In this document: positions 1 to 64,000 of the stretch, piece by piece
Layout: the number at the start of each line of letters is the position of its first letter
Position numbering within the stretch: the stretch's first letter is position 1
Assembly (NCBI GenBank): GCA_964536725.1
Contig: CAZHYJ010000001.1
Location: forward strand, 53,018-117,017
Direction: 5' to 3'
DNA: 64,000 bases
Origin: an uncultured Gammaproteobacteria bacterium
GTDB lineage: Bacteria > Patescibacteriota > Patescibacteriia > Magasanikbacterales > GWA2-37-8
Notes under the pieces: model-generated
What the model was told of the DNA's origin: nothing
Databases searched by the model: none
What the model saw: only the letters and a program-made list of their open reading frames with translations
Made by a program: the position numbers and the translations under genes

Positions 1-42
1 ACTGCATTGTGTGGTGGTGATGAAATCGTTTGTTGTAATTAA
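1..42 (+). CDS. 3' end of an upstream gene with a Cys-rich C-terminal tail (..TALCGGDEIVCCN*), probably another T4SS-pilin-like paralog
   Basis: Frame 1 reads TALCGGDEIVCCN then a stop. The Cys-rich tail resembles the C-terminus of the next gene (..CADKACCKAQ*). Partial at the window edge. Confidence 0.3.
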   Translation, partial: TALCGGDEIVCCN

Positions 43-48
43 TATTTA

Positions 49-549
49 TTGATTATTATGAAAAAATTTCTTTTATTACTATCATTTGGTCTCATTCTTC
101 TCCCTTTTGCTGTCTCTGCCCAATGGGGATCGGCGGGAAGCAAGTTACAAACAGTTGGCAATCAAACCGGTTTGCAGGCTAATCTAGAGACATCTGTTGG
201 TACAATTATCGCCAGCGTATTGGCTTTAGTTGGTACGATATTTTTAATACTCACTGTCTATGCTGGTATCTTGTGGATGACGGCGAGTGGTAGTGAAGAA
301 AAAGTAACTAAAGCAAAAAATATTATTACCGCAGCGATTATCGGTTTGGTAATTACAATGGCTGCTTATGCGATTACCAGTTTTGTAACTAATAGGTTGA
401 GTGGGGGTGGTTCTGTATCAGTGACTGACGCAGCTAGCTGTGCTGCTGCCGGCGGTGTTTGTAGTGTTAATTCTGGATGTACGGATGTATCACCAGATTT
501 AAAACAAATTGGCACTTGTGCTGATAAAGCCTGTTGTAAAGCTCAATAA
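49..549 (+). CDS. T4SS pilin-like protein (TrbC/VirB2-like topology), paralog 1, with a short Cys-rich C-terminal tail
   Basis: Signal peptide then two hydrophobic helices split by the conserved loop ..YAGILWMTASGSEEKVTKAK... The last 40 residues carry 8 Cys. Motif shared with the next three genes. Confidence 0.6.
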   Translation: MIIMKKFLLLLSFGLILLPFAVSAQWGSAGSKLQTVGNQTGLQANLETSVGTIIASVLALVGTIFLILTVYAGILWMTASGSEEKVTKAKNIITAAIIGLVITMAAYAITSFVTNRLSGGGSVSVTDAASCAAAGGVCSVNSGCTDVSPDLKQIGTCADKACCKAQ

Positions 550-566
550 GTTTTTTAATATTTTTT

Positions 567-974
567 ATGAAACTAATAAATAAAATAATATTAAGCATCC
601 TGTTTTCCGTGAGTGTCTTGTTTTTTGCCGCCCCAGTTTTTGCTCAGCCAAAAATCAACGAACTAACCCCTGGTGTGGCGGCTCAGGCGGGGTATAGTAA
701 AAGTGACGCCAGTGAAACTGCACTTTCAGAAAGAGTGGGTGGAATTATCAAAGTGGCGATGACTTTTGTTGGTACAATATTTTTGGTGTTAACTGTCTAC
801 GCTGGGTTTTTGTGGATGACGGCGAGTGGCAATGAAGAGCAAGTTAAAAAAGCAACCGGCATATTGAAAATGGCAGTTATTGGGTTGATTATAGTCTTGG
901 CGGCCTACGGCATTACGACTTTTGTGGTGAATTATATGGTGAGTAATGCACAGGGTACAGTAGTTGGAAAATAA
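567..974 (+). CDS. T4SS pilin-like protein (TrbC/VirB2-like), paralog 2
   Basis: Signal peptide and the conserved core ..LTVYAGFLWMTASGNEEQVKKA.. with two TM helices. Tandem with paralogs 1 and 3. Confidence 0.6.
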   Translation: MKLINKIILSILFSVSVLFFAAPVFAQPKINELTPGVAAQAGYSKSDASETALSERVGGIIKVAMTFVGTIFLVLTVYAGFLWMTASGNEEQVKKATGILKMAVIGLIIVLAAYGITTFVVNYMVSNAQGTVVGK

Positions 975-989
975 TTATCTTTTAATATT

Positions 990-1460
990 ATGCGAAAATT
1001 TTTTGTCTGTTTATCCGTTGCCTTAGTCTTTTTGGGAAGTGCGTTTTTTTTGACGATGGCACAAGCGCAATCTGACACTCAGTCTGAGATTACCAAGCAA
1101 CTGCAGGCAGCTGGCGGGGACAAAGGTGCTGGGTATGGGGTGGCGCAAGATCCACGCTTGATCGCTGCCAACATTGTGCGCACAGCGTTGGAATTTTTGG
1201 GAATAATATTTATCGTTTTGACAATGTATGCTGGGTTTTTGTGGATGACTGCTGGTGGTAATGAAGAAAAAGTAACCAAAGCAAAAACATTATTATTTCA
1301 AGCAGTTATCGGTTTGGCGATTATTCTTGCCGCCTATTCTATCACTTTGATGGTGGTTAGATTGGTCACTGGTAAATGGACAGATTTTGAGAATACGGAC
1401 TATATTATCCAGCAACCAAGAATAGAATGCGGGTTGCCCGGTCAACCACAGTGTCCTTAA
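990..1460 (+). CDS. T4SS pilin-like protein (TrbC/VirB2-like), paralog 3
   Basis: Signal peptide and the conserved core ..LTMYAGFLWMTAGGNEEKVTKAK... The C-terminus has CGLPGQPQCP. Confidence 0.6.
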   Translation: MRKFFVCLSVALVFLGSAFFLTMAQAQSDTQSEITKQLQAAGGDKGAGYGVAQDPRLIAANIVRTALEFLGIIFIVLTMYAGFLWMTAGGNEEKVTKAKTLLFQAVIGLAIILAAYSITLMVVRLVTGKWTDFENTDYIIQQPRIECGLPGQPQCP

Positions 1461-1467
1461 AAAATTA

Positions 1468-1490
1468 CCCTCCTTTAAAAGGAGGGTTTT
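1468..1490 (+). terminator. Rho-independent terminator after pilin paralog 3
   Basis: Hairpin CCCTCCTTTAAAAGGAGGG followed by TTTTGAATTTT. Confidence 0.5.
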
Positions 1491-2640
1491 GAATTTTAGT
1501 ATGTTGAAAAGAATTGGTATATTTTATGTCAACGCTGGTGGTGGTCATAGCGGTACGGCCAAGGCTTTAGCGCGTGAAATTACCGAAAAATATGCCGATA
1601 TTGCCGAGCCTGTTTTGGTTGATGCGGGTGCGAATAGTGGTAGATTTTCCCATTGGATATTGACCAAAGGATATGGGTTATGGACAAACAGCAGTCATTT
1701 TATTTTGCTCTGGTGGATTTTTTATTGGGCGAGCCAATTTTTGTGGGTCAGACGTATTTGGGTGAAAATGTTTCGCAATCAAAAGCATGTGAACAAATTA
1801 GTAAGAGATGGGCGTTTTGATATTGTGATTTCTCTATATTTTTTCATCACTCCACCGTTGGCAAAGGCGGTAAAAAGCATTAGTCCGCAGACGGAAGTTT
1901 GGTCGGTGGTGACCGATCCTTTTACAGTGCCAAAAATTTGGTTTTATGAAAAAAATGTTAAATATTTTGTTTTTTCCGAGTTGGCAAAAAAGATGGCATT
2001 GTCCGAATGTATTGTGGAAGAAAATATTTCAGTAGTGGCGCCGGTGATTAATAATAAATTTTTACAGGCACGTGGATTAGATAAAAATGTGGTGCGAGAA
2101 AAATTGGGTTTACCGTTGGATAAAAAAATAATTTTGGTGGCGGCGGGGGGTGACGGGTTGTTTAATGGAGGTAAGGTTGTTCGAGCGCTAACGAATTTGT
2201 CAGATGATTTTCGGTTGATTGTCGTGTGTGGGCGTGAGCAAAGTTTTCTTGATCAAGTAAATTCGTTAAAAGAAAAGTATCCTGATAAAATATTATGGGC
2301 AATGGGTTTTGCAGAAAATATGGAGGAATTAATGGTGGCAGCCGATCTGGTTGTGGGTAAAGCTGGGCCAGCAGTAGTGTTTGAATCTTTAACGATTGGG
2401 CGTCCATTAGTTTTGACCAATTATATCTGGGGACAAGAAAAAGGCAATCGTGATTTTGTGGTGGAAAACGGTGTGGGGAAGTATGAACCACATACCGACC
2501 GGCTGGCGCAGACGGTGAGTTATTTTTTTGCTAATGAGGCGGAGTACAAAAAAACTATGGAAAAAATTGGAGCACTATCATTCCCAATCGGGACGGATGA
2601 GATATTGGAAAAAATACTAAAAACAAAAGAGGCTGAATAA
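1489..2640 (+). CDS. Family 28 glycosyltransferase (MGDG synthase / UgtP-like diacylglycerol glycosyltransferase)
   Basis: N-terminal ..FYVNAGGGHSGTAKALAREI.. is typical of the MGDG-synthase N-domain. A C-terminal GT28-like domain follows (..VAAGGDGLFNGG.., ..VVGKAGPAVVFESL..). Confidence 0.55.
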   Translation: MNFSMLKRIGIFYVNAGGGHSGTAKALAREITEKYADIAEPVLVDAGANSGRFSHWILTKGYGLWTNSSHFILLWWIFYWASQFLWVRRIWVKMFRNQKHVNKLVRDGRFDIVISLYFFITPPLAKAVKSISPQTEVWSVVTDPFTVPKIWFYEKNVKYFVFSELAKKMALSECIVEENISVVAPVINNKFLQARGLDKNVVREKLGLPLDKKIILVAAGGDGLFNGGKVVRALTNLSDDFRLIVVCGREQSFLDQVNSLKEKYPDKILWAMGFAENMEELMVAADLVVGKAGPAVVFESLTIGRPLVLTNYIWGQEKGNRDFVVENGVGKYEPHTDRLAQTVSYFFANEAEYKKTMEKIGALSFPIGTDEILEKILKTKEAE

Positions 2641-2668
2641 AATCAGTCTCTTTTTTGAAAATCCGGGT

Positions 2669-2744
2669 GGGGGTGTCCTACGGGAGTTGAACCCGTTTTG
2701 TCGGTTCCACAAACCGACGTAATAACCGTTATACCAAGGACACC
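2669..2744 (-). tRNA. tRNA-His (anticodon GTG)
   Basis: Hand-folded cloverleaf. Extra G(-1) paired to discriminator C; anticodon loop TTGTGGA; T-arm ACGGG-TTCAACT-CCCGT; CCA encoded. Confidence 0.85.
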
Positions 2745-2838
2745 CCTACCAGGACTTTGTTGCAGTTCTGATTATATCGCATTATGTATTTTTTTTCAAC
2801 TGTCTGTGCTTCGCAGCGCCGTAGCTTTAGCGAAGGTG

Positions 2839-2910
2839 TGCCCCCAGTAGGAATCGAACCTACAACTCAACCTTAGAAGGGTCGTGTTTTATCCATTAAA
2901 CTATAAGGGC
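2839..2910 (-). tRNA. tRNA-Arg (anticodon TCT)
   Basis: Hand-folded. Acceptor GCCCTTA/TGGGGGC with G-U pairs; anticodon stem CGACC/GGTTG; loop CTTCTAA; T-arm GTAGG-TTCGATT-CCTAC. Confidence 0.85.
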
Positions 2911-2937
2911 AATTCAACAAGAGGATTATATTGTATT

Positions 2938-2966
2938 TTTACAAATAAATCAAGTTATGGTATTAT
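2938..2966 (+). promoter_or_regulatory. Sigma70-like promoter for pilin paralog 4 (-35 TTTACA, 17-nt spacer, extended -10 TGgTATTAT)
   Basis: The hexamers are seen directly; the start codon lies about 30 nt downstream. Confidence 0.45.
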
Positions 2967-2994
2967 TTAGAGGTAAATAAAAGTTATAACCTGT

Positions 2995-4071
2995 ATGAAA
3001 AAATGTTTTCTTCTAATTTTGCCGTTATTTTTATTGACGGTTTTTTTGTTTGGTTTAGCGCCGGTTAGTGCGCAAAATTTTGGATTAGAGGTGACGGGTG
3101 CTAAGGCAGGTTACAATAAAACCGACACGCCGGAGTCTATAACAACAACTGTTATAAATTCTGCACTGGCTTTGGTGTACATCGCTTTTTTTATCTTAGT
3201 ACTATACGCGGGTATTCGCTGGATGACGGCCCAGGGCAATGAAGAGCACGTTACTAAGGCAAAAAACATATTAGAAGCAGCGATTATTGGTGTAGTGATT
3301 ATCTCTGCGGCTTATGCGATTACGAATTTCATATTAGGCAAGGTAGGAGCGAATGGTGGAGGGGGTGGAGGTGGTGAGCCAACTATTCCTAGCGTATGTT
3401 CCGGTCCATCACTTGTTTGCTATGATTTGTCTCAGTGTGCTACGGCGGGCGGTGAAGAAGTATCAGGAAAAACCTGTGCTGGTTCTGATGAGATTTGTTG
3501 TGATATTGGTACTGGAGAAAGCACTGATATTTGTGAGTCTGATTCGGATTGTGGAGAGCAGCATTCCTGTTATTATAGTAAATGCAGACTGAAGTGTGGT
3601 AGTAATAATGATTGTGAAGATGATCAGGATTGTACAGGGGGTGTTTGTATAGAAAGTGTTGATAAGTGTGCGATAGCGAATTGTGATTCTAATCAAAATT
3701 GTGATCCAGAGACAGGCGCTTGTACTTACAAAACAGGTTGTTGCTTGACAGGTTGTACCGTGCAAACAAGTGATAAATGTTCAGGAAATTTTGCTCCAGA
3801 CAAACAGTGTTCCGAAGTGATAGGTTGTGGTTTGTCTAATTGTCAGCCAAATAATGCTGGATTAATTAGTTTTTGTAAAAAACAAGAAGTGAAAGACGAT
3901 TTTGGGCTTGTGGTATGTAAAACGGGCAATGAGACTTATTGTTTTTCTGGTATGCAAAAAGAGTGTTTACCAAATTCTTCGTTTAACCTAAATACTTTTT
4001 GTGCAGCGCGGGGACAGAGCACCTGTGATATTGGGTTTGGTGATCCTTCGATCTGTATTTGGAAATATTAA
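2995..4071 (+). CDS. T4SS pilin-like protein (paralog 4) fused to a roughly 230-aa hyper-cysteine-rich C-terminal domain
   Basis: The N-terminal 120 aa match paralogs 1-3 (..LYAGIRWMTAQGNEEHVTKAK..). A GGGGGGGG linker follows, then about 50 Cys in repeated 4-Cys units (C-x5-C-x5-C-x4-C). Confidence 0.6.
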   Translation: MKKCFLLILPLFLLTVFLFGLAPVSAQNFGLEVTGAKAGYNKTDTPESITTTVINSALALVYIAFFILVLYAGIRWMTAQGNEEHVTKAKNILEAAIIGVVIISAAYAITNFILGKVGANGGGGGGGEPTIPSVCSGPSLVCYDLSQCATAGGEEVSGKTCAGSDEICCDIGTGESTDICESDSDCGEQHSCYYSKCRLKCGSNNDCEDDQDCTGGVCIESVDKCAIANCDSNQNCDPETGACTYKTGCCLTGCTVQTSDKCSGNFAPDKQCSEVIGCGLSNCQPNNAGLISFCKKQEVKDDFGLVVCKTGNETYCFSGMQKECLPNSSFNLNTFCAARGQSTCDIGFGDPSICIWKY

Positions 4072-4088
4072 TTGTGTTGAGGTGCCCA

Positions 4089-4117
4089 TTGACACTTTCC
4101 CCATTTTCCGCTATAGT
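4089..4117 (+). promoter_or_regulatory. Near-consensus sigma70 promoter (TTGACA-17-TATAGT) upstream of rpsO
   Basis: TTGACA at 4089-4094, 17-nt spacer, TATAGT at 4112-4117. A GC-rich structured leader follows. Confidence 0.55.
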
Positions 4118-4199
4118 ATCCCCATAATTATTCCCGTTTAATCGGGGCCGAACCCTGCCGGACATGCCCGGAATGCGCTCGGTTAACAATATCGCATGT

Positions 4200-4568
4200 A
4201 TGTTAGACATCAAAAAGAAACAGCAAATTATCAAGAAATTCCAGACCCATGCTGGGGATACTGGTTCGAGCGAGGTTCAAATCGCCATTTTAACCTCAGA
4301 AATCGATGAATTGATCGAACACTTGAAGAGCCATCACAAAGATCATTCTTCTCGTCGTGGTTTACTTCGTAAGGTTAGTACTCGTCGTCGTCTGATGCGT
4401 TATCTAAAGAAAGATAACCCAGAAAGCTACGAAATTATCGCTAAAAAATTAAAAATCAAACAACCTCGTACAATTACCAAGTTAGATGCTTCTGGTAAAG
4501 AAGTCGCTGAAATTGAAGATTTAGAAGAGGTTGACATAGTGGAGGAAAAAGATGGAATTAAAGAATAA
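4200..4568 (+). CDS. rpsO: 30S ribosomal protein S15 with an acidic C-terminal extension
   Basis: MLDIKKKQQIIKKFQTHAGDTGSSEVQIAILT...HHKDHSSRRGLLRKVSTRRRLMRYL aligns with the S15 family. The ORF continues upstream to 4164, but the S15 alignment begins at M4200. Confidence 0.85.
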   Translation: MLDIKKKQQIIKKFQTHAGDTGSSEVQIAILTSEIDELIEHLKSHHKDHSSRRGLLRKVSTRRRLMRYLKKDNPESYEIIAKKLKIKQPRTITKLDASGKEVAEIEDLEEVDIVEEKDGIKE

Positions 4569-5166
4569 AAAAAATCATCCTTTAAAACACCCCGAACAAC
4601 GCGTTGGGGTGTTTATTGATGTACAAAATATGTACTATAGTGCCAAAAACTTGTTTGGTGCTAAAGTAAATTTTGGTAATATCGTGAAAGAGGCAATTGG
4701 TGGTCGGAAGCTTATCCGTGCCATTGCCTATGTGGTTCGAACTGAAGGTAAAGAAGAGCAACCTTTTTTTGACGCTCTCTACAACCTGGGTATCGAAACC
4801 AAAGAACGTCCACTGCAGATTTTCTACGGTGGCGAGAAGAAAGCCGACTGGGACGTGGGTTTGACAGTGGATGCGATTCGGCTGTCTTCCAGTTTAGATG
4901 CAGTGATTTTAGTATCGGGTGATGGTGACTATTTGCCGTTAGTCGAATATTTGAAATTTAATCAAGGCAAACAAGTAGAGGTATTGGCATTTGGCCAAAC
5001 TACTTCTGCGCGTTTGAAAGAGGCAGTGGATGACTTTGTGGATTTGGCTGAAGAAAAAGGCAAGTTTTTAATCTCTGACAGTCGTCCACAGGCAGTGCGT
5101 CCGATGGTGCGCCCAACAATGCCGCGCCCAATCGCTCGGCCGATGTTACGACCCAAGAAATTTTAA
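4552..5166 (+). CDS. NYN-domain (LabA-like, PIN-like) protein inserted between rpsO and pnp
   Basis: ..VGVFIDVQNMYYS.. and ..AVILVSGDGDYLPLVEYLK.. are characteristic NYN/LabA motifs. A Pro/Arg-rich tail follows. Confidence 0.7.
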   Translation: MELKNKKNHPLKHPEQRVGVFIDVQNMYYSAKNLFGAKVNFGNIVKEAIGGRKLIRAIAYVVRTEGKEEQPFFDALYNLGIETKERPLQIFYGGEKKADWDVGLTVDAIRLSSSLDAVILVSGDGDYLPLVEYLKFNQGKQVEVLAFGQTTSARLKEAVDDFVDLAEEKGKFLISDSRPQAVRPMVRPTMPRPIARPMLRPKKF

Positions 5167-5175
5167 GGATAGATC

Positions 5176-5211
5176 GCTAAACTTTTTAAAAAGAGTTTAG
5201 CACTTTATTTT
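5176..5211 (+). terminator. Perfect 8-bp hairpin (GCTAAACT-N10-AGTTTAGC) with a T-rich tail after the rpsO-NYN unit
   Basis: The hairpin is followed by ACTTTATTTTTAAG. It lies in the rpsO-pnp intergenic region, where E. coli has a terminator and an RNase III site. Confidence 0.45.
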
Positions 5212-5225
5212 TAAGCGAAGTGAGT

Positions 5226-5250
5226 GAAATGAAAATTTTATTTTCATTTC
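5226..5250 (+). promoter_or_regulatory. AT-rich perfect palindrome (GAAATGAAAAT-TTT-ATTTTCATTTC) in the pnp leader
   Basis: Seen directly. It lies about 115 nt upstream of the likely pnp start. Candidate RNase III or autoregulatory hairpin, by analogy only. Confidence 0.3.
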
Positions 5251-5365
5251 CGAACGAGCGCAAAAAATATAAACTTTAGTTTTTATTCTTAAGAAGATGG
5301 TTTGCGGACAAAGAGACCACTTATCTGGTCTTGTGCGCGCGAATCATCTTCAGGAAAGGACATTT

Positions 5366-7576
5366 ATGAATGTCAAAAATTGGTCAATGGAATGGGGCGG
5401 AAGAACCCTTTCTGTTGAGGTAGGAAAATTGGCTTTACAGACCAATTCTTCTTGTGTAGTGCGTTACGGCGACACGGTTATTTTGGCAACTGCCAATATG
5501 AGTCGTCAAACTCGTGATGGGATTGATTTTTTCCCACTCATGGTGAACTTTGAAGAAAAGTTATACGCTGCGGGAAAAATTAAAGGCAGTCGGTTTATCA
5601 AACGCGAAGGTCGACCAACGGAGGATGCAATTTTGTCCGCTCGTTTGGTTGATCGTTCAATTCGTCCGTTGTTTGACGAACGCATGCGTAATGACGTGCA
5701 GGTTATTTTGACTGCGCTGTCATATGATATGGAAAACGATCCACAGGTGCCAGCTTTGGTGGCGGCAGCTTTGGCGCTGACTATTTCCTCTATTCCTTGG
5801 AAGGGAAATTTGGCTGGTGCTCGCGTCGGTCGCATTGATGGTAAATTAATTTTAAACCCCAGTTTGTTGGAGCGTGCTAAAAGTGATTTCGATGTTGTCG
5901 TAGCGGGTAATCCAGACAAAGTGGTAATGGTAGAAGCAGCTTGTAATGATATTCCTGACGCCGAGGTTATTGCCGCAATGAAATTTGGTGCGGAGAACCT
6001 GCTTCCAGTTTTGGATTTTATTACCAAAATTCAAAAAGAGATTGGTCAAACAAAGATTGATATTGAAGAATTGTTAAAGAGTGAATTTGAAGTGGCAATC
6101 AATTTGTGGGAGAAGGATGTTGAAAGTTTTATCGCTAGTAAAGTAGATGAATGGATGTTTGATGCACCAAAAATTAACCGCGCAGAACGTGTGGTGATGG
6201 TAGATCGATTTACTGATGCTGCCAAAGAGCTAATGGTGGCTAAAGAAGCTGACGCCGCAGTGCAGAAGGTGATTTTGAGCCGCATAAAAATTTATGTGGA
6301 GAAATTTATCACTAAAAGAATTTTAGACAAAAAGCAGCGTTTGGATGGTCGTCGTTTAGACCAAGTACGTAATTTAGAAGTGGAGACTGGTTTGTTACCA
6401 CGCGTTCATGGTTCTGGTATGTTTATGCGTGGTGATACTCAAGTTTTATCGATCGTAACTTTGGGTGCTCCTGGTGATGTGCAAACTCTAGACTCAATGG
6501 AAGAAGAGGGCACAAAACGCTATATGCACCACTATAATGACACTCCCGCCACTTATGGTGAGACCGGTCCGTTACGTGGTCCAGGGAACCGTGCAATCGG
6601 CCACGGAGCGTTAGCGGAGAAGGCATTGGAGCCAGTGTTGCCTTCGGAGATTGATTTCCCTTATACGATTCGTATTGTATCTGAAGTATTAGGCTCGAAC
6701 GGTTCGAGTTCGATGGCCTCGACCTGTGGATCGTCCCTGGCTTTGATGGATGCTGGCGTGCCGCTTAAAAAAGCGGTGGCTGGTATTGCGATGGGTTTGG
6801 CCAGTGAACCAAATGGTCGCTATGAGATTATCACTGACTTACAAGATGTAGAAGACGGACCAGGTGGAATGGATTTCAAAATTACTGGTACTAAAGATGG
6901 CGTGACCGCAATACAGATGGACACCAAAACCGATGGTTTGTCTTGGGAGATTGTTGATACCACTTTCAGTCGTTCACGTACCGCCCGTTTGGAAATTTTA
7001 GAAGCGATGGGCAAAGTTATGCCAACACATCGTGCTGAATTGTCCAAATATGCCCCACGCATCGTGGTAATCAATATTGACCCAGAAAAGATCCGCGATG
7101 TTATCGGTCCAGGCGGCAAGATGATCAACAAGATTATCGCCGAGACTGGTGTGTCAATTGATATTGAACAAGATGGTCGAGTATTTGTTACTTCGAGTGA
7201 TGCGGTTGGAATGGAAAAGGCGATTAAATGGGTTAATGATTTAACTCGTGAGCCTGCAGCTGGTGAAATCTTTGAAGGCACAGTTGTTCGTATGGAGGAC
7301 TTTGGTGCTTTTATCAATATTTTGCCTGGTAAGGATGGTATGGTGCATGTGAGTGATATCGCTTGGGCACGTACTAACAAGCCAAGTGATGTGATGAAGC
7401 TTGGCGACAAAGTAAAAGTACAAGTAAAAGAAGTGGATAATTTAGGTCGGGTGAATTTGAGTATGAAATCTCTGTTGCCTCGTCCTGAAGGATACGTTGA
7501 GCAGCCACGTCCAGAGCGTAGTTCCGGCGGTAGCCGGGGTGGGTTTGGTGGACGCAGTGGAGGCGGACATCGTTAA
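5366..7576 (+). CDS. pnp: Polynucleotide phosphorylase (PNPase)
   Basis: Two RNase PH domains, then KH and S1 domains (..GPGGKMINKI.., ..GTVVRMEDFGAFINILPGKDGMVHVSDI..), and a Gly/Arg-rich tail. The ORF is open from 5297; the likely start is M5366 (MNVKNW..). Confidence 0.9.
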   Translation: MNVKNWSMEWGGRTLSVEVGKLALQTNSSCVVRYGDTVILATANMSRQTRDGIDFFPLMVNFEEKLYAAGKIKGSRFIKREGRPTEDAILSARLVDRSIRPLFDERMRNDVQVILTALSYDMENDPQVPALVAAALALTISSIPWKGNLAGARVGRIDGKLILNPSLLERAKSDFDVVVAGNPDKVVMVEAACNDIPDAEVIAAMKFGAENLLPVLDFITKIQKEIGQTKIDIEELLKSEFEVAINLWEKDVESFIASKVDEWMFDAPKINRAERVVMVDRFTDAAKELMVAKEADAAVQKVILSRIKIYVEKFITKRILDKKQRLDGRRLDQVRNLEVETGLLPRVHGSGMFMRGDTQVLSIVTLGAPGDVQTLDSMEEEGTKRYMHHYNDTPATYGETGPLRGPGNRAIGHGALAEKALEPVLPSEIDFPYTIRIVSEVLGSNGSSSMASTCGSSLALMDAGVPLKKAVAGIAMGLASEPNGRYEIITDLQDVEDGPGGMDFKITGTKDGVTAIQMDTKTDGLSWEIVDTTFSRSRTARLEILEAMGKVMPTHRAELSKYAPRIVVINIDPEKIRDVIGPGGKMINKIIAETGVSIDIEQDGRVFVTSSDAVGMEKAIKWVNDLTREPAAGEIFEGTVVRMEDFGAFINILPGKDGMVHVSDIAWARTNKPSDVMKLGDKVKVQVKEVDNLGRVNLSMKSLLPRPEGYVEQPRPERSSGGSRGGFGGRSGGGHR

Positions 7577-7592
7577 AAATATCTAAACAAAA

Positions 7593-7624
7593 ATATGCCG
7601 ATTAAAAACCGGCATATTTTTTAT
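7593..7624 (+). terminator. Rho-independent terminator after pnp
   Basis: ATATGCCG-ATTAAAAAC-CGGCATAT followed by TTTTTTATT. Confidence 0.6.
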
Positions 7625-7640
7625 TAACAGTCGAGTGGAG

Positions 7641-7668
7641 TTGACTTTTGGGGTGGATAATATATAAT
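7641..7668 (+). promoter_or_regulatory. Promoter for tRNA-Gly(TCC) (TTGACT-16-TATAAT)
   Basis: The hexamers are seen directly; the tRNA starts about 13 nt after the -10 element. Confidence 0.5.
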
Positions 7669-7680
7669 ACTAGCGCTTTT

Positions 7681-7752
7681 GCGGGTGTCGTATAATGGCT
7701 ATTATCCCAGTTTTCCAAACTGGTGACACGGGTTCGATTCCCGTTACCCGCT
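7681..7752 (+). tRNA. tRNA-Gly (anticodon TCC)
   Basis: Acceptor GCGGGTG/TACCCGC; anticodon stem CCAGT/ACTGG; loop TTTCCAA; T-arm ACGGG-TTCGATT-CCCGT. Confidence 0.85.
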
Positions 7753-7782
7753 CTTAGATGGCCAATAAACAGAGGGTCGACT

Positions 7783-7812
7783 TGACATTTTTGTTCAAAA
7801 AATATATATTAT
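7783..7812 (+). promoter_or_regulatory. Promoter for tRNA-Gly(GCC) (TTGACA, then TATTAT after about 18 nt)
   Basis: TTGACA at 7783-7788; an AT-rich -10 candidate at 7807-7812. Confidence 0.4.
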
Positions 7813-7832
7813 AAGTCGTCAAATAAAACTTG

Positions 7833-7906
7833 CGGGTATAGTATAACGGCTATTATGCGTCCTTGCCAAGGACGAGTCACGGGTTCGACTCCCGTTACCC
7901 GCTCCA
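7833..7906 (+). tRNA. tRNA-Gly (anticodon GCC), CCA encoded. Its 3' end overlaps the 3' end of the serine recombinase gene on the opposite strand.
   Basis: Acceptor GCGGGTA/TACCCGC; anticodon stem CGTCC/GGACG; loop TTGCCAA; T-arm ACGGG-TTCGACT-CCCGT; then TCCA. Confidence 0.85.
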
Positions 7907-9483
7907 ATGTGAATAAACAGCTTGAAAAGAGCTGTTTTTTCTTTTATCTTCGCAATAAATTGTCGGTTCTAACATGGCCTTTTGAAGGACTTCATCCTTT
8001 AAACCTTCACGCAAAGTTAAGTATGGTTTTTGCAGTTCAATATGCAGTTTTTTGTCCTTTAAATAAAAGTTCTGACCGAGCGTTCGTAAAATATCGGTTT
8101 TAATCTGTATGTCTCCGGCCTCAAATTTGATTTTGGCATAGGTGGCAAACTCAAAAGCACCTTCCGTTAATTCTACCCATTCATTGACCCCTGTCTCAAT
8201 TTCTCTTATCACACCCTCAATTCGCGCCTTCTCCGTCATTAAGGAATTTTTCTGTTCTCTATATTCGTTATCACTTAAAAATGTTCGGTCAGCGTTACTC
8301 GGTGATATAAACAAATTTATTAAATTATCTATGCTTTTAAGGCAGTTGTTATAATTTTCTTGTTGAGCCTTTAATACAATCTCCCGGTTCTTTTCCTCAA
8401 TAATATTTCTGTTCCTTAATATTTCAACAGCCCAATGCAAAAATTCTTCCGGTATAGTAATGGCATCTAGATAGGTAGAAATTTGTTTTAGAATTTCCTC
8501 ACTGGTTATTGATTTTTGGCTGCATGTCTTACCACATTTATTATGCGAGCAATGGTGGTAAAGATGTCTTTTAATACTTCCGTCCTTCATCTTTTTAAAT
8601 TTTTCTTCGGCAGTTATCATACCATCGCATTCAGCACAACGGATTATTCCATTAAAAGGTAACCTTTTATATTTAGGCCGTGGTTTTCCGCTCTGCCCTA
8701 ATATTTTTTGTGCCAAATCAAACTGTTCTTTCGTGATCATTGGTTCATGTTTGCCTTCGTATATTTTTCCATTATAAACAAATTCACCACAATAAAAAGA
8801 ATTGGTAAATATTTTATACATTGCACTTAAACATAATGGCTGGCCATCTTTGTTTCTCAATCCATACTCATTGCATACTATCTGATGAATTTGATTAACG
8901 GAGTAGTTGCCGGTTAGCAATAACCCCCAGGCTTTTTTTACCAACTCAAATTTTGATTCGTCTTTAAATAATCTTTTTTTACCTTTTTCTCCTGCTTTAT
9001 CGTTTAGATATCCGATAGCAGCAATGCCCGGTCTCCATCCTTTTTCAACTTTTGTATTCATTCCTCGCTTAACATCCTTGCTTAAGTCAAGGACATACTG
9101 GTTGGCCATGCCAAACTCAACAGCCATCATCAATATGTTGTCGGTGGGTAAGTATTCTCTACCAGGCGTAACAATTGATTTTATTATCCCTTGTTGTAAA
9201 AGCCATTGTATCTCACCGCCATCAATTGGATTTCTGGCTAGACGGTTTAATTTCCAACAAACCACACCATCTGCTTCGCCGCGTTTTATCATTTTCATCA
9301 TTTCATCATATTGTGGTCTACCTGGTTTCTTTGCCGACATTGATTCGCCAAATGTTTTGATAATATTTAAGCCTTTTCTTTTAACTTCATATCCTAACTC
9401 CTTTTTTTGATCATCAATAGATTGAACTTGACGATCTTCGGAATCAGTAGATTTTCTACAATACATGATATAGCGTAATGACA
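7895..9483 (-). CDS. Large serine recombinase (resolvase-type N-domain, recombinase domain and zinc-ribbon), integrase of an integrated element
   Basis: N-terminal ..YCRKSTDSEDRQVQSIDDQ.. holds the catalytic-Ser region. ..VVCWKLNRLARNPIDGGEI.. and a Cys cluster (..CAECDGM...HHCSHNKCGKTC..) follow. The ORF is open to 9541; the likely start is MSLRYIMYC at 9483. Confidence 0.8.
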
Positions 9484-9510
9484 TATAATTTAATTTTAAT
9501 AATAAATAAA

Positions 9511-9630
9511 AGGACGGTCTGGTTGACCCAACTCTATACATTCCGAAGGAATGATATCGCTGGCAGACCGCCCTTTTATGGCAGTGATATCAAAAAATAA
9601 AACCTTCGGATAGATTATAGGTTGGGTCAA
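9511..9630. repeat. Nested inverted repeats just upstream of the recombinase start: GTTGACCCAAC/GTTGGGTCAAC, CCGAAGG/CCTTCGG, GGACGGTCTGG/~GGCAGACCGCC
   Basis: Seen directly. Candidate operator or recombinase-binding site. Confidence 0.4.
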
Positions 9631-9706
9631 CGGATATATTATAGCATATGATTTTAGTTATTTCTATATTATCTGGACTTAAAAAAGTAAACCAAAGTAA
9701 ACAGAA

Positions 9707-10105
9707 TTATGGCGGTCTTTCAAACCCTTGAATCTCTCTCAACAGGCGATGTCCTTGTTGTTTTGCTGTTTTGGGACTAAATCCTGCCCGAATTGCCGCC
9801 TCTTTGGCATTGCCTAATGTTGCTATGTAGTTATGCAAAAAACGTAGTCTCCGCAAACAAGGCCCATTAAACGCTGGAAGGCGCTTCACAATTGTGTTGT
9901 TCATGACATAGTCTGCAATATAAAAAAATACTAATTTATTTGGTTTGCAAAAGATAAGATCCCTTATAAAACGTATCTCTTGAATATTAAACCTTGGTAG
10001 TTTTTTAGGTTTTTTAAAATCGTCTGATAGATATAATGTATTTAAACACTCTATAAGAAATTTGGTGCTATAAGTCGTTTCCTTCTTGGTGTGGGTTTGT
10101 TTCAT
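9707..10105 (-). CDS. Protein with a C-terminal terminase-small-subunit-like HTH
   Basis: ..IATLGNAKEAAIRAGFSPKTAKQQGHRLL.. resembles the Terminase_2 N-terminal DNA-binding motif. Confidence 0.4.
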   Translation of the reverse strand: MKQTHTKKETTYSTKFLIECLNTLYLSDDFKKPKKLPRFNIQEIRFIRDLIFCKPNKLVFFYIADYVMNNTIVKRLPAFNGPCLRRLRFLHNYIATLGNAKEAAIRAGFSPKTAKQQGHRLLREIQGFERPP

Positions 10106-10250
10106 AGAGATAGTTTTTAATAATTAAATTTAAAATATCCGTCATTACCGAACCTTTGGAGGCGGCAACAACTTTAAGTTCCTTATGCAACTCCTTATCA
10201 ATACGAACTTGTTTTGTATTGTTTTTATTATTTTGTAACTTTGTTGACAT
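10068..10250 (-). CDS. Ribbon-helix-helix (CopG/Arc-like) DNA-binding protein
   Basis: MSTKLQNNKNNTKQVRIDKELHKELKVVAASKGSVMTDILNLIIKNYL is an RHH-like beta-strand followed by two helices. The ORF is open upstream only because of the G/C-rich leader. Confidence 0.45.
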   Translation of the reverse strand: MSTKLQNNKNNTKQVRIDKELHKELKVVAASKGSVMTDILNLIIKNYLYETNPHQEGNDL

Positions 10251-10262
10251 ATTATTACCATC

Positions 10263-10334
10263 ACCCTTCCCTAGATAACCCTCTCCCTCCCTGCACTCCC
10301 TCAACCCGAATGTCCTACTTGTCCTGTCCCTCCC
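10263..10334 (-). promoter_or_regulatory. G-tract-rich leader (GGGAGGGAGAGGG..GGG..GGG on the minus strand) upstream of the RHH gene; potential G-quadruplex or i-motif
   Basis: There are at least six C3 tracts on the plus strand within 70 nt, in otherwise AT-rich DNA. Confidence 0.35.
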
Positions 10335-10548
10335 GTAAAGAGTCTCGTCTTTACTCAAAGGTTTGGTTAGTTTGGTCATTTTAAGTGAAAAATTTTTCAC
10401 TCATTCGGTATATCGGTCGTTTGGTCGGTCGCCCATAATCTCTGCTAAATTTTATTTTATATCGTTTTAGCCAGCGCTATGGGTGCGCCCTCATACGATA
10501 AGGTTCAAAGTCCTGATCTATTTCTTTGTTAGAAATAAGTCGGGGCTT

Positions 10549-10812
10549 TTAACTTTGGGATATGTTGTTAAGCCATTTTAAATTAGCCTGTGGCACAAAA
10601 TTTAAGATAGCATTCGGCATAGCAGCCCCTCCGCTCACAAACTCTCGGCCAGCTATTTTGTTCTTCTTGGTCTCTCTCATCCAGCGACATTTGTCTTGTG
10701 TGCTACCGCTTCTTAAATTTAAATCAGGATCCAGTGGACAAAGATTTTGAGAACAGGAGTTAAAATTTGGGCAATGACGTAAATTATCAACGGCGTTTAA
10801 TTCTTTTGTCAT
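10549..10812 (-). CDS. Hypothetical small Cys-containing protein (CPNFNSCSQNLCPLD...C)
   Basis: ORF only. Possible zinc-binding motif. Confidence 0.3.
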   Translation of the reverse strand: MTKELNAVDNLRHCPNFNSCSQNLCPLDPDLNLRSGSTQDKCRWMRETKKNKIAGREFVSGGAAMPNAILNFVPQANLKWLNNISQS

Positions 10813-10814
10813 AT

Positions 10815-11000
10815 TTATGTATTATTTTTTGGAGTTAAGCTATGTTTATTATGTTCTGCTTTGGTTATGGGTTGAAAAACTAACTCAACAAGCCGGAGAA
10901 GTTTGATCCCGATTTCACACGCTTCTTTCTTGGTTGTTTCTTTGCCATGTCGTTTGCAAAGAGTTTGAAATTCTAGGATTTCGTCCTCGGACAAGATCAT
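10815..11000 (-). CDS. Hypothetical small protein
   Basis: ORF only. Tightly spaced with its neighbours on the same strand. Confidence 0.3.
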   Translation of the reverse strand: MILSEDEILEFQTLCKRHGKETTKKEACEIGIKLLRLVELVFQPITKAEHNKHSLTPKNNT

Positions 11001-11082
11001 AATTAAAAATCACACTGGGTTATAGTGTGATTATATATGACTTAATTTTGAGTAGTGTGACGATAACTGGCACCAATTAAAA

Positions 11083-11856
11083 TCAGTCACCAAATAACAT
11101 TTTTCTCTTTTTTTGAATTACAGAGTAGATTTTTCTTACAAGTGAGGCTTTACTTGTTTTTTTAAAAAACTTTTTAGCTATTTCTTTACTGGTGTATTGC
11201 TCTAACTTTTTATCTACTTTATATCCATTTTTTTTCTTTATTTTTTCATATTCAGTTTCACTATACTGTTTTTTTAGTATTGATAGATACATACTGGGGT
11301 GTTCAACCCACTCTTTTTTTCTTTTCCGCATTTCCTCTTCAATTTTTATAGCTAAATCTATATCAATTTTGGGTCTTAAATCCAGCGTTACCTTTGATGG
11401 CAAAAATTCTTTTTGTAATTGTAGTAATTTTTTGGTCGCTGCTCTAATTTCTTCTTTTGTTAGCGATGCATATGCTTTAATTGATACCCACTTATTAGAT
11501 CTGTTTCCGCTAGGGTCTGGGCCAAGAGAAACAGCAAAGTTAATTTTAGGAGCATCTATTTTATTAGAAATAATAAAATTTTTTATATGAATCAAAAAAT
11601 TATACCGTAATTGATATTTTTTTGTTAAACTTTCTGCATTATAAAAAAGACCGCTCTCATCCAATAATGATCTTTTGTTTGGGGGAAGCGCGTTTAGGTT
11701 TTTGCCAAGCCAATGTTTTTTTAGTATTTCATTATCAAATCCATGTACAGGAATTTTTATTTTTTTTCTGATCTTTTTAACATCCTCCAAAAATTTTGGA
11801 TGACTTGCGAGCAGTTTCATTATAAACAAATTTTCTTTATATGTTTTTTCAAACAT
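11083..11856 (-). CDS. Hypothetical Lys-rich protein
   Basis: ORF with coherent composition. No recognised motif. Confidence 0.4.
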   Translation of the reverse strand: MFEKTYKENLFIMKLLASHPKFLEDVKKIRKKIKIPVHGFDNEILKKHWLGKNLNALPPNKRSLLDESGLFYNAESLTKKYQLRYNFLIHIKNFIISNKIDAPKINFAVSLGPDPSGNRSNKWVSIKAYASLTKEEIRAATKKLLQLQKEFLPSKVTLDLRPKIDIDLAIKIEEEMRKRKKEWVEHPSMYLSILKKQYSETEYEKIKKKNGYKVDKKLEQYTSKEIAKKFFKKTSKASLVRKIYSVIQKKRKMLFGD

Positions 11857-11883
11857 ATGGTAATTTTAAAAATTATACCTTTG

Positions 11884-11912
11884 TTGACTTGAGGGTAAAT
11901 AAGCTGTAATAT
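11884..11912 (+). promoter_or_regulatory. Promoter (TTGACT-17-TAATAT) reading into the structured RNA region and the first cassette
   Basis: The hexamers are seen directly. Confidence 0.45.
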
Positions 11913-12024
11913 TATGATATTATAATTTAGTATATATTAGCTTAACTACAAAGACAAATTACTAATTACAATACCTAACCCCTAGAGACTTCTGGCGATT
12001 CTTTTCTAGGATATGGTAATCAAA

Positions 12025-12137
12025 CCCTACGCGAATAAAGATGGTCTTCTGACCAGCACTTATTCGCGTAGGTTCACTCCCGAAAGGGGGCGAGGCAGGT
12101 CCGAAAGGATTTGTCGCTGTGTCGGGAGGCCTTTTTT
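12025..12137 (+). ncRNA. Candidate structured RNA: a 14-bp hairpin, then a helix with GAAA tetraloop carrying the SRP-RNA-like motif CAGGUCCGAAAGGA, then GCCUUUUUU
   Basis: The local sequence is GC-rich. Paired arms are CCCTACGCGAATAA/TTATTCGCGTAGG and CTCCCGA/TCGGGAG. A 10-nt direct repeat CCTACGCGAA lies at 12026 and 12167. SRP RNA identity is a guess. Confidence 0.25.
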
Positions 12138-12180
12138 GTTCTCTCGGCGAGCCCTAATTATTAAATCCTACGCGAAAAAT

Positions 12181-12903
12181 ATGAAGAAATATCTTCTAAT
12201 TTTATTCTTGGTAGCAATCATGTTTCCCTCGGTAGCTTTTGCTTCTTGGTGGAATCCTTTTTCTTGGAAAATTTTTAATTCCTCTCACAAAAAAGAAGTA
12301 GTGCTACAGGCACAGGCGGTTAATAATAAACCAGTAGTTAGTCCAACGGTAGAAAACAAAAAACTACAAAATCAAAATTTAAATTTAGAAAAAAAACCAA
12401 AAGAAATCGCTAATGATGAATGGTATAATGTTACAATTTTAACTCCTCCGAACAGAAAATCAGATGATCCACCTGGGGGAATGAAGTTTGAGGTTAAACT
12501 TAAAAATCTAAATGTAACCCCGTTTATTACAAATCTAGGTATCTGTGGATGTACTCTTTCTGATCTGAAAGGGAAAACCTACAGAACTGAATTTTCCGGT
12601 GAAGGTAGATTAAAAAAGGCTTTATTACCAGGAGAGGAAGCCAGCTTAAATTTTTTTAGTACGTTCAGTCATAGAGAATTTGTTAAAAATGGTGAAGTTG
12701 AGTGTCGCGGGGAAAATACTTTAGATTTTATTATGTTGGATTGGAGTAAAAATATAGTTAAGTGTATATATAATCAATCCGGTGAGTGTGCATGTGAAGA
12801 TCTTGGCCCAATGCATGTTGTGAATTGTGATTTCAGTATTTCAACAGATGGCAAGCAAGCTTCTTGCTGGGGCAAATATCCGACGACAGTAAAAATAGAT
12901 TAG
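12181..12903 (+). CDS. Secreted hypothetical protein (signal peptide MKKYLLILFLVAIMFPSVAFA)
   Basis: The ORF is open from 12013, but the N-terminal 56 codons overlap the structured RNA. The likely start is M12181. Confidence 0.5.
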   Translation: MKKYLLILFLVAIMFPSVAFASWWNPFSWKIFNSSHKKEVVLQAQAVNNKPVVSPTVENKKLQNQNLNLEKKPKEIANDEWYNVTILTPPNRKSDDPPGGMKFEVKLKNLNVTPFITNLGICGCTLSDLKGKTYRTEFSGEGRLKKALLPGEEASLNFFSTFSHREFVKNGEVECRGENTLDFIMLDWSKNIVKCIYNQSGECACEDLGPMHVVNCDFSISTDGKQASCWGKYPTTVKID

Positions 12904-12928
12904 GATTTATCCAAATTGCACCAAAATT

Positions 12929-13903
12929 ATGGATGTTAAACAAATCAATGAGTACGCTGAAAAATTGTGTAGTGTTATTAAACTCTATTACCTAAAGGAT
13001 TATTGTGATAATGATAAAAACTGGTTTAGTGCCTGCCAATTATCAATGCGTAATTTTGTTTTGTCTCGTAATGGGTGGCTTAAAAGTGATAAATCTGAAG
13101 ATACTTTGGTATTTGCTGGCAAACACCACTTAACGGTAAATATACTCTACAGCGGCTCACCGGGTGAGCTCATGCTAAATACAGCAATCGGTATTGCCAA
13201 AGCAGAGTTAATTGATAATTTTAACACCAATGGAAAAAATACGCTTGAAGACACTGTAACAAACATTGAAAAATGTGTTAGAGGTCAGGATTGGATAATA
13301 CCATTTGTGCGTAATAAACATTTTACCCAAAACAATAATAAAAATATGAACAAACACACCTCTATTCTTCGTTGGCTCTCAATAATACCAGTGGTTTTTA
13401 CAATTGTTTATTTATCGGATTGGATTGTAAGATTTATTTTATGGTTTTTGCGTTTACCAATAATTATATTTGAAAAGATTTTTGGTTTTGGTTCCGGCCC
13501 AATTGGAAAATTGTTTGATAATATAACAAATTTTCTTTTTGGACTTAATAGTATTGGCACTTTGACCGTAATTTTTTCTGGTCTACTAACAATGTCAGCA
13601 ATTGTTTATCTTTTGGCCATTATTATACCTAAAGACAATAAATCTACCGCACGAACATTGGCAATAATTTTATTGACTTTTTTCGCTATTAGTTTAGTTG
13701 CCACTTTTTTATCTAACAGAATGACAGGAGAAGTCATACTATATACAATCGTTTTAACAACGGGAGCTATTTTGGGGTGGAATTCAATTAAAAAAGAGAC
13801 AGAAAAAGAAAGGGAAAAACATGAGTATCTGGTTCAAAAATATATTAAGCGTATTTTTATTTTTACAACTCTGTTTACGGTATTTTTGTTATTTTTTTCT
13901 TGA
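12929..13903 (+). CDS. Hypothetical protein with a soluble N-domain and a C-terminal multi-TM region
   Basis: ORF. Several hydrophobic helices lie in the C-terminal half. Confidence 0.5.
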   Translation: MDVKQINEYAEKLCSVIKLYYLKDYCDNDKNWFSACQLSMRNFVLSRNGWLKSDKSEDTLVFAGKHHLTVNILYSGSPGELMLNTAIGIAKAELIDNFNTNGKNTLEDTVTNIEKCVRGQDWIIPFVRNKHFTQNNNKNMNKHTSILRWLSIIPVVFTIVYLSDWIVRFILWFLRLPIIIFEKIFGFGSGPIGKLFDNITNFLFGLNSIGTLTVIFSGLLTMSAIVYLLAIIIPKDNKSTARTLAIILLTFFAISLVATFLSNRMTGEVILYTIVLTTGAILGWNSIKKETEKEREKHEYLVQKYIKRIFIFTTLFTVFLLFFS

Positions 13904-13953
13904 GATAAGGTAGGTTCATTATTTGGAGTGTGTTATAGTGGTACATTAACTTT

Positions 13954-14445
13954 ATGAAAGGTAAGCACGAAAAATATATAGTATTATTCTTTTTCGGCGT
14001 TGTCGCAATAGCTGGTATTGTTATTTATAACAACAATAAAATAAACAGCTTTTCAAATTCACTTACCGTAAACGCACAAGCCAATAATAAAGCAGTAGAA
14101 CAACAAGTAAATAATGGCTGGGAAGACTGTGAAAATTATAAAGATATAGAAATTTTTAAAAAACCAAAACAGATTGTCTGGTTAGCCAAAATGAATGGTT
14201 GTCTAGAGAGTTGCCAAGGAGGGTCTTTTACCAGTATAGAAGCAGGAGTTGAATACCCAAGGTTTGCCGCCTATCTACCAGATGGCGAAAAAATACCCGA
14301 GGAGTATAAGGATAAAAATGATCTAGTTTTAAAGATAGTCGGCGAATGGATCGGCATTGGCGACGATTATTACAATACCGTTTTTAGTGGTCAATGCGTG
14401 CCTATAATTACAATTAAAAGCGTTACACCGGCAGCAAACATTTGA
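13954..14445 (+). CDS. Hypothetical membrane-anchored protein
   Basis: N-terminal TM helix; Cys-containing ectodomain. Confidence 0.45.
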   Translation: MKGKHEKYIVLFFFGVVAIAGIVIYNNNKINSFSNSLTVNAQANNKAVEQQVNNGWEDCENYKDIEIFKKPKQIVWLAKMNGCLESCQGGSFTSIEAGVEYPRFAAYLPDGEKIPEEYKDKNDLVLKIVGEWIGIGDDYYNTVFSGQCVPIITIKSVTPAANI

Positions 14446-14491
14446 TAGATTTGGATATCTGTATAATCGTAGTAACTAAAGCCTAAAAAAT

Positions 14492-14785
14492 GTGAAAAAA
14501 ATATTTCTCTATATATTTTGGACGATGATGCTAATATTTATCGCGGTAGCGCTAATTTATGGGTTTATAACTTATTCCATCTTTAAGGTAGATTCAAGTG
14601 GGCTGATTTATGATGGTCTTGGCAGACAACTTTATGAAGCGCCTCTTTGGGCGAAGTTTTTATTATTGAACGAACACCGGTGGCCTGGTTTATTTTGGAC
14701 AATATTTGATAGAGCAGCATGTGTTTGTTTTGGCAGTTTGGCATATATAATGCATAAACTTGCAACAAAAATGAGCATTGAATAA
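14492..14785 (+). CDS. Hypothetical small membrane protein
   Basis: Two predicted TM helices. Confidence 0.4.
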   Translation: MKKIFLYIFWTMMLIFIAVALIYGFITYSIFKVDSSGLIYDGLGRQLYEAPLWAKFLLLNEHRWPGLFWTIFDRAACVCFGSLAYIMHKLATKMSIE

Positions 14786-14803
14786 AAATTTGTATCAAGT
14801 ACT

Positions 14804-15289
14804 ATGCCCATCCTCTCAACGTTTTACACCATAGTAATTCCAATTGAAAACTTAAAAAGAGTCTTAACTGATGAGGAATTACAAAAAGCCTTGGCCGAAA
14901 AGAATTATCTGACCATGGTTAGGTTTGATGATAATTTATATAGTGAATCCACAATGGGCCCTTATGATAATGAAATTGTTATTAAGTATTGGGAAAGCAA
15001 GGGTTTAATTCCGACAGAAATAGTTAATGGAGAAGAGCGTTGGAAAGATCTGTGTCTGGTGGCTGCACCCGATAATCAGCCGACAGCACCTTGTGATTGG
15101 GTTGAAATCTTCTCTGTTGATGAATATAACAGCTATATTAACTTGAAAGGAAAACCAAGAGATCTTCTAGTAAAACAAACATCTTCGGTTGAAGAATTTG
15201 CGAAAGCATTAAAATACACGAAACAAGAATTGCAGCAACTCCTTCACAACAGGCCTATAACAAAAAAAGTCTGTTTTAGAGATTATTGA
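14804..15289 (+). CDS. Hypothetical cytoplasmic protein
   Basis: ORF only. Confidence 0.45.
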   Translation: MPILSTFYTIVIPIENLKRVLTDEELQKALAEKNYLTMVRFDDNLYSESTMGPYDNEIVIKYWESKGLIPTEIVNGEERWKDLCLVAAPDNQPTAPCDWVEIFSVDEYNSYINLKGKPRDLLVKQTSSVEEFAKALKYTKQELQQLLHNRPITKKVCFRDY

Positions 15290-15353
15290 GTGTCTTCTAA
15301 ATTAGGTTGACTTACCCATGTTGTTAGGCTAACATAAAGCCGTAAAACACTTT

Positions 15354-15749
15354 ATGAAAAAGGCCTATCTAACTTTTCTATTTTTATTCATTTTTCTTCC
15401 ATCGGTAACCTTGGCCCACCCCGGACGCACGGATTCTTCTGGTTGCCATACTTGTCGCACAAATTGTGCTAAATGGGGGCTTTCTACGGGCGAATATCAT
15501 TGTCATAGGGCAAAGACACTCCCGCAGCCAAAAGAGCCCATTAAAAGCCATTTTAGCGAGACTGGTGGGTATATCACGCCGGCACCGGAGTATAAACAAC
15601 CTGCCACTAATATTAAAAAGGCAGTTACGACAACCGCCGAAGTTAAGCCGGTAGTAAAACAGGTTGAAGTTAAATCAACTGCTAAACAAGCAGAGGTTAA
15701 AGTGAGCGAATCGTGGTTTACTAAGTTGGTTAGATTTTTGTTTAAATAA
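15354..15749 (+). CDS. Secreted protein with a Cys/His motif (..GRTDSSGCHTCRTNCAKWGLSTGEYHCH..) and a Lys/Val-rich repetitive tail
   Basis: Signal peptide; GxCHxC...YHCH metal-binding-like motif. Confidence 0.45.
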   Translation: MKKAYLTFLFLFIFLPSVTLAHPGRTDSSGCHTCRTNCAKWGLSTGEYHCHRAKTLPQPKEPIKSHFSETGGYITPAPEYKQPATNIKKAVTTTAEVKPVVKQVEVKSTAKQAEVKVSESWFTKLVRFLFK

Positions 15750-15750
15750 T

Positions 15751-16482
15751 ATGGAAAAAATTAGCCTTATAGCACAAGTATTCTTAGTTTTAATAACTAT
15801 AGCGGGCTGGTTTGCCGTCTACTACCTAAATTTAAAACAACAACGGAAAAATTTGGAAGATAACGCAAAATATAGGGTTTATGAAAAATTTTGGTCGTCA
15901 AGAGGACTTATATATAGCACACATAATCAATTAAGTAGCCAAATATTTGTGGGCCCGCCATTTATTCTAATGGATTCCACAAAAATTCTTGGGCAAGTCA
16001 CGAACAGGCAGGAAGATGTGTGGAAAGGACAACAGAACGCTATACAGATCTTTTTTGAATATCGGAATAAATTAGCGTCGTTAAATGAAAATTTTAATGA
16101 CACATATCTACAATTTTGGAGAGATGTTGAAATGTGGTTACATGTAATGCCAGACCTTGAACAATCGGCAAAGATTCTTTTTTCTGAATATACTATTACA
16201 AAAGATTTAGTTTACAAACATATTAGTTATTTACAGATTCTTGACGCTCAAAAATGGGAGACATTTAATCGCAACGATATCAAAGAAAGAGCAGAGACGG
16301 TATGGGGTAGTATGTCTAACCTCAGTGCTTACACGGAGGATTTTATGGCGTTAATTCACAACGAGCTTGTTGGTCCGTTATTTAAGTACAAAAAAACTGT
16401 CAGGGTCCCAATGGATCAGAGATATAAAGTGTTAACTAAAGATGGTTTGAAAATTATTGATAGTGCACATAGCATAAAATGA
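15751..16482 (+). CDS. Hypothetical protein with an N-terminal TM helix
   Basis: ORF only. Confidence 0.45.
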   Translation: MEKISLIAQVFLVLITIAGWFAVYYLNLKQQRKNLEDNAKYRVYEKFWSSRGLIYSTHNQLSSQIFVGPPFILMDSTKILGQVTNRQEDVWKGQQNAIQIFFEYRNKLASLNENFNDTYLQFWRDVEMWLHVMPDLEQSAKILFSEYTITKDLVYKHISYLQILDAQKWETFNRNDIKERAETVWGSMSNLSAYTEDFMALIHNELVGPLFKYKKTVRVPMDQRYKVLTKDGLKIIDSAHSIK

Positions 16483-16710
16483 TGATTAAAAGTTATCAAT
16501 ACAAAACTTCGTTTGAGTAGTGGTTATTTGGCACCATTTTTGCATGATGGATGATGGTGTTGCTTTAATGTAAAAAGGGTTGTATACTATAGATAGTGAA
16601 TATTCTTCAATTTTACATGATGTGTTATGTGGTGGGTTCTTTTTAGTGAGTAGGCTTTATAAATATTGACATTTTTTAGTAATTGTGTTTAAATGTTATA
16701 CTAAACTTAT

Positions 16711-17121
16711 ATGGGGAATTTGTCACCACTACAACATAGAATCAACGTAATATTAGCTAATCTCAGAGTGAAATTATTTCCGAGTAATAATTTGATAAAA
16801 GAGGTGCATGTTTGTTGTAACCAAAAATTACCAAAGGATGTTAAGGTGATTTGGAAAAGAGAAGATGATGGTTTTATAGTTGGCCATGTTAATGTAGATG
16901 GTTATGAGTTTACTACCCAAGGTAAAAATGCTAAAGATTTTATAAACATGGTAAATGATGCCATCTACGCTATTTACGAAATCCCCCCACAGTATATTCC
17001 TTATCTTGGTGGTTATCAAAGATATTTTCCTAAACCAGATCAGCTAGAACTGTTAAAAGATAAAAGCATTACAAATTCAACTCTTGGTTTCTATCAAAAC
17101 CAACATTGTCCAGCATCTTAA
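16711..17121 (+). CDS. hicB: HicB-like antitoxin (RNase H-like fold N-domain)
   Basis: ..WKREDDGFIVGHVNVDGYEFTTQGKNAKDFINMVNDAIYAIYE.. matches the HicB N-terminal pattern. It directly precedes the HicA-like gene. Confidence 0.5.
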   Translation: MGNLSPLQHRINVILANLRVKLFPSNNLIKEVHVCCNQKLPKDVKVIWKREDDGFIVGHVNVDGYEFTTQGKNAKDFINMVNDAIYAIYEIPPQYIPYLGGYQRYFPKPDQLELLKDKSITNSTLGFYQNQHCPAS

Positions 17122-17125
17122 GAAT

Positions 17126-17377
17126 ATGGGTGAATTTGCAGATGTAAAAAGAAAGAAAATTTTAAAGCTGCTGAAAAAGTTAGCTCAAATAAATGGCTTT
17201 ACAATCACTACTGGAGGTAATCATCAATGGGTAATTAGGTATACGAGCTGGCAGAGACCTTTCCCAATCCCATTTAAACAAAATAAGTTAAAAAAATGTT
17301 ATATTGAGGATCTTGCAAAGCTGGTCATTGCAACTGGAACATGCACAGAAGAAGTTTTTAAGGAATGGATAGGGTAA
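17126..17377 (+). CDS. hicA: HicA-like mRNA-interferase toxin
   Basis: ..KKILKLLKKLAQINGFTITTGGNHQWVIRYTSWQRPFPIPFKQNKL..DLAKL.. matches the HicA/YcfA pattern. The start is 4 nt after the hicB stop. Confidence 0.55.
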   Translation: MGEFADVKRKKILKLLKKLAQINGFTITTGGNHQWVIRYTSWQRPFPIPFKQNKLKKCYIEDLAKLVIATGTCTEEVFKEWIG

Positions 17378-17437
17378 AATAAAAATAAAATACACCTATT
17401 TTGTGAGTGTATTTTTTAATTTTGTATAAAAAATATA

Positions 17438-17590
17438 GTTCTAACATCCTCTACTAAGGAGCTCACTTTTCGTAAAACACCAAAACTCTGCTAAGTCTGG
17501 CAGAGTTTTTGGTTCTGATATTTGGCATAAGGTACATATATTTACTACCCCTTTGGAGAAAAAATGGCAAGAGTAGAACCGATTGAAAAA
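17438..17590 (+). repeat. Cassette-boundary repeat, copy 1 (long form): GTTCTAACATCCTCT..AAGGAGCTCA box, then hairpin AAAACTCTGC/GCAGAGTTTT with a T-run
   Basis: Near-identical over about 135 nt to the copy at 19598. It contains a tiny SD-ATG ORF (MARVEPIEK..). Confidence 0.6.
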
Positions 17591-17619
17591 GGATTATTTT
17601 TTTGGTATAGTTAATCATA

Positions 17620-18480
17620 ATGACTACTATTTTGAACCCCTGTTATTTTAACCTTTTTATGTATAGCATTCTTTTTCCGTTAATTTTGGTCTTTGTTATT
17701 TATTTTTTGGTAAAAGAATACAAAAGATACAGGTGGCCAAAGGTTTTTTCAAGAAAAATTACAAAAGAGCTGGGGAAACAGTTTGATAAATTGTGGAAAG
17801 CCAAAGATGACGGCCTCCTGGATTTGAAAATTTTTGATTCAGCCAAAAGAGTGTTTGAAAAATATTCTATTTACTTTTCTTCTTCTTTGGAATGGACACC
17901 ACTTCTTAAGAATGACGAAGGCCCAATCGACCCCGACCAGGCTGTGATTTTACGAAAGGAAATGGATAATTATTGGGTCATGGAAAAAAGTGTTATTTGC
18001 GATAATCATGTTTATAAATTTGAAGAAAAGCCCGATGGCGTTTTTATGCTTTTTAGGGATGGAGAATTAATAGGTGAAGTTAAAAGTGGAATTACGGATA
18101 GTAATAAAGTTTGTTTTATAAATCCACCAGACCCTAAATGTTTTTTTAATTCAACGCCATCTTGGGGAGAAGTTTTTGTCTGGAAAGATAACTATATTAT
18201 TAAAAGCTATACAGAGAATAGTGCCACCTTTAAAATCAATAATGACTTTTTAGAACTTCCAAAATCATGGGATGGAAAAATGAAAGCTCATGCTTTTGTT
18301 TTGGATAAAGATGGAGTTGTGGAATCTGCTGTTTTTGAAATCAAAGAAACATTAAATCCCCCGATTCCGCTGGATAATATTTATTGGTGCAAGTATCTTG
18401 GAAATGGAAAATTATCTCCACCAACATTGATTATTTCACAGGCTCATTTGGAAAGCGCGAGTATAAATGAGGTCAATTAA
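17620..18480 (+). CDS. Hypothetical protein with an N-terminal TM segment
   Basis: ORF only. Confidence 0.45.
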   Translation: MTTILNPCYFNLFMYSILFPLILVFVIYFLVKEYKRYRWPKVFSRKITKELGKQFDKLWKAKDDGLLDLKIFDSAKRVFEKYSIYFSSSLEWTPLLKNDEGPIDPDQAVILRKEMDNYWVMEKSVICDNHVYKFEEKPDGVFMLFRDGELIGEVKSGITDSNKVCFINPPDPKCFFNSTPSWGEVFVWKDNYIIKSYTENSATFKINNDFLELPKSWDGKMKAHAFVLDKDGVVESAVFEIKETLNPPIPLDNIYWCKYLGNGKLSPPTLIISQAHLESASINEVN

Positions 18481-18515
18481 ATTTATAGGTAGAAACCAAT
18501 TTATTTTGGTAAACC

Positions 18516-18577
18516 GTTCTAACATCCTCTATCAAGGAGCTCGCCGTAAACTTCGCTTAAACAGCGGGGTTTTTTGT
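18516..18577 (+). repeat. Cassette-boundary repeat, copy 2 (short form): conserved box, then G-U-containing hairpin AAACUUCGC/GCGGGGUUU with a T-run
   Basis: It shares the box and AAACTTCGCTTAAACAGCGGGGTT with the copies at 21124 and 22214. Confidence 0.6.
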
Positions 18578-18612
18578 TATACCCACAAGAAGAGTCGAAC
18601 TAAAACAAAAAA

Positions 18613-18638
18613 CACTCAGTAATTCTGAGAGTTTTTTA
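18613..18638 (+). terminator. Hairpin CTCAG-TAATT-CTGAG followed by AGTTTTTT
   Basis: Seen directly. Confidence 0.4.
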
Positions 18639-18790
18639 TTCCTCAATCACTTCTATAAATAAAAATGATAATCGGAGGGGAGGTCAAGACTTGCGTCACG
18701 ACCCCCGTTGCGAGTGCGTTCGTCAAACCTTGCGGTCTTCAGAACAGCACTGACACAGTTCCCCTCCGAGCGCGCCGGCCGTGTGACCGA

Positions 18791-19336
18791 CTACGCCGGC
18801 TTATCGGCCGACTTCTGCGCGCGCATGACCCGCACGTAGCCGAGCACGTCGGCCCAGCTCGAGACGAAGGCCGGGCCCATCACGTTCTCGTCGTGGACGA
18901 GGCCGTTCTGGGTCCAGAACTCGATCTCGGCGGCGTTGTTGTCGATGACGCCGGGGTCGTGGGGCTCGCGCGGGGCGCTGGGGCCGGGGAAGCTGGTGTA
19001 GAGCTGCCACGACGTGCCGTCGTCCGAGATGCCCGCGATGACCGTGAAGAGGGACGTCGGCTGCTTCTCGATCCCGACGAGGACGTGGCTCGGCACGTCG
19101 CGGCCCTTGCGGAACGCGAAGTACATCTGCCCGTTGTCCACGACGGGGAGGCAGCCGTTGAGGCCGACGATGCGCCCCATGTCGATGGTCGTCAGCAGGA
19201 ACCCCCCGCTCTCGGGCATGGTCACCATGCCGATCGCCTCCTCGAGGAGGGCCATCGCCTCGGGGTGCGCCTCGAGGTGCTTCTGGGTCTGGTCGGACAC
19301 GATGACCTTCTTGCCGCACTTGCTCTGGAATTCCAT
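18791..19336 (-). CDS. Hypothetical protein on a strongly GC-rich (foreign-composition) segment
   Basis: Of three overlapping long ORFs in this segment, only this frame has a balanced amino-acid composition. It also has a GGAGG Shine-Dalgarno 6 nt before the ATG. The segment, about 18.66-19.44 kb, is by eye roughly two-thirds G+C against AT-rich flanks. Confidence 0.55.
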   Translation of the reverse strand: MEFQSKCGKKVIVSDQTQKHLEAHPEAMALLEEAIGMVTMPESGGFLLTTIDMGRIVGLNGCLPVVDNGQMYFAFRKGRDVPSHVLVGIEKQPTSLFTVIAGISDDGTSWQLYTSFPGPSAPREPHDPGVIDNNAAEIEFWTQNGLVHDENVMGPAFVSSWADVLGYVRVMRAQKSADKPA

Positions 19337-19597
19337 CGGAAAACCTCCATTGTGGCCGGATTGGTTGCCGGCACTTGGTTCACTACCCGCCCTAAGAGCG
19401 CGGAATACTTAACGCCAGACTGACGTAAAATACACCGCGTTTTAGTGCAGATGATGTAAGGGAACTGTGTCTTGTAAAGAACAGCGTTCCATTATTAGGA
19501 ACCGAATGGTATAGCATAAAAAGGGATTTTTGTCAAGATTAAGGCTAAAAAATGGCTAATTTAACTGTTTGCACAAACTTCTCTATTTATCAAAGCA

Positions 19598-19731
19598 GTT
19601 CTAACATCATCTACTAAGCAGCTCAGATTTTCAAAAACCTCAAAACTCTGCTAAATCTGGCAGAGTTTTTGGTTCTGATATTTACTACCCCCTTTGGAGA
19701 AAAAATGGCAAGAGTAGAACCGATTGAAAAA
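19598..19731 (+). repeat. Cassette-boundary repeat, copy 3 (long form)
   Basis: Near-identical to copy 1, including the hairpin AAAACTCTGC/GCAGAGTTTT and the tiny ORF MARVEPIEK... Confidence 0.6.
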
Positions 19732-19892
19732 ACTGTAAATATCTGGTAATCTAATATGGTATATTATTTATATGGACAAACAAGAAGAGATTAAAAAAAT
19801 TAGAAAATTAGTTCAGAATAGAATTAAACTAAAAAAAGAACTGGCTAGCTTGCCAGAATTTAAGGAACGATTAAAAAAAGCAAAAGAAAAAT

Positions 19893-21068
19893 ATGAGGCC
19901 AAACAATGAGGGCATATCAATCGGTGCAACAGAACTTTCGCGTGAAAGGGTCCTTGAAATGTCACCAAAAGAATTGGTTGATTATTTTACTCACCTTGAA
20001 GAATCTGGGGGATTAGAAGCATACTTGCAAAGAGCTTCCAAGGATGATGCTTTGGTTGCTATGTTTAGTTATTGGGAAAAGTGGTTGACAAATGATCAGC
20101 GCGCGATGGTTGATGATATTGTAAGACAGAAAAAAGAGTTATATCCTGGAAACAGTGAGTCATTACCACTAGAATTGGAAAAAAGGTTTACTGGAGACGA
20201 ACTTGAAATTATTTTTTCAAATTTATTAGCTATACAACTTACTTTTGGTTGCTCCAAAGGTTGTCCGTTTTGCGGTTTTGATGCGGTTCCTGGCGTAAGA
20301 GAACACATACCTTATTCTCAATTGGCTAATATGTTTCAGAGGTTTGGTAAAGAGATTGGGGAAAGTAAGCCGTTGTTGTATTATGCTTCAGAACCAACCG
20401 ATTACCTCGACGAAGATAATACATACATGGATGTGCATCAGTTGGCAGTAGAGTATGCTAAGTATAAGCCACATGTAACGAGTAAAAATACTGATACTGA
20501 GTGGGTTGATTTTTTATCTAAAAAAGTAAATAAACCAAGAATAAGCTTGTTTGGTGTTCCAGAAGAATCAATATTAAATTTGGAAAGCTTGTCTGCAATC
20601 ACAGGTATTGAATTAGGGGGAAGACAAAAAAAACACTTTGAGGGTTTGGGAGTTTCAAGACAAAAGACAGAAGCGCCATTTAGTGTTGGGATAGGCTGTG
20701 GAAGTGGTATCTTAATTACACCACGAGGTTTGTATAATACTTTAACTTTATCAAGGACCAGCGATAGGTTTCCTCAGGGTATAGCAATTCAACCGTTTGA
20801 AAAAGAAGATGATAATTTTGATATAAAAATAGGGTCAGATGTTGTTGAAATAATGAAGAATACTTTAATAGGCAAGTTGCGTGCCATTACTGGTTTTTTC
20901 TTCGTAAGACAGCATGGTGTAAAAGTGTATGTAAAAGTTAATGACGCTGGTAAAGTTGTTGATTTTTACAAACAAAACGAACCTTGGAACCGGGCTGATC
21001 ACCAGCCATTTTTTGTGGAACTTGTTGATAGGCTCTTAGCGTCTGAGAAAGTAGCTGGTGTAAAATAA
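19893..21068 (+). CDS. Hypothetical protein with a CxxxCxxC motif (..TFGCSKGCPFCGFD..), possible radical SAM-like enzyme
   Basis: Only the CxxxCxxC motif was noted; the remaining radical-SAM signature was not checked. Confidence 0.4.
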   Translation: MRPNNEGISIGATELSRERVLEMSPKELVDYFTHLEESGGLEAYLQRASKDDALVAMFSYWEKWLTNDQRAMVDDIVRQKKELYPGNSESLPLELEKRFTGDELEIIFSNLLAIQLTFGCSKGCPFCGFDAVPGVREHIPYSQLANMFQRFGKEIGESKPLLYYASEPTDYLDEDNTYMDVHQLAVEYAKYKPHVTSKNTDTEWVDFLSKKVNKPRISLFGVPEESILNLESLSAITGIELGGRQKKHFEGLGVSRQKTEAPFSVGIGCGSGILITPRGLYNTLTLSRTSDRFPQGIAIQPFEKEDDNFDIKIGSDVVEIMKNTLIGKLRAITGFFFVRQHGVKVYVKVNDAGKVVDFYKQNEPWNRADHQPFFVELVDRLLASEKVAGVK

Positions 21069-21123
21069 ATAAATTTATTTTTATAAAAAATAGACAGATA
21101 ACAAATTAATTTATAATTAAATT

Positions 21124-21189
21124 GGTTCTAATATCCTCTGCCAAGGAGCTCAGATAAAAACTTCGCTTAAACAGTGGAGTTTTTTCTTA
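21124..21189 (+). repeat. Cassette-boundary repeat, copy 4 (short form)
   Basis: GGTTCTAATATCCTCTGCCAAGGAGCTCAGATAAAAACTTCGCTTAAACAGTGGAGTTTTTT. Confidence 0.6.
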
Positions 21190-21327
21190 ATATGGTATTA
21201 GAGAAGAGTCATATTTTATTGCTTTAAACCGTGAAAAAAGTAGTTTTTCTATATATTTTCACGGTTATATTGACAAAATAGTGAAAATATGCTATAATTG
21301 TATTAGATTCTACATTTAAGTTAGTAT

Positions 21328-22200
21328 ATGGCTAAAATATCTAATGTTTTCAATAAAATAAACGACTTACGTAAACGTTATTATTTAGCGGCTGTTGGCA
21401 GACAATCACTTTTGAAATTAATTAGCGAAACTGAAGTAGCTGAACAAGTTTACAATTCTAATGCTATAGAAAACAGCACTTTGTCCCTTGAAGAAACAGA
21501 AAAAATTCTACTGCAAATAGATCTGGACAGATATATTTCTGAGCGAGAAATTTTTGAAGCTAAAAATTTAGCACGTGTGGTCTCATATATAGATACCAAA
21601 GCTAAAGAAAAAGAACTCGATTTGGATGTTATTTTGATGTTACACAAAATGTTAATTAGTAATATTAGAGAAGACGTAGCGGGACGTTTTAGAAAAGAAA
21701 ATGAGTGGGTGCGAGTTGGTAATCATATAGCAGTTGATCCTAAAGAAATAATTGGTCGCTTAGAAAAAATGCTAGCTGAGTACAATGCCGAGAGCCAAGA
21801 AAATGTTATAAAAAGAATAGCACGTTTGCATTTAGCTTTTGAATACGTTCATCCTTTTGTCGATGGTAATGGTCGAATTGGTAGAGTGTTAAATAATTAT
21901 TTATTGATCAGAGAAGGGTTTGTGCCGATAAATATTAAATTTATTGATAGAAAAATGTATTATGAAGCATTCAAAGAGTTTGACACCAATGAAGCGACGG
22001 GTGTAATGGAGGAGATCGTCGGCCGTGCTTTGACCAATAGTTATCATAAGAGGTTGGCATATTTAGAGAGTAAAAATATTATTACCCTTAAAGAGTACGC
22101 ACAAAAAAATAAAATATCACATTCAAACGCTATCAACAAGGCTACTCGTCAAACTATTGAAGCTTTTTTGGAAAAGGGAATTTGGAAAATTGGAGAATAA
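21328..22200 (+). CDS. Fic/Doc-family protein (putative AMPylase)
   Basis: The canonical Fic motif HPFVDGNGRIGR is present. Confidence 0.8.
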   Translation: MAKISNVFNKINDLRKRYYLAAVGRQSLLKLISETEVAEQVYNSNAIENSTLSLEETEKILLQIDLDRYISEREIFEAKNLARVVSYIDTKAKEKELDLDVILMLHKMLISNIREDVAGRFRKENEWVRVGNHIAVDPKEIIGRLEKMLAEYNAESQENVIKRIARLHLAFEYVHPFVDGNGRIGRVLNNYLLIREGFVPINIKFIDRKMYYEAFKEFDTNEATGVMEEIVGRALTNSYHKRLAYLESKNIITLKEYAQKNKISHSNAINKATRQTIEAFLEKGIWKIGE

Positions 22201-22213
22201 TTTGTTGTAAGCA

Positions 22214-22278
22214 GGTTCTAACATCCTCCACCAAGCAGCTCACCGTAAAACTTCGCTTAAACAGCGGGGTTCTTTGTT
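22214..22278 (+). repeat. Cassette-boundary repeat, copy 5 (short form)
   Basis: GGTTCTAACATCCTCCACCAAGCAGCTCACCGTAAAACTTCGCTTAAACAGCGGGGTTCTTTG. Confidence 0.6.
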
Positions 22279-22333
22279 TGCTTAAAGATTTTTAATACTG
22301 TATACTTAAAACAGTATTTTTGTTTTAATTATT

Positions 22334-22687
22334 TTGATAATATTACTTAATTGTATGTCAGAGAACAATATTGTTCATAACATTGACTTGGACAAGCCCG
22401 TAACACCAGCTATGGCGCGTGATGCAATGGTGGAGTGTTTTTATGAAGCACATTGTACGGACACAGGTTTAGACGAAGGTGATCCTAATGTTAATAGAGA
22501 ATATATTTTGGATGTTATCAAAAAAGCTACTACTGATATTGGTGAAGATTTTGAAAACCCTACCAAAAAATCACTTTTAAAGACAGTGGAAAAATTAAAA
22601 GAGTTTGCTAAAAAATTTCGAGATCAATCTGTAATTCAGAAGCATGCCGCTGAGATGGTTAAAATAATAGAAAAAATAAAAGAGTAA
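22334..22687 (+). CDS. Hypothetical acidic protein
   Basis: ORF only. Confidence 0.4.
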   Translation: MIILLNCMSENNIVHNIDLDKPVTPAMARDAMVECFYEAHCTDTGLDEGDPNVNREYILDVIKKATTDIGEDFENPTKKSLLKTVEKLKEFAKKFRDQSVIQKHAAEMVKIIEKIKE

Positions 22688-22692
22688 CTAGG

Positions 22693-24441
22693 TTATTTAA
22701 AAAGCGATATAATAAAACAGTTTTTGGTAACGTGGGTTGACAAAGTATGAAATGCGAGTATAATAGGGGATAGATTACATCGCGGGGTAGAGCAACCAGG
22801 CAGCTCGCAAGGCCCATAACCTTGAGGTTCCCGGTTCAAATCCGGGCCCCGCAACAATGTTGGACTCTGGTCATATAAAGTGGCCAGAGTCCTTTTTGTT
22901 AAAGGGTCTTCCGGAGGTTCGAAGTTTTTTTTAATCTCTTTTACTTCTTTGGACGCCTCTTCTAAAAGCACGAGCGGTTTTTGCGCTTGGAAAAGCACTT
23001 TTCCGTCTTTAAGTAATAGGTTCGAACCGAGACCCGACAGAATACTGCGTTTTGTAAATATATTATTTTCTTGGAACTTTTCTCTGGCAATTTGGGCGAA
23101 TGAGAAAATCTTTCCCGCCCTTTCTTTAGACTTATCCTCTTGGTTATTTTTACCAGATAATATATATTCCAAATTTTCTTTCTCTTTATTAATTTCAGCC
23201 TTTTTTTCTTTGGCTACCGTTTCAGATATCTCGCCGTTAATACGCATGTCCACTATAGTATCTAGTTTTTTGAGACAAGATGCTAGGGATTTTTCTAAGT
23301 TGGATACTATAATATTTTGATCGTTTTCTTTTTGTTGAGTTTCGTTTTTTAATTTTTCCAAAGCCCAAACACAGAAATCATTCGGTATCTCTATTCTATT
23401 CAGGATGTCCGTAATTTGCTCCTCGATTTCTTTTTCTTGGACATACCTCTGTGAGCAGTTGGGATTCTTTTGTTTGGTACAATGATAATATGTATATACA
23501 TGGGTGTTACCATTTTTTTGTTTCTTAACTCTTAATTCAGCGGTTATCATTGCTCCACATTCGCCACAACGTAATGGCCCCCGAAAAGCGAAATCGAATT
23601 TTTTCGGTCGCGGTTTATTTCGACCAGATATAATATCTTGTATTTGATCAAATTCTTCTTTGGTTATCATCGCGGGATGCTTTCCGTCATACCAGTTTCC
23701 ACTACCTTGGGGGTATTCATATCTACCATAATAGAACGGCAGAGTGAACATGCGGTAAAAAGTACTACGACCGATCGGTTTTCCGTTATCCATACGGAAT
23801 CCCCACTTATGAGTTATTACACGCCATAATTCTTGGACAGTGTACTGTCCAGTTAACATCTCTCGGAACGCTCTTTGGATGATGGGGAAGCGCTCTTTAT
23901 CTATCAAGATACACCTTGATCCGCCGGTGAGATTTGGAGTGTTTAAGTACCCTGTGGGGGCGTGTGAGGGATATATACCCATTTCTGCTTTAGTACGTAA
24001 TCCTCTGGCCGTATTGTGGCGTAGGTCGATAATGTATTGGTTAGCCATGCCTAACTCTACAAACATCATTAGGACGTTGTCGGTGGGGTAATAATCGCGA
24101 TCATAAGCCCGTATGTGTTGGATAATACCTTGTTGGAGCATCCAGTTGATAATACCGCCGTCAACAGGGTTTCTGGCCAAACGATCTAGTTTCCAACAGA
24201 CGATGCCGTTGGCCTCACCTTTTTTTATTCGTTCCACCATTTCATTAAACTCAGGGCGTGCACCAGGTTCTTTGGCCGAGTGGGCTTCGGTGAATGTCTT
24301 AACGACTTTAAGGCCGTCACGTCCAACGAGTTTTTTCATTTCACTAATTTGGGAATCGATAGAGAGGGCTTGTCGTTCTTCGCCCTCACTACTTTTTCTG
24401 CAGTAGAGAAAATATCTTAGTGGTTTTTTGTTGCTTCGCAT
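22693..24441 (-). CDS. Large serine recombinase, paralog of the one at 7895-9483
   Basis: ..YCRKSSEGEERQALSIDSQ.., ..IVCWKLDRLARNPVDGG.., and a Cys cluster (..CGECGAM...HCTKQKNPNC..). The ORF is open from 24483; the likely start is MRSNKKP at 24441. The C-terminal roughly 55 codons read through the tRNA-fMet antisense. Confidence 0.8.
   Translation of the reverse strand: MRSNKKPLRYFLYCRKSSEGEERQALSIDSQISEMKKLVGRDGLKVVKTFTEAHSAKEPGARPEFNEMVERIKKGEANGIVCWKLDRLARNPVDGGIINWMLQQGIIQHIRAYDRDYYPTDNVLMMFVELGMANQYIIDLRHNTARGLRTKAEMGIYPSHAPTGYLNTPNLTGGSRCILIDKERFPIIQRAFREMLTGQYTVQELWRVITHKWGFRMDNGKPIGRSTFYRMFTLPFYYGRYEYPQGSGNWYDGKHPAMITKEEFDQIQDIISGRNKPRPKKFDFAFRGPLRCGECGAMITAELRVKKQKNGNTHVYTYYHCTKQKNPNCSQRYVQEKEIEEQITDILNRIEIPNDFCVWALEKLKNETQQKENDQNIIVSNLEKSLASCLKKLDTIVDMRINGEISETVAKEKKAEINKEKENLEYILSGKNNQEDKSKERAGKIFSFAQIAREKFQENNIFTKRSILSGLGSNLLLKDGKVLFQAQKPLVLLEEASKEVKEIKKNFEPPEDPLTKRTLATLYDQSPTLLRGPDLNREPQGYGPCELPGCSTPRCNLSPIILAFHTLSTHVTKNCFIISLFK
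22781..22854 (+). tRNA. Initiator tRNA-fMet (anticodon CAT)
   Basis: Near-identical to E. coli tRNA-fMet: CGCGGGG acceptor with a C1-A72 mismatch; anticodon loop CCCATAA; T-arm CCCGG-TTCAAAT-CCGGG. It lies entirely antisense inside the 3' end of the recombinase-2 ORF. Confidence 0.8.
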
Positions 24442-24512
24442 ATAAGAATAATTAAAAATTCCATTAAACCACGGTAATAACATGCCTTACAATATGGCGT
24501 CAATAATTATAA

Positions 24513-26060
24513 TTAAAATTGAATATCCTCCGCATTAAGAGAAGCTTCGTCTCCAGCGTCTCCGCCGTCGGTATTTCTAATCAGCTTTATATGTATAATC
24601 CGCTCTCTTTTTTCTTTGATTCTCCATATTTTAATACCCGCATCCTCGAGATTGTTTTTGAGGATATTTAATGACTTGCTTAATTTTGCCGCGGACTTAG
24701 GCCAAGCTTTTTCATGGTTCGTATCAGTTTTTAATTCCGCAGCCTTCTCGTTAAGGCAGTTCAACAAACTTGACGCCGTACCGATCCATTCGTTTGTGTC
24801 TTCTATAAAACGCACTAGTATGTTAGCTAACAAACTACCGTCAATAACTTCTTCATTTTGGCTTTTTTGGTTATTCGCATAAGCTGTCATAAAAGCTCCC
24901 TGTTCATATCCCAAGGCCTCGGCGATTGCGCAACCCCAACTGGCGAAGTCTGCCATTCTAGGCATTTTTGGTAATCTAATAGTTGGTTTAATCAGCAATG
25001 CTTTGGAGATCGTGTCAAAAACTCCACCCAGTATGGAGGGTTTTAACTCGGTAAGTTCGGTATATAATTCTTGTTCTGATCTTCGCCCTGCTCCATCATC
25101 AGAAATTCTGTCTAATTCGACAATGATGCTACGTTCCATGAGATCGGGTTTCCCAATAACCAAATTGATTCCATTGATCATGACGCATCGCTTGATTTTG
25201 AATATAAAATCATCATCATTAGTAAACAGTGACCGTTTTGCAAATCCCGCTCCAGTTATAGCCCGACACAGTGTGTCTGACGAGCTTTCAGATAAGTAGC
25301 TAACATTATCAAAACAGAGCAACCAGCTGTGAGCTAACATTTGTACAAGCTCTACTTCTTTATTTGGAAAACTAATTGCGTCTAATTGAGAAGGATCAAT
25401 TAAATCTTTTAATATCTTACACAAAGTAGATTTAGAAGATCCTTGCGGACCATGTATACACAGAATGGGGTGGGGGAAGTCAGGGATGAAACATGATACC
25501 ACCCAGACCAACAAGAGTAGCTGCTTTTCTGGATCAGAAACATTTATAAATTTAAGCAATTCTTTTATATCTCCTTTTTTAATTGGGATTGTTTGTTGTT
25601 TTTGGTGGTTAAAATTTCGGAACATGATTGGTGGTTGTTCAACAATCTGCCACCCATTTCTATCGGTTTTAATAGCAGATCCGTTGCCTATGTCATACCA
25701 CAGGTTATTGTCACCCCATGCAATTCGAATATTAAGGGGGATAGTACCGTTATCAGAGCAGGCCCGAGCTTCTAGGATTGAGATGATATTCGATCTGACT
25801 TCACCTCTAGGAGCCTTGTGCATTTTGTCCCAAATTAATTTAGACATCCAACGATTAAATCGTGTGCTTCCAATCCGCATAGTTTGGGAACCACTTCCCT
25901 GGGGGATGTTAGCGTAAGGTTCTCCCAATTCGTCGTGAAAAAGTTCTACACCACAATTTTCAATCAGTTTTAAAATCTTCGAGACCTCTTGATTGTTTTC
26001 TGGAAATTGTTGTTTTTCCTCAACCTCAATTAATTTTTTTTCTAGAATATCGTTTTCCAT
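24513..26060 (-). CDS. P4-family phage/plasmid primase-helicase-like protein (SF3 / VirE-like P-loop NTPase)
   Basis: Walker A ..ILCIHGPQGSSKSTLCKIL.. and a Walker B-like ..LLCFDNV... The size and layout fit the primase C-terminal/D5 family. Confidence 0.6.
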   Translation of the reverse strand: MENDILEKKLIEVEEKQQFPENNQEVSKILKLIENCGVELFHDELGEPYANIPQGSGSQTMRIGSTRFNRWMSKLIWDKMHKAPRGEVRSNIISILEARACSDNGTIPLNIRIAWGDNNLWYDIGNGSAIKTDRNGWQIVEQPPIMFRNFNHQKQQTIPIKKGDIKELLKFINVSDPEKQLLLLVWVVSCFIPDFPHPILCIHGPQGSSKSTLCKILKDLIDPSQLDAISFPNKEVELVQMLAHSWLLCFDNVSYLSESSSDTLCRAITGAGFAKRSLFTNDDDFIFKIKRCVMINGINLVIGKPDLMERSIIVELDRISDDGAGRRSEQELYTELTELKPSILGGVFDTISKALLIKPTIRLPKMPRMADFASWGCAIAEALGYEQGAFMTAYANNQKSQNEEVIDGSLLANILVRFIEDTNEWIGTASSLLNCLNEKAAELKTDTNHEKAWPKSAAKLSKSLNILKNNLEDAGIKIWRIKEKRERIIHIKLIRNTDGGDAGDEASLNAEDIQF

Positions 26061-26063
26061 ATA

Positions 26064-26687
26064 TTAATAGTTATTGATTAAATTTTTTACTGCTTCCTTA
26101 AAGTTGTAATTATAGAGTAATTGAATAAGCTTTATACTATTCCCACCTTGTTGGCAACCAAAGCACTTAAAAGTATTTGTTTTGGTGAATACCGTGAAGG
26201 ATGGGGTTTTTTCTTTGTGTAGAGGACACAGGCACACTAGGTTCCTGCTCGATTTCCTAAATGGCCCAGGCAACAAAGCTTGTATTGGGACAGTGTTAGC
26301 TTGGTCGATTTGTTCTTGTGTTATTAAACCATCTCTTGGTTTTTTACCATGAAGAAAATTATGTTGACGATGGAGACGGAACAAATGCTTATCAATTTCA
26401 ACCAGTTCCGGAATAAATAAATATTTTACGCAGTCTCTGTTGAACTGTTTAGAAAAAGCGTTCATCGGGGACTCATTAATGCGAACGAGTATTTCATTAA
26501 TGTGCTTTGTTAATAATATTCGTTTTTCTTTCCACTCATTAATTTTTAATTGGATGACCGCTCGCGCTTCTGGAAACCAGCTGAACAACTCCGCGTCTGT
26601 GGGGTGGGGCAGCATCTCTCGTTCCTTTTCGATATCTAATGCGTTAAACAAGAATTCTATTTCTTCATTTGTTGGCAGATTATCCAT
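26064..26687 (-). CDS. DnaG-type CHC2 zinc-finger (primase zinc-binding domain) protein
   Basis: ..CLCPLHKEKTPSFTVFTKTNTFKCFGCQQGGNSIKL.. matches the zf-CHC2 pattern CPxHxEKTPSFxV...CFGCxxGG. Confidence 0.6.
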   Translation of the reverse strand: MDNLPTNEEIEFLFNALDIEKEREMLPHPTDAELFSWFPEARAVIQLKINEWKEKRILLTKHINEILVRINESPMNAFSKQFNRDCVKYLFIPELVEIDKHLFRLHRQHNFLHGKKPRDGLITQEQIDQANTVPIQALLPGPFRKSSRNLVCLCPLHKEKTPSFTVFTKTNTFKCFGCQQGGNSIKLIQLLYNYNFKEAVKNLINNY

Positions 26688-26926
26688 ATTATTTGTTTTT
26701 AAAGTAAGTTAAAGCCTGGTCGATTTTGTCGCCATATATTAAGTCCATAAACTGAATAAACTTGGTCGCTAGCTCAGAAGCCTCGGAAGATGTGATTGGC
26801 GAACCAAAGTGTTTCAGATATAGATTTTGGAATTCAGTTGTTTCTTTCTCGGGAAACATAAGAGCCACGGGTAACGTGGCTCAATTATAAAATAATCGTT
26901 TTGGTTTGTATAAGTAAAAAGCGATA

Positions 26927-27715
26927 TCACTTTTTGTCGTATTTTTTTGATAAGGAGATGATTTTGCCGATGCCGCCAATATCAACTGGTGGCCAGCCTT
27001 TTCCTTCAGAAATAAGGTTCAGCATTTCGCTGATTTTTTTATATGGACGACCCCTTTTTTGTATTATGAATTCGTCTCTTTCGGAAATTTTTTCATTTTT
27101 TGGACGGATATGATGAATAAGGGTATCTTTTTTCCGATAATGGCTTTGGTATAATTTGATAATTTTTTCTTTCTTTTGTAAGAAATTTTTTATGTCATTT
27201 ATCGATGCGTAGGGGCTTATTCTTATGGCAATTGGGAACTCTAAATCAATGTCGTGGTCTATTTTTTGTTCGAGTCGTTTTAGTGTTTTGTCTGAAGGGT
27301 AAGTATATTTTTTTTGCATCAATAAATCATCTAATCTACAAAGGTCATAATCATAAAGCCAATGGTGTAGATCAGAATCGGTGTGATTGTATATAATAAA
27401 ATCCCACAGAATTTCTTTCCAACACTGGTTGTAAAGATAATATTTCTTACAAAGTTTGTCGATGTCTTTGATTAAATTATCTAAGCTTTTGAGAGTTTCC
27501 TTGTGTTGCCAGCCGTCTGGTAATATTGGATAATGGTAATTTTCTTTTTTAGTATATCCTGTCAGTGGTATCTTATACTTTTTTCTCAATTTTTTTGCAA
27601 TATTTTGGAATGAATCCATTTTTTTTATATCGCACCAGTAAGCATACAACCATTCGAAACCGTTGGTTGTGTTCTTTTTAGATTCTAATAGTACTTCATC
27701 TTTTTCTTTGTTCAT
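26927..27715 (-). CDS. Hypothetical protein
   Basis: ORF only. Confidence 0.4.
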   Translation of the reverse strand: MNKEKDEVLLESKKNTTNGFEWLYAYWCDIKKMDSFQNIAKKLRKKYKIPLTGYTKKENYHYPILPDGWQHKETLKSLDNLIKDIDKLCKKYYLYNQCWKEILWDFIIYNHTDSDLHHWLYDYDLCRLDDLLMQKKYTYPSDKTLKRLEQKIDHDIDLEFPIAIRISPYASINDIKNFLQKKEKIIKLYQSHYRKKDTLIHHIRPKNEKISERDEFIIQKRGRPYKKISEMLNLISEGKGWPPVDIGGIGKIISLSKKYDKK

Positions 27716-27901
27716 ATTGTGAATTAAACTACATAATTGACGCAGTATATATCGGTATGATAAACTAAAAAGCGTGAAACAACAATACTTATAAGTCCGA
27801 AGCTGAAAAAGCTATATTTTTAGCTTCTTGTGTATTGGAACGGGCGTTCCGATCAACACAAGAAGCATCTTCGGACGCTGATTGTTGTTTCACAGGTCGG
27901 G

Positions 27902-27926
27902 CGTCCGTTTTTGTTTTTTAAATTAT
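27902..27926 (+). repeat. Direct repeat CGTCCGTTTTTGTTTT(T)TAAATTAT, copy 1, immediately upstream of a small membrane-protein gene
   Basis: Second copy at 28164-28187. Each lies about 27 nt before an ATG. Confidence 0.5.
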
Positions 27927-27930
27927 TCAT

Positions 27931-28158
27931 ATGCGTTGGATAAAAGAAAACTGGTTCAAAATTTTAGCATCCGTACTTTTGGTTTGGGTAACGTTTTTTT
28001 GGACATACACAAAAATAAAAGACAATGACAGGCTGATAGAGATAAGCTTTATTTCTGTTTGTGCCGAACTTGGAGAGCAGGATGCCGCAGATTGTGCCAA
28101 GAATATTTTTAGATCCAACTATTTTTCAAGATTTCGTTATCCGCAACTTTTTAAATAA
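27931..28158 (+). CDS. Small membrane protein (75 aa)
   Basis: One TM helix. Preceded by the duplicated 25-nt element. Confidence 0.4.
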   Translation: MRWIKENWFKILASVLLVWVTFFWTYTKIKDNDRLIEISFISVCAELGEQDAADCAKNIFRSNYFSRFRYPQLFK

Positions 28159-28163
28159 TTAAT

Positions 28164-28187
28164 CGTCCGTTTTTGTTTTTAAATTAT
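28164..28187 (+). repeat. Direct repeat copy 2 (CGTCCGTTTTTGTTTTTAAATTAT)
   Basis: See the copy at 27902. Confidence 0.5.
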
Positions 28188-28192
28188 AGAGT

Positions 28193-28495
28193 ATGTGGGA
28201 ATTTAAATGGGGGTTGTTTAAGAGTCATACTTGGCCAAAATGGGAGAAGGGGTTAAAATTCTTTGCGATTTGTTTGGTCGTTGCGTTGCTTTTAAGTTTT
28301 TTTTCTACCAGTGAGGAAGATTATATTTGTGAATCAGAACCACTTTTTGGTCAGAACTGCGGATTGGGCAAATCTTTTAACGGTGATTGGGCCGGTGTTT
28401 TGGTCAAGGGTGTTGGCCTTTGTATGTTTGGTACTTTTTCGCAGATTTATCTGAACAGTTTTAAAAAAGACAAAAATAAGGAATTGAGACCATAG
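28193..28495 (+). CDS. Small membrane protein (100 aa)
   Basis: One TM helix. Preceded by the duplicated element. Confidence 0.4.
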   Translation: MWEFKWGLFKSHTWPKWEKGLKFFAICLVVALLLSFFSTSEEDYICESEPLFGQNCGLGKSFNGDWAGVLVKGVGLCMFGTFSQIYLNSFKKDKNKELRP

Positions 28496-28645
28496 CATAT
28501 TCCCTTGCCCTCCCACGGTATCTTTCTTGCGCCAGAGAGTATCTGGGGTTGTCTAAATAGCATGAACACCGCAAAGAGCAAAAGAAAAACAAAGGAAACG
28601 GTAGAGACGATTAAGACGGTATAAAAACAAATTTTATATATTTAT

Positions 28646-29098
28646 ATGGAAATCACTATATCTAAAAAAAATCTAATAGTTGTACTCTGTACAATAATAA
28701 TCGCATTGGTTGTCGGTGTCGGTTATTTTTTGAGGACGAGTCGGTCTAATGATAGGGTTGATAGAGAAGTTGAAGAAATGTTCAGGAGAATAGAGAGCGG
28801 GGAGAAGACCAAAGGAGAGAAGCTCTTGCTGAACTACTATAATAAAAAAAATCAACATGATATTCTAATATCAGAAGATTACGCTTCGGTTGTGCTTAAC
28901 ACCGAAAAGTGTTTTATGGTTGACCCGAAAGATCCAGAATGTTGGTTTGCTCGCGCGGTGGCTTTAGATCAGCTTGGAAAATCAGAGGAGGCACTGACGG
29001 CATTATGGAATGTGGCTGAATATGCCACCGGCACACGTAAAGATCAAGCTTTAAGTATTCTCGCCTCAAGACTAATGGCATCATCTACTAAGGAATAA
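28646..29098 (+). CDS. Membrane-anchored protein with a TPR-like C-terminal region
   Basis: N-terminal TM; ..CWFARAVALDQLGKSEEALTALWNVAEYA.. looks helical-repeat-like. Confidence 0.4.
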   Translation: MEITISKKNLIVVLCTIIIALVVGVGYFLRTSRSNDRVDREVEEMFRRIESGEKTKGEKLLLNYYNKKNQHDILISEDYASVVLNTEKCFMVDPKDPECWFARAVALDQLGKSEEALTALWNVAEYATGTRKDQALSILASRLMASSTKE

Positions 29099-29255
29099 AT
29101 TAGGATGTGACATTTCGGACAATTCGGACAGTTTGGACGAGCTCGGGTCATACTGAGCGGCTATTCAAGAGTTTATTTGATTACTTAGTTGTTTACACGT
29201 TAAGCAATAACAGGCCTGTTAAGGGTGTTTTTTTAATTGACTTTAAAAAAAACAA

Positions 29256-30851
29256 ATGATAAAGTATATTTTAATATTATTTATTTTAATTATGATACGA
29301 GCAGAGGAGTACAAAGATCTTATTGAGTCGTTAACGATAGGCGCGAATGTTGCCGAACAGGATTCTTTTTTGGAAGCAGCCAAAGTAGAGACGCCAATAC
29401 TGAACGATTTTCTTGCGGATAAAGTGGATTTTATCTTAGGATCAAAGGGGTCTGGCAAAACCTCTATATTTAGGTTGACTCAAGCATTAAGAGACCCTCT
29501 ATTATCTAAGGCACGTCTTCATTTAATTACGGGGGTAGAGCCTCAGGGCAATGCCGTTTTTGATTTATTTAAAAGAGACTTTGAATCTTTTTCAGAGTCG
29601 GAATTTGAAAATTTTTGGAAAATTTATTTTATTAATTTGGTTTATAATGATTTCATAACTAATGATTCGTTTACTGCGCAATTAAAATCCTGTAAATCAG
29701 AAATAGAGGAACTGATAAAAGAATGTGCGAGAATAGGGGTGCCTCAGATTACCCGTAATTCTAGCCTGTCTGAGATAGTGCAAAAAACAATTGCTGCGAT
29801 AAATTCAAAAAGAATCAAGAAAATAAAAGTAAGTGCAATTACTGATGCTAACCAGCCTTCGTTGTTTACATCAACAGCCGAAATGGAGTTTGAACACAAA
29901 GACAACAATGTTTACAAAGAAAAAAATGATCTTCCTGTTTATGTAAATAAGATAGGACTTATTCTGGAGGGGTTACTTAAAAAAACCAACATCAGAATCT
30001 GGGTCCTTTTAGATCGCCTCGATGTTGTGTTCGAGCATGGTAGTCGGCTCGAATTTTTTGCGTTAAGGGGATTGTTAAGAGCGTATGAGAGTTTTCAAGT
30101 CAGTGCGGGTAGTCCGTTTAAATTTTTAAGAATTAAGATTTTTTTGCGTGATGATATCTTTGAGTTTCTTTTAAATCCAAATCAATTCAAGAGAATCTCA
30201 ACTTACAAGGTCGCTAAAAGCTTACCGGCTTTAACCCATATAACTTCTAGAGCAACTAAAACACCCCTGAGATGGACTAAAGGAGAAATTCAGCAACTAA
30301 TGCTTAAACGGTTATTTATCTCTCCCTTGTTGCGGACTTATTTTAAAACGAGTATTGCGGAGTTGAATAATGAAAAAACTAGAAATGATGTTTGGGATAC
30401 GTTGTTTGGTAAAAAAATTGAACCAGGAGATAAAAAACCCGATTCCTTATCTTGGATTTACGCGAGATTAAGTGATGCACGACAAGTTACCCCACGATCA
30501 GCAATAGATTTTTTAGAGGGTGTTATATTCGAACAAAATAGGTTATTTAAGCTCGACAGTATAGAACAAGAGAGGTTTTTTTCTCCTTCCGCCGTTAAAC
30601 ATGGAATAGTTACAGCATCTAAAGAAAAGTACGGCAAGGAAACAAAAAATGAATACATAAAGATTGTTCCATATATAGAAAAAATAAGGGGGAGTAGCGC
30701 TCAGATAAGTAATCCAGATAAAATATTTGGAGATAATTATCTTGAGATTATGACAGAATTGGAAAAAATTGGCTTATTGTATAAGGTTGGTGATAATTAC
30801 AAAGTTTCATTTATTTTTCGTGCCGCTTTGGATGTTCACCCGCAATTTTAA
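29256..30851 (+). CDS. Uncharacterised P-loop NTPase (Walker A ..ILGSKGSGKTSIF.., Walker B ..IWVLLDRLD..)
   Basis: Motifs are seen directly; the family was not recognised. Possible defence-type ATPase given the accessory context. Confidence 0.5.
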   Translation: MIKYILILFILIMIRAEEYKDLIESLTIGANVAEQDSFLEAAKVETPILNDFLADKVDFILGSKGSGKTSIFRLTQALRDPLLSKARLHLITGVEPQGNAVFDLFKRDFESFSESEFENFWKIYFINLVYNDFITNDSFTAQLKSCKSEIEELIKECARIGVPQITRNSSLSEIVQKTIAAINSKRIKKIKVSAITDANQPSLFTSTAEMEFEHKDNNVYKEKNDLPVYVNKIGLILEGLLKKTNIRIWVLLDRLDVVFEHGSRLEFFALRGLLRAYESFQVSAGSPFKFLRIKIFLRDDIFEFLLNPNQFKRISTYKVAKSLPALTHITSRATKTPLRWTKGEIQQLMLKRLFISPLLRTYFKTSIAELNNEKTRNDVWDTLFGKKIEPGDKKPDSLSWIYARLSDARQVTPRSAIDFLEGVIFEQNRLFKLDSIEQERFFSPSAVKHGIVTASKEKYGKETKNEYIKIVPYIEKIRGSSAQISNPDKIFGDNYLEIMTELEKIGLLYKVGDNYKVSFIFRAALDVHPQF

Positions 30852-30949
30852 GTAATCGGCCGAAGTCTCCATTTTAGTAGAGTTAAAAGAATTTATCTTA
30901 ATCGATCTCTGAAGCAAGTTCGAATGTCATCTAACACCCGCAACAAATA

Positions 30950-30976
30950 AAAAATGACCTAATGGCCATTTTTTAT
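30950..30976. terminator. Bidirectional hairpin terminator between convergent genes (AAAAATGACC-TAAT-GGCCATTTTT)
   Basis: Seen directly. A/T runs lie on both sides. Confidence 0.45.
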
Positions 30977-30994
30977 TTTTATATATTTTTTGTT

Positions 30995-32047
30995 TTAGTT
31001 GTTATTTAACTCATTGTGGTAGTACTGCTCATACATATCCCAAAAAGCCATAAATAGAGCGGCGATGATTGGGCCGATGATAAAACCAGAAGCGCCAAAT
31101 ACAACGATACCGCCTAGTGTGGAGAATAGGACTAATAAAGGATGTATTTGGATATCTTTTCCAACCAACACGGGTCGTAAGAAATTATCAATAGTGCTGA
31201 TAAGCAAAGCCCCTACCACCAAGATTGTTATTCCTTGCCAAGTGCTGCCGGTTAGAAGAACAATCATTCCAGTCGGAAACCAGACGATAAACGAACCAAG
31301 ACCTGGAATCACGCAGAACAACATCATAATTATACCCCAGATAAGCGCACCGGGTATGCCGGTAAGGGTAAACAATATTACACCCAGTCCTCCTTGTATT
31401 GCACCCAAGATTAAATTACCTTTAATAGTGGCGCGAGCAGTAGAAGTAAAACGATTGTAAAGTTGTTGTTCGTAGTTATCACCAAGTGGACAGAGATGCA
31501 TTAGTTTGCGTAAAAGTTTTTCGCCATCACGCAATAAAAAGAACAATGCGTAGAACATGACGATAAACATTATTATGAAAGTAACCGAATCTTGGGTGAA
31601 AGCAGTGGCTGATTCAATCAAGAAGGTAGTCGTTTTTTGTGCCACTTCAGAAAATTTTTCTACCCAAAAAGTGTCGTTAAAATTGATCTGTCTGGTCAGT
31701 GGGTTGTTTTGTATCCAGTGGGTAATATTTTGAGCAGTTTGGGTTATCTGTTCACGATTTCCATTGATTGATGAGTATAGATCAACAGATTGTTTGAGTA
31801 CCAATGTTCCAAGTACACTAAAAGGAATGACGATCACCAAAAAAACTGCTGCCAAAGTGATAATAGAGCTTAGGTCGGGGTGTTTTAATTTGGTGTTTAA
31901 CCAGCGATACACGGGATAAAAAATCGCGGCAATTACCATTGCCCAAAAAATTGGGTAGACAAACACTTTGATGGTAGATAAAAATGCGATAGTGATAGCG
32001 GCAAGTAACAGTAAAAAAAGATAGTTGCGAACTTTAGAAAAATCCAT
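30995..32047 (-). CDS. AI-2E family transporter (PerM/YhhT-like)
   Basis: About 350 aa with 8 predicted TM helices. The N-terminal region resembles the AI-2E family. Confidence 0.6.
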   Translation of the reverse strand: MDFSKVRNYLFLLLLAAITIAFLSTIKVFVYPIFWAMVIAAIFYPVYRWLNTKLKHPDLSSIITLAAVFLVIVIPFSVLGTLVLKQSVDLYSSINGNREQITQTAQNITHWIQNNPLTRQINFNDTFWVEKFSEVAQKTTTFLIESATAFTQDSVTFIIMFIVMFYALFFLLRDGEKLLRKLMHLCPLGDNYEQQLYNRFTSTARATIKGNLILGAIQGGLGVILFTLTGIPGALIWGIIMMLFCVIPGLGSFIVWFPTGMIVLLTGSTWQGITILVVGALLISTIDNFLRPVLVGKDIQIHPLLVLFSTLGGIVVFGASGFIIGPIIAALFMAFWDMYEQYYHNELNNN

Positions 32048-32075
32048 ATATTTTTTATTTAAAAATCTTTTACTA

Positions 32076-33515
32076 TTATACCTTATTTATGCCTTCTTCG
32101 GCAACCACATTTGGCGACAAAATCATTTTTAGTGTATTCCACGAGATTATTCTCAGTCCTAAAACAAGTAATGTGTAGGATAAAATACCAACGGCGGTAC
32201 TAATCAGCAAAGAGTTAGCGGGAAATTTAACTACAACCACCCCCATTAACACACTGGCCAAAGTAATTTTTGCCAGGGTGAGAATCTTGGGCAATGTTTT
32301 ACTAGCGTGGGTTACAAGGATAAACAGTAAAAGACTGGAATATATTTCGGAAAAAATTGTCACGCCGACTGCACCCCAAACTCCAAAGCGAGGGATGAAG
32401 ATAAAATAGCCGATGATACTTAAAATGGCGTTACTGCCATAAATCCAGAGGGCTTGGCGTTGGCGGTTTAAGGCGAGAGCGGTATAACCGAAAGTAACAC
32501 CAAAACAGATGCCGAGAATGGAAAGGGCAAGGTAGCGCAAGATGTTACCGGAGCCAATAAATTTTTCGCTAGCAACGAAACTCATAATTGGTTCGGCTTT
32601 GATGACAATGCCAACTAAGAGAGGAAACAGTACTAGGGCAGTTAGGTTGATTGCCAAGCGATAGCGTTCTTTAAATTCTTCGGTTTGTTCGCGTGACCAG
32701 GCGAAAGTGATGAGCGGTAACATTATTCCCATTATCAAAGTGGCGATTTGGATAACAATGTCTAAAACACGATAGGCGGCACCGTAGAGTCCGACCAAAG
32801 TTTGGGAGACGAATAGCGGTAGGATCACGCGATCACCCTGGAGATAAAAAGAGTTGAAAATAACCGCCGTGGCATTGGGCCATATTTTTTTGTAAATTGC
32901 TTTGGATATTTCTCGGTCAAGAGAAAATCGTACGGGTTCGCTTTTGTACCAGAGATAAAAAAAGTTCAGGATTGACCCAAGAGCAACAATCGCCATGATC
33001 CAGAGGAAGCCCCAGTTGAAGCTGAAAGCGAGTACCACACCAACTAGCAAAGCGATACGGCCGATGATTTCTCCGATGGCCACAAAATTGGTTTTGATTT
33101 TCGCTTGATAGTAGCCGATGAAGGATTGATTAAGAGCAAGGGCAAAGAAAGAGACGGCGGCAATTAGTACGGCGATCTTTACTTGGGGTGGATAAGGAAA
33201 GAAAAAAATCGAAAGTGGAGCGAGGCCATTAAATATTAGGGCAGTCAAAAACCGCCAGGTGAAGAGAGTGTTAAATAGTTTTCTTTTATCAAATGTCGGT
33301 TCGGATAACATGTTGGCGGTGGTGACGGTAAAGCCGAAATCAGACAGTAGGCCAATGAATTGCAAAAAGCCGACAGCAGTGGTGTACCAACCAAATTGTT
33401 CCACACCCAAATAGCGGGTCATTACCATGACGGCCGCGATGCCAAGAACGGTGCTGATTATTTTTCCACCAATTTGGAAACTAGTGTTTAAAGCGATTTT
33501 TCGTAGTGTTTGCAT
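32076..33515 (-). CDS. MOP-superfamily flippase (Wzx / polysaccharide biosynthesis protein-like)
   Basis: About 480 aa with 12 or more TM helices. N-terminal ..ISTVLGIAAVMVMTRYLGVEQFGWY.. is typical of this family. Confidence 0.6.
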   Translation of the reverse strand: MQTLRKIALNTSFQIGGKIISTVLGIAAVMVMTRYLGVEQFGWYTTAVGFLQFIGLLSDFGFTVTTANMLSEPTFDKRKLFNTLFTWRFLTALIFNGLAPLSIFFFPYPPQVKIAVLIAAVSFFALALNQSFIGYYQAKIKTNFVAIGEIIGRIALLVGVVLAFSFNWGFLWIMAIVALGSILNFFYLWYKSEPVRFSLDREISKAIYKKIWPNATAVIFNSFYLQGDRVILPLFVSQTLVGLYGAAYRVLDIVIQIATLIMGIMLPLITFAWSREQTEEFKERYRLAINLTALVLFPLLVGIVIKAEPIMSFVASEKFIGSGNILRYLALSILGICFGVTFGYTALALNRQRQALWIYGSNAILSIIGYFIFIPRFGVWGAVGVTIFSEIYSSLLLFILVTHASKTLPKILTLAKITLASVLMGVVVVKFPANSLLISTAVGILSYTLLVLGLRIISWNTLKMILSPNVVAEEGINKV

Positions 33516-33612
33516 ACTTTATGAAGTTAAGTATAGCTGATAAACCGTTTTTTTTCAATAAAAAGGCCAATTTAAAAAGTGTGGTATAATATACAGGTAA
33601 CATATATTACTT

Positions 33613-35697
33613 ATGCAAAGATTTTTTTTGGCCCTTATCATCTTTCTCTCAGTTTTTTCCTTTACTTCAGTCGCCTCGGCGGCGGAGTTTAAAATACCAA
33701 CTTTTCGGGACAAAAGCTACGCGGGCAAGTATGTGAGCCAATCGATCGCCGATCCGGTTGCGATGGAGGCGGGTAGTACCAAAGAGGTGATTTTGAAAAT
33801 TAAAAATACTGGTCAGACCACTTGGAAGGCAACGGGTGCTAATTATGTTTCAGTTTATACCGTTGATCCCAATTATCGCGCTAGTGTTTTTTATGACAGC
33901 AACAGTTGGGTACACAACGATCAGCCGGCAAAATTAAAAGCCGATACTAAGCCGGGAGCAATTGGTGAGTTTCGGATAAAGTTAAAAGCACCGACCAAGT
34001 TGGGAGATTATCAGGAGAGATTTTATCTAGTCGCAGAAAACAAAACCTGGATTCAGGGATCATATTTTTTCTTAAAAATTAAAGTGACGAAAGGTACGAG
34101 CGCAGTAGTGGTAAAATTCACCAAGACATTAAGTTTGGGTATGTCTGATAGTATGGTCGCTGAATTGCAAAAATTTTTAAAAAATTTAGGATATTTTAAT
34201 CATCCATATATCACCAACTATTTTGGTTCAGTGACCAAAGCGGCATTGGTGCAATATCAAAACGAAAACAAACTCAGCCCTACCGGTATCTTGGATTTGG
34301 CAACCAGGGAAAAAATGAATGGAGTGGAAAAAGACACTACTGTTACAACAGGAAATGAATCTAGTACTGGTGGTAACTCGGCTGGTGAAGAGGTGGCGGC
34401 GGACACCGGGGAATATGTTTCACATTTGCTAGCTTTTTCGGCGCGCAGTTTGGAAATATCCCGCGGCGGTGATAGTGTTAATTTTATCGTACGTTATACC
34501 AATGATGGCACCAAAGAATGGAACAAATACACTTGGCAGGAAGCGGGTAGTGTTGCGCTAAACAATTCTTCAGCACCAAATATCTCTGATCCCAGTTGGC
34601 AATCGCGCAAATTGATTGAATCAGGCAGCAACGTGATTAAGTTGGGCGCTCCGCTAGAATTTGGTTTCGCTTTCCGTGCTCCGCGTTTGGCTGGTGACTA
34701 CATCTTACGTTTTCAATTGATAGCGAATGATCACACGACGTCAGGTGGTACTTTGGAATTGCCAGTTAAAGTTTTGGCGGATGCACCCAGTGATTTTCAA
34801 GAAACTGTGTGGCAGACAGCGCGTACTTTGATCAGTGAACCGAATGTTCGGGTGGGTTTGTATAAAACAGATGAGGCAGTAAAGTTTAAAGCCAATTTTC
34901 GTTATGAAGTATTAGCAGATGGTGTGTCGAAGGGTTGGTTGGAACCAAATGAAACAGCGACCTTGTCATATACCCAAGGGGTGTACAGCTTCCTGGGTGG
35001 CGCAGTAGAGTTCTCCGGGCATGGTTTTATCCGACTTGTTCCCGAAGACAAAGGAGCGTATTTTACTTTAACAAACTACAATCGTCCGGTTTCTTGGAAA
35101 GGTAATAAAAATTTTAATATCTATCGTGGTACTTTAGAATATGTCTATTCTCCCAAAAGTGCTCTGCCGTATATAATCAACGAATTACCATTAGATGCAT
35201 ATATTGCCGGTATTGGTGAAACATCTAATGGCGCAGCGATGGAATATATCAAAGCCGTTTTGGTGGCAGCGCGCAGTTATGCATATAATAGTATCCGAGC
35301 GGGTGTCTCTTCAGCTCAACCTAGTTTTGATGTTTTTCCCACGACAGTTGATCAACTGTATTTGGGTTACAATTCGGAAGTGTTGATGCCACGGGTGGTG
35401 CAGGCGGCACAGGCAACATATGGTGAGATGGTAACCTACAACAATAACCCAGTCACTACACCATATTTCGGCAACTCCAACGGTAAAACTCGGGGGTGGA
35501 AAGAAGTTTGGGGTGGGACAGACAAACCGTGGTTACAACCAGTTGATTGTATCTATGATGTGGGCAAAAGTATGTTCGGCCATGGTGTGGGCATGAGTGC
35601 CTATGACGCTTCGCGTCGTGCAGCCGAAGATGGTTGGACGTATGATCAGATTTTAAAATATTATTATACCGGTGTGGGGGTGGAGCGGGTGTATTAA
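33613..35697 (+). CDS. Secreted SpoIID/LytB-domain protein with a peptidoglycan-binding (PG_binding_1) domain
   Basis: Signal peptide. ..LQKFLKNLGYFNHPYITNYFGSVTKAALVQYQNENKLSPTGIL.. is a PG-binding motif. A C-terminal SpoIID/LytB-like region follows (..YFGNSNGKTRGWKEVWGG..). Confidence 0.65.
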   Translation: MQRFFLALIIFLSVFSFTSVASAAEFKIPTFRDKSYAGKYVSQSIADPVAMEAGSTKEVILKIKNTGQTTWKATGANYVSVYTVDPNYRASVFYDSNSWVHNDQPAKLKADTKPGAIGEFRIKLKAPTKLGDYQERFYLVAENKTWIQGSYFFLKIKVTKGTSAVVVKFTKTLSLGMSDSMVAELQKFLKNLGYFNHPYITNYFGSVTKAALVQYQNENKLSPTGILDLATREKMNGVEKDTTVTTGNESSTGGNSAGEEVAADTGEYVSHLLAFSARSLEISRGGDSVNFIVRYTNDGTKEWNKYTWQEAGSVALNNSSAPNISDPSWQSRKLIESGSNVIKLGAPLEFGFAFRAPRLAGDYILRFQLIANDHTTSGGTLELPVKVLADAPSDFQETVWQTARTLISEPNVRVGLYKTDEAVKFKANFRYEVLADGVSKGWLEPNETATLSYTQGVYSFLGGAVEFSGHGFIRLVPEDKGAYFTLTNYNRPVSWKGNKNFNIYRGTLEYVYSPKSALPYIINELPLDAYIAGIGETSNGAAMEYIKAVLVAARSYAYNSIRAGVSSAQPSFDVFPTTVDQLYLGYNSEVLMPRVVQAAQATYGEMVTYNNNPVTTPYFGNSNGKTRGWKEVWGGTDKPWLQPVDCIYDVGKSMFGHGVGMSAYDASRRAAEDGWTYDQILKYYYTGVGVERVY

Positions 35698-35710
35698 AAT
35701 ATTGGGTAAT

Positions 35711-35739
35711 AAAAAACAGAGATTAGTCTCTGTTTTTTT
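35711..35739. terminator. Bidirectional terminator (AAAAAACAGAGA-TTAG-TCTCTGTTTTTTT) between convergent genes
   Basis: Perfect stem flanked by A and T runs. Confidence 0.6.
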
Positions 35740-35744
35740 GTCTG

Positions 35745-36290
35745 TTATTTCCCTTGCCCTGCATGATACCGCTTGTCTGCACTGGATAAATCTAGAAGCA
35801 GTTGGCGTAATTCGTGTGGATTAGGGGTGTTGTGAATAATAAATTTTGGGACTGGTCCAGCGGTTTGTAAAGTAAGTGTGCCATAGTTAAAAATGGACGG
35901 AAAGAATCCCTCTATTTCAGAGGTAGCATCTTGAATTTGGTAAAGATCCAACTCAGAAATCGATTTGGCGAACAAACTGATTTGACGTATGTCAACCAAA
36001 CGATCGTTGGTGATCACCCACATGTCTAAATAGAAAGCGACAAAATATGAATAGAAAAAAAGGCAGATACAGAGGTAGTATGTACTACCAAACAAGACCA
36101 TAATAGGATAAAAAATGTTTCCAGATATTAATGTTGGAAACATAGTGTTGATTAACCAAAAAACACCCACTGGCATCGCGGCTAGAATTATGAACACCGC
36201 AACATAGGGAATAAATGTAACCGGTGAACGGCGCACAGTTTTGATGATTTGTTCGTAGGATTTTTTATGGATAAATTCTATTAAGTTCAT
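35745..36290 (-). CDS. Membrane protein with a bacterial PH (bPH_2/YdbT-like) domain
   Basis: Two TM helices followed by a domain pattern similar to bPH_2 (..MWVITNDRLVDIRQISLF..). Confidence 0.4.
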   Translation of the reverse strand: MNLIEFIHKKSYEQIIKTVRRSPVTFIPYVAVFIILAAMPVGVFWLINTMFPTLISGNIFYPIMVLFGSTYYLCICLFFYSYFVAFYLDMWVITNDRLVDIRQISLFAKSISELDLYQIQDATSEIEGFFPSIFNYGTLTLQTAGPVPKFIIHNTPNPHELRQLLLDLSSADKRYHAGQGK

Positions 36291-36330
36291 ATTAGCGAAT
36301 ATATATTTAGGTTTATCTTTTTTAAAACAT

Positions 36331-36378
36331 TTGTTTCGGTGCCGCGGTCGCTGTGACGCTTCCTAGGCACCTCAACAA
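36331..36378. terminator. Palindromic element TTGTTTCGGTGCC-N22-GGCACCTCAACAA, family copy A; likely bidirectional terminator
   Basis: A near-identical copy lies at 60396-60443. There are 13-nt inverted arms, and the flanks are A/T-rich. Confidence 0.45.
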
Positions 36379-36394
36379 AAATTTTAAAAAATCT

Positions 36395-36655
36395 TTAGTA
36401 TATTATTGACGCGTCGCTTTTAAACCAGTTGGTAATTTCCCAAGTGTCAGTCCAGTTTACATTCTGCAGTAAAAACCAAGTGGCAAATAATATGAAAACG
36501 GTGAAAACAAGGATGATGGCAGTTACGATAAAACTAACAAAAGTAATACTGCCAGTTTGAAAAATGTGAGTAAAGTTAATGATTGAGAAGGTGAGGAAGA
36601 TTAGTAAAAAGAAAAAATAGGCAAAGAGGAAAACGTAAATAGGGATGGAAATCAT
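36395..36655 (-). CDS. Small hydrophobic membrane protein
   Basis: Three predicted TM helices. Confidence 0.35.
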   Translation of the reverse strand: MISIPIYVFLFAYFFFLLIFLTFSIINFTHIFQTGSITFVSFIVTAIILVFTVFILFATWFLLQNVNWTDTWEITNWFKSDASIIY

Positions 36656-36664
36656 AGTGTGTTT

Positions 36665-37705
36665 TTAAACGTTAATGTTGGTTTGTGTAGGTGGAACAAT
36701 ATGTCCCAAATGTTTGTAAGCAGCAGGAGAAGCTTTGCGACCACGTGGGGTACGTTCCAAAAATCCCAACTGTAACAGATAGGGCTCGTAAACAGTTTCG
36801 ATGGTGTCCATTTCTTCGGCGACCGATGCGGCTAGGGTATTTAAGCCAGTTGGTCCGCCATTAAATTTTTCGATTAGGGTATTTAAAAGCTGGCGATCAA
36901 TTTCGTCTAATCCCAGTTCGTCAATTGCCAACATTTCTAAAGCACTGTCGGCGGCGTGTTGGTTGATAACCGCATCGGTGTGCACTTCGGCATAATCGCG
37001 GACACGTTTTAAAAGGCGATTAGCGATGCGGGGAGTGCGGCGAGCGCGAGTGGAGATCAATTTGACTGCCACTGGTTCAATTTCGATCTGTAACAAGCGG
37101 GCACTACGATTGACAATCGTCTCAATCTCCTCTGGTTCGTAAAAATTTAGATGATAGACATGGCCGAAGCGATCGCGTAGTGGTCCGGGGAGCATGCTCA
37201 TTTTGGTAGTGGCACCAATTAAAGTAAAAGGTGCAATCGGCATACGAATGGTGCGGGCCGCCGGTCCTTGGCCGATGACGATGTCCAGGACAAAGTCTTC
37301 GAGTGCGGGATAGAGCACCTCGGCGATAGTTTTGTTTAAACGGTGAATTTCGTCGATAAAAAGAATGTCGCCCTGTTGGAGGTTGGACAATATTGCGGCC
37401 AAGTCACCAACCTTTTCTAAGGTTGGCCCAGCGATAATTTTAATATTGCTTCCCATCTCACGGGCGATAATATGAGCGAGGGTGGTTTTGCCTAAACCAG
37501 GGTTGCCATAGAGCATAATGTGCTCTAAAACATCGCCACGTTTTTTGGCAGCGGCAAGAGCGATGTCTAAATTCTTTTTGATGTTGTTTTGGCCAACAAA
37601 ATCAGCCAAGGTTTCAGGACGAAGCGCTCGGTCTAAAATATTTTCTTCTGGGCTTTCCTCTGCCGCCACTAAACGGTCGTCAGTATTTGGATTTTTTTCT
37701 TCCAT
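36665..37705 (-). CDS. ruvB: Holliday junction branch-migration helicase RuvB
   Basis: ..LYGNPGLGKTTLAHIIAREMG.. (Walker A), ..LFIDEIHRL.., and a C-terminal winged-helix region. High similarity to RuvB. Confidence 0.9.
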   Translation of the reverse strand: MEEKNPNTDDRLVAAEESPEENILDRALRPETLADFVGQNNIKKNLDIALAAAKKRGDVLEHIMLYGNPGLGKTTLAHIIAREMGSNIKIIAGPTLEKVGDLAAILSNLQQGDILFIDEIHRLNKTIAEVLYPALEDFVLDIVIGQGPAARTIRMPIAPFTLIGATTKMSMLPGPLRDRFGHVYHLNFYEPEEIETIVNRSARLLQIEIEPVAVKLISTRARRTPRIANRLLKRVRDYAEVHTDAVINQHAADSALEMLAIDELGLDEIDRQLLNTLIEKFNGGPTGLNTLAASVAEEMDTIETVYEPYLLQLGFLERTPRGRKASPAAYKHLGHIVPPTQTNINV

Positions 37706-37754
37706 ATGTTATATTTTATATGTAATTAGATTATTAGTCAAAAAGTGTAGTCCT

Positions 37755-38234
37755 ATGAATGACTTAGAAAATCGCCAGGAAGGTCTATTTCGTAAAACTG
37801 GAGCCGAAGCGCGTGATGTAGGGGTGGAAGGACGCGAAAAACAGGCAGAAGAACAAGAAAAAAAGATGGCCGCCAAGGAGCGGGCCGAGTTGGTGTCAAA
37901 AGAGGTAAAAAGCACCAAACAACAGATGCAGAATATTTTGGCGAACATGCAGGCAGTGGTGAAAGCCGTGCAAGCTATCCGGGCACAGTTGGCAATTAGT
38001 GCCAACGGGTTAATTCCTTCAGTAGAACAGGATCAAAAGACGATGGAAAACTTGCAAAAGAAGTTGGCAGGCTTACGCGGCGAGCTTTCGGGCTTGCGCC
38101 AAGCACTGTTAATCGAAGAAATCGCTCGTTTGGAAGAAGAGGGGCGAATTAGCGACCATCAAACGTTGGAAATTGAAGCCGAAAAGAGTGTTGTAACGAT
38201 GTTAAAGTCGCTCGGAGTAGAAGAAGAGGGATAA
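37755..38234 (+). CDS. Coiled-coil hypothetical protein
   Basis: The ORF is open from 37518 antisense to ruvB; a sensible start is MNDLENRQ at 37755. It is Lys/Glu/Ala-rich with heptad-like repeats. Confidence 0.4.
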   Translation: MNDLENRQEGLFRKTGAEARDVGVEGREKQAEEQEKKMAAKERAELVSKEVKSTKQQMQNILANMQAVVKAVQAIRAQLAISANGLIPSVEQDQKTMENLQKKLAGLRGELSGLRQALLIEEIARLEEEGRISDHQTLEIEAEKSVVTMLKSLGVEEEG

Positions 38235-38381
38235 ATTTTGGCGAAGGTGTGCTTCGCAACGCCAAAACGACGGCACGCTTCGCATTGCCATAGCCCAAAG
38301 GGCGACGGCTTGTGGATAACTTTGACAAGGGGGAACAGCCGCCTTGTTTTTTTCTCTCAAAATACACCAAAAAACGACTTG

Positions 38382-38411
38382 TTGGTAGTGGTTTGACGGG
38401 TGTGATATAAT
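38382..38411 (+). promoter_or_regulatory. Promoter for nrdJ (-35 TTGGTA, 18-nt spacer, extended -10 TGaTATAAT)
   Basis: The hexamers are seen directly. A leader of about 120 nt follows. Confidence 0.45.
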
Positions 38412-38541
38412 GTATGAGCTTTACCTGATTTACAACATGTTGTGGTCAAAAAAGGTTTTAAGCACAAGTTGTAGTTTTTGTTCAGGTGTGCAGATAATTT
38501 AATTAATAAAAAATAATTTTTTACAAATTCATCTTACTCAT

Positions 38542-41500
38542 ATGCATACTGCCACGGCCACGCGAACTTTCAAAGTCGATAATGATTTTAAATATTCTCC
38601 GGAAAATGGTTTGCGTTTCAAGCGTCACTTCACGCAAGATGGAGTAAGTCCGTATGATTTGTTTCAGTATGAGTTACGCGCTTCAGTTATTCGTGAAACG
38701 AGTGGTCGGGTAATTTTTGAAATGAACGATGTTGAAGTTCCAACTGTTTGGTCGCAAGTGGCGACTGATATTTTGGCACAAAAATATTTTCGTAAAGCCG
38801 GTGTCCCGCAATATGATGCCGATGGTCATGCTAAGCTTAATACTGACGGGACTCCCGTGCTTGGTCCTGAGAAAAGTGTTAAACAAGTTGCCCATCGGCT
38901 AGCTGGTACTTGGCGTTATTGGGGAGAGAAGTTTGGCTATTTCGCTTCCGTTGGTGACGCACAAGTTTTTTATGATGAACTAGTTTACACTTTGATCAAA
39001 CAGATGACTGCACCGAATTCTCCGCAGTGGTTTAATACTGGCTTATATTGGGCGTATGGAATTAACGGTCCTTCGCAAGGTCATCATTACGTTGATCCAA
39101 CTACCGGAGTGTTGATGGCGGCTACTGATTCATATTCTCACCCTCAGCCGCATGCTTGTGGTCGTTATGATACAAAATTATTTACCGATCGCGGCATAAT
39201 GAATTTGGGAGATGTGGTGGAAAACAATATGGCGGGTATAAAAGTATTCGATGGAGAAAATTATGTTGTCGTGAAGGCGGTAAAGAACAATGGTGTCAAG
39301 AAAATTTATCGTGCCAATTTAAAAAATGGAAATTATTTGGATTTTACTGACGATCATTTGGTGTGGTCAGCGGACAAACGTCTAAAAGATGGTGGCCAAT
39401 ATGATTGGAGTGAGTTGTCCACAATCTTAGGAAAAAAAGTGCAACAATTCTCTTTGCCTGCAGAGGTAAGTAATGTGGCTAAAGAAAATGATTTAGATTT
39501 GTTCCAAGCAGAGTTGGCAGGTTGGGTTTTGGGTGATGGGTATTATGGAAAATATGGTAAAAACAAGAAGAGTACGGTATTTGGGGTGATAACAATCAAC
39601 GATGATGAGTTTAATAGCGTAACCAATTTATTCAACAACGTTTTCGGGCGTTATACAGTAAGGATAAAACGTTCAGTGGATGACTTGTATCGGACAATTT
39701 GTTGTGATTCTAAGCAAGTAGACGAATATGTGCAGAATTTTGAATTGGAAAAAAATGTCTATACAGCGTCTGTGCCAGAAAAGATTTGGCAGGGCAGTAA
39801 CAGGGTGAAGGCAGTCTTCTTGCGTGGTCTGTTTCAGGCTGACGGTAGTGTACGTTTGAGAAAAGATGATGATCGAAATAGCGGAGATGTGGTTTTGACT
39901 ACTGTGTCAGAAGAGTTGGCACATGGAGCACAAATGTTGTTGTTACAATTAGGAATATATTCTCGAATCGTACCTTGTCATGATAGTCGCGAAGATCGAC
40001 ACGAATGTTATCAGGTGGTTATTGCTTTTTATTCAGAAAGAAAGAGATACGAGGAGTTAATTGGTTTTGTTTCGCAAGATAAACAGGAGAAATTGAAATT
40101 GTTAAACAGCATAGTGGAAGGGAAAAACAAAGAAAATTTATCAGAGGAGACAGTCGTGTCAGTTGACTATATCGGTGAGGAAGAGGTTTATGATATTCAG
40201 ACGGAATCCAGCAAATTTTTGGCCAATGGCGTGGTGGTACACAACTGTTTCATTCAATCCGTGCGCGATGATTTGGTGAACGAGGGTGGTATTATGGATC
40301 TGTGGATTCGTGAGGCACGATTGTTTAAATATGGATCAGGTACGGGCACTAACTTTTCTAATTTGCGTGGCAAGGGAGAAAAATTATCAGGTGGTGGAAC
40401 GACTTCGGGTTTAATGAGCTGGTTGAAGATTGGTGATCGTGCAGCTGGTGCGATTAAATCTGGCGGCACCACTCGTCGAGCAGCCAAGATGGTAATTTTA
40501 AATATTGATCATCCGGATATCGAGGAGTTTATCAACTGGAAAGTTTTGGAAGAGAAAAAAGTGGCGGCTTTGATTGCTGCTGGTTATGATTCCTCCTATG
40601 AAAGTGAGGCCTATCAAACTGTTTCGGGGCAGAACTCTAATAATTCAGTGCGTGTTAATCAAGCATTTTTGGAAGCAGTGGAAAGTGGTATTGATTGGAA
40701 TTTGACTTGGCGCACTGATGGTAAGGTTTGTAAAACGTTGCCGGCGCGTAATCTTTGGGATCAAATCGCACACGCTGCTTGGGCTTGTGCTGATCCTGGT
40801 ATTCAATTTGATTCGACCATTAACGAGTGGCACACCTGTCCGCAGTCGGGCACGATTAACGGCTCCAATCCTTGTAGTGAGTACATGTTCTTAGATGACA
40901 CAGCCTGCAATTTAGCGTCAATAAACTTGGCTCATCTTTATGATTCAGAAACTGCGACCTTTGATATTTCTGGATTTACTTATGTCACTCGTCTGTGGAC
41001 GGTAGTTTTGGAGATTAGTGTTTTGATGGCGCAATATCCAAGCGCTGAAATTGCCCAAGGTAGCTATGACTATCGCACGCTTGGTTTAGGTTATGCCAAC
41101 ATTGGTTCGCTGTTGATGACAGCAGGCGTGCCATATGATTCGCCAACCGCCTTGGCTTTTGCTGGCAGTGTGACAGCTTTAATGACTGCTGAATCCTATG
41201 CCACCTCAGCTGAAATGGCGCGACTACATGGTCCATTTCCTAAATACGAAGAGAATCGCGCCGATATGCTGCGTGTGATTCGCAACCATCGCCGTGCTGC
41301 CTTTGGTGTTTCAGATGATGAGTATGAAGGGTTGTCTGTAATGCCGTTATCTATTGATCCACAATATGCTCCAGCTTATCTTTTGGCGGCAGCGCGTGAA
41401 AGTTGGAACAAAGCTTTAGAGATGGGGGAGAAATATGGTTTTAGAAATGCCCAAACTACCTTGCTTGCTCCAACTGGTACAATTGGTTTGTTGATGGACT

Positions 41501-43077
41501 GTGCAACTACCGGTGTAGAACCAGATTTTTCTTTAGTGAAGTTTAAAAAATTGGCCGGTGGCGGATATTTTAAGATTGTAAATGAATCGGTACCGATGGC
41601 GTTAAAAACTTTAGGGTATAACGATACACAGATTAGTGGTGTAATTGATTATCTTAAGGGTCGTGCGACTTTGCACAACTGTCCAGAGATCAACTTTGAG
41701 TCTTTAAAAGCAAAAGGTTTTACTGAAGAAGATATTAACAAAGTAGAAAAAGGTTTAGCGGGGGTTTTTGAACTACCATTTACTTTTAATGTTTGGACTT
41801 TGGGTGAGGAGTGTTTGAAACGTTTAGGGTTTACCAGCGAACAATACAATGATCAGAATTTTGATCTACTGACCGCGCTTGGATTTACACGCGAGCAAAT
41901 TAATATTGCTAACGAATTTGTTTGTGGTGCTATGACAATTGAAGGTGCGCCACACTTACGTCAGGAGCACTATGCTGTATTTGATACGGCTAATAAAAAC
42001 GGAAGAAAAGGTGAGCGTTATATCCACTACCTCGGTCATATCCGAATGATGGCGGCAGTACAACCGTTTTTATCGGGCGCAATTTCCAAAACCATCAACA
42101 TGCCAAACGAGGCAACTGAAGAAGATATTAAGATTGCTTACAACGCTTCGTGGAAGTTGGCTTTGAAAGCGATCGCGATTTATCGTGATGGTTGTAAATT
42201 GTCTCAGCCATTGTCGAGTAAGAGTGTTGATAAAAAAGAAAAGAAAGAAGAAGTTGTGTCAGTAGAAAAAGAAATTATGTCAACGCCAGTTGCCAGTGCT
42301 ATGCCAGCACATTCTGACAGCCAGATGCAGGTTAGTTATGCGCACGATGGATCGGAAAATGGTAAACAGATATATATACATGGCGAGCAGCGTAAGATGC
42401 CTTACAAACGCAGTGGCTTAACAATTAAAGCAAAAGTGGGTGGGCAAAAATTATTCTTGCGCACGGGTGAATATCCAGATGGGAAATTGGGTGAAGTATT
42501 CATCGATATGTACAAGGAGGGGGCGTCGTTCAGAAGTCTGCTTAATTTGTTTGCTATTTCCATTTCTACTGGCTTGCAATACGGCGTGCCATTGGAGGAA
42601 TATGTCGACAAGTTTATCTTTACTCGTTTTGAGCCGAGCGGCATGACGGATCATCCAAATATTAAGCTTTCAACTTCGATCGTTGATTTCATTTTCCGGG
42701 TACTTGGTATGGAATATTTGGGACGGACCGATTTTGTTCAGGTTAAACCAGCGGGCATTCAAAAAAATCGTGTGGAGCAATTGGCAAAATTAATGGCGGA
42801 AGCGGCTGGGCAAAAAACAATGGAATTGCCGGAGATAAAAGAAGACACTGAAGACGAAGTGGAAAAAGAAAAAATAATTTTGAAAGATCCAGAGGCAACG
42901 AAGGACCAGATGGAATTGTTTAAAAAAGAGGTCGCTGCAGCAACAGCTAGTGTTGATCAGCAGTTGGCAGGAATGATGGGTGATGCACCGCCATGTTCAA
43001 CTTGTGGACATACTACAGTGCGTAGCGGAACCTGTTATAAATGTTTGAATTGTGGTGGAACCACGGGTTGTAGCTAA
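38542..43077 (+). CDS. nrdJ: Class II (adenosylcobalamin-dependent) ribonucleotide reductase NrdJ interrupted by an intein
   Basis: RNR motifs are ..GSNPCSEYMFLDD..CNLASINL.. and a C-terminal Cys4 finger (CSTCGHT...CYKCLNCGG). An in-frame 363-aa insertion sits at the conserved ..PHA|C..HN|CFIQS site. Confidence 0.85.
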   Translation: MHTATATRTFKVDNDFKYSPENGLRFKRHFTQDGVSPYDLFQYELRASVIRETSGRVIFEMNDVEVPTVWSQVATDILAQKYFRKAGVPQYDADGHAKLNTDGTPVLGPEKSVKQVAHRLAGTWRYWGEKFGYFASVGDAQVFYDELVYTLIKQMTAPNSPQWFNTGLYWAYGINGPSQGHHYVDPTTGVLMAATDSYSHPQPHACGRYDTKLFTDRGIMNLGDVVENNMAGIKVFDGENYVVVKAVKNNGVKKIYRANLKNGNYLDFTDDHLVWSADKRLKDGGQYDWSELSTILGKKVQQFSLPAEVSNVAKENDLDLFQAELAGWVLGDGYYGKYGKNKKSTVFGVITINDDEFNSVTNLFNNVFGRYTVRIKRSVDDLYRTICCDSKQVDEYVQNFELEKNVYTASVPEKIWQGSNRVKAVFLRGLFQADGSVRLRKDDDRNSGDVVLTTVSEELAHGAQMLLLQLGIYSRIVPCHDSREDRHECYQVVIAFYSERKRYEELIGFVSQDKQEKLKLLNSIVEGKNKENLSEETVVSVDYIGEEEVYDIQTESSKFLANGVVVHNCFIQSVRDDLVNEGGIMDLWIREARLFKYGSGTGTNFSNLRGKGEKLSGGGTTSGLMSWLKIGDRAAGAIKSGGTTRRAAKMVILNIDHPDIEEFINWKVLEEKKVAALIAAGYDSSYESEAYQTVSGQNSNNSVRVNQAFLEAVESGIDWNLTWRTDGKVCKTLPARNLWDQIAHAAWACADPGIQFDSTINEWHTCPQSGTINGSNPCSEYMFLDDTACNLASINLAHLYDSETATFDISGFTYVTRLWTVVLEISVLMAQYPSAEIAQGSYDYRTLGLGYANIGSLLMTAGVPYDSPTALAFAGSVTALMTAESYATSAEMARLHGPFPKYEENRADMLRVIRNHRRAAFGVSDDEYEGLSVMPLSIDPQYAPAYLLAAARESWNKALEMGEKYGFRNAQTTLLAPTGTIGLLMDCATTGVEPDFSLVKFKKLAGGGYFKIVNESVPMALKTLGYNDTQISGVIDYLKGRATLHNCPEINFESLKAKGFTEEDINKVEKGLAGVFELPFTFNVWTLGEECLKRLGFTSEQYNDQNFDLLTALGFTREQINIANEFVCGAMTIEGAPHLRQEHYAVFDTANKNGRKGERYIHYLGHIRMMAAVQPFLSGAISKTINMPNEATEEDIKIAYNASWKLALKAIAIYRDGCKLSQPLSSKSVDKKEKKEEVVSVEKEIMSTPVASAMPAHSDSQMQVSYAHDGSENGKQIYIHGEQRKMPYKRSGLTIKAKVGGQKLFLRTGEYPDGKLGEVFIDMYKEGASFRSLLNLFAISISTGLQYGVPLEEYVDKFIFTRFEPSGMTDHPNIKLSTSIVDFIFRVLGMEYLGRTDFVQVKPAGIQKNRVEQLAKLMAEAAGQKTMELPEIKEDTEDEVEKEKIILKDPEATKDQMELFKKEVAAATASVDQQLAGMMGDAPPCSTCGHTTVRSGTCYKCLNCGGTTGCS
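39157..40245 (+). other. Intein with a LAGLIDADG homing-endonuclease domain inside nrdJ
   Basis: It starts with Cys (CGRYDTKLFTDRG..) and ends ..VVVHN before extein CFIQS. The motif ..LAGWVLGDGYYGK.. is present. Splicing would restore the conserved ACF active-site region. Confidence 0.7.
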
Positions 43078-43085
43078 AATATATA

Positions 43086-43118
43086 ATGCCACTCTAATCA
43101 GGAGTGGCATTTGATGTG
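43086..43118 (+). terminator. Hairpin ATGCCACTC-TAATCAG-GAGTGGCAT with a T-containing tail after nrdJ
   Basis: Perfect 9-bp stem. Confidence 0.45.
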
Positions 43119-43168
43119 TACTTTAAATATCAAATGTTCAGGTTCTAATTCTAAGTTATTTATTTTCT

Positions 43169-44611
43169 ATGGAAAATTCTATTCCTTGGGCATTAACATA
43201 CGATGATGTGCTGATTGTTCCCAAACGATCCTCTTTTGTTTCGCGTAGTGAAGCAAGCACACGTACGCGGTTAACAAAAAAGATTAGTATTAATGTGCCG
43301 ATTGTGAGTGCGAATATGGATACGGTGACTGAGGCAGAAATGGCAATCGCCTTGGCGCGAATTGGTGGCTTTGGATTTTTGCATCGCTTCATGAGTATTG
43401 AGGAAAATGTGGAACAGGTGAAACGAGTAAAACGAGCACAGAATTTTATCGTGGAAGATCCATATACTATCGCACCCAATTGTACAGTAAGAGAGGCAAG
43501 AAAGTATGCCTCCGAGGTTGGTGTCACCGGTCTGTTGGTAGCCAACGGTGATCATCGGTTGCGCGGTATGCTTACTCAGCGGTCCTTTATGTTTGTTGAT
43601 GGCGACGAAGATGTTTTGTTGGTGCAAGATATTATGACACCAAAAGAAAAAATGGTGATCGCTAGTTCGCAAACAACTTTTGAAGAAGCCAAGAAAATAT
43701 TTGCTGATTGTAAAATAGACAAATTGCCTTTAATAAATGACGATGGTGTTATCACTGGTTTGATTACTCTTTCTGATATTAAACATGTCATGCAATATCC
43801 TTTGGCCAACCTAGATAGTGATGGTCAGTTGTTGGTCGGTGGTTCAGTAGGTGTACACGGTGATTTTATCGAGCGCGCAACTGCCCTGGTCAATGCGGGG
43901 GCGGATGCATTGGTGATAGACATTGCACATGGACATTCGGATTTAATGATTCGGGCGATTGAGCAGATTCGTGCTGCAGTCGGTGATGCGCAAATAGTAG
44001 CTGGGAATATTGCAACGGCAACAGCTGCACGTGATTTGTGTGAAGCGGGAGTAGATGCAGTGAAAGTGGGTGTGGGGCCAGGAACGACTTGTATTACGCG
44101 TCTGGTAACTGGTTGTGGTATGCCACAACTAACTGCGGTAATGGAGGTGGCGCGGGTGGCGAAGCGCTATGGTGTACCAGTGATTGCAGACGGAGGAGTA
44201 CAGCGTTCGGGTGATATTGTGAAAGCGATTGGAGCGGGGGCGGATACAATAATGTCGGGTGGGATGTTGGCTGGTACAGAAGAGTCGCCAGGTGTATTAA
44301 TGAAGAGGGGAGATAAGAAATTTAAATTGTGTCGTGGGAGTGCAAGCTTTTCTGTTAGCCACAAGCGTAAATCAATTAATTTGGAAAAGAAAGATTTGAG
44401 TGATGTGGTGCCAGAAGGAGTGGAATCGCTTGTACCATACAAGGGGCCAGTGATTGATCTTGTTTCACAATGGGTAGGGGGATTAAAGTCAGGGATGAGT
44501 TATACCAATTCACACACGATCGCTGAGTTGCAAGAGAATGTTTCGTTTGTGCGGTTAACTGCTGCTGGTCAACATGAGAGTGGGGCGCATGATATTGATG
44601 TGATGGGGTGA
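43169..44611 (+). CDS. guaB: IMP dehydrogenase (with CBS pair)
   Basis: ..[10 protein letters not shown].., a CBS region, then ..[26 protein letters not shown].. with the catalytic Cys loop. Confidence 0.85.
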
Positions 44612-44632
44612 AGTTGTATATTATAAAATCAT

Positions 44633-45175
44633 ATGACCAAAATATATACTAAAACCGGCGACACTGGCGAAACGTCACTCTTAGGTGGTGAGCGTGTCAC
44701 CAAAGATTGTATTACCTTGCAGGTGGTGGGGGAGATTGATGAATTAAATTCTACGATTGGCGAAGTGGTGGCGCATTTGTTTGGTGCTTTGCCAACGGAA
44801 TTTTTGGTTAAAATTCAACACGACTTATTTAAAGTCGGAGCGGAGGTCGTTTCGTTGCAAGCTAAATTGGGAGATGGTTTGGTTAAGATCGGTGAAGAAG
44901 AAATAAAAGAGTTGGAAGAAAATATTGATAACTATTGGAAAGATCTACCGGAATTAAAAAATTTCATTTTACCTGGTGGGTGTTTGTCAGGCGCACATTT
45001 GCATCACGCCCGCACAATTTGTCGACGCGTGGAGCGAGAGTTGGTAACATTTGGTAAAGAACAAAACGTACGACCAGAATTGTATAAATATTTAAATCGT
45101 TTGAGCGATTATCTGTTTACTGCAGCGCGCTGGGTGAATTTTCAAGAGGGTGTAGAAGAAGTGAAAATAATTTAA
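44633..45175 (+). CDS. ATP:cob(I)alamin adenosyltransferase, PduO-type
   Basis: MTKIYTKTGDTGETSLLGGERVTKD...VGEIDELNSTIG matches the PduO/MMAB N-terminus. Confidence 0.75.
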   Translation: MTKIYTKTGDTGETSLLGGERVTKDCITLQVVGEIDELNSTIGEVVAHLFGALPTEFLVKIQHDLFKVGAEVVSLQAKLGDGLVKIGEEEIKELEENIDNYWKDLPELKNFILPGGCLSGAHLHHARTICRRVERELVTFGKEQNVRPELYKYLNRLSDYLFTAARWVNFQEGVEEVKII

Positions 45176-45440
45176 TTGTAATTTTTAGTTATCAACAGGC
45201 AGCTTCACTTGACGGTGAGCGTGAATCAGATATAATGTTTGAGTGCTTTTCTTTAAAGAGCTGCGGTAGAGTTGATGTTTCAACCGAATCGGATTTTAAA
45301 AACAATCTCTCTCTCTTTTTCCTTACATTAAGTTGTCTGGATTAAGCGTTTTCATAATTTGATTCGTTAGCTAAAACATGCAATTCTTCTCGCAGCTCCT
45401 TGGAGGAAAGTATTTTTGTTTAAAAAGAATAATAGGATCA

Positions 45441-45546
45441 GGATTTACACGTTTGATAATTTTTTCGCTTTCCTCGGCCACGAGGCCTCAGGGATGAAGT
45501 CTGTGGACTTCATAACCCGCTCAAAAAATATCAAACGTGTAAATCC
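45441..45546. mobile_element. MITE-like palindromic element with perfect 18-bp terminal inverted repeats (GGATTTACACGTTTGATA); second copy at 56158-56254
   Basis: The TIRs are seen directly. Two internal hairpins differ between the copies by compensatory base changes. Confidence 0.5.
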
Positions 45547-45553
45547 TGGGGTA

Positions 45554-45582
45554 TTGAATTTTTTTAATAGACGTGATAATAT
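45554..45582 (+). promoter_or_regulatory. Promoter for tRNA-Leu (TTGAAT-17-TAATAT)
   Basis: The hexamers are seen directly; the tRNA begins 13 nt downstream. Confidence 0.5.
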
Positions 45583-45594
45583 TTTCTTGGTTTT

Positions 45595-45679
45595 GCCCAG
45601 GTGGTGAAATTGGTAGACACAAGAGACTTAAAATCTCTCGCCGCAAGGCTTGCGGGTTCGATTCCCGCCCTGGGCACCA
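45595..45679 (+). tRNA. tRNA-Leu (anticodon TAA), long variable arm, CCA encoded
   Basis: Acceptor GCCCAGG/CCTGGGC; anticodon stem AGAGA/TCTCT; loop CTTAAAA; variable arm CGCCGCAAGGCTTGCGG; T-arm CGGG-TTCGATT-CCCG. Confidence 0.85.
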
Positions 45680-45681
45680 GT

Positions 45682-45710
45682 AGAACGCTTTTTTAAAGGC
45701 GTTCTTTTGT
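45682..45710 (+). terminator. Terminator after tRNA-Leu (AGAACGC-loop-GCGTTCT with a T-run)
   Basis: Seen directly. Confidence 0.5.
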
Positions 45711-46048
45711 TGTGAGAAAGGGGAGGAGTTATAGGCAAATTTTTGTTTTCTTGACTTATCCACCGCTAAAATTTGACTTTTCTTGGCAAATAATATAAAA
45801 TCTATGTGCTTCTTGATTTAGGAGAAAAAATAGCTGTTTTTCTGCTTAATCAAGCGAAAAATGCGGCTTCAACCTATTCCAACGGTTGGGCTGCGTGCAA
45901 GGACATTAAGACAAAAATCATGTTAACCTTGCGTGTTTTGGCTAAATTATAAGGAAATTTTATCTAAAAGCCTCTTTTTTTGGCCGTTTTTTTGCGTTAT
46001 TACCTCTTTTTTTAAAAATAAATAAAAAATTAAATAATTTAATTTTCT

Positions 46049-49000
46049 ATGTCTCTCTTTAAACGCCTCCCGCTCAAGACTTTGGAAAGAAAATTCTTTA
46101 CCACCGCCCTTGATGCCATGCCTTTGCCCGACTTGATCGAGGTTCAAAAGGATTCGTATAATTGGTTTTTAAAATTTGGTATCAAAGAATTGTTTGAGGA
46201 GATTTCTCCGATCACAGACTTTTCTGGTCGGGATTTGGAATTATATTTGGAGGACTATTATCTAGACGAACCACGTTTTGATGAAGTGGTTTGTCGTCAG
46301 CGCAATGTTACCTTCGAAGCGCCACTGCGCATTACTGCGCGCATGGTGAACAAGCGTACCAACCAAACAAAATCACAAGAGATTTATTTGGGTGATGTGC
46401 CAGTAATGACTGATCGTGGTACTTTTATTGTGAATGGTATTGAACGTGTAGTTGTTTCTCAGTTGATCCGTTCCGCTGGTGTGTTCTTCACTGCTGAAAA
46501 TGTTCGTGGTCGCAAATATTATGGTGCCAAAATTATTCCGAATCGTGGCGCTTGGATTGAAGTAGAAACTGATGCTAACAATGCTCTTTGGATCAAAGTT
46601 GATCGCAAACGTAAGGTGGCTGCTACATCGTTGCTTCGTGCTTTTGGTTATGAGGATGATGAAAAAATGAAAGAACTTTTTAAAGATGTAAACAATCATC
46701 CGAACATTGATTTCTTGGATGCCACTATCAAAAAAGATTTAGCAAAAAATCAGAGCGAAGGTTTTATCGAAGTATATAAAAGAATTCGTCCAGGTGATTT
46801 GGCCACGGCCGACAATGCTAAGAGTCTGATCGAGGCGATGTTTTTCAATTTTGAAAGATATGATTTGGGCCGCGTGGGTGTTTACAAATTTAATAGTAAA
46901 TTTGATATCGCTTGTGATCCGTCCGCTTACGATCAAAAAGAAAATCGTGTTTTATCCGCGGATAAATTATTAGCAGTTTTGAAAGAAGTAATTCGTTTGA
47001 ATGTTACCCAAGAAGAGCCTGATGATGTTGATCATTTGGGCAATCGTCGTGTCCGTGCAGTGGGTGAATTAGTACAGAATCGTTTCCGCGTTGGTTTAGC
47101 GCGTATGGAGCGTGTCGCTAAAGATCGCATGAGTACCTACGACATGGAACAGGTGACACCAAATCGTTTGATCAACTCTCGTCCCGTGACCAGTGCCATC
47201 CGTGAATTCTTTATGAGTTCTCAGATGTCCCAGTTCATGGATCAGCATAATCCACTGTCTGAGTTGGAACACAAACGTCGTTTGTCCGCTATGGGTCCAG
47301 GTGGTTTGTCACGTGATCGTGCCAGTTTTGAAGTTCGCGATGTGCATACCACTCACTATGGCCGCATCTGTCCAGTAGCTACTCCAGAAGGACCGAACAT
47401 TGGTTTGGTCAACCACTTATCCAGTTTTGCTCGGATCAATGAATTTGGTTTTATCGAAACCCCTTATCGTAAAATTTTACGTGAGGTGGAAAACAAACCA
47501 GAATTATTGGAAGGCGAAATTTTGCGCGGTGAAATTGAAGGGGTAAAAGATGGCACCAAAATTACTCGTGAAGTAGCGGCTAAATTAGCCAAAGCAAAAT
47601 TAAAAAAGATTCCAGTACGTTCACGCGTGACTAATGAAATTGTTTATTTATCTGCATTTAAAGAAGAAAAAGTTTTGACCGCTTCCGCCAAAACGCGCAC
47701 TGATGAAAATGGATATTTCATGGATGAAATGACCCCAGCGCGTGTACACGGTAACGCTGGTACCGCTCCAACTGCCGATTTAGATTATTTGGATGTTTCT
47801 TCCAGTCAAATTGTCAGTGTGGCAACCGCTTGTATTCCTTTCATGGAACACGACGATGGTCAGCGTGCTTTGATGGGTACAAACATGCAACGTCAGGCTG
47901 TGCCTTGTATTCGTCCTGAACCACCACTAGTTGGTACGGGTGTAGAAAAAGCGGCCGCTAATTATTCCGGCCACATGGTTATCGCCGAAGAAGATGGCGA
48001 GATTGTAGAAGCTGATGGTGGTCACGTCGTTTTGAAAGGTAAAAAAGGTGATTTGCATACTTATCATTTAAATAAATTTGTTCGTTCGAATGCTGCTACT
48101 TGTATCAATCAGCATTTGCAAACCAAAGTAGGCGACAAAGTTAAAAAAGGACAATACCTCTCTGATGGTCCAAGTATTCATGATGGTGAATTGGCATTGG
48201 GTCAGAATGTATTAGTGGCTTACATGGTGTGGGATGGTTTCAACTACGAAGATGCGGTAATTTTTTCTGAGAACTTGGTGCAGAGTGATCGCTATACCTC
48301 TATCCATATTGAGGACTATACAATTGATGTACGCGAGACCAAGCTTGGCCCAGAGTTAGTTACATCTGACATCCCGAATGTTAGTGAAGAAAAATTAAAG
48401 AATTTGGATTCTGAAGGTATCGTTCGTATCGGCGCTGAGGTAAAATCCGGTGATATTTTGGTGGGTAAAATTACCCCAAAGGGTGAAACTGAATTGTCTG
48501 CTGAGGAAAGATTGTTGCGTGCTATCTTTGGTGAGAAGGCGCGCGATGTTCGTGACTCTTCATTATATCTTGAACATGGTGAACACGGAAAAGTTATTGG
48601 TGTACAGGTATTTTCCGAAGCTGCTGGCGACAAATTGGAACCAGGGGTAATCAAACAAGTGCAGATCAAAGTGGCCGACATGCGCAAGATTCAGGTAGGT
48701 GACAAAATGGCCGGTCGTCATGGTAACAAAGGTGTGATCTCACGCGTGGTGCCAATGGCCGATATGCCTTTCCTTGAAGACGGTACGCCAATTGACATCA
48801 TTCTTTCACCGCTTGGTGTTATCTCACGTATGAACTTGGGTCAGATTTTGGAAACCCACTTAGGTTTGGCAGCGAATGCCTTGGGTTACAAGATTGCCAC
48901 TCCAGTTTTAAATGGTTTAACTGAAGATCAAATTCGTGATGAATTAATTAAAGCCGGTTTGCCAGTAGATGGCCAAGTACGTTTGTTTGATGGTCGCACC

Positions 49001-49480
49001 GGTGAACCGTTTGATCACAAAATTACTGTTGGTTACAACTACATGTTGAAGTTGAACCATATGGTTGAAGACAAGATCCACCAGCGCTCAATCGGTCCAT
49101 ACTCTTTGATCACTCAACAGCCATTGGGTGGTAAAGCGCAGTTCGGTGGCCAGCGTTTTGGTGAGATGGAAGTTTGGGCGCTCGAAGCATACGGCGCTGC
49201 TCATACTTTGCAAGAAATTTTAACAATCAAATCCGATGATGTACCTGGTCGCTCTAAGGCGTATGAGGCCATCGTTAAAGGTGAGCAAATTAGCCGCGTC
49301 AACATTCCTGAGTCTTTCAATGTGTTGGTACGCGAACTTAAAGGTCTAGGCTTGGAAGTAGAGTTGTTGAAACGGTCTGAATCGGGTGAATACACAGTGG
49401 CAAAAGAAGTGATTGAAAACGAAAACGAGAACAAGGGTGATATGCAAAGCGGTGGTCCAGTTCCACCACCGGTAGCTTAA
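46049..49480 (+). CDS. rpoB: DNA-directed RNA polymerase subunit beta
   Basis: Full-length RpoB with all conserved blocks (for example ..GDKMAGRHGNKGV..). Confidence 0.95.
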   Translation: MSLFKRLPLKTLERKFFTTALDAMPLPDLIEVQKDSYNWFLKFGIKELFEEISPITDFSGRDLELYLEDYYLDEPRFDEVVCRQRNVTFEAPLRITARMVNKRTNQTKSQEIYLGDVPVMTDRGTFIVNGIERVVVSQLIRSAGVFFTAENVRGRKYYGAKIIPNRGAWIEVETDANNALWIKVDRKRKVAATSLLRAFGYEDDEKMKELFKDVNNHPNIDFLDATIKKDLAKNQSEGFIEVYKRIRPGDLATADNAKSLIEAMFFNFERYDLGRVGVYKFNSKFDIACDPSAYDQKENRVLSADKLLAVLKEVIRLNVTQEEPDDVDHLGNRRVRAVGELVQNRFRVGLARMERVAKDRMSTYDMEQVTPNRLINSRPVTSAIREFFMSSQMSQFMDQHNPLSELEHKRRLSAMGPGGLSRDRASFEVRDVHTTHYGRICPVATPEGPNIGLVNHLSSFARINEFGFIETPYRKILREVENKPELLEGEILRGEIEGVKDGTKITREVAAKLAKAKLKKIPVRSRVTNEIVYLSAFKEEKVLTASAKTRTDENGYFMDEMTPARVHGNAGTAPTADLDYLDVSSSQIVSVATACIPFMEHDDGQRALMGTNMQRQAVPCIRPEPPLVGTGVEKAAANYSGHMVIAEEDGEIVEADGGHVVLKGKKGDLHTYHLNKFVRSNAATCINQHLQTKVGDKVKKGQYLSDGPSIHDGELALGQNVLVAYMVWDGFNYEDAVIFSENLVQSDRYTSIHIEDYTIDVRETKLGPELVTSDIPNVSEEKLKNLDSEGIVRIGAEVKSGDILVGKITPKGETELSAEERLLRAIFGEKARDVRDSSLYLEHGEHGKVIGVQVFSEAAGDKLEPGVIKQVQIKVADMRKIQVGDKMAGRHGNKGVISRVVPMADMPFLEDGTPIDIILSPLGVISRMNLGQILETHLGLAANALGYKIATPVLNGLTEDQIRDELIKAGLPVDGQVRLFDGRTGEPFDHKITVGYNYMLKLNHMVEDKIHQRSIGPYSLITQQPLGGKAQFGGQRFGEMEVWALEAYGAAHTLQEILTIKSDDVPGRSKAYEAIVKGEQISRVNIPESFNVLVRELKGLGLEVELLKRSESGEYTVAKEVIENENENKGDMQSGGPVPPPVA

Positions 49481-49504
49481 ATCATCTAATAACCTCTTAA
49501 TAAT

Positions 49505-52500
49505 ATGAAAGACCTTATTCGCACTATAGACTTTGATGCCATTCGCTTGCGCTTGGCTTCTCCTGAAACAATTCGGGAATGGTCTTATGGTGAAGTAAAC
49601 AAACCAGAGACTATTAACTACCGTACGCAAAAACCAGAAAAAGGCGGTTTGTTTGCGGAAGAAATTTTTGGCCCAACCAAAGATTGGGAATGTTATTGTG
49701 GAAAATATAAAAAGATCCGTTACAAGGGAATCGTGTGTGATAAGTGTGGTGTAGAAGTAACTACTTCACTCGTGCGTCGTGAACGCATGGGTCACATCGA
49801 ACTCTCAGCACCGGTGTCACATATTTGGTTCTTACGCTCAGTGCCTTCCAAGGTTGGTTTGGTTTTGGATTTGTCGGTACAGGCCTTGGAAAAGGTTATT
49901 TACTTTGCCGCTTTCATCATCATGCACGTGGACGATAATGCTAAGAAACAGACAGTGGATTTGTTGCGTCAAGAGTACAAGACAAAAAAGAAACAGATCG
50001 AGCGTGAGCACGAGACCGCTATTAAAAATGCTAACGACCAAAAATTAGGTAAGGAAGCTTTGAGTGCGGTGCAGGAAGAAACTGAACGCAAGAACAAATC
50101 TTTGGATGAGGACTTCCAACAAGCCGATAAAGATTTGAAAGAGATTCAGATGATGAAAGTGATTTCGGAAAATAAATACCAAGATCTTTCTTTGCGCTTC
50201 GGTCATTTATTTGAAGCCGCAATTGGTGCGGAAGGTGTCTATCGTTTGCTCGAAAGAATTAATTTGGAAGAAACAATTAAACAAATTACCGCAGAACAGG
50301 AAAAATCCAAGGGTGCTAAACTAGAACGTCTAGTTCGTCGCAAGAAATTGTTGCGTAGTTTGGCTATCAATGGTATTCGTCCTGAGTGGATGATTATGCG
50401 TTGTATCCCAGTGATTCCACCAGATTTGCGCCCGATGGTTGCATTGGACGGTGGTCGTTTTGCCACTTCCGATTTGAATGATTTATATCGTCGTGTTATT
50501 AACCGCAACAATCGTTTGCGTCGGTTGCTTGAGCTTGATGCTCCAGAAGTTATCTGCCGCAACGAAAAGCGTATGTTGCAGGAAGCCGTTGATGCTTTGA
50601 TTGATAACAATGCGCGTCACTCCAAAACTGTTATTGCTGCTACCGGTCAGAAACGTCAGTTGCGTTCTCTTGCTGATATTTTAAAAGGTAAACAAGGCCG
50701 TTTCCGTCAGAACTTGCTTGGTAAGCGTGTGGACTATTCTGGTCGTTCGGTAATTGTGGTTGGTCCAACTTTAAATATTGATGAATGTGGTTTACCAAAA
50801 CGCATGGCTTTGGAATTGTTCAAACCGTTTATCATCGGTGAAATTATCAAACGTGAATTGGCACACAATGTTCGTTCTGCTTCGCGTTTTATCGAAGGCG
50901 AGCATGATGAAGTGTGGGATATTTTGGAAGAATTAACCAAAACCACGCGCGTGTTTTTAAACCGTGCTCCGACTTTGCATCGTCTTGGTATTCAAGCTTT
51001 TCACCCTCGTTTGGTGGAAGGTAAAGCTATTCATTTACATCCATTGGTTTGTACCGCTTTCAACGCGGACTTCGATGGCGATCAGATGGCTGTGCACTTA
51101 CCTTTGACTGTGGAAGCGCGCTGGGAAGCAGACAATTTAATGGCGGCAGAGAAAAATCTTTTGAAACCAGCTACAGGTCAGCCGGTAATTACTCCTAAAC
51201 AAGATATCGCTCTTGGTTGTTATTACCTCACTCGCATCGATAGTACCGACACTGCGGAAGTGAAAAAGTTTTTCTATTCCGAACGTGACGCCAAGTTGGC
51301 TTACAAAGTTCGCCGCGTGTCTTTACATGAACGTATCAAGGTGAAAATGGTGGAAACGATCAACAAGTTCCCTGAAGGGGAAAAATTATTGATCGAAACT
51401 ACAATCGGCCGCATCTTGTTCAATGAAATTTTGCCGGAAAAATTAAAATATTACAATGAGATTATCAACACCAAAAAGTTGGCTGAGATTATCCGTTATT
51501 GTTTGGAGTTCTACGACCAACAAGAGACCGCTTACTTCTTGGATGAATTGAAAAATCTTGGTTTCCGCTATGTTACCAAATCTGGTTACTCCTTGGGTTA
51601 TGCCGATTTCCCTTCAGTAAAAGAAAAGCCAGCGATTTTGGAAGGCGCGGATAAACAAGTGCGTGATTTGGAAGAGCAGTATCAAGAAGGTTTGTTAACA
51701 CAAGCCGAACGTTACGCTAAGATTTTGGAAATCTGGACAACTGCTAAAGAGAAAATTTTGGCACACAATCAAGAGATCTTGGACAAAAATGGTCCAGTAT
51801 TCGCCATGATCGATTCCGGTGCGCGTGGTACTTGGGGCCAGTTGGGTCAGGTGATCGGTATGAAAGGTATGGTGGTGTCACCTTCCGGTGATGTTATCGA
51901 GTTGCCAGTAAAGGGTAACTACAAAGACGGCTTTGATGTGTTGGAATACTTCATTTCTTCCCACGGTACCAGAAAAGGTTTGTCTGATACGGCCTTGCGT
52001 ACTGCCAACGCTGGTTACTTAACTCGTCGTTTGGTGGATGTGTCACAAGACGTGGTGGTGTTGGAAGAAGATTGTGGCGATACTACTGGTGAGGTGTTCA
52101 CCACGGAACAATCCAAACAGATGGGTGAAAAATTGTCCGATCGTGTTTGGGGTCGCTATGCTATGGCGGATGTGGTGGCTAATGGTAATGTCCTGGTCAA
52201 AGCCGGTGAGGTTATCGATGACAAGATTGCGCGTTTGATTGATGAGAACAATCTTGAATCTGTTCATGTACACAGTGTTTTACAATGTAAGTTGCCTAAG
52301 GGTGTTTGTCGCAAATGTTACGGCAACGACTTGGCACACAACCGTCCCGTAGAATTTGGTACGGCCGTTGGTACCATCGCCGCACAATCAATCGGTGAAC
52401 CAGGTACTCAGTTGACCTTGCGTACCTTCCACGCCGGTGGTGTGGCTGGTGGTGGTGATATTACCCAAGGTTTGCCACGCGTAGAAGAATTGTTTGAAAA

Positions 52501-53380
52501 TCGCATGCCAAAGCACAAGGCTATTTTATCTGAAGTAGCGGGCAAAGTAGAAGTGGAAGATGCCGACGGTAAGATTGTTACTTCGCCGACTGGTAAAAAG
52601 ATTTTTGAAGGCCGTCGTGGTCAGAAAATCTTGCGTGTGCACTTTGAAGGTATGGATGAGACCAAGATCAAAGTAACTGCTGAAGATGAAGTGATGGTCA
52701 AAGAAGGTACTACTGTTCAGAAAGATCAGGTGGTAGTAGTACGCGGTGCAACCGGTGAAGAAATTACTGCAAAATATTTGAGTGAGGTAAAGATTGTGAA
52801 GAACAATATCACCTTGTCTTACGTTGGTCCAAAGATTCGCGAATATATCGTACCGGCGGGGTATAAGATATTGGTTAGTGATGGTGATGTAATGGTAAAG
52901 GGACAACGCATGACCAATGGTAGTATTAGTTTGCAAGAATTGTTTGAACTTTCTGGTCGTCCAGCAGTACAACGCTATGTCTTGGAAGAAATTCAGAACA
53001 TCTACTCTTCTCAAGGTCAGAAAGTTAACGACAAACACGTCGAGCTTTTGATCAAACAAATGTTCTCACGTGTGTACGTAGAAGATGCGGGCGAAACTGA
53101 TTTGTTACCAGGTGAGGTAGTAGAAAAATCACAGTTGGAATTTGCCAATCGGTTGGCAAAGAAGAACGGTAGCAACTTGGCTACCGCACGCGAATTGCTT
53201 TTGGGCATCTCTCGTGTGGCGCTCTCTACTCAGAGCTTCTTGTCTTCTGCTTCGTTCCAAGAAACTGCCAAGGTTTTGATCAACAGCGCCATCACTGGTA
53301 AAGTTGACTACTTGGAAGGTTTGAAAGAGAATGTGATTATCGGTCGTTTGATCCCAGCGGGTACTGGGTTTAAACAATAG
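49505..53380 (+). CDS. rpoC: DNA-directed RNA polymerase subunit beta'
   Basis: ..NADFDGDQMAVH.. catalytic motif; zinc-binding Cys; full length. Confidence 0.95.
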   Translation: MKDLIRTIDFDAIRLRLASPETIREWSYGEVNKPETINYRTQKPEKGGLFAEEIFGPTKDWECYCGKYKKIRYKGIVCDKCGVEVTTSLVRRERMGHIELSAPVSHIWFLRSVPSKVGLVLDLSVQALEKVIYFAAFIIMHVDDNAKKQTVDLLRQEYKTKKKQIEREHETAIKNANDQKLGKEALSAVQEETERKNKSLDEDFQQADKDLKEIQMMKVISENKYQDLSLRFGHLFEAAIGAEGVYRLLERINLEETIKQITAEQEKSKGAKLERLVRRKKLLRSLAINGIRPEWMIMRCIPVIPPDLRPMVALDGGRFATSDLNDLYRRVINRNNRLRRLLELDAPEVICRNEKRMLQEAVDALIDNNARHSKTVIAATGQKRQLRSLADILKGKQGRFRQNLLGKRVDYSGRSVIVVGPTLNIDECGLPKRMALELFKPFIIGEIIKRELAHNVRSASRFIEGEHDEVWDILEELTKTTRVFLNRAPTLHRLGIQAFHPRLVEGKAIHLHPLVCTAFNADFDGDQMAVHLPLTVEARWEADNLMAAEKNLLKPATGQPVITPKQDIALGCYYLTRIDSTDTAEVKKFFYSERDAKLAYKVRRVSLHERIKVKMVETINKFPEGEKLLIETTIGRILFNEILPEKLKYYNEIINTKKLAEIIRYCLEFYDQQETAYFLDELKNLGFRYVTKSGYSLGYADFPSVKEKPAILEGADKQVRDLEEQYQEGLLTQAERYAKILEIWTTAKEKILAHNQEILDKNGPVFAMIDSGARGTWGQLGQVIGMKGMVVSPSGDVIELPVKGNYKDGFDVLEYFISSHGTRKGLSDTALRTANAGYLTRRLVDVSQDVVVLEEDCGDTTGEVFTTEQSKQMGEKLSDRVWGRYAMADVVANGNVLVKAGEVIDDKIARLIDENNLESVHVHSVLQCKLPKGVCRKCYGNDLAHNRPVEFGTAVGTIAAQSIGEPGTQLTLRTFHAGGVAGGGDITQGLPRVEELFENRMPKHKAILSEVAGKVEVEDADGKIVTSPTGKKIFEGRRGQKILRVHFEGMDETKIKVTAEDEVMVKEGTTVQKDQVVVVRGATGEEITAKYLSEVKIVKNNITLSYVGPKIREYIVPAGYKILVSDGDVMVKGQRMTNGSISLQELFELSGRPAVQRYVLEEIQNIYSSQGQKVNDKHVELLIKQMFSRVYVEDAGETDLLPGEVVEKSQLEFANRLAKKNGSNLATARELLLGISRVALSTQSFLSSASFQETAKVLINSAITGKVDYLEGLKENVIIGRLIPAGTGFKQ

Positions 53381-53403
53381 GGAACATACAAAACAGTGAA
53401 AGG

Positions 53404-53429
53404 CCTCGACGTAAGTCGGGGTCTTTTTT
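53404..53429 (+). terminator. Terminator after rpoC (CCTCGAC-GTAA-GTCGGGG with a T-run)
   Basis: Seen directly; one G-U pair. Confidence 0.55.
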
Positions 53430-53521
53430 AATCTTGATATTTTTTTGATTTTGTGATAAAACGTGAATAGTTAATTGGACTTCAGTTGGTTATCTAAACC
53501 ATTGGAAGTTGGGAGGAAGGT

Positions 53522-54232
53522 GTGAAGGTACGAAACTTGGTATCAAAGGTTACTGAATGGGGAACATGGAGTGGACTGCGTGAATGGACGCGCGGTATCC
53601 TGCACTTCTATGTGGGATTGGCTGCGTGGGCCGTTCTGCACCCACTTTACCGAGACGACGAGACGGTGACGTGGTCGCTTATCGTCGTTGGCGGCGCATT
53701 CTCGCTCGCGGAAGGAGCGAGGATTGCTGTGTCGAAAAGTCGGGGGACGGTGTGGTTCACTCGTTTTCTCAAATGGCTCAATCACGGATTTGCCGAAAGG
53801 CTGTTCGTGCGTGAGTCAGAGAAGTTCGGGTTCACCACCACTTTCCAGACCATTCTGGGCTGCACACTGGCGTGGATGTTGTGTCCGCGCTGGATCTGTG
53901 CCCTGAGCGGTCTGCTGCTCGGACTCTGCGATCCGCTCGCGAAGTTCGGCAAACACTGCCAGATCTATCAGTTTCCAAACAGAAAGTCGCTCGGTGGAGC
54001 ACTGTTTGGATTGGCTGGTGGTGCAGCTGGCTGTGCTCTGATTGTGGTGGTTCAGAGTTTCATCCCGCTATTTCCCGCCCATTTGGGTGCTGGACACATC
54101 GCTGCGGTATATGCCGTGGGGTTGGTGTTTGCACCCGTGCTCGAGCTGATCGGTGGCAAATGGGACAACTTCCTGATTGTCAGCGGATCAGCGTTCCTCA
54201 TGACCCTCGCCTCGTTGTACATTCCCATCTAG
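53522..54232 (+). CDS. Integral membrane protein on a GC-enriched segment; possible CTP-transferase-1 family member (CdsA / dolichol-kinase-like)
   Basis: GTG start after a GGGAGGAAGG SD. Multi-TM. ..CDPLAKFGKHCQIYQFPNRKSLGGALFGLAGG.. resembles the DxxAxxxGK..K(T/S)xEG signature. Visibly higher G+C than its flanks. Confidence 0.4.
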   Translation: MKVRNLVSKVTEWGTWSGLREWTRGILHFYVGLAAWAVLHPLYRDDETVTWSLIVVGGAFSLAEGARIAVSKSRGTVWFTRFLKWLNHGFAERLFVRESEKFGFTTTFQTILGCTLAWMLCPRWICALSGLLLGLCDPLAKFGKHCQIYQFPNRKSLGGALFGLAGGAAGCALIVVVQSFIPLFPAHLGAGHIAAVYAVGLVFAPVLELIGGKWDNFLIVSGSAFLMTLASLYIPI

Positions 54233-54310
54233 ATACGCCGTGGTTTCGACCGCGGCGTTCCTGTTTTTAAGCTTGTTTTTTATCTTTTTTTAGGGTAAGA
54301 TTAGGGTTGT

Positions 54311-56152
54311 ATGCGTATTAAACAAACTATCTTTTTGGTATTAAGCGGATGCTTGGCTCTAGGGGCCGGATTGCTTGGTTTTTGGTTTGGTCCGGAGGTT
54401 GGGAAATATACCCAAAATTTGCCGGAGCCAGCTTTAGCGGAAACGACTGGCCCAAACTCCGCCAACGTAATTTCCACCGTCTTTGCTTCGGAAGAAATGT
54501 ACAAAGACTTTTTTGCTTACCCGCGCTCGATTGTTGCTCCAACAAATACAGTAATGTCATTGGTTCTGCCCCATCATTTGGTGGCTGGTAGTTATGTTGC
54601 CGGTGTTTTTGAAGGGGTAAAAAATTCTCGTCCACCGGTGGTAGTGGTGATTGGTCCAAACCATCAACAAGCCGGTGGTAGTTTTGTTTTATCTACCAAA
54701 TTAGGGTGGCAGACAATGGGCGGTGTGCTTTCATCCAATTCTCAAGTTATCGACTCATTAGTGGCGAGTAATTTAGTTGGTATTGATGATGCGGTTTTAA
54801 CCAACGAACACAGCGTGGGTGCTTTGGCGCCGTTTATCAAAAACACCTGGCCTAGTACAAAAATCGTACCGCTGGTAATTAAAAATATTAAAAATGATGA
54901 ATTAGCGGATGGACTAGCTTCAAAGTTGTATGAAGTTTTACCGGTTGGCAGTTTGGTAATTGCCAGTGTAGATTTTTCCCACTATCTACCCAAAACAGTC
55001 GCGAATTTTCATGATGATTTGTCGATCAATGTTTTGAGTACTGGTGATATGGGGCGAATTAAAAAAATGGAGATTGATAGTCAAAACAGTATTCGTGCTT
55101 TGTTAAAATACAACAGTATTGTCGGGGCACAAAGATTTACTTTGGCATATCACACCAACAGCGCGGATATTATGAATAGTGACCTGGCCGAAACCACCTC
55201 GCATGTGTTGGGATATTTTACTCGTGAGACTCGTGCGGAACAGCCAATGATTTCTTTGCAGTTGTTTGGTGATATGATGATAGAGCGAAGTGTGGAAAGG
55301 AATTTTGGTAAGAGTGGTTTGGATTATGTTTTTAAAAATTTAAAGGGTCAAGAAAACAGATTCTTTTATGGCGTGGATTTGTTGTTGGCCAACTTAGAAG
55401 GTCCATTTGCCCCCGCGCGTGTTCCGACCACCAAGTCAATCGCTTTTCGTTTTAATCCGGATTTAGCACCACAGTTAAAGCGTTACGGTTTTACCGGTTT
55501 TTCTTTGTCCAACAACCATGGGTTAGATATGGGTTTCAAAAATTACGATTTTACGAAGAAAATTTTAACCGATAATGGTTTGACATATTTTGGTCATCAG
55601 ACTAAAGAGGGAGCGGAATACACTTGGGTTGCCGGTGAAAAAGAAGGGTTACCAGAAAAGGTGGCGTTTATTGGTATCAACAATACTGACCATCCGCTAA
55701 ATATGGCCAAGGTAAAAAGTGCAATTGATGCGGCCAAAAAAGAAGCGCGGTATGTTATCGTCTACGCGCATTGGGGCAATGAATATCAGCGCATTTCTCA
55801 CCAGACCCAAAGAGATCTAGGTCATTGGTTGATTGATAACGGGGTGACGGCAGTGGTTGGTATGCATCCGCATGTTATTCAAGAGATGGAAATTTACAAA
55901 GGCCAGCCAATTTTTTACTCTTTAGGCAACTTTGTTTTTGATCAATATTTTTCCAAAGATACTCAAGAAGGCGTGAGCGTTGGGTTGAATTTGCAAGACG
56001 GGCAGGTGAAGGATGTATATGTTTTTCCTTTTTACGGCGTTAAGTCACAGGACAGTTTAATGAGTGGAAAACGTCAAACGGATTTCTTTACCTGGTGGAA
56101 TAAAAACAGCCGACTGGGTGAGAAGACTTTTGAAAATAATAAATTAAAATAA
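54311..56152 (+). CDS. Fusion protein: N-terminal TM, Memo-like (AmmeMemoRadiSam system protein B-like) domain, then CapA/PGA_cap metallophosphatase-like domain
   Basis: Memo-like region ..LVLPHHLVAGSYVAGVFEG..VVVIGPNHQ... CapA-like region ..SLSNNHGLDMGF.. and ..YAHWGNEYQRISHQTQRDLGHWLIDNGVTAVVGMHPHVIQ..SLGNFVFDQ... Confidence 0.55.
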   Translation: MRIKQTIFLVLSGCLALGAGLLGFWFGPEVGKYTQNLPEPALAETTGPNSANVISTVFASEEMYKDFFAYPRSIVAPTNTVMSLVLPHHLVAGSYVAGVFEGVKNSRPPVVVVIGPNHQQAGGSFVLSTKLGWQTMGGVLSSNSQVIDSLVASNLVGIDDAVLTNEHSVGALAPFIKNTWPSTKIVPLVIKNIKNDELADGLASKLYEVLPVGSLVIASVDFSHYLPKTVANFHDDLSINVLSTGDMGRIKKMEIDSQNSIRALLKYNSIVGAQRFTLAYHTNSADIMNSDLAETTSHVLGYFTRETRAEQPMISLQLFGDMMIERSVERNFGKSGLDYVFKNLKGQENRFFYGVDLLLANLEGPFAPARVPTTKSIAFRFNPDLAPQLKRYGFTGFSLSNNHGLDMGFKNYDFTKKILTDNGLTYFGHQTKEGAEYTWVAGEKEGLPEKVAFIGINNTDHPLNMAKVKSAIDAAKKEARYVIVYAHWGNEYQRISHQTQRDLGHWLIDNGVTAVVGMHPHVIQEMEIYKGQPIFYSLGNFVFDQYFSKDTQEGVSVGLNLQDGQVKDVYVFPFYGVKSQDSLMSGKRQTDFFTWWNKNSRLGEKTFENNKLK

Positions 56153-56157
56153 AGAAA

Positions 56158-56254
56158 TTATACGTTTGATATTTTTTGAGCGGGTTATGAGGCCAAGGCC
56201 TCATCCCTGAGGCTTCGCAGCCGAGGAAAGCGAAAAAATTATCAGACGTATAAT
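56158..56254. mobile_element. Second copy (inverted orientation) of the MITE-like palindromic element
   Basis: TIR of about 14 bp (ATTATACGTTTGATAT/TATCAGACGTATAAT). Internal hairpins are GGCT-GCGA-AGCC and ATGAGGCC-TT-GGCCTCAT, against GGCC-ACGA-GGCC and ATGAAGTC-TGTG-GACTTCAT in copy 1. Confidence 0.5.
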
Positions 56255-56271
56255 TTCTAAAACATTATTCT

Positions 56272-57006
56272 ATGTCCGGACATTCTAAATGGCACAATAT
56301 CCAAGCGCGCAAAGGAAAGCAAGATGCCAAACGAGGTAACATCTTTTCTTTGTATGCCAAGAAAATCACTATTGCCACCAAAAGTGGCGGCGGTGATCCA
56401 ACGATGAATTTTTCTTTACGGATTTTAATTGATAAGGCTAAGGAGGCGGGGATGCCAAAAGACGGGATTGATCGCGCCATCAAGCGCGGAACAGGTGAAT
56501 CAGGAGAGAGTGCCCAAATCGAAGAGTGTTTGTATGAGGGTTATGCTCCAGGTGGAGTGGCGATTTTGGTTAAGACTTTGAGTGATAACAAGAATCGAAC
56601 AGTGGCGGATATTAAACATATTTTAAGTACACGCGGCGGTTCGATGGGCGGGTCTGGGAGTGTTGCTTGGATGTTTAATGAGTGGGGTTTGATCACGGTG
56701 GCAAGTGAAAAATTTAAAAATGATAAATTAAATCGTGAAGAATTAGAATTGGCTTTGATTGAAGTCGGAGCGGAAGATATTACGGAAGAGGACGAGGAAG
56801 TGGAGATAAAAACAAAGGTGGAAAATTTACAAAAGGTAGTTAACAAATTAAAAGAACTGGGTGTTGAGCCGGACGAAGATGGTTTAGGTTGGGTAGCTAA
56901 AGACAAAGTGCCAGTGTCGAAAGAAAACCAGGCCAAGTTGTCCGCGCTTTTTACGGCGTTAGAGGAAAACGATGATGTGGAAGAATATTTTACTAACGCA
57001 GAGTGA
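56272..57006 (+). CDS. yebC: YebC/PmpR-family transcriptional regulator
   Basis: MSGHSKWHNIQARKGKQDAKRGNIF... is the canonical YebC N-terminus. Confidence 0.85.
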   Translation: MSGHSKWHNIQARKGKQDAKRGNIFSLYAKKITIATKSGGGDPTMNFSLRILIDKAKEAGMPKDGIDRAIKRGTGESGESAQIEECLYEGYAPGGVAILVKTLSDNKNRTVADIKHILSTRGGSMGGSGSVAWMFNEWGLITVASEKFKNDKLNREELELALIEVGAEDITEEDEEVEIKTKVENLQKVVNKLKELGVEPDEDGLGWVAKDKVPVSKENQAKLSALFTALEENDDVEEYFTNAE

Positions 57007-57034
57007 TATATTAAGATATATTTTCATTCATTCG

Positions 57035-57058
57035 GAAAAGCAAACAAGTTTGCTTTTC
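57035..57058 (+). terminator. Hairpin GAAAAGCAAAC-AA-GTTTGCTTTTC after yebC
   Basis: Perfect 11-bp stem; the U-tail is weak. Confidence 0.4.
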
Positions 57059-57075
57059 ACTCATTCATTTTAAAT

Positions 57076-57585
57076 ATGAAATTGCCCGAAATAATTTTGG
57101 GAGTTGATCCGGGTTTTGGGCGCATGGGTTGGGGGGTAATAAAACAGGAAAAAAATAATACCTGGCGGGCATTGGATTGGGGTTGTGTAAAAACAACACC
57201 CAATAGTGTGTTGTCTGATCGGTTGATGATTTTACGTGATGAATTAAAAGCAGTGATTAAAAAATATCAGCCAACTAGTGCTGCCGTGGAACAGTTGTTT
57301 TTCTTTAATAACGCCAAGACGGCGATGGATGTAGGACAGGCACGAGGGGTAATATTGTTAACGATAATTGATGCAGGTATGAAAGTGGCAGAGTTTACAC
57401 CATTGCAGGTAAAGCAGGCGACTACAGGGTATGGTCGAGCGGAGAAAGGGCAGATGCAAAAGATGGTGGCAGTAATTTTAGGACTAAAAGAAAAGATAAA
57501 ATCCGACGACGCGGCCGATGCGCTCGCTATTGCCTTGTGTGCCGCGCAAAGTCAAAAATGGAATTTAATGTGTGGAAAAAAATAA
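57076..57585 (+). CDS. ruvC: Holliday junction resolvase RuvC
   Basis: MKLPEIILGVDPGFGRMGWGVI.. with the catalytic Asp in DPG, and the ..DAADALAIALC.. motif. Confidence 0.85.
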   Translation: MKLPEIILGVDPGFGRMGWGVIKQEKNNTWRALDWGCVKTTPNSVLSDRLMILRDELKAVIKKYQPTSAAVEQLFFFNNAKTAMDVGQARGVILLTIIDAGMKVAEFTPLQVKQATTGYGRAEKGQMQKMVAVILGLKEKIKSDDAADALAIALCAAQSQKWNLMCGKK

Positions 57586-58033
57586 TTTTGTAATTTTACT
57601 TCCGAGTATTCGTAGTGCCCACAATGTTGGTGCTATGTTTCGGACTGCCGACGGCGCCGGGGTTGATAAATTGTATCTAACCGGATTCACACCGACACCA
57701 CCCCATCCCCGCTTGGACAAAGTTTCTTTAGGGGCAGAAAAATGGATGGCTTGGGAGTATGTAAAACAGCCAGTACGGTTGTTAAAAAAATTAAAAGCGG
57801 AGGGGTATGAAATTGTCGCTTTGGAGCAAACCAAAAAAAGTGTTAATATATATGAGTGGCAACCAAAGTTTCCGACAGTGTTGATTGTGGGAAATGAAAA
57901 AACCGGTGTGACAAAAAATATGTTAAAATATTGTGACACGGAAGTCGAACTACCAATGCGCGGGAAAAAGAATAGTTTGAACGTCAGTGTTGCTGCTGGT
58001 ATTGCCATGTATTATATTAGTAATTTTAAATAA
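57572..58033 (+). CDS. SpoU/TrmH-family RNA 2'-O-methyltransferase (TrmL-like, 153 aa)
   Basis: ..SAHNVGAMFRTADGAGV.. and ..LIVGNEKTGV.. ..LPMRGKKNSLNVSVAAGIAMY.. are SPOUT motifs. Confidence 0.7.
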   Translation: MEKNNFVILLPSIRSAHNVGAMFRTADGAGVDKLYLTGFTPTPPHPRLDKVSLGAEKWMAWEYVKQPVRLLKKLKAEGYEIVALEQTKKSVNIYEWQPKFPTVLIVGNEKTGVTKNMLKYCDTEVELPMRGKKNSLNVSVAAGIAMYYISNFK

Positions 58034-58038
58034 TTTTT

Positions 58039-58758
58039 ATGCAATCAACCATTTCACTATTCCGTTATCTTTATGAACATTTGCCTCCGCTTTTTCTCGA
58101 AGAGGACAAGGCAAAGATGAAGCACGCTTTGGAGCATTTAGAAAATGATCCAACGGTGCCGATAGATTCGTTGGAAGATATGATGGTGGCCTTTGGATAT
58201 TTGGTTTGGCCATGGACACAAGCACACCAAGAATTTCTAGCGTTAGCTGAAGGTGAAGTGGGGGAACACTTTTTGTTGCCACGGTTATCACCAGGTTTAC
58301 AGGAGAAATATATTGAGTTCAAAGCTTATGGCGGAACACTGCGTGATATGCATTCGGGTCGGTCAGCAGAGTATTTTGAAAGCGAAGAACGCAACGAGTT
58401 GTGTGTAGCTTTCGTTGGTATGCAAAACGACCTGCGTGATTTTGTTGATCGTAAAGTGGTAGGAATGGAAAAGAAAAAATATTTACAACGCGTGGAAGAT
58501 TTTAAAAAGGTGTTGAAAGAGATTAGGGGGAAGCTAGATGAAATGGTAGTGTTGTCCGAGCGCGAACAGGATCACCCAAATTTGGCTAACGAAATTAGAG
58601 AGCGGGTACGGATGTTTGAACATGGCTTGTGTCATTTAGCACCTTCACCTGATCACGAGGCAGTGTGCCGGTCGGTAGATTTTTTTCACGAAAGAAAAAA
58701 AGATTTGAATCGTATGCGTGGGACACATTTGGTTCCGGAGATTGATTTTTACACTTAA
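58039..58758 (+). CDS. Hypothetical protein
   Basis: ORF only. Confidence 0.4.
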   Translation: MQSTISLFRYLYEHLPPLFLEEDKAKMKHALEHLENDPTVPIDSLEDMMVAFGYLVWPWTQAHQEFLALAEGEVGEHFLLPRLSPGLQEKYIEFKAYGGTLRDMHSGRSAEYFESEERNELCVAFVGMQNDLRDFVDRKVVGMEKKKYLQRVEDFKKVLKEIRGKLDEMVVLSEREQDHPNLANEIRERVRMFEHGLCHLAPSPDHEAVCRSVDFFHERKKDLNRMRGTHLVPEIDFYT

Positions 58759-58762
58759 TTAT

Positions 58763-59281
58763 ATGAAACCGATACTCCTAGTTATTGCCCATGAAGGTTT
58801 TCAACCGGTGGAATATGATGTGCCAAAGAGAGCGTTGCTCACTTCTGGTTTTGAGGTTAAAACCGCTAGCGATTTGCTCGGCACGGCAATTTCAGCGATT
58901 GATCAAGAAGAGGCTGAAGTGGATCTAACTTTGGATAGTGTAGCGGTTAGTGATTACGATGGTATTTTTTTTATCGGCGGTCCAGGCGCCTTGGAGTTTT
59001 TAAATAACGAAAAATCATATCGAGTAATTCAAGAGGCGGCTAAGGAGTGTAAGGTGTGGGGAGCAATTTGTATCTCTCCGCGTATTTTGGCTGAAGCAGG
59101 TGTCCTGAAAGGAAGAAAAGCCACTGGTTGGGATGATGATGGCGAGTTGGTCGGAATATTGTCTGGTGTTGGTGCAGAATATATTAAGGAACCAGTAGTA
59201 GTTGATGGAAATTTAATTACTGCTAGTGGTCCAGCTGCGGCGGAGGAATTTGGAAGAGAAATTGTAAGAGTATTAAAATAA
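58763..59281 (+). CDS. DJ-1/PfpI-family protein
   Basis: ..DGIFFIGGPGA.. and ..GAICISPRILAEAGVLKGRKATG.. include the nucleophile-elbow Cys. The likely start is M58763, within the ORF open from 58718. Confidence 0.65.
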   Translation: MKPILLVIAHEGFQPVEYDVPKRALLTSGFEVKTASDLLGTAISAIDQEEAEVDLTLDSVAVSDYDGIFFIGGPGALEFLNNEKSYRVIQEAAKECKVWGAICISPRILAEAGVLKGRKATGWDDDGELVGILSGVGAEYIKEPVVVDGNLITASGPAAAEEFGREIVRVLK

Positions 59282-59285
59282 CGAT

Positions 59286-60320
59286 ATGGTTACTTGGAAA
59301 GAAATCAAAGACGATAGTAGTGCCCGTTGGCGCATTGAGAAAAAAGCGGAGATAATAAAATCTATCCGCGAGTTTTTTTGGTCACAAGATTTTATCGAAC
59401 CTACCACACCGGTGGCAGTTTACAAAATGATCCAGGAAAAATATCTCCAACCCGTGCCGATTAAATTTCATAATCCAAACGGAAAGGAGTTTCCCTTTGT
59501 TTTAGTTACGTCACCTGAGATTGGTTTGAAAAAATTGTTAGGTGCTGGTCTATCAAAAATTTTTCAAGTGTGTCCGGTCTTTCGTGATTATGAAGATTTT
59601 GGCCATACGCATAATCCAGAATTTTTAATGTTAGAATGGTATCGTTCGCCGGGTGGTCTAACAGCAATTATGGATGACACGGAAAACATGGTGAAGTTTA
59701 TCGCCCAGAAAATTGGGGTAGAGAAAATTAAAGTGGGTGACAAGGAAGTCAACTTGTTGATCGAATGGGAGAGAATTAGTATGAAAGATTTGTGGAAGAA
59801 ACTTTTGGATGTAAATTTGGATGATTATCTAACCGATGAGACAATGGCCGAACTGGCTAGATCTTTAGGATACAATGTCAAAGTAGGTGAGGCCTATGAA
59901 AACAGTTTTTACGAAATATTTTTAAACAAAGTTGAGCCATTTTTGGGTGCTGAGCGACCGGTGATGATTTACGACTACCCTTTACCAATGTCAGCGTTGT
60001 GTAGGCCCAACCCAAGCGATCCACGCTATGTAGAGCGTTCGGAGTGTTATATCGCCGGCCTGGAGCTTTCCAACGCCTATGGCGAGCTGGTGGACGTTGT
60101 GGAACAGTCTAAGAGGATGCAAGAGAGCTACGATTGTCGGATAAAAAACAATTTGGCATTAACACCAATAGACGAAGATTTCAATGTGGCGGTGGGGGAG
60201 ATAAAATCAGCGGGTGGGATTGCTTTGGGGGTAGATCGGTTAGTGATGCTCCTTACTGAAGCCAAAGATATTAACGATGTAATTTTTGAATCAGTAGCAG
60301 ATCAGGTGGAGAGAGAATAA
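59286..60320 (+). CDS. epmA: EpmA/GenX-like class II aaRS-core paralog (elongation factor P lysylation enzyme, LysRS-like)
   Basis: Class II motifs are ..KIFQVCPVFRDYEDFGHTHNPEFLMLEWY.. and ..AGGIALGVDRLVMLL... Its length of 344 aa is too short for a full LysRS. Confidence 0.55.
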   Translation: MVTWKEIKDDSSARWRIEKKAEIIKSIREFFWSQDFIEPTTPVAVYKMIQEKYLQPVPIKFHNPNGKEFPFVLVTSPEIGLKKLLGAGLSKIFQVCPVFRDYEDFGHTHNPEFLMLEWYRSPGGLTAIMDDTENMVKFIAQKIGVEKIKVGDKEVNLLIEWERISMKDLWKKLLDVNLDDYLTDETMAELARSLGYNVKVGEAYENSFYEIFLNKVEPFLGAERPVMIYDYPLPMSALCRPNPSDPRYVERSECYIAGLELSNAYGELVDVVEQSKRMQESYDCRIKNNLALTPIDEDFNVAVGEIKSAGGIALGVDRLVMLLTEAKDINDVIFESVADQVERE

Positions 60321-60395
60321 AAGTACTATAATAAAATATCCCAGACTAAGCTAGCTGGGATATTTTATTTACAGTCATTATCGTCTTAAAAATAC

Positions 60396-60443
60396 TTGTT
60401 TCGGTGCCGCGGTCGTCGCGAGTCTTCCTAGGCACCTCAACAA
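60396..60443. terminator. Palindromic element, family copy B, between convergent epmA-like and pfkB genes
   Basis: Same arms as the copy at 36331-36378; the central 9 nt differ. Confidence 0.5.
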
Positions 60444-60543
60444 TTATTTTTAAAACTCATATTTTTTAAAATTTTTATTGAGAAGCCTAGGGAGCTTCGC
60501 AGCGACCGGGGCTTCGAAATAAATGTTTTAAAAAATTAAATCA

Positions 60544-61533
60544 CTAGAAAACTTTTATTGGTTTGGTGCCAGGAAAAGTATTAATCATCTTTTTCATACC
60601 CATCGGTCGGAGTAGCCCAAGGTGTGAGCTTGGTTGCTGAATCACGGAACAGCTATTTGCAATCCCCCAAACCAAACAAGTGGTAATATCGTTACCAGTA
60701 ATTTTTGCTGCTAGATATCCGGAAGAAAAAGCATCGCCTGCACCAGTCTTGGCAACTACCTTTACCGGATAGCTTTCCATCTTGTAGACATTTTCTTCAT
60801 CACCCGCCATTGCTCCGCTCGCGGCGTCAGTGATTACCACTTCCTGCGCGCCCAAATTTATCAATTCGTGAATTAACGCTCGTGCACTTTTTTCTTTCTT
60901 TAGAGTTGTGCCCAGTATTTTTTCTGCTTCTTGGCGATTAACAATTAGCAGATCAGTAATTTTTAACATTTCGCGGACAGTTTCCAAAGAGTTTTTTAAT
61001 TGGAATGATCCAGGGTTGTAAGCTAGACGAACAGTGGGGTGTTTTCTTAAATATTTTTCTAGTGATTCCAATAAATTTTCGAAACCTTCAGACAAGCCGG
61101 TAAAATATATCCAATCAACTTCCGGTTCGTTTTTTGGCCAAACATATTGGCGTTTGTGGTGATAGACCAAGATTGTTCGTTCGCCTTTAAAATTTAAAAC
61201 GGTGGAATAGCGGGTGGGTGTTTTTATGTCGATAGTTATCAGGTTGGTTTCGACACCATTGTTTTTTAGTTCGTTAATAACCAACTCACCACTGCTGTCA
61301 TTACCAATCGAGGTGAGGATTGAGGTGGAGACATCAAGTTTAGCGGTGCCGATGGCGACATTGGCGCCATTACCGCCCACTGCCTGAAAACTTTCTTTTA
61401 CTGGAATCTTGGCTGCATAATCTAAACAGAGCTTGCAGTTGGTATGATCAAAATCACACTCCAAAGAAGCATCGTCGATCATTAATTGTGTGTCGATGGT
61501 CGCGTCGCCGATAACCAAGAGTTGTTTGATCAT
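60544..61533 (-). CDS. PfkB-family carbohydrate/nucleoside kinase (ribokinase-like)
   Basis: ..GGNGANVAIG.. and the C-terminal ..GAGDAFSSGYLAA.. signature. Confidence 0.75.
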   Translation of the reverse strand: MIKQLLVIGDATIDTQLMIDDASLECDFDHTNCKLCLDYAAKIPVKESFQAVGGNGANVAIGTAKLDVSTSILTSIGNDSSGELVINELKNNGVETNLITIDIKTPTRYSTVLNFKGERTILVYHHKRQYVWPKNEPEVDWIYFTGLSEGFENLLESLEKYLRKHPTVRLAYNPGSFQLKNSLETVREMLKITDLLIVNRQEAEKILGTTLKKEKSARALIHELINLGAQEVVITDAASGAMAGDEENVYKMESYPVKVVAKTGAGDAFSSGYLAAKITGNDITTCLVWGIANSCSVIQQPSSHLGLLRPMGMKKMINTFPGTKPIKVF

Positions 61534-61536
61534 ATA

Positions 61537-61872
61537 TTATCTTTTTATCTCATGCGGACAATTACCACTAGGACATTTGTATTTGGACACCATCTCTTCG
61601 CTGTGCACGTGGCGTCCGATCAATATTTCGATGAGTTCGATAAAAGCACCCACTGTTAAGCCAGCCATTGCAACAGAAAATATTGTGTTACCAATCCATA
61701 GGGCGTACACCAAAAGACAGCCTGCGCCAATGGTAAAGACGGCGTCTTGGCGACGTTCGGCTTCTAAGAAGATGGCATAGGTAATTAAAATTGCTCCGAG
61801 TCCAGCAGCTACATTCATAATGATATCAATGAGTGGCCAGGGGAGCGTAGGAAGAAAACCGGCGAATGGCAT
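61537..61872 (-). CDS. Small membrane protein
   Basis: Three TM helices; C-terminal ..KCPSGNCPHE... Confidence 0.35.
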   Translation of the reverse strand: MPFAGFLPTLPWPLIDIIMNVAAGLGAILITYAIFLEAERRQDAVFTIGAGCLLVYALWIGNTIFSVAMAGLTVGAFIELIEILIGRHVHSEEMVSKYKCPSGNCPHEIKR

Positions 61873-61893
61873 ATAATTAATTTAAAAGTTAAA

Positions 61894-62115
61894 TTATTTT
61901 TTCTTTAATAAAAAAACTTCGTAAACACTGGCGATGGTAAATATTATCTGTAGTGGGATAAATACCGGATCTCTTAGATACGCGCTGTAGCAAAACAATA
62001 ATATGCCGCCGATAATAAAATAATAATTTCTCGGCAGTGCCTTCTTTGTGATCACGCCAACAGTGATAAAAATTAGTCCAAGTGAGCCGAGTATTTTAAA
62101 TATAAGCGGTAACAT
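61894..62115 (-). CDS. Small membrane protein
   Basis: Two TM helices. Confidence 0.3.
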   Translation of the reverse strand: MLPLIFKILGSLGLIFITVGVITKKALPRNYYFIIGGILLFCYSAYLRDPVFIPLQIIFTIASVYEVFLLKKK

Positions 62116-62121
62116 ATATTT

Positions 62122-63069
62122 TTATTCCTCAAACCGATTGAGATATTCAATCGCAGCGAGCGCGGCGATGATACCTTGTCCAGCAGAGATGCCGATTTGT
62201 TTGTAGGGGATATTAGTAACATCACCAGCGGCCAAGATACCAGGCATAGTGGTGTTGCATTTGGCGTCCACCACAATTTCTCCAGTGCGAGTTTTTTCTA
62301 CATTGTCGATAAATTGTGAATTAGGAATCTGGCCCGCGTGCACCATTACACCTTGTACTTCAATAGTTTTTTCTGCGCCAGCTTCGTCGGTATATTTTAG
62401 TCCGCTCACTCGATCGGTGCCCAGCACCTCGGTAGTTTTGGCGCCATAGATTATCTCTACATTTGGTAGTTGTTTTATCTTATCAACCAAAATATTTTCT
62501 CCTTTAGGGAAGCCGCCGTTGTTTTCTGGAGTGTTGGTATATTTACTGATTAAATATACCTTGGTGGCTATAGTGGCCATCATCAGAGCGGATTCTAAGG
62601 CTGCATTACCTGAGCCGATTGTAGCGGTAACTTTGTTGCGGAAAAGTGGACCGTCACAAACTGTGCAATAGGTTACACCTTTTTGGTACATCTCTTTTTC
62701 GTTGGGTATATCCAAGCGACGGGGATGAATACCAGTAGCGATAATTATCGTCTTAGTTTCGTAAGTTTTAACCTCGCCGACTGCGTTTTTGGCGGTGATT
62801 AAATAGTGTTTTTTTACTGGTTCAATTTTTTCTACACGCCAACCCTCGTCGGTTTTTACATCATAAGATTTTACGTGCTTGGCGAAATTTTGTGCCAATT
62901 CGTATCCTTGAATTTCAATAGTCCCGGGCCAGTTGTTCACCACCCCAGATAAGGCTACTTCACCCCCAATATTGTCGCTCACCATAACAAAATCCAGTTT
63001 TCTGCGGGCGGCATAGATAGCGGCGGCAGATCCAGCGGCAGCACCTCCGATAATAACAAGGTCCAACAT
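62122..63069 (-). CDS. trxB: Thioredoxin reductase
   Basis: ..VIIGGAAAGSAAAIYAAR.. (FAD GxGxxG) and the redox-active CTVCDG. Confidence 0.85.
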   Translation of the reverse strand: MLDLVIIGGAAAGSAAAIYAARRKLDFVMVSDNIGGEVALSGVVNNWPGTIEIQGYELAQNFAKHVKSYDVKTDEGWRVEKIEPVKKHYLITAKNAVGEVKTYETKTIIIATGIHPRRLDIPNEKEMYQKGVTYCTVCDGPLFRNKVTATIGSGNAALESALMMATIATKVYLISKYTNTPENNGGFPKGENILVDKIKQLPNVEIIYGAKTTEVLGTDRVSGLKYTDEAGAEKTIEVQGVMVHAGQIPNSQFIDNVEKTRTGEIVVDAKCNTTMPGILAAGDVTNIPYKQIGISAGQGIIAALAAIEYLNRFEE

Positions 63070-63072
63070 ATT

Positions 63073-63726
63073 TTAAAAAGTTTCTAATGATTTAACTAAT
63101 TTTTCGTATGCCAATTTAATATCTGGTTGTTTTACCAAAGCACTGCCAACACAGAAATAGTCAGTGCCCCAGCTGCTGATCAAAGCAATATTTTCTGGAG
63201 TAACGCCGCCGTCTACTGAGCAGGTCATGTGAGGATATAGTTCTTTAAATTTTTTAATTTTTTCACCCACTGCTGGAATGAAAGGGTTGCCTTGTGCGCC
63301 CGGGGTGACAGTCAAAAACAATACAGAGTCAACGTGGTCCATATATTGATCAATCTTTTCCAAGGATGTTTCGGGATTAACAGACAGTCCAACTGCCCAA
63401 TCAAGTTCACGTGTCAGTTTTATCGCTGCCATTATATCTTCCTGGCTTTCCACCGCAATGACCGCTTTTTTGACCGTTAGTACTTCTGCCCAAGTTTTAA
63501 TTTCTTCTAAAGGGTGTGCCACCATCAAATGTAATTCTAAATCAAGATTGTGGGGGACGGAGTTGATTTCTTTTCTTTCAGAAAAAGATTTGTTTGGTAC
63601 GAATACGCCGTCCATAACATCAATTTGCACGAAAGGGAATATTATTTCTGTAGCAGAAAGGTTGTTCAAAATATTTTTAAACTCAAAGAAGTCGGAAGTT
63701 AAAATTGCAGGGATAATAATATTCAT
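63073..63726 (-). CDS. rpe: Ribulose-phosphate 3-epimerase
   Basis: ..IIIPAILTSDF.., ..DVMDGVFVPN.. and ..HLMV.. motifs. The ORF is open to 63744; the likely start is MNIII at 63726. Confidence 0.75.
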   Translation of the reverse strand: MNIIIPAILTSDFFEFKNILNNLSATEIIFPFVQIDVMDGVFVPNKSFSERKEINSVPHNLDLELHLMVAHPLEEIKTWAEVLTVKKAVIAVESQEDIMAAIKLTRELDWAVGLSVNPETSLEKIDQYMDHVDSVLFLTVTPGAQGNPFIPAVGEKIKKFKELYPHMTCSVDGGVTPENIALISSWGTDYFCVGSALVKQPDIKLAYEKLVKSLETF

Positions 63727-63727
63727 A

Positions 63728-64000
63728 TTATTTACTTTCTTCAATTTCTTTAATTTTCTCCAGACGACGTGTGTAGCGGATGCTGTCGGTGCGCAATTCG
63801 GTTTCTAAAAACTTCTTTACAATGGCGGCGGCATGTTCTTCGGACAAGATCCGACCAGCTAAACAAAGTACATTCACATCATCATCACGTCGGGCGAGTT
63901 CAGCACCTTCAATGCTGTAGCCAATGGACGCACGCACTCCTTTTATTTTGTTGGCGGTGATGCACATTCCGTGGCCAGAGCCACAAATGAGGATGCCAAG
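63728..64000 (-). CDS. rpiB: Ribose-5-phosphate isomerase B (partial; N-terminus beyond the window end)
   Basis: ..LGILICGSGHGMCITANKIKGVRASIG.. and ..VLCLAGR.. are RpiB/LacAB motifs. The ORF runs off the window edge. Confidence 0.7.
   Translation of the reverse strand, partial: LGILICGSGHGMCITANKIKGVRASIGYSIEGAELARRDDDVNVLCLAGRILSEEHAAAIVKKFLETELRTDSIRYTRRLEKIKEIEESK

What the first reader, a model, noticed from the sequence alone, without database searches (positions are those of the whole stretch)
11884..22700. String of single-gene cassettes separated by five copies of a conserved boundary repeat, between two tRNA-linked serine recombinases
Five intergenic elements (17438, 18516, 19598, 21124, 22214) share a 30-nt box, GGTTCTAACATCCTCTNCNAAG(G/C)AGCTCA. 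Each is followed by a terminator hairpin, either AAAACTCTGC/GCAGAGTTTT or AAACUUCGC/GCGGGGUUU. Each delimits one ORF: HicB-HicA, a membrane protein, a GC-rich foreign gene, a CxxxCxxC protein, Fic and an acidic protein. The layout is cassette-array-like, as in integrons or CALINs. The block is flanked by tRNA-Gly plus recombinase on the left and tRNA-fMet plus recombinase on the right. This could be an undescribed recombinase-serviced cassette system. It could equally be a conserved 3'-UTR / terminator module spread by duplication.
Basis: partly seen in the sequence, partly recalled or inferred. Interest (0 to 1): 0.8.

Follow-up and report, generated by a model that had tools for sequence, protein, structure and literature searches.

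The report
Serine-recombinase attachment arms bounding gene cassettes
The five repeats are the element-side half of the attachment site of a ~10-kb mobile element that a large serine recombinase inserts at a glycine tRNA gene in candidate-phyla-radiation bacteria, and extra copies of that half-site fence off single accessory genes that appear to be picked up and dropped by the same recombinase.

Summary
In detail: five same-strand copies of a ~29-nt box, each followed by a hairpin; none is expected by chance, and there are no others in the 64 kb. The box is not an integron attC or a generic terminator. It is the P arm of the attP site of large-serine-recombinase (LSR) elements that integrate at the 3' end of tRNA-Gly. 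In circular relatives (L013, L024-27) the box abuts the LSR 3' end, and the LSR reading frame runs through it (…WSSLVEDVRT…). A contig from the same population (L038) lacks window 7905-18542 exactly: tRNA-Gly(GCC) …GCTC is joined to the sequence after box 2. So LSR1, box 1, the 286-aa gene and box 2 form one 10.6-kb mobile unit, with a 4-nt core (GCTC). Boxes 3-5 bound a resident array without a recombinase (GC-rich gene, radical-SAM, Fic). Similar arrays occur on other CPR contigs (six boxes in L016). The right-hand recombinase belongs to a separate 8.1-kb element at tRNA-Met, absent in L014. Best model, partly inferred: choosing a different downstream box at excision deposits or captures cassettes. 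This is an LSR analogue of SCC composite islands and of cis-mobilizable element accretion. I rate it a new variant of a known kind.

The parts
7681..7753 (+). tRNA-Gly(TCC), unoccupied. Relatives of the element use this isoacceptor in other genomes.
   Evidence: ARAGORN and Rfam. L019, L020 and L031 show LSR elements at tRNA-Gly(TCC).
7832..7906 (+). tRNA-Gly(GCC). Its 3' half is the bacterial (B) arm of the attachment site. The attL junction lies at the core GCTC, 7901-7904. The CCA at 7904-7906 is supplied by the element.
   Evidence: The empty site in L038 reads ...CCCGCTC|GCCGTAAAC with no encoded CCA.
7905..18542 (.). Element E1, the mobile unit (about 10.6 kb). It comprises the P' hairpin, LSR1, plasmid-like genes, LOOT RNA, the putative 'HicBA' pair, inner box 1, the 286-aa cassette and outer box 2.
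   Evidence: It is precisely absent from L038: L038 1-206 matches window 7699-7904 and L038 203-4481 matches window 18539-22817, with a 4-nt overlap. GC is 0.34 against 0.42 for the host. Two E1 proteins (the 296-aa and 161-aa ORFs) have homologues in L019's element, which is 10.7 kb and a similar size.
7895..9484 (-). LSR1, a large serine recombinase (529 aa, = P0001). When integrated it ends ...SHWSG*, using codons from the tRNA. In the circular form it would read on through box 2 (…SHWSSLIEDVRTVYQNK…).
   Evidence: Pfam finds Resolvase, Recombinase and Zn_ribbon_recom. For the family and its C-termini; for the tail translation.
7905..7945 (+). P' arm: CAATGTGAATAAACAGCTTGAAAAGAGCTGTTTTTTC. 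The hairpin doubles as a terminator for the tRNA and as LSR C-terminal codons.
   Evidence: It is homologous to the P' of L013/L031.
11972..12115 (+). LOOT RNA (RF03000) inside E1.
   Evidence: Rfam, 63.6 bits against a gathering score of 46.4. It is also present in the L019 and L020 elements.
17437..17465 (+). Box 1, the inner P-arm copy within E1.
   Evidence: It lies inside the segment missing from L038.
17466..17595 (+). Flank F1 after box 1: a hairpin plus conserved sequence ending ...GAGTAGAACCGATTGAAAAA. The end carries a -35-like TTGAAA for the next gene.
   Evidence: Repeat families D2/D6, fold, promoter scan. The same module is in L003.
17620..18480 (+). 286-aa protein with no Pfam match. 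It is the cassette carried between box 1 and box 2.
   Evidence: The same gene is in L017.
18515..18543 (+). Box 2, the P arm actually used by E1 (attR). The core GCTC is at 18539-18542.
   Evidence: L038 breakpoint.
18543..18605 (+). Flank FA after box 2. It is the B' arm, i.e. the terminator that follows tRNA-Gly(GCC) in the empty site.
   Evidence: In L038, tRNA-Gly ...GCTC is directly followed by GCCGTAAACTTCGCTTAAACAGCGGGG.... The same type of flank occurs at the attR of L019, and a partly similar one at the attR of L031.
18791..19336 (-). GC-rich (67%) 181-aa gene. In the E1-free state this is the cassette nearest the tRNA.
   Evidence: Homologues reach at most 54% identity. The named ones are CPR, including a Magasanikbacteria protein found on 57% GC contigs. 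It is present in two independent assemblies, L017 and L038.
19597..19625 (+). Box 3.
19626..19735 (+). Second copy of flank F1.
   Evidence: 89% and 87% identity to the first copy.
19893..21068 (+). Radical-SAM protein (391 aa) cassette.
   Evidence: Pfam. The closest relatives, outside the near-identical copy P0134 from the same population, are at most 52% identical and mostly CPR.
21124..21152 (+). Box 4.
21328..22200 (+). Fic/DOC protein cassette with a consensus promoter (TTGACA-17-TATAAT) at 21270-21298.
   Evidence: Pfam; promoter scan. Fic genes also sit in the arrays of L001 and L016.
22214..22242 (+). Box 5, followed by an FA-type hairpin (22243-22280).
22334..22687 (+). 117-aa acidic protein between box 5 and tRNA-Met. 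No box follows it, so its status as cassette or host gene is open.
   Evidence: It is present in L014 and L038.
22781..22855 (+). tRNA-Met, attachment site of the second element. The core CCCGCAACAA is at 22848-22857.
22858..30946 (.). Element E2 (about 8.1 kb), an independent LSR element that is not part of the array. Its own P arm, GTTCGAATGTCATCTAACACCCGCAACAA, is at 30918-30946.
   Evidence: It is absent from L014, where the tRNA-Met site is empty. LSR2 Pfam; CHC2 primase finger.
22693..24483 (-). LSR2. The integrated ORF runs antisense through tRNA-Met. In the circular form the tail would be …LLRVLDDIRT…, homologous to the box-encoded tail.

Best explanation
The box is the element-side (P) arm of the attP site of a family of 7-11 kb plasmid-like elements found in Patescibacteria/CPR bacteria. 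A large serine recombinase (LSR) inserts these elements at the 3' end of tRNA-Gly. In the circle, attP reads box ...GGAGCTC|CA, then the P' hairpin, then the LSR 3' end. The LSR reading frame continues through the box. Recombination with attB (tRNA-Gly ...CCCGCTC| followed by the terminator B') across a 4-nt core gives two products. attL is tRNA|P'-LSR, which truncates the LSR to ...WSG*. attR is the box followed by the tRNA's old terminator. That is why every box is followed by a terminator hairpin.

In this window, 7905-18542 is one such unit. It carries two boxes, and box 2 is the arm it used. Boxes 3-5 bound a resident array of single genes without a recombinase. Each unit has the form 'B'-type flank - gene - box'.

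Inferred mechanism: any downstream box|flank can act as the attR partner of attL. Excision at an inner box would leave a cassette next to the tRNA (deposit). Excision at a more distal box would carry cassettes away (capture). The flank left next to the tRNA would then serve as B' for the next integration, so the array would grow from the tRNA side.

Shown: the identity of the box, the cores, the circular forms, and the movement of two-box composites. Inferred: individual cassette deposit and capture, and whether an excision factor is needed.
For: (1) Circle against integrated copy: L013 is a 10,215-bp circle (127-nt terminal overlap) and L031 is the same element integrated (99.9% identity over 10,254 nt). 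attP is box...GAGCTC|CATTGTGAAAAAAC. attL is tRNA-Gly(TCC)...CCCGCTC|CATTGTG. attR is box...GAGCTC|TAATACAAAAAACGG.
(2) This locus: L038 joins tRNA-Gly(GCC)...GCTC to the sequence after box 2, and so lacks window 7905-18538.
(3) A second circular element of 6.93 kb was assembled six times in circularly permuted form, with the box abutting the LSR 3' end.
(4) Of the 120 listed LSR relatives, most end ...WSG/LSG (the reverse complement of the tRNA-Gly 3' end), and a few end WSSLVxDVRT or a looser variant of it.
(5) Box variation is about three times higher at the wobble positions of that frame: 0.18 against 0.06 across 31 boxes.
(6) In L019, one box lies 10.7 kb from an LSR at tRNA-Gly. In L011 and L012, tRNA-Gly(GCC) is followed by 1.4 kb of cargo without an LSR and then a box.
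(7) E2 shows the same architecture at tRNA-Met, with a colinear P arm and a homologous encoded tail.
(8) Both composites that demonstrably move (E1, and L013/L031) contain an inner box plus a small cassette.
(9) Arrays of 2-6 boxes with one gene each occur in L016, L001, L003, L005, L008, L009 and L015. The cargo is accessory-type: Fic, GNAT, methyltransferase and His-phosphatase in those arrays, RelA_SpoT in the single-box locus L011, and a Gp49/HTH pair next to the L016 array.
(10) No LSR pseudogene fragments are found in the array. All cassettes differ in GC from the host. The unameliorated 56% GC cassette is the one nearest the tRNA in the E1-free state.
Against: No variant was found that differs by a single recombinase-less cassette, and no cassette-only circle was seen among the small contigs. 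Deposit and capture of individual cassettes is therefore inferred from the two-box composites, not observed. Canonical LSRs recombine only attP with attB unless a directionality factor is present, and none was identified here. The flank F1 is shared by cassettes carrying different genes and has a sharp right boundary. Crossover at GCTC alone does not explain this. The junctions in L016 are mosaics containing pseudo-tRNA-Gly fragments, some of them inverted, which points to a more complicated history. The half-site anatomy (spacing, P'/B' recognition) is read from sequence only.
Confidence: 0.78

Rival explanations
1. Passive relics. The boxes are attR scars of successive full-length LSR elements that integrated at the tRNA and then decayed by deletion. 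What is left is right-end cargo genes that are no longer mobile as cassettes. This corresponds to the three-step 'CIME' scenario without present-day cis-mobilization.
For: The identity of the box as an att arm fits this reading equally well. No single-cassette polymorphism and no mini-circle was seen. Decay followed by accretion is the standard explanation for tandem islands (PMC5704250).
Against: No LSR or other backbone pseudogene fragments remain in the array. The junctions are box|B'-type flanks: FA is the demonstrated B' of the empty site. They are not box|P' with LSR 3' remnants. The same discrete flank modules (F1, FA) recur with sharp ends in different organisms and next to different genes. 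Each interval holds one intact gene, several with promoter-like sites. Mobile circles themselves carry an inner box plus a cassette.
Confidence: 0.17
2. An integron-like array or CALIN. The repeats would be attC sites recombined as folded single strands by a tyrosine integron integrase.
For: The layout is one gene per repeat. The repeat starts 0-60 nt after the stop codon. GTTCTAAC loosely resembles an attC core. The cargo is accessory-type.
Against: No tyrosine recombinase is found among the Pfam-scanned ORFs (every ORF of 85 aa or more between 7895 and 24483, plus three E2 ORFs). The 27-nt box is conserved in sequence and stays unpaired. Whole-site folds have z-scores of -0.6 to +0.1 for the FA type, and only the terminator hairpin forms. 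Rfam finds nothing. The breakpoints of real events lie at GCTC between the box and the hairpin and pair with a tRNA 3' end. At least two cassettes carry promoter-like sites of their own.
Confidence: 0.02
3. A generic 3'-UTR/terminator module or a MITE-like repeat, spread by duplication and with no role in recombination.
For: The element always lies downstream of genes and carries an intrinsic-terminator hairpin. There is an inverted GGTTCTA/TAGAACC motif at the two ends of the longer modules.
Against: Only five copies are present in 64 kb, all in one array. Exact-pattern matches occur in just 3 of 185,579 species genomes with the stricter pattern and on 13 metagenome contigs with a looser one. 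The hairpin sequence varies freely while the box is conserved. The box is physically part of the LSR ORF in circles and varies like coding sequence. The natural insertion/deletion breakpoint lies at its 3' edge.
Confidence: 0.03

Closest known systems
SCC / SCCmec composite islands of staphylococci (CcrAB/CcrC large serine recombinases)
   Same: Large serine recombinases insert elements at the 3' end of a conserved gene. Islands are tandem modules, many lacking a recombinase (ACME, COMER, pseudo-SCC). Modules are demarcated by short directly repeated att sequences. Either one module or the whole composite can excise as a circle (PMC7029739).
   Different: The target here is the tRNA-Gly 3' end, not rlmH/orfX. 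attP and attB share only 4 nt, so the repeats are not duplicated target cores but accumulated element-side arms (29 nt), all of attR type. Modules are about 1-kb single genes rather than 10-50 kb. The arm lies inside the recombinase ORF, so integration changes the protein's C-terminus. The hosts are CPR bacteria.
Accretion and cis-mobilization of CIMEs with ICEs/IMEs (ICESt1/ICESt3-type, Streptococcus; tyrosine recombinases)
   Same: Tandem arrays form at a tRNA or gene 3' end by site-specific recombination. Units without a recombinase keep their att sites and can be excised together with a functional neighbour, which leads to gene capture (PMC5704250).
   Different: In the classic CIME cases the enzyme is a tyrosine integrase and the core repeats are identical. 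Here it is a large serine recombinase with asymmetric arms. Units here are single genes with conserved B'-type left flanks, not decayed ICE backbones.
Integron gene-cassette arrays / CALINs
   Same: There is one accessory gene per unit, with a recombination-site repeat directly after each gene. Growth probably occurs at one privileged end (attI in integrons, the tRNA here). Arrays can exist without an adjacent recombinase.
   Different: There is no IntI and no folded attC. The site is sequence-conserved rather than structure-conserved. At least some cassettes carry promoter-like sites of their own. The recombinase is carried on a mobile circle, not fixed next to the array.
Serine-integrase phage/ICE integration (phiC31, Bxb1, A118, TnpX/TndX type)
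   Same: The domain architecture is Resolvase + Recombinase + Zn-ribbon. attP x attB gives attL and attR with a very short common core. The P arm is about 5 nt longer than the B arm between the GTTC motif and the core (29 against 24 nt, read). From my own recollection of LSR-DNA structural work, not checked here, this echoes the known attP/attB half-site offset.
   Different: attP lies within the 3' end of the integrase gene. Extra P arms are retained in tandem. The right half-sites (P' and B') are both terminator hairpins and resemble each other, which may relax the usual attP/attB discrimination. This last point is inference.

Membership tests
Large serine recombinase integrative element (attP/attB system) | A recombinase with an N-terminal resolvase catalytic domain plus recombinase and zinc-ribbon domains | tested here: met
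   Pfam finds PF00239, PF07508 and PF13408 in LSR1 and LSR2. There are 2,887 relatives at E<=1e-30; the named ones among the 120 listed are CPR.
Large serine recombinase integrative element (attP/attB system) | Occupied and empty sites differ by exactly the element, with a short common core at both junctions | tested here: met
   E1: window against L038, core GCTC. E2: window against L014, core CCCGCAACAA. L031 against L013.
Large serine recombinase integrative element (attP/attB system) | A circular form in which the two element ends are joined (attP) | tested here: met
   For relatives: L013 (127-nt overlap), L024-L027 (six permuted assemblies, four retrieved, 30-nt overlap) and L029 (101-nt overlap). 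Not observed for E1 itself.
Large serine recombinase integrative element (attP/attB system) | A recombination directionality factor for excision | not tested
   No candidate was identified. Small ORFs of unknown function are present in E1.
Large serine recombinase integrative element (attP/attB system) | Catalysis by the recombinase at these sites | not testable with these tools
   This needs an in vitro or heterologous recombination assay.
Integron / CALIN | An IntI-type tyrosine recombinase with attI and Pc next to the array (not required for a CALIN) | tested here: not met
   No tyrosine recombinase is found among the Pfam-scanned ORFs (every ORF of 85 aa or more between 7895 and 24483, plus three E2 ORFs). 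The only recombinases are serine type.
Integron / CALIN | attC sites: imperfect inverted repeats (R''/L''...L'/R') that fold into a single hairpin, conserved in structure but not in sequence | tested here: not met
   The box stays unpaired in DNA folds of either strand. z-scores are -0.6, -0.4, -0.9 and +0.1 for FA-type sites. The box is 84% identical per column across 27 sites from different organisms. A dedicated attC model (IntegronFinder/HattCI) was not available.
Integron / CALIN | Mostly promoterless cassettes read from a common promoter | tested here: not met
   A consensus promoter lies before the Fic gene and TTGAAA-17-TATAGT lies before the 286-aa gene. Every box is followed by a terminator-like hairpin, and four of the five are called by the scan. 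Promoter calls are consensus matches only.
SCC-like composite island (LSR-mobilized tandem modules) | Tandem modules, some without a recombinase, separated by directly repeated att sequences at the 3' end of a conserved gene | tested here: met
   There are five direct boxes downstream of tRNA-Gly, and units 3-5 have no recombinase.
SCC-like composite island (LSR-mobilized tandem modules) | Alternative att sites can be used, so that single modules or composites excise | tested here: inconclusive
   A two-box composite moves as one unit in two independent cases. Use of the other boxes was not observed.
SCC-like composite island (LSR-mobilized tandem modules) | Homology to Ccr recombinases and an rlmH target | tested here: not met
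   The target is tRNA-Gly. The named relatives of the LSR family among those listed are all CPR. No Ccr-specific comparison was run.

The most novel reading that the evidence does not exclude
CPR bacteria may possess a gene-capture platform that is functionally integron-like but is run by a mobile large serine recombinase. Under this reading, the tRNA-Gly 3' end plays the role of attI. Portable 'B'-flank - gene - P-arm' units play the role of cassettes. They are deposited next to the tRNA, or captured from it, according to which P arm is chosen at excision. Because attP lies inside the recombinase gene, integration swaps the enzyme's C-terminal tail (…WSSLVEDVRT… becomes …WSG*). This could act as a built-in switch of directionality or stability.
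Probability: 0.4. Interest if true: 0.85.

Novelty: new variant of a known kind. Interest (0 to 1): 0.66.

Why it matters
CPR/Patescibacteria have tiny genomes, and how they exchange genes is poorly understood. This locus shows a widespread, tRNA-Gly-specific serine-recombinase element family. For three elements both states or the circle were recovered from public assemblies: E1 and E2 occupied and empty, and L013/L031 circular and integrated. The element's attachment arm also fences off single accessory genes (Fic, GNAT, methyltransferase, radical-SAM and others) in arrays.

If the cassettes are deposited and captured as proposed, this would be a serine-recombinase route to integron-style gene accumulation. 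It would also offer natural recombinases with a defined 29-nt arm and a 4-nt core, and a testable case of an integrase whose C-terminus is rewritten by its own integration. It further gives a genomic context for the orphan LOOT RNA.

Tried and rejected
- **Rfam.** Gathering search on the whole window and E-value mode on 16400-22800: no family covers the box or its flanks.
- **attC-like folding of whole sites.** Only the terminator hairpin forms.
- **tRNA 3'-fragment idea for the box.** No copy of the tRNA-Gly or tRNA-Met 3' end exists elsewhere in the window. No significant tRNA-Gly remnant is found in the five window junctions, although L016 junctions do contain such fragments.
- **Viral contig scans.** The box, FA and F1 patterns gave zero hits.
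- **Exact look-ups.** The 548-aa LSR1 ORF and PNPase are not on record, so no further E1-empty contig was found that way.
- **Excised E1 in the protein collection.** The 90% cluster holds only 529-aa integrated-type products.
- **Cassette mini-circles.** None of the short contigs has a terminal overlap.
- **LSR pseudogene remnants in the array.** None was found beyond the box-encoded tails.
- **Cassette genes in other arrays at high identity.** The radical-SAM and GC-rich genes have relatives at only 54% identity or less, apart from near-identical copies from the same population. The GC-rich gene's homologue in Magasanikbacteria is not box-bounded.
- **HicA/HicB assignment.** No Pfam support even at E<=5.
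- **Literature.** No description of this system was found.
- **Symmetric half-site reading of the sites.** P' and B' show no clear inverted copy of the GTTC motif at the expected distance. I therefore do not claim a half-site model.

Full report
**1.
The 29-nt box occurs five times on the + strand, at 17437, 18515, 19597, 21124 and 22214. A profile built from 27 boxes finds only these five in the 64-kb window. The copies fall into two longer types. Boxes 1 and 3 share 87 nt plus a further ~60 nt; I call this flank F1. Boxes 2, 4 and 5 share ~65 nt; I call this flank FA. One gene lies between successive boxes:
- a 286-aa protein with no Pfam match;
- a 181-aa gene of 67% GC on the minus strand;
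- a radical-SAM protein;
- a Fic protein.

The HicB/HicA label is not supported by Pfam. Both flanking recombinases are large serine recombinases (LSRs), and their 3' ends overlap tRNA genes.

**2. The box occurs elsewhere and is tied to an LSR gene.**
Exact-pattern scans found the box in 3 of 185,579 species genomes (Saccharibacteria, Magasanikbacteria and one mis-binned MAG). A looser pattern found it on 13 metagenome contigs. The flanks were unrelated, and the box usually began 0-6 nt after a stop codon.

On L013 the box abuts the 3' end of an LSR gene that is 72% identical in DNA to LSR1. The LSR frame reads through the hairpin and the box (…FSQWSSLVEDVRT…). L013 has a 127-nt terminal overlap, so it is a 10,215-bp circle. 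A second relative was assembled six times as the same 6.93-kb circle in different permutations (four retrieved), again with the box next to the LSR 3' end.

Among the 120 listed LSR relatives, most end …WSG*/…LSG*, which is the reverse complement of the tRNA-Gly 3' end. A few end …WSSLVxDVRT… or a looser variant. Across 31 boxes in distinct contexts, the three most variable positions are wobble positions of this frame. Mean variability is 0.18 at wobble positions and 0.06 elsewhere. The box is therefore both a DNA site and the coding sequence for the tail of the excised-state recombinase.

**3. Three natural occupied/empty or circular/integrated pairs define the sites.**
(a) L031 is L013 integrated: 99.9% identity over 10,254 nt.
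- attP is box…GGAGCTC|CATTGTGAAAAAAC….
- attL is tRNA-Gly(TCC)…CCCGCTC|CATTGTG….
- attR is box…GGAGCTC|TAATACAAAAAACGG…, where the right part is the tRNA's own terminator.

(b) For this window, L038 comes from another sample of the same population. L038 positions 1-206 match window 7699-7904, and positions 203-4481 match window 18539-22817.
- tRNA-Gly(GCC)…CCCGCTC is joined directly to GCCGTAAACTTCGC…, the FA flank after box 2.
- Window 7905-18542 (10.6 kb) is therefore one inserted unit with a 4-nt core, GCTC.
- Box 2, not box 1, is its attR arm. Box 1 and the 286-aa gene ride inside it.
- FA is the B' arm, i.e. the tRNA terminator of the empty site.
- A k-mer assembly cannot create this join across a 4-nt overlap, so it is real.

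(c) L014 lacks window 22858-30936. The right-hand LSR thus belongs to a separate 8.1-kb element at tRNA-Met, with a 10-nt core. Its element arm, GTTCGAATGTCATCTAACACCCGCAACA, is colinear with the box (GTTC.AA..TC.TCTA). It encodes a homologous tail, LLRVLDDIRT. It has the same architecture but different specificity, and it plays no part in the array.

**4. What the five repeats are.**
Every 'box + terminator hairpin' is an attR-type junction: an element P arm, then the core, then a B'-type flank. In the E1-free state (L038) the order is: tRNA-Gly | FA - GC-rich gene - box 3 | F1 - radical-SAM - box 4 | FA - Fic - box 5 | FA - 117-aa gene - tRNA-Met.

This is a resident array of units without a recombinase, each of the form 'flank - gene - box'. 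No LSR pseudogene fragments remain in it. All units differ in GC from the host: 0.32-0.35 and 0.56, against 0.42. The unameliorated GC-rich unit is the one next to the tRNA.

Comparable arrays exist elsewhere. L016 has six boxes and five consecutive single-gene units: an unknown protein, a methyltransferase, Fic and two unknowns. There are three boxes in L001 and two each in L003, L005, L008, L009, L013/L031 and L015. In L011 and L012, tRNA-Gly(GCC) is followed by about 1.4 kb of cargo without an LSR and then a single box.

**5. Mechanism.**
*Shown.* LSR elements integrate at tRNA-Gly through a GCTC core. The box is their P arm. Two independent composites that carry an inner box and a cassette move as single units (E1, and L013/L031).

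*Inferred.* Because all boxes are equivalent P arms, attL could recombine with any downstream box|flank.
- Excision at an inner box would leave 'flank - gene - box' next to the tRNA (deposit).
- Excision at a more distal box would take resident cassettes away (capture). This would explain why mobile circles already contain an inner box.
- The flank left beside the tRNA would then serve as B' for the next integration. This would explain why discrete flank modules (F1, FA) are conserved across organisms with sharp ends.

P' and B' hairpins resemble each other in the L013/L031 pair. That similarity might relax the usual attP/attB discrimination. No directionality factor was identified.

*Against or open.*
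- No single-cassette polymorphism or cassette circle was found.
- F1 is linked to different genes, which a crossover at GCTC alone does not explain.
- L016 junctions are mosaics that include pseudo-tRNA-Gly pieces, some of them inverted.

**6. Rivals.**
- *Passive decay of tandem full-length elements* remains possible (about 0.17). It fits poorly with the absence of backbone remnants and with junctions of the box|B' type rather than the box|P' type.
- *Integron/CALIN* is rejected. There is no tyrosine integrase among the scanned ORFs, the box stays unpaired in folds, it is conserved in sequence rather than structure, and at least two cassettes have their own promoter-like sites.
- *Generic terminator or MITE* is rejected by the box's rarity, its confinement to the array, its coding-type variation and the position of the real breakpoints.

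**7. Comparison and novelty.**
The closest known systems are two.
- Staphylococcal SCC composite islands: an LSR, recombinase-less modules separated by att repeats, and excision of single modules or composites (PMC7029739).
- Accretion and cis-mobilization of CIMEs with ICEs/IMEs (PMC5704250).

This system differs in several ways:
- the target is tRNA-Gly;
- the host clade is CPR;
- the units are single genes of about 1 kb;
- attP and attB share only 4 nt, so the repeats are accumulated element arms rather than duplicated cores;
- attP lies inside the recombinase ORF, so integration rewrites the enzyme's C-terminus.

Literature searches found no description of it. I rate it a new variant of a known kind. 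It is of real interest to mobile-element and CPR specialists, and it has a clear read-mapping test and a clear biochemical test.

Noticed in passing
window 11972-12115 (+); L019 7055-7173 (-); L020 2473-2600 (-): The orphan LOOT RNA (RF03000) sits inside three tRNA-Gly LSR elements. In the window and in L019 it lies just upstream of homologous genes (the window 296-aa ORF, which appears to carry a signal peptide). This suggests LOOT is a component of this element family.
   Followed up: partly
window 7962-7974 and 22915-22923, compared with boxes and 30918-30926: A direct copy of the P-arm distal motif lies 58-59 nt inside each LSR gene, measured from the crossover. It is GGTTCTAAC in E1, L013 and L024, and GGTTCGAAG in E2. 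There it encodes the family-conserved (L/F)EP. The motif variant co-varies with that element's own P arm, so it may be an accessory DNA site.
   Followed up: partly
window 18668-19540: The GC-rich cassette has a low-GC sigma70-like promoter (TTGACA at 19531-19536, minus strand). A 5' leader of about 170 nt follows it. There is also a 12-nt perfect inverted repeat, GACACAGTTCCC (18752-18763) / GGGAACTGTGTC (19460-19471), that would pair the 5' and 3' UTRs of the mRNA. No Rfam family matches. The named protein relatives are in CPR, including high-GC Magasanikbacteria contigs (57% GC), where the gene is not box-bounded.
   Followed up: partly
window 7901-7906 compared with L038 200-210: The empty tRNA-Gly(GCC) gene does not encode CCA (…GCTCGCC…), whereas the integrated element supplies an encoded CCA (…GCTCCAA…). 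The element's P' hairpin also replaces the tRNA's terminator.
   Followed up: yes
window 22693-22855 (-): In the integrated state the LSR2 ORF continues antisense through the whole tRNA-Met gene and its promoter region. This adds about 55 host-encoded residues. The excised form would instead end …DQSPTLLRVLDDIRTCFRDRLR.
   Followed up: partly
L016 (oriented) junctions after boxes at 1207, 3118, 4540, 5025: The spacers between cassettes contain degenerate tRNA-Gly 3' fragments (…CTACCCGCTCCA), some of them inverted. They are followed by an L013-type P' hairpin without any LSR gene. These are mosaic att junctions that imply repeated recombination at the same core.
   Followed up: partly
L019 18922-19150 (+): There is a group I intron hit (RF00028, 87.9 bits) just after a tRNA-Ala gene in the host flank of a related element.
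   Followed up: no
L031 2071-4620; L029 1981-3820; L030 4227-5683: Related LSR circles and elements carry defence or addiction-type cargo: HigB-like/HTH-M78 pairs, a faint reverse-transcriptase hit, NgoPII-type restriction-modification, and DNA methylase plus Vsr.
   Followed up: no
window 8000-31000: The whole stretch between tRNA-Gly and the end of E2 is a low-GC island (0.28-0.39 against a host value of about 0.42). It is made of at least three independently acquired layers: E1, the resident cassette array and E2.
   Followed up: yes

What the first reader, a model, noticed from the sequence alone, without database searches (positions are those of the whole stretch)
12013..12180. GC-rich structured RNA candidate with an SRP-RNA-like GNRA-capped motif, flanked by a 10-nt direct repeat
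Downstream of a good promoter at 11884 there is a 14-bp hairpin (CCCTACGCGAATAA..TTATTCGCGTAGG). A second helix follows, closed by CTCCCGA/TCGGGAG, with internal loops and a GAAA tetraloop in the context CAGGUCCGAAAGGA, which resembles the conserved helix-8 motif of SRP RNA. Then comes GCCUUUUUU. The same region supplies a spurious Arg-rich N-terminal extension to the downstream ORF. CCTACGCGAA occurs at 12026 and 12167, and inverted at 12063. It may be the SRP RNA, another small RNA, or a terminator/antiterminator leader for the secreted-protein gene.
Basis: partly seen in the sequence, partly recalled or inferred. Interest (0 to 1): 0.5.

Follow-up and report, generated by a model that had tools for sequence, protein, structure and literature searches.

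The report
LOOT RNA leader with hidden switch
This is a copy of LOOT, a catalogued but unexplained structured RNA of ultra-small (CPR/Patescibacteria) bacteria; comparing about 190 copies shows it heads the cargo transcript of serine-recombinase mobile islands, has an uncatalogued pseudoknot ending in a U-run, and, here, carries a mask for the next gene's start site.

Summary
Rfam places 11972-12115 in the LOOT family (RF03000, 63.6 bits against a threshold of 46.4). No SRP model matches, even at E<=10.

I collected about 190 further LOOT copies, almost all from Patescibacteria. They show three things that the 121-position Rfam model does not contain:
- The tail after the last hairpin (window 12121-12131) pairs with the apical part of hairpin 3 (12043-12053). 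This is a 14-bp pseudoknot, 94-95% paired, with 13 of 14 pairs showing compensatory changes. A U-rich run follows it.
- A promoter -10 box usually lies 11-30 nt upstream, and a same-strand ORF starts 15-90 nt downstream in 81% of copies (17% at random positions).
The 3' arm of hairpin 3 is complementary to the bases just before the start codon (42 observed against 1.5 expected). The two folds are nearly equal in predicted energy.

The best reading is a cis-acting, two-state leader that controls termination and translation of variable cargo genes in serine-recombinase islands. The trigger is unknown.

The parts
11884..11912 (+). Promoter-like site (TTGACT, 17 nt, TAATAT). It would put the transcription start near 11920, about 50 nt before LOOT.
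   Evidence: 9/12 match; weak. In other loci the best -10 box ends 11-30 nt before LOOT in 71 of the 112 loci that have a >=9/12 promoter match (183 scanned). No expression data.
11972..12115 (+). LOOT RNA core as modelled by Rfam. P1 is 11972-75 with 12015-18. P2 is 11980-86 with 12005-11, with a 16-nt insertion in its loop. The A-rich linker is 12019-12025. P3 is 12026-38 with 12060-72. P4 is 12040-46 with 12051-57. P5 is 12074-81, GAAA, 12086-93. P6 is 12094-12102, GAAA, 12107-15.
   Evidence: RF03000, 63.6 bits, gathering score 46.4, model positions 1-121 of 121; 89.6 bits against my extended model R1; helices covary in 100 homologues.
12043..12053 (+). Segment 'a' (GGUCUUCUGAC), the 5' strand of the pseudoknot. 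It overlaps the P4 5' arm, loop and start of the 3' arm.
12121..12131 (+). Segment 'T' (GUCGGGAGGCC), the 3' strand of the pseudoknot. It pairs with 12043-12053 (11 pairs including G-U). It lies outside the Rfam model.
   Evidence: pseudoknot columns 94.8% and 93.3% paired, 13 of 14 pairs with changes on both sides, although the tail was not part of the model's structure; duplex -18.5 kcal/mol.
12132..12140 (+). U-run (UUUUUUGUU) directly after the pseudoknot helix; a terminator-like 3' end.
   Evidence: In 154 of 183 homologues, 5-9 of the 10 nt after T are U. T161, T162 and T164 are nearly invariant in alignment A1.
12140..12149 (+). Segment T' (UCUCUCGGCG), which can pair with 12120-12129 to form a local hairpin that competes with the pseudoknot.
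   Evidence: present in the minimum-free-energy fold of the window. Across the family it is enriched only in per-locus tests and is not supported in fixed alignment columns.
12160..12179 (+). Copy of the linker plus the P3 5' arm (AUUAAAUCCUACGCGAAAAA). Positions 12167-12179 can pair with the P3 3' arm 12060-12072 (12 of 13), covering -14 to -2 of the start codon.
12181..12903 (+). First cargo gene: a 240-aa secreted protein (signal peptide, then SWWNPFSW), with ATG at 12181.
   Evidence: homologues L401, L196, L206 and L217 start at the equivalent Met directly after their own LOOT.

Best explanation
Window 11972-12183 is a LOOT RNA acting as the 5' leader of the rightward (cargo) transcript of a tRNA-integrated, large-serine-recombinase island in a Patescibacteria genome.

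Shown:
- The RNA folds into the six LOOT helices.
- Its 3' tail (12121-12131) pairs with the top of hairpin 3 (12043-12053) to form a pseudoknot, which is immediately followed by a U-run.
- The bases just before the start codon (12167-12179) repeat the 5' arm of hairpin 3, so they can pair with its 3' arm instead.

Inferred:
- The pseudoknot plus U-run acts as an intrinsic-terminator-like stop. Most transcripts therefore end as a LOOT RNA of about 215 nt, and only read-through transcripts carry the gene.
- In read-through transcripts the leader has two states. When hairpin 3 is closed, the start region is free and the secreted protein is translated. When the 5' arm is removed, occupied or unfolded, the 3' arm captures the start region and blocks initiation.

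The signal that chooses between the states is unknown. It could be a factor binding the conserved 5' domain, 5' processing or decay, or a ligand.
For: Family membership: (63.6 bits against 46.4). All 18 comparison loci tested pass the Rfam threshold.

Pseudoknot:
- Own-locus contiguous helix has a median of 11 bp against 7 bp in permuted pairs.
- On a model-guided alignment in which the tail was aligned only by sequence, the 14 pseudoknot pairs are 93-95% paired and 13 show changes on both sides.
- Frequent G-U pairs mean the signal belongs to the + strand RNA.
- The duplex is predicted to be far more stable than the competing P4 hairpin, median -23 against -5.6 kcal/mol.
- A U-rich run follows T in nearly all copies.

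Leader position:
- The best -10 box ends 11-30 nt before LOOT in 71 of the 112 loci that have a >=9/12 promoter match (183 loci scanned).
- A complete ATG-ORF of at least 60 aa starts 15-90 nt after T on the same strand in 141 of 175 loci (81%), against 17% at random positions. That gap is too short for a separate promoter.

Start-site mask:
- The 3' arm of P3 forms at least 9 contiguous pairs with positions -24 to +4 of the start codon in 42 of 170 loci, against 1.5 expected. For at least 10 pairs the figures are 30 against 0.3.
- The distribution is bimodal.
- About 19 different arm sequences each have their own matching copy.
- The copy ends 0-8 nt before the ATG.
- The two folds are nearly equal in energy (median difference 2.6 kcal/mol out of about -80).
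- An RNA lacking the 5' arm adopts the masking helix in 41 of 42 loci.

Context:
- The window island has a serine recombinase beside a tRNA, and LOOT lies in the divergent intergenic region.
- A homologous recombinase lies within 6 kb upstream in 17 of 30 loci with enough sequence, against 4 of 31 downstream.
- The downstream genes are very diverse. The module, not the gene, is what is conserved.
Against: - There are no expression, end-mapping or probing data. Termination at the U-run is inferred from resemblance only.
- The 'terminator' stem encloses about 70 structured nucleotides and is a pseudoknot, unlike canonical intrinsic terminators. The consensus scan did not call it.
- Only about 25% of LOOT copies have the start-site copy, and no other LOOT segment is complementary to the start region in the rest. 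Translational masking therefore cannot be the family's general function.
- In the window the LOOT fold is favoured by 9-10 kcal/mol, so masking needs an extra event.
- The T:T' hairpin, which would complete a neat two-state model, is not supported in fixed alignment columns. RNAalifold predicts nothing there.
- The copy often matches the 5' arm beyond the helix and includes the unpaired A-rich linker, which pairing alone does not explain.
- The comparison set was retrieved with a sequence pattern, so it samples one part of the family.
- Energies ignore the pseudoknot.
Confidence: 0.55

Rival explanations
1. LOOT is a free-standing, trans-acting small RNA, which is Rfam's label. The pseudoknot and U-run are simply its terminator. 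The downstream gene is an unrelated neighbour or is only passively expressed by read-through. A variant of this idea has the short RNA acting on the read-through mRNA or on sister elements. Precedents are the P4 CI RNA, which pairs with complementary seqA and seqC upstream and downstream of itself, and the Gifsy-1 IsrK RNA, whose short form acts on its own read-through isoform.
For: - Rfam type 'Gene; sRNA'.
- A conserved helix plus U-run at the 3' end.
- A promoter close to the 5' end.
- 75% of copies have no complementarity to the start region.
- The P4 CI and IsrK precedents are described in PMC4825925.
Against: - 81% of copies have a same-strand ORF starting 15-90 nt after T, leaving no room for another promoter.
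- The candidate antisense segment (the P3 3' arm) is buried in an 11-13 bp helix rather than exposed in a loop.
- No extra copies of the arm sequence exist elsewhere in the window.
- No match to the Rfam C4/CI family.
Confidence: 0.2
2. LOOT is a true riboswitch: an aptamer for a small molecule or ion. The pseudoknot would be part of the ligand-bound fold, with variable expression platforms (terminator, or start-site mask).
For: - An ornate, conserved fold with invariant unpaired nucleotides (CCUAA, AUGG, A-rich linker).
- A 5' UTR position.
- Mutually exclusive, near-isoenergetic folds in a quarter of copies.
Against: The controlled genes share no function. Of 142 downstream proteins, the commonest Pfam families are zinc ribbons (9), DNA methylases (6) and trypsin-like proteases (3), and most have no family. 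This gives no hint of a ligand and is unlike any validated riboswitch class. The occurrence is tied to mobile islands, not to a pathway.
Confidence: 0.12
3. The three copies of the arm sequence (direct, inverted, direct) are DNA sites for the island's serine recombinase or for a repressor, or LOOT is an RNA cofactor or guide for the recombinase. On this view the RNA-like structure is secondary.
For: - Strong linkage to large serine recombinase genes in three fixed layouts, including gene ends only 40-50 nt from LOOT.
- The copy matches the 5' arm beyond the helix and includes the linker, as a duplicated site would.
Against: - G-U pairs are frequent in the helices and would be A-C mismatches on the other strand.
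- GNRA loops and compensatory changes occur in every helix.
- The third copy is anchored 0-8 nt from the start codon and is absent from 75% of loci.
- The arm and 'a' sequences do not recur at the island ends or elsewhere in the window.
- Within the helix, the few informative positions follow the complement of the 3' arm (5) rather than the 5' arm (2).
Confidence: 0.06
4. The region is the SRP RNA of this genome, or it encodes a real N-terminal extension of the downstream protein.
For: A GNRA-capped GC-rich helix. An open reading frame runs from 12013 into the gene.
Against: - No SRP model match at E<=10.
- The region fits LOOT over its full length.
- The reading frame overlaps helices that change by compensatory substitutions.
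- Homologous proteins start at the Met equivalent to 12181.
Confidence: 0.01

Closest known systems
LOOT RNA motif (Rfam RF03000; from the Weinberg/Breaker ZWD collection, listed as a metagenome-based RNA in the Rfam 14 paper, PMC7779021)
   Same: Full-length match to all 121 model positions and all six helices, with the conserved CCUAA, AUGG, A-rich linker and two GNRA loops. Same habitat and taxa as the other copies I retrieved.
   Different: The window copy has a 16-nt insertion in the P2 loop and two non-canonical pairs. The catalogued model stops at P6. It therefore lacks the tail, the pseudoknot, the U-run and the start-site copy described here. It is typed as an sRNA gene rather than a leader.
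Translational 'ON' riboswitch expression platforms, such as the add adenine riboswitch (from my own knowledge)
   Same: One strand of an aptamer helix is complementary to the ribosome-binding region, so the helix and the mask are mutually exclusive. The two folds are close in energy.
   Different: No ligand is known and the controlled genes have no shared function. The switching helix here is an internal hairpin (P3), not the closing P1. Only a quarter of copies have the platform.
P4 CI RNA and P1/P7 c4 immunity RNAs, and Gifsy-1 IsrK (PMC4825925)
   Same: A small structured RNA made from the leader of an operon in an integrated mobile element. Sequences complementary to a segment of the RNA lie both upstream and downstream of that segment in the same transcript (seqA and seqC for CI; P3 5' arm and start-site copy here). 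In IsrK, a terminated short form coexists with a translationally inactive read-through form.
   Different: No sequence or structure match to the Rfam C4 family. In LOOT the upstream complement is part of the conserved fold itself. Processing and trans action are untested. The hosts are Patescibacteria, not enterobacteria.
Canonical intrinsic (Rho-independent) terminator
   Same: A GC-rich 11-14 bp helix immediately followed by a U-rich run.
   Different: The two strands are about 70 nt apart, with P3's 3' arm, P5 and P6 between them, and the topology is a pseudoknot. The U-run is usually interrupted (CUUUGUGUU). It was not called by the consensus scan.
Bacterial SRP RNA
   Same: A GC-rich helix capped by a GNRA tetraloop.
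   Different: No covariance-model match at any threshold tried. The motif belongs to LOOT P6. LOOT copies sit in mobile islands and can occur more than once per genome (L345 and L393 come from one MAG).
Recombinase-associated guide RNAs, such as the IS110 bridge RNA (from my own knowledge)
   Same: A structured non-coding RNA encoded next to a recombinase gene of a mobile element, with variable segments repeated in nearby DNA.
   Different: The partner is a large serine recombinase (Resolvase, Recombinase and Zn_ribbon_recom domains), not a DEDD/Tnp IS110 enzyme. The variable segments do not match the island ends. The nearby repeat is tied to a start codon.

Membership tests
LOOT RNA (RF03000) | Score at or above the curated gathering threshold over the full model | tested here: met
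   63.6 bits against 46.4, model positions 1-121 of 121, E = 1.3e-9.
LOOT RNA (RF03000) | Six helices with the conserved unpaired CCUAA, (C/U)AUGG, A-rich linker and GNRA loops on P5 and P6 | tested here: met
   Alignment to the model. Two non-canonical pairs (in P2 and P5) and a 16-nt P2-loop insertion. The centroid fold reproduces P2, P3/P4, P5 and P6.
LOOT RNA (RF03000) | Helices supported by covariation among homologues | tested here: met
   100 homologues: 95.5% of cells paired against 72.5% in shuffles; 40 of 50 pairs with changes on both sides. The nested helices were fitted to the model, so those counts lean towards it.
Cis-regulatory leader / riboswitch-like element | Lies in the 5' UTR directly upstream of a same-strand gene | tested here: met
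   81% against 17%. The -10 box lies 11-30 nt upstream in most loci that have a promoter match. In the window, ATG 12181 is 49 nt after T.
Cis-regulatory leader / riboswitch-like element | Mutually exclusive alternative structure involving the terminator or ribosome-binding site | tested here: met
   The start-site mask is present in the window and in 42 of 170 copies (1.5 expected). Folds are near-isoenergetic. P4 and the pseudoknot share nucleotides. This is not a family-wide feature.
Cis-regulatory leader / riboswitch-like element | Controlled genes share a function that points to a ligand | tested here: not met
   142 downstream proteins fall in 56 Pfam families, none in more than 9 members.
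Cis-regulatory leader / riboswitch-like element | Binding of a ligand or factor changes the fold and the gene's expression | not testable with these tools
   Needs probing and reporter assays.
Intrinsic terminator | Stable GC-rich helix immediately followed by a U-tract | tested here: met
   12043-53:12121-31 followed by U6. The same holds across the family.
Intrinsic terminator | Simple hairpin with a short loop | tested here: not met
   The strands are 67 nt apart and the topology is a pseudoknot. Not called by the scan.
Intrinsic terminator | Transcripts end in the U-tract | not testable with these tools
   No RNA-seq or in vitro transcription available.
Bacterial SRP RNA | Match to the Rfam small or large bacterial SRP covariance models | tested here: not met
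   No hit at gathering score in 64 kb or at E<=10 in 11850-12260.
P4 CI / P1 c4-type immunity RNA | Match to the Rfam C4 family | tested here: not met
P4 CI / P1 c4-type immunity RNA | Complementary target sequences flanking the RNA segment in the same transcript | tested here: inconclusive
   The P3 5' arm and the start-site copy are both complementary to the P3 3' arm. However, the upstream one is part of the fold, and 75% of copies lack the downstream one.
P4 CI / P1 c4-type immunity RNA | Processed stable RNA that acts on nascent transcripts | not testable with these tools
   Needs Northern blots or end mapping.
Recombinase guide RNA (IS110 bridge-RNA type) | Variable RNA segments complementary to the element's ends or target | tested here: not met
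   The arm and 'a' sequences occur only inside the LOOT locus in the window.

The most novel reading that the evidence does not exclude
LOOT may be a dedicated control RNA of serine-recombinase mobile islands in Patescibacteria that reports or sets the state of the element. For example, it could be bound by the recombinase or another island protein, or act as an RNA cofactor of recombination, and so gate expression of whatever cargo gene sits behind it by swapping the partners of its 3' half. The evidence does not exclude a direct functional link between the RNA and the large serine recombinase. Such a link would be the first RNA partner known for that enzyme family.
Probability: 0.08. Interest if true: 0.9.

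Novelty: new member of a known kind. Interest (0 to 1): 0.55.

Why it matters
LOOT has been in Rfam for years as a metagenome-only RNA with six covarying helices and no proposed function. It belongs to the Candidate Phyla Radiation, where almost nothing is known about gene regulation or mobile elements.

The window copy and about 190 relatives give LOOT a concrete, testable anatomy:
- It is the 5' leader of the cargo transcript in tRNA-integrated serine-recombinase islands.
- It ends in a strongly covarying pseudoknot plus U-run that the catalogued model omits.
- In a quarter of cases it carries a built-in mask for the next gene's start site.

If confirmed, this would be a portable expression-control module that CPR mobile elements place in front of very different genes, including secreted and membrane proteins, restriction-modification methylases and nucleases. 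It would also correct and extend the Rfam model.

For the window itself the practical result is simpler. The region is not SRP RNA, and the gene starts at 12181.

Tried and rejected
- SRP RNA, 6S RNA and riboswitch families: only LOOT matches.
- Relatives of the two flanking proteins in viral contigs: none found.
- DNA pattern scans:
  - The first was too loose, giving 120 mostly random hits of which only L009 was real.
  - The second used a gap range that excluded L009 and found nothing.
  - The third scanned all viral contigs and again found only L009. LOOT is therefore rare in IMG/VR.
- T:T' hairpin as a family-wide element: RNAalifold predicts nothing. Fixed-column counts equal the shuffles (48.8% against 49.2%). 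Only the per-locus test shows enrichment, so I keep it as a feature of the window and a subset of copies.
- Complementarity of the start region to any other LOOT segment in copies that lack the repeat: no excess over permuted controls.
- Arm or 'a' sequences at the island ends, as a test of the guide-RNA idea: none found.
- Identifying the organism from RpoB: the exact-match look-ups returned no name.
- The Weinberg 2017 supplement that describes LOOT is not held, so I could not check whether its authors drew a pseudoknot. My statement that it is new rests on the Rfam model ending at P6.
- An alternative TTG start at 12136, with GGGAGG at 12124-29: rejected because it lies inside the conserved tail and U-run, and because homologues start at the later Met.

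Full report
**What is in the sequence.**
- The arms 12026-12038 and 12060-12072 are 13 nt long and perfectly complementary.
- There are GAAA loops at 12082-85 and 12103-06, and GCCTTTTTT at 12129-37.
- CCTACGCGAA occurs exactly three times in the 64 kb, all here: 12026(+), 12167(+) and 12063(-).
- The direct repeat is in fact 20 nt long at 85% identity, 12019-38 and 12160-79.
- The stretch 11965-12145 folds better than all 200 shuffles, z = -4.6.

**Identity.**
A scan of the whole window against Rfam at curated thresholds gives six tRNAs and one other hit: LOOT RNA (RF03000) at 11972-12115 on the + strand. It scores 63.6 bits against a threshold of 46.4 and covers all 121 model positions.
- No SRP, 6S or riboswitch model matches, even at E<=10 in 11850-12260.
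- LOOT is known only as a metagenome-derived motif (PMC7779021). It has about 43 base pairs in six helices (PMC7657543). I found no paper that proposes a function for it. The supplement that first described it is not held.

**Setting in the window.**
G+C drops from about 0.43 to 0.28-0.39 between 8 and 18 kb.
- The low-GC stretch starts at a tRNA (7832-7903). A large serine recombinase gene abuts it at 7895-9541(-), with Resolvase, Recombinase and Zn_ribbon_recom domains.
- Next come a small protein matching the N-terminal part of the terminase small-subunit (Terminase_2) profile, a ParG/omega-like protein, and three unknown minus-strand genes.
- LOOT lies in the divergent gap 11857-12180.
- To its right is a run of plus-strand genes for small secreted or membrane proteins with no family.
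- This is an integrated mobile island, with LOOT at the head of its rightward transcript.

**Collecting relatives.**
- The flanking proteins have no relatives in viral contigs.
- Pattern scans of viral contigs found one true copy, L009 (90.9 bits). It has the same layout: tRNA, serine recombinase, terminase genes and a ParB-like methylase on one strand, then LOOT, then a membrane protease and a type I restriction system on the other strand.
- A tighter pattern returned 120 metagenome loci and 119 species-representative genome loci.
- After parsing there were 194 distinct LOOT copies, 183 of them with at least 120 nt downstream.
- All 18 copies that I re-tested pass the Rfam threshold.
- The named genomes are almost all Patescibacteria: Paceibacterota, Saccharibacteria, Gottesman-, Doudna-, Uhrbacteria and others.
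- Because the set was drawn with a sequence pattern, it samples only part of the family.

**A pseudoknot that the catalogued model lacks.**
In the listed sequences, the tail after hairpin 6 is complementary to the top of hairpin 3. Examples are CUCGUCGUCAG/CUGGCGGCGAG in L009 and GGUCUUCUGAC/GUCGGGAGGCC in the window.
- Per locus, the longest contiguous helix between the inside of hairpin 3 and the tail has a median of 11 bp, against 7 bp when tails are paired with other loci.
- I built a covariance model of LOOT plus tail with only the nested helices and realigned 100 loci.
- I then counted the pseudoknot, which the model did not contain. It has 14 pairs, 94.8% and 93.3% paired, and 13 pairs show changes on both sides. 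Examples are CG:40/GC:38 and UA:53/CG:36.
- Sliding the partner by one to three columns drops pairing of the whole structure to 38-46%.
- G-U pairs are common, for example UG:69 at one position, so the constraint acts on the + strand RNA and not on DNA.
- The pseudoknot uses the same nucleotides as the short P4 hairpin of the Rfam model. It is predicted to be much more stable: median -23 against -5.6 kcal/mol, stronger in 181 of 183 loci.
- Directly after it comes a U-rich run. In 154 of 183 loci, 5-9 of the next 10 nt are U, and three T columns are nearly invariant.
- In the window the pairing is 12043-53 with 12121-31, followed by UUUUUUGUU.

**LOOT is a leader.**
- The best sigma-70-like -10 box ends 11-30 nt before the first LOOT base in 71 of the 112 loci that have a >=9/12 promoter match (183 loci scanned).
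- In the window the best candidate lies further upstream, at 11884-11912, and it is weak.
- A complete ATG-ORF of at least 60 aa starts 15-90 nt after the tail on the same strand in 141 of 175 loci. At random positions in the same loci the figure is 17%. The gap is mostly 30-60 nt, too short for a separate promoter.
- The proteins encoded are very diverse. Among them are zinc-ribbon membrane proteins, signal-peptide proteins (several sharing the window protein's SWWNPFSW motif), type III and type II DNA methylases, nucleases and trypsin-like proteases. Most have no family.

**The repeat before the start codon.**
- In the first 105 loci, the 5' arm of hairpin 3 recurs downstream at 9/11 identity or better in 31%, against 3% for arms taken from other loci.
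- I then tested the 3' arm directly for complementarity to positions -24 to +4 of the first long ORF, excluding controls with similar arms. At least 9 contiguous pairs occur in 42 of 170 loci (1.5 expected), and at least 10 pairs in 30 loci (0.3 expected). The distribution is bimodal.
- About 19 different arm sequences each have their own matching copy, so this has arisen or been maintained many times.
- The copy ends 0-8 nt before the ATG.
- In the window, 12167-79 pairs with 12060-72 at 12 of 13 positions and covers -14 to -2.
- Forcing either hairpin 3 or the masking helix gives nearly equal predicted energies across the 42 loci: median difference 2.6 kcal/mol, range -5.2 to +15.6. In the window hairpin 3 wins by 9-10 kcal/mol.
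- An RNA that lacks everything 5' of the 3' arm adopts the mask in 41 of 42 loci.
- The other three quarters of copies show no complementarity between the start region and any LOOT segment.

**What remains loose.**
- A hairpin between the tail and a downstream T' (window 12120-29 with 12140-49) appears in the window's minimum-energy fold. It is enriched in per-locus tests: at least 9 bp in 39 loci against 15 expected. It is not supported in fixed alignment columns.
- The copy often matches the 5' arm beyond the helix and includes the unpaired A-rich linker.
- No data show where transcripts actually end.

**Link to serine recombinases.**
Homologues of the window or L009 recombinase lie within 6 kb upstream of LOOT in 17 of the 30 loci with that much sequence. 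Downstream the figure is 4 of 31. There are three layouts:
- the recombinase gene on the same strand, ending 40-50 nt before LOOT (14 loci);
- the gene divergent, with its start about 115-200 nt away (17 loci);
- the gene 2-5 kb upstream on the opposite strand, often beside a tRNA, as in the window.

The arm and 'a' sequences do not recur at the island ends or elsewhere in the window. This argues against a DNA-targeting role.

**Mechanism proposed.**
Shown:
- the LOOT fold;
- the pseudoknot followed by a U-run;
- the leader position;
- the start-site complement in this copy and a quarter of the others.

Inferred:
- The pseudoknot and U-run stop most transcripts.
- Read-through transcripts are translated while hairpin 3 is closed. 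They are silenced when its 5' arm is lost or occupied and the 3' arm captures the start region.
- The trigger is unknown.

Analogies:
- Translational ON riboswitch platforms (from my own knowledge).
- The leader-derived RNAs of other integrated elements. P4 CI RNA has complementary seqA and seqC on either side of it. Gifsy-1 IsrK has a terminated short form and an inactive read-through form (PMC4825925). There is no sequence or structure membership in those families.

**Verdict.**
The finding is real and is a new copy of a known family, so its novelty is modest.

Noticed in passing
window 17437-22278: Five copies of an intergenic element sit one after each of five consecutive genes (the ORF ending at 17377, 17620-18480, 18665-19423, radical SAM 19893-21068, Fic 21328-22200). 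Each has a conserved 27-mer, GTTCTAACATCCTCTACCAAGGAGCTC, followed by a hairpin and a U-run. A tRNA at 22781-22854 follows about 500 nt after the last copy. It looks like a cassette array with a shared 3' boundary or terminator module. No Rfam match.
   Followed up: partly
window 7832-9541: The 3' end of the large serine recombinase gene (7895-9541, minus strand) overlaps the 3' end of a tRNA (7832-7903), and G+C drops at this point. This is probably one end of the integrated island. I did not find the other end or an att repeat.
   Followed up: partly
window 12124-12138: GGGAGG (12124-29) is followed 6 nt later by an in-frame TTG (12136), which would add 15 residues to the secreted protein. 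It lies inside the conserved pseudoknot strand and U-run, and homologues start at the later Met, so it is probably not used.
   Followed up: partly
window 12181-12903; L401, L196, L206, L217: Several unrelated LOOT loci are followed by secreted proteins that share only a signal peptide ending in FA(S/A)WWNPF(S/T)W. This may be a conserved N-terminal motif, such as a sorting or processing signal, in Patescibacteria.
   Followed up: no
L230 2489-2706 (+): A group I intron (RF00028, 88.1 bits) lies about 0.9 kb from the LOOT copy in this metagenome contig.
   Followed up: no
L009 2416-5403: The one LOOT copy found in IMG/VR has a terminase large-subunit-like gene, a small HTH protein and a ParB-like nuclease/methyltransferase between the recombinase and LOOT. 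No capsid genes are present in the 12.6 kb. It resembles a phage satellite more than a prophage.
   Followed up: no
L199 249-556: Here LOOT starts only 115 nt after a tRNA gene, with no recombinase in between, and is followed by a C5 DNA methylase. LOOT can therefore sit at the very edge of an island.
   Followed up: no
L230, L273, L290, L280, L267, L219, L226 (20-45 nt before the ATG): LOOT copies that lack the start-site repeat and follow a same-strand recombinase gene share a conserved AAAGGTCG between the tail and the start codon. In L226 the GGTCGA part is repeated three times. Unexplained.
   Followed up: no
L330, L333, L338, L342, L345, L347 and others: Many LOOT-bearing MAGs titled 'uncultured Gammaproteobacteria' have contigs or chromosomes of only 0.35-0.9 Mb and Patescibacteria-type LOOT islands. 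The record titles are probably mislabelled.
   Followed up: no

What the first reader, a model, noticed from the sequence alone, without database searches (positions are those of the whole stretch)
18660..19440. GC-rich foreign gene embedded in the AT-rich cassette array
A segment of about 780 bp is by eye roughly two-thirds G+C, against about 35-40% in the flanks. It produces three overlapping long ORFs. Only the minus-strand 181-aa frame has a balanced composition and a GGAGG Shine-Dalgarno. The segment is bracketed by boundary-repeat copies 2 and 3 and by a 9-bp inverted repeat GGAGGGGA/TCCCCTCC at 18674 and 18764. This suggests recent acquisition of a cassette from a high-GC donor, which for an epibiotic CPR lineage could be its actinobacterial host. 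Misassembly is the alternative.
Basis: seen in the sequence. Interest (0 to 1): 0.7.

Follow-up and report, generated by a model that had tools for sequence, protein, structure and literature searches.

The report
GC-rich mobile gene module in Magasanikbacteria
A real, self-contained 0.9-kb gene unit that uses G or C at 99% of its codon third positions sits in an AT-rich candidate-phyla (CPR) bacterium. It is swapped among related CPR bacteria, with no sign that it came from an actinobacterial host, and its message carries conserved RNA folds of unknown role.

Summary
Window ~18672-19440 is 62-70% GC against ~33% in the flanks, and the real gene is the minus-strand 181-aa ORF (18791-19336).

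Misassembly is excluded. Contigs from other sequencing runs and from another metagenome reproduce both GC junctions at 99.8-100% identity.

- The host is a Magasanikbacterium, not a Saccharibacterium.
- All close relatives of the protein (phrog_23674 family, unknown function, weak RelE/BECR-like fold) come from CPR genomes or jumbo phages.
- The GC excess is almost entirely synonymous: GC3 is 0.99 and GC2 is 0.41.
- Divergent CPR alleles also have GC3 of 0.94-0.99, and their synonymous differences are nearly all C<->G.

The gene is the core of a conserved ~0.9-kb module: AT-rich promoter, 165-nt leader, ORF, covarying structured 3' element, terminator. A 12-bp leader/trailer helix encloses the ORF.

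In island-free conspecific genomes the module abuts tRNA-Gly directly. In the window a 10.6-kb serine-recombinase island has been inserted between them, and "boundary repeat 2" is that island's right junction.

Alleles are mosaic, so the coding core is exchanged by recombination. Why GC3 is saturated, and what the protein does, remain inferred.

The parts
18791..19336 (-). CDS, 181 aa, phrog_23674 family. GC 0.67; GC1/2/3 = 0.62/0.41/0.99; only codons 2 (GAA) and 178 (GAT) end in A or T.
19508..19536 (-). Promoter-like site: TTGACA (19536-19531), 17 nt, TATACC (19513-19508). L020 has TTGACA-17-TATAAT at the aligned place.
   Evidence: Read. Not listed by the consensus scan, which requires T at position 6 of the -10 hexamer.
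19337..19500 (-). 5' leader, ~165 nt. Contains a small hairpin with a U-run (19502-19486) and the SD GGAGG (19348-19344). It is 94-98% identical to the conspecific allele L021 over its first ~150 nt, although the CDS is only 71% identical.
19460..19471 (-). 5' arm (GACACAGTTCCC) of the long-range helix that encloses the ORF, at -135 from the ATG.
18752..18763 (-). 3' arm (GGGAACTGTGTC) of the long-range helix, +28 after the stop codon. Overlaps the 5' strand of the trailer's outer stem by 4 nt.
18641..18790 (-). Conserved structured 3' element (trailer). Outer 10-bp stem (18672-18681 / 18760-18769), long GNRA-capped hairpin, second hairpin, terminal hairpin and a GAUUGAGG tail.
18604..18640 (.). 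Terminator-like hairpin with T-runs on both strands; the end of the conserved module.
   Evidence: (I3)
18516..18542 (+). 27-nt repeat core, copy 2 (GTTCTAACATCCTCTATCAAGGAGCTC). This is the right junction of the inserted island, with the crossover at the shared GCTC.
18543..18580 (+). Arm that follows tRNA-Gly directly in island-free genomes (GCCGTAAACTTCGCTTAAACAGCGGGGTTTTTT). Terminator-like hairpin for the tRNA.
19598..19624 (+). 27-nt repeat core, copy 3, on the right of the module.
7905..18542 (.). 10,638-bp island that is absent from L002 and L021. Carries the large serine recombinase 7895-9541(-), terS-like and ParG-like genes, LOOT RNA, cargo genes and repeat copy 1.
7832..7906 (+). 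tRNA-Gly(GCC). Its 3' end is the left junction of the island and, in island-free genomes, the direct neighbour of the module.

Best explanation
The GC-rich stretch is the coding core of a self-contained accessory gene module of about 0.9 kb (window ~18604-19537, minus strand). The module has its own AT-rich sigma-70-type promoter, a ~165-nt leader, an ORF with G or C at 99% of third codon positions, a ~150-nt structured 3' element and a terminator.

Shown:
- The module belongs to a Magasanikbacteria (CPR) genome.
- In genomes of the same species that lack the island, the module lies immediately downstream of tRNA-Gly(GCC), converging on it.
- In the window a 10.6-kb large-serine-recombinase element has integrated at the tRNA 3' end and pushed the module away.
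- The module is exchanged among CPR lineages. The coding core has been replaced by recombination within the species, and the same module is found at another locus in another genome.
- GC3 saturation is shared by divergent alleles.

Inferred:
- The GC richness is a long-maintained codon-level property of this gene clade. It is probably held by selection acting on the mRNA or DNA, possibly after an origin in high-GC CPR lineages. It is not a fading signature of a recent transfer from a high-GC phylum.
- The transcript folds so that a 12-14 bp helix between the leader and the first nucleotides after the stop codon encloses the whole ORF. By analogy with the hok tac/fbi fold-back, this probably keeps the full-length mRNA stable and poorly translated until it is processed.
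- The protein is probably an RNA-acting enzyme, either nuclease-like or RNA-end-modifying. The grounds are its weak RelE/BECR-like core, fusions to HD, tRNA-nucleotidyltransferase and kinase domains, and its position within phage tRNA clusters.
For: Real, not chimeric.

Host: RpoB is 81% identical to named Magasanikbacteria.

Island-free state: L002 joins ...ACCCGCTC|GCCGTAAAC. L021 is 99.3% identical to window 5820-7904 over 2085 bp and then carries the module at 75% identity.

Module conservation from promoter to terminator in the window, L020 and L021, AT-rich parts included.

Mosaic alleles: leader is 94-98% identical between the window and L021, while the CDS is 87% between L020 and L021 and 71% between the window and L021.

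Codon-level signal: GC1/2/3 is 0.62/0.41/0.99, against a GC3 of ~0.3 in neighbouring genes. GC3 is 0.94-0.99 in seven alleles, on contigs whose flanks range from 0.33 to 0.66 GC. Between alleles, 14-51% of codons with a conserved amino acid differ, almost all by C<->G.

RNA features: the trailer folds at -75 kcal/mol, z = -5.6. Its consensus has 47 pairs, 91.8% of cells paired and 15 pairs changed on both sides, against 2-3 in slid controls and 0 of 500 shuffles. The covariance model recovers the untrained L003 trailer. The bracket helix lies at -131..-140 / +19..+28 in the window, L020, L021, L003 and L027, plus L028 with an indel, with different but complementary sequences. It appears in both the MFE and the centroid of the whole transcript, z = -8.2.

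hok precedent: PMC9841398.
Against: - Selection on GC3 is inferred, not shown. The same C<->G pattern would arise if all alleles diverged in a high-GC reservoir and entered low-GC genomes recently.
- High-GC Magasanikbacteria do exist: in L003 the housekeeping GC3 is 0.71-0.86. Neighbours of homologs elsewhere are also GC3-rich.
- The CDS is no more structured than synonymous shuffles in the saturated alleles, z = -0.5 to -1.3. No specific coding-region RNA structure is therefore indicated.
- The covariation rests on only five or six sequences from about four lineages.
- The promoter was read by eye.
- The SRR118456xx contigs may come from the same project as the window.
Confidence: 0.6

Rival explanations
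1. Repeated, recent import from a high-GC CPR gene pool, with no selection on GC3. The clade evolved in high-GC Magasanikbacteria or their mobile elements. Each low-GC genome received its allele too recently for amelioration.
For: In L003 the housekeeping genes have GC3 of 0.71-0.86 and the family gene 0.98. Adjacent Csx3-like, DEAD-helicase and unknown genes in L003, L027 and L028 have GC3 of 0.84-0.96. The trailer model also hits after two other GC-rich genes in L003. Allele replacement by recombination is demonstrably frequent.
Against: The promoter and leader that travel with the CDS in the window, L020 and L021 are AT-rich (0.38-0.46 GC) and conserved. At least four low- or medium-GC genomes (window, L021, L020, L013) each hold a saturated allele. 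Even in L003 the gene exceeds the genomic GC3. No high-GC source closer than 59% identity was found among 5.8 billion proteins.
Confidence: 0.28
2. One reading: a recent transfer from a high-GC non-CPR donor, such as an actinobacterial host of an epibiotic CPR cell.
For: A GC3 of 0.99 is typical of very high-GC Actinobacteria (general knowledge). The gene is a sharp compositional outlier.
Against: The host is a Magasanikbacterium, and I know of no evidence for an actinobacterial host in that lineage. None of the named close homologs is actinobacterial. GC1 and GC2 (0.62/0.41) are low for a ~70% GC proteome. The regulatory flanks are AT-rich and conserved among CPR alleles. The same locus in a conspecific genome holds a 75%-identical allele.
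Confidence: 0.04
3. The gene is a cassette of an integron-like array, captured by site-specific recombination at the 27-nt repeats by a serine recombinase.
For: Five direct 27-nt cores spaced 1.1-1.5 kb apart, each followed by one gene. Recombination occurs exactly at the core/arm boundary with the tRNA-Gly 3' end. The core is conserved in other CPR genomes.
Against: In island-free genomes the module lies next to tRNA-Gly with no 27-mer on that side, so copy 2 arrived with the island. The module is in the opposite orientation and has its own promoter and terminator. L020 carries it with neither a 27-mer nor a tRNA. No tyrosine integrase or attC-type site was found.
Confidence: 0.07
4. Assembly chimera joining a high-GC organism's read into an AT-rich contig.
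For: An abrupt GC change within ~30 nt.
Against: Both junctions are reproduced in L001, L002 and L017, the last seen in 3 samples, and L021 has the homologous arrangement. The module's AT-rich and GC-rich parts are co-conserved in three alleles.
Confidence: 0.01

Closest known systems
Compositionally atypical horizontally transferred genes at tRNA-linked hot spots (classical genomic-island and amelioration picture)
   Same: A sharp GC and codon-usage outlier next to a tRNA gene, with strain-variable alleles and integrase-bearing elements alongside.
   Different: The anomaly is confined to synonymous sites, at saturation (0.99). It is retained across alleles only 44-59% identical in protein, with C<->G turnover, while the co-transferred regulatory DNA is AT-rich. 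That is not what a decaying donor signature looks like.
Tycheposons and tRNA-targeting integrative elements that build islands (Hackl et al., bioRxiv 10.1101/2020.12.28.424599)
   Same: Integrase-bearing elements, some with large serine recombinases plus terS and primase genes, integrate at tRNA 3' ends. They push older DNA inward and leave repeated att remnants. Conspecific genomes lack the element.
   Different: This is a CPR genome. The repeated 27-mer is not a recognisable partial tRNA, and the spacing is one gene per repeat. The GC-rich module itself is not part of the element; it is the displaced neighbour.
hok/Sok type I toxin mRNA with tac/fbi 5'-3' fold-back (PMC9841398)
   Same: A long-distance helix between the 5' leader and the 3' UTR closes the full-length mRNA around the ORF. 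The gene is solitary, with a toxin-like product.
   Different: The product is a 181-aa soluble protein, not a small membrane peptide. No antisense RNA or overlapping reading frame has been identified. The function of the helix is untested.
RelE/ParE and BECR-fold RNase toxins (CdiA-CT, BrnT, YoeB, colicin E5/D)
phrog_23674 (jumbo-phage hypothetical proteins such as CBB gp601 and GAP32_368)
   Same: Significant profile match (E = 1.7e-16) over residues 2-153.
   Different: About 30% identity. The phage copies lack the C-terminal helix, the GC3 bias and the flanking RNA elements (the last two not examined in detail).

Membership tests
phrog_23674 / uncharacterised ~170-190-aa family | Significant match to the family profile over most of its length | tested here: met
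   E = 1.7e-16, residues 2-153 against profile positions 2-152 of 157. tblastn gives 30% identity to 17 phage records. The profile search finds 1409 representative clusters.
RelE/ParE-BECR RNase toxins | Fold match at a convincing level | tested here: inconclusive
RelE/ParE-BECR RNase toxins | Sequence-profile membership | tested here: not met
   No Pfam, NCBIfam, PADLOC or PDB-sequence hit.
RelE/ParE-BECR RNase toxins | Adjacent antitoxin or immunity gene | tested here: not met
   The module holds a single ORF. The flanks are non-coding in all loci examined.
RelE/ParE-BECR RNase toxins | RNase activity | not testable with these tools
   Needs biochemistry.
Integron gene cassette | attC site (RYYYAAC ... 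GTTRRRY imperfect palindrome) at the 3' end of the ORF | tested here: not met
   The 27-mer has no inverted partner, and the trailer's outer stem carries no GTTRRRY.
Integron gene cassette | IntI-type tyrosine recombinase with an adjacent attI | tested here: not met
   Only large serine recombinases were found. There was no Phage_integrase hit among the 33 window ORFs scanned.
Integron gene cassette | Promoterless ORF co-oriented with the array | tested here: not met
   The gene is in the opposite orientation and has its own promoter-like site and terminator.
tRNA-targeting LSR integrative element (tycheposon-like), for the 7905-18542 island | Integrase gene abutting the 3' end of a tRNA | tested here: met
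   LSR 7895-9541(-) overlaps tRNA-Gly 7832-7906. A paralogous LSR sits at tRNA-Met.
tRNA-targeting LSR integrative element (tycheposon-like), for the 7905-18542 island | Empty site in conspecific genomes with a precise junction | tested here: met
   L002 and L021.
tRNA-targeting LSR integrative element (tycheposon-like), for the 7905-18542 island | Excised circular form or attP junction | not tested
   Needs reads or PCR. The predicted junction is ...AAGGAGCTC|CAATGTGAATAAAC.
hok-like fold-back-controlled toxin mRNA | Conserved 5'UTR-3'UTR helix closing the mRNA | tested here: met
   A 10-14 bp helix at conserved positions in six loci, with differing sequences. Present in the MFE and centroid structures.
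hok-like fold-back-controlled toxin mRNA | Small hydrophobic toxin and antisense RNA antitoxin | tested here: not met
   The product is a 181-aa soluble protein. No antisense promoter was identified.
Recent HGT from Actinobacteria | Closest homologs in the proposed donor clade | tested here: not met
   Named close homologs are Magasanikbacteria and Doudnabacteria. The best hit other than the protein itself is 59% identical.
Known Rfam RNA families, for the leader and trailer | Match to any Rfam 15 model | tested here: not met
   No relevant hit at E <= 10 across 10500-23500.

The most novel reading that the evidence does not exclude
The GC3-saturated ORF, the leader/trailer bracket and the shared structured 3' element define a previously undescribed class of exchangeable gene modules in CPR bacteria.

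In this reading the mRNA is compositionally insulated, with no A/U run of three or more, from an A/U-directed RNase. That RNase could be the module's own product or a host or phage enzyme. The mRNA is held inert by a hok-like fold-back until its ends are processed.

In some relatives the ends are set by hammerhead ribozymes instead of terminators. That would give 5'-OH and 2',3'-cyclic-phosphate ends held together by the bracket helix, which could even allow RNA ligation or circularisation.
Probability: 0.15. Interest if true: 0.8.

Novelty: new variant of a known kind. Interest (0 to 1): 0.55.

Why it matters
If GC3 saturation is actively maintained in AT-rich, genome-reduced CPR bacteria, it is a clean natural case of strong selection on synonymous sites of an accessory gene. 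It is also a caution against reading every GC island as recent cross-phylum transfer or as evidence for a host-symbiont link.

The module adds a candidate cis-acting RNA architecture to a lineage whose regulation is almost unknown: a leader/trailer helix enclosing the ORF, plus a 3' element shared by several GC-rich genes.

The context gives precise, strain-resolved evidence that large-serine-recombinase elements remodel tRNA-linked islands in CPR genomes.

Tried and rejected
- Boundary repeats as LOOT RNA: not related. LOOT hits only 11972-12115.
- An overlapping antisense gene as the cause of the GC3 bias: rejected. Antisense frames stay open in all synonymous shuffles.
- Specific RNA structure inside the CDS: not supported for the saturated alleles.
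- The 12-bp repeats as transposon ends: unlikely. The conserved module extends beyond both arms, covering the promoter upstream and the trailer and terminator downstream.
- A hammerhead ribozyme in the window: none. The motif exists only in relatives.
- The bracket helix as a general feature of neighbouring GC-rich genes: not significant.
- tRNA-Gly or tRNA-Met 3' fragments as island-end repeats: none found within 3 mismatches.
- Plasmid collection: one weak hit only.
- IMG/VR contigs: no relative.
- BFVD fold search: nothing significant.
- The AFDB50 fold library was unavailable.
- The second word-index protein search, with a 63-sequence alignment, added almost nothing. Cluster look-ups gave few names.
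- Literature searches found no description of GC3-saturated genes or hammerheads in CPR, but the library is incomplete.

Full report
**1. Observation**

The segment is real and sharply bounded. In 200-nt windows the GC content is 0.63-0.70 from 18700 to 19399, against 0.27-0.40 on either side. In 30-nt windows the rise begins at ~18672 and the fall runs from ~19400 to 19470. The overlapping long ORFs exist.

The minus-strand 181-aa ORF (18791-19336) is the gene. It has a GGAGG 7 nt before the ATG and homologs in databases. The other frames stay open in every synonymous-codon shuffle, so they are by-products of the codon usage.

Both arms lie 3' of the stop codon, so it does not bracket the segment.

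**2. Not a misassembly**

Contigs assembled independently from public runs match the window across both GC transitions:
- L017, seen in three samples, matches 17561-19422 at 100%.
- L001 matches 18274-19447 at 99.8%.
- L002, from SRR29243433 (a different accession series), matches 18539-19549 at 99.9%.

**3. Whose genome, and who has the gene**

RpoB in the window is 95% identical to unnamed metagenome proteins and about 81% identical to many proteins named Candidatus Magasanikbacteria. The host is therefore a Magasanikbacterium, not a Saccharibacterium. To my knowledge the epibiont-of-Actinobacteria argument applies only to Saccharibacteria.

The word-index search found 12 homologs. The named ones are from Magasanikbacteria and Doudnabacteria, and another representative is also a Magasanikbacteria protein. 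An exhaustive profile search found 1409 representative clusters at E <= 1e-3. The family corresponds to phrog_23674 and occurs in Rak2-like jumbo phages and Otagovirus phages at about 30% identity, where it sits among phage tRNA genes.

There is no Pfam, NCBIfam, PADLOC or PDB-sequence match. Some members are fused to HD, tRNA-nucleotidyltransferase domain 2, AAA_33 kinase or HAD domains.

**4. Nature of the GC excess**

The excess is synonymous. GC1/GC2/GC3 is 0.62/0.41/0.99, against a GC3 of 0.26-0.43 in the other window genes examined. Only codons 2 and 178 end in A or T. No other open frame of at least 80 codons in the window has GC3 above 0.7.

The same saturation is found in relatives on contigs of very different composition:

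| Locus | GC3 |
|---|---|
| L020 | 0.99 |
| L021 | 0.99 |
| L003 | 0.98 |
| L027 | 0.97 |
| L013 | 0.97 |
| L028 | 0.94 |
| L007, L012 | ~0.8 |
| L023, L024 | 0.53-0.61 |

Between saturated alleles that share only 44-59% of residues, 19-51% of codons with a conserved amino acid differ, and nearly all of those differences are C<->G. So third positions have turned over while staying G or C.

**5. The gene is part of a conserved module**

Alignment of the window with L020 and L021 shows conservation from the promoter (TTGACA-17-TATACC in the window, TTGACA-17-TATAAT in L020) to the end of the module. It runs through a ~165-nt leader, the CDS, a ~150-nt trailer, a GAUUGAGG motif and a terminator hairpin (window 19537-18630). 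The promoter and leader are AT-rich.

The trailer folds at -75 kcal/mol (z = -5.6). Its consensus structure has 47 pairs, with 91.8% of cells paired. Fifteen pairs changed on both sides, against 2-3 in slid controls, and 0 of 500 shuffles reach this. The caveat is that this rests on five sequences.

A covariance model built from those five sequences recovers the untrained L003 trailer (E = 7e-5). It also hits downstream of two other GC-rich genes in L003, the M20 peptidase and hyp371. The 3' element is therefore not exclusive to this protein family.

A 12-bp perfect inverted repeat (19471-19460 / 18763-18752) joins the leader, at -135, to the region just after the stop codon, at +28. Helices of 10-14 bp occur at -131..-140 / +19..+28 in L020, L021, L003/L022 and L027, and with an indel in L028. 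Their sequences differ but remain complementary. More distant members lack it, and so do neighbouring GC-rich genes.

The helix appears in both the MFE and the centroid of the 901-nt transcript, which folds far better than shuffles (z = -8.2). The CDS alone is no more structured than synonymous shuffles.

**6. Genomic context**

The window has five direct copies of a 27-nt core, at 17438, 18516, 19598, 21125 and 22215. It also has two paralogous large serine recombinases (40% identical), each overlapping the 3' end of a tRNA.

L002 joins the tRNA-Gly(GCC) 3' end directly to the arm that follows core copy 2...ACCCGCTC|GCCGTAAAC. L021 is 99.3% identical to window 5820-7904 (PNPase and both tRNA-Gly genes). 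It then continues, at the same junction, into a module allele that is only 75% identical in DNA and 55-56% in protein.

It follows that 7905-18542 (10,638 bp) is an insertion between tRNA-Gly and the module, and core copy 2 is its right junction. This resembles the successive tRNA-site integrations described for tycheposons.

The same 27-mer occurs in other CPR genomes, with sharp edges, and is often followed by the same hairpin arm. No tyrosine integrase was found.

**7. Exchange**

L021's leader is 94-98% identical to the window's, but its CDS is 87% identical to L020's and only 71% to the window's. The breakpoint lies about 55 nt upstream of the ATG. L020 carries the module beside a dnaN-like gene, with neither a tRNA nor a 27-mer. 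In L013 a homolog again converges on a tRNA 3' end. The coding core therefore moves by recombination among CPR lineages.

**8. Interpretation**

Three of its proposals are not supported: the donor (an actinobacterial host), the timing (recent) and the mechanism (capture as an array cassette).

My preferred reading is an exchangeable CPR gene module whose GC3 saturation is maintained. The main rival is repeated recent import from high-GC CPR lineages. L003 is such a genome, and GC3-rich Csx3-like, helicase and unknown genes accompany homologs elsewhere.

The bracket helix recalls the hok tac/fbi fold-back that keeps a toxin mRNA closed. That analogy, and the RNA-directed activity of the protein, are inferences.

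**9. Side lead**

In L003 the terminal hairpin of the trailer is replaced by a complete type III hammerhead. It matches Rfam RF00008 over the full model at 26.2 bits and a local E of 0.003, which is below the gathering score. A hand-drawn equivalent with different, complementary stems I and III lies about 20 nt upstream of the bracket arm in L028, but Rfam does not call it. The window has none.

Noticed in passing
window 11972-12115 (+): Rfam LOOT RNA (RF03000), 63.6 bits against a gathering score of 46.4, full-length match. It lies inside the serine-recombinase island and overlaps the start of ORF 12013-12903. It is unrelated to the boundary repeats.
   Followed up: partly
window 17438-17464, 18516-18542, 19598-19624, 21125-21151, 22215-22241: A 27-nt core, GTTCTAACATCCTCTACTAAGGAGCTC, in five direct copies, each followed by one of two arm types and then one gene. 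The same core, with sharp edges, is found in other Magasanikbacteria and in a Saccharibacteria MAG (L008-L011). Recombination with the tRNA-Gly 3' end occurs exactly at its right edge. It could be serine-recombinase attR scars or a cassette system; this is unresolved.
   Followed up: partly
window 17564-17614 and 19705-19749 (+): The long 'type A' arms after repeat copies 1 and 3 (87-89% identical over ~150 nt) carry a conserved GGAG followed by a mini-ORF, MARVEPIEK..., just upstream of the cassette genes. It may be a leader peptide.
   Followed up: no
window 7895-9541 (-) and 22693-24483 (-): Two paralogous large serine recombinases (40% identical), each overlapping the 3' end of a tRNA (Gly-GCC, Met-CAT). 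They are followed by terS-like and ParG-like genes or by primase genes. This looks like two tandem integrative elements of the same design. Both tRNA/element junctions read CAATGT.
   Followed up: partly
L003 6630-6694 (+); L028 ~2455-2550 (+): Candidate type III hammerhead ribozymes flank homologs of the gene. In L003 it replaces the terminal hairpin of the trailer (Rfam 26.2 bits, below the gathering score). In L028 it lies ~20 nt upstream of the bracket arm (hand-drawn, not called by Rfam). Stems I and III differ but remain complementary.
   Followed up: partly
L003 3228-3382 and 5779-5845 (+): The trailer covariance model also matches downstream of an M20 peptidase gene and a 371-aa unknown gene, both GC3-rich (0.86 and 0.96). 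This suggests a shared 3' element, with a hairpin and a UUGAGG tail, for GC-rich genes in a high-GC Magasanikbacterium.
   Followed up: partly
L007 4265-5754; L012 4089-4430; L028 1689-2321: Homologs of the gene repeatedly sit just downstream of Csx3-like genes and, in L007, a SAVED-domain gene, which are themselves GC3-rich. This may indicate a defence-island association for the family.
   Followed up: no
window 21328-22200 (+) and 19893-21068 (+): The neighbouring cassette genes are a Fic/DOC protein, which matches the PADLOC candidates PDC-S04 and SoFic, and a radical-SAM protein. Both have ordinary AT-rich codon usage.
   Followed up: no
L002 end (window 19549) and module end (window ~19537): The island-free contig from SRR29243433 stops 12 nt beyond the module's promoter. 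This could mark a strain-variable junction at the module boundary, or it could simply be an assembly break.
   Followed up: no
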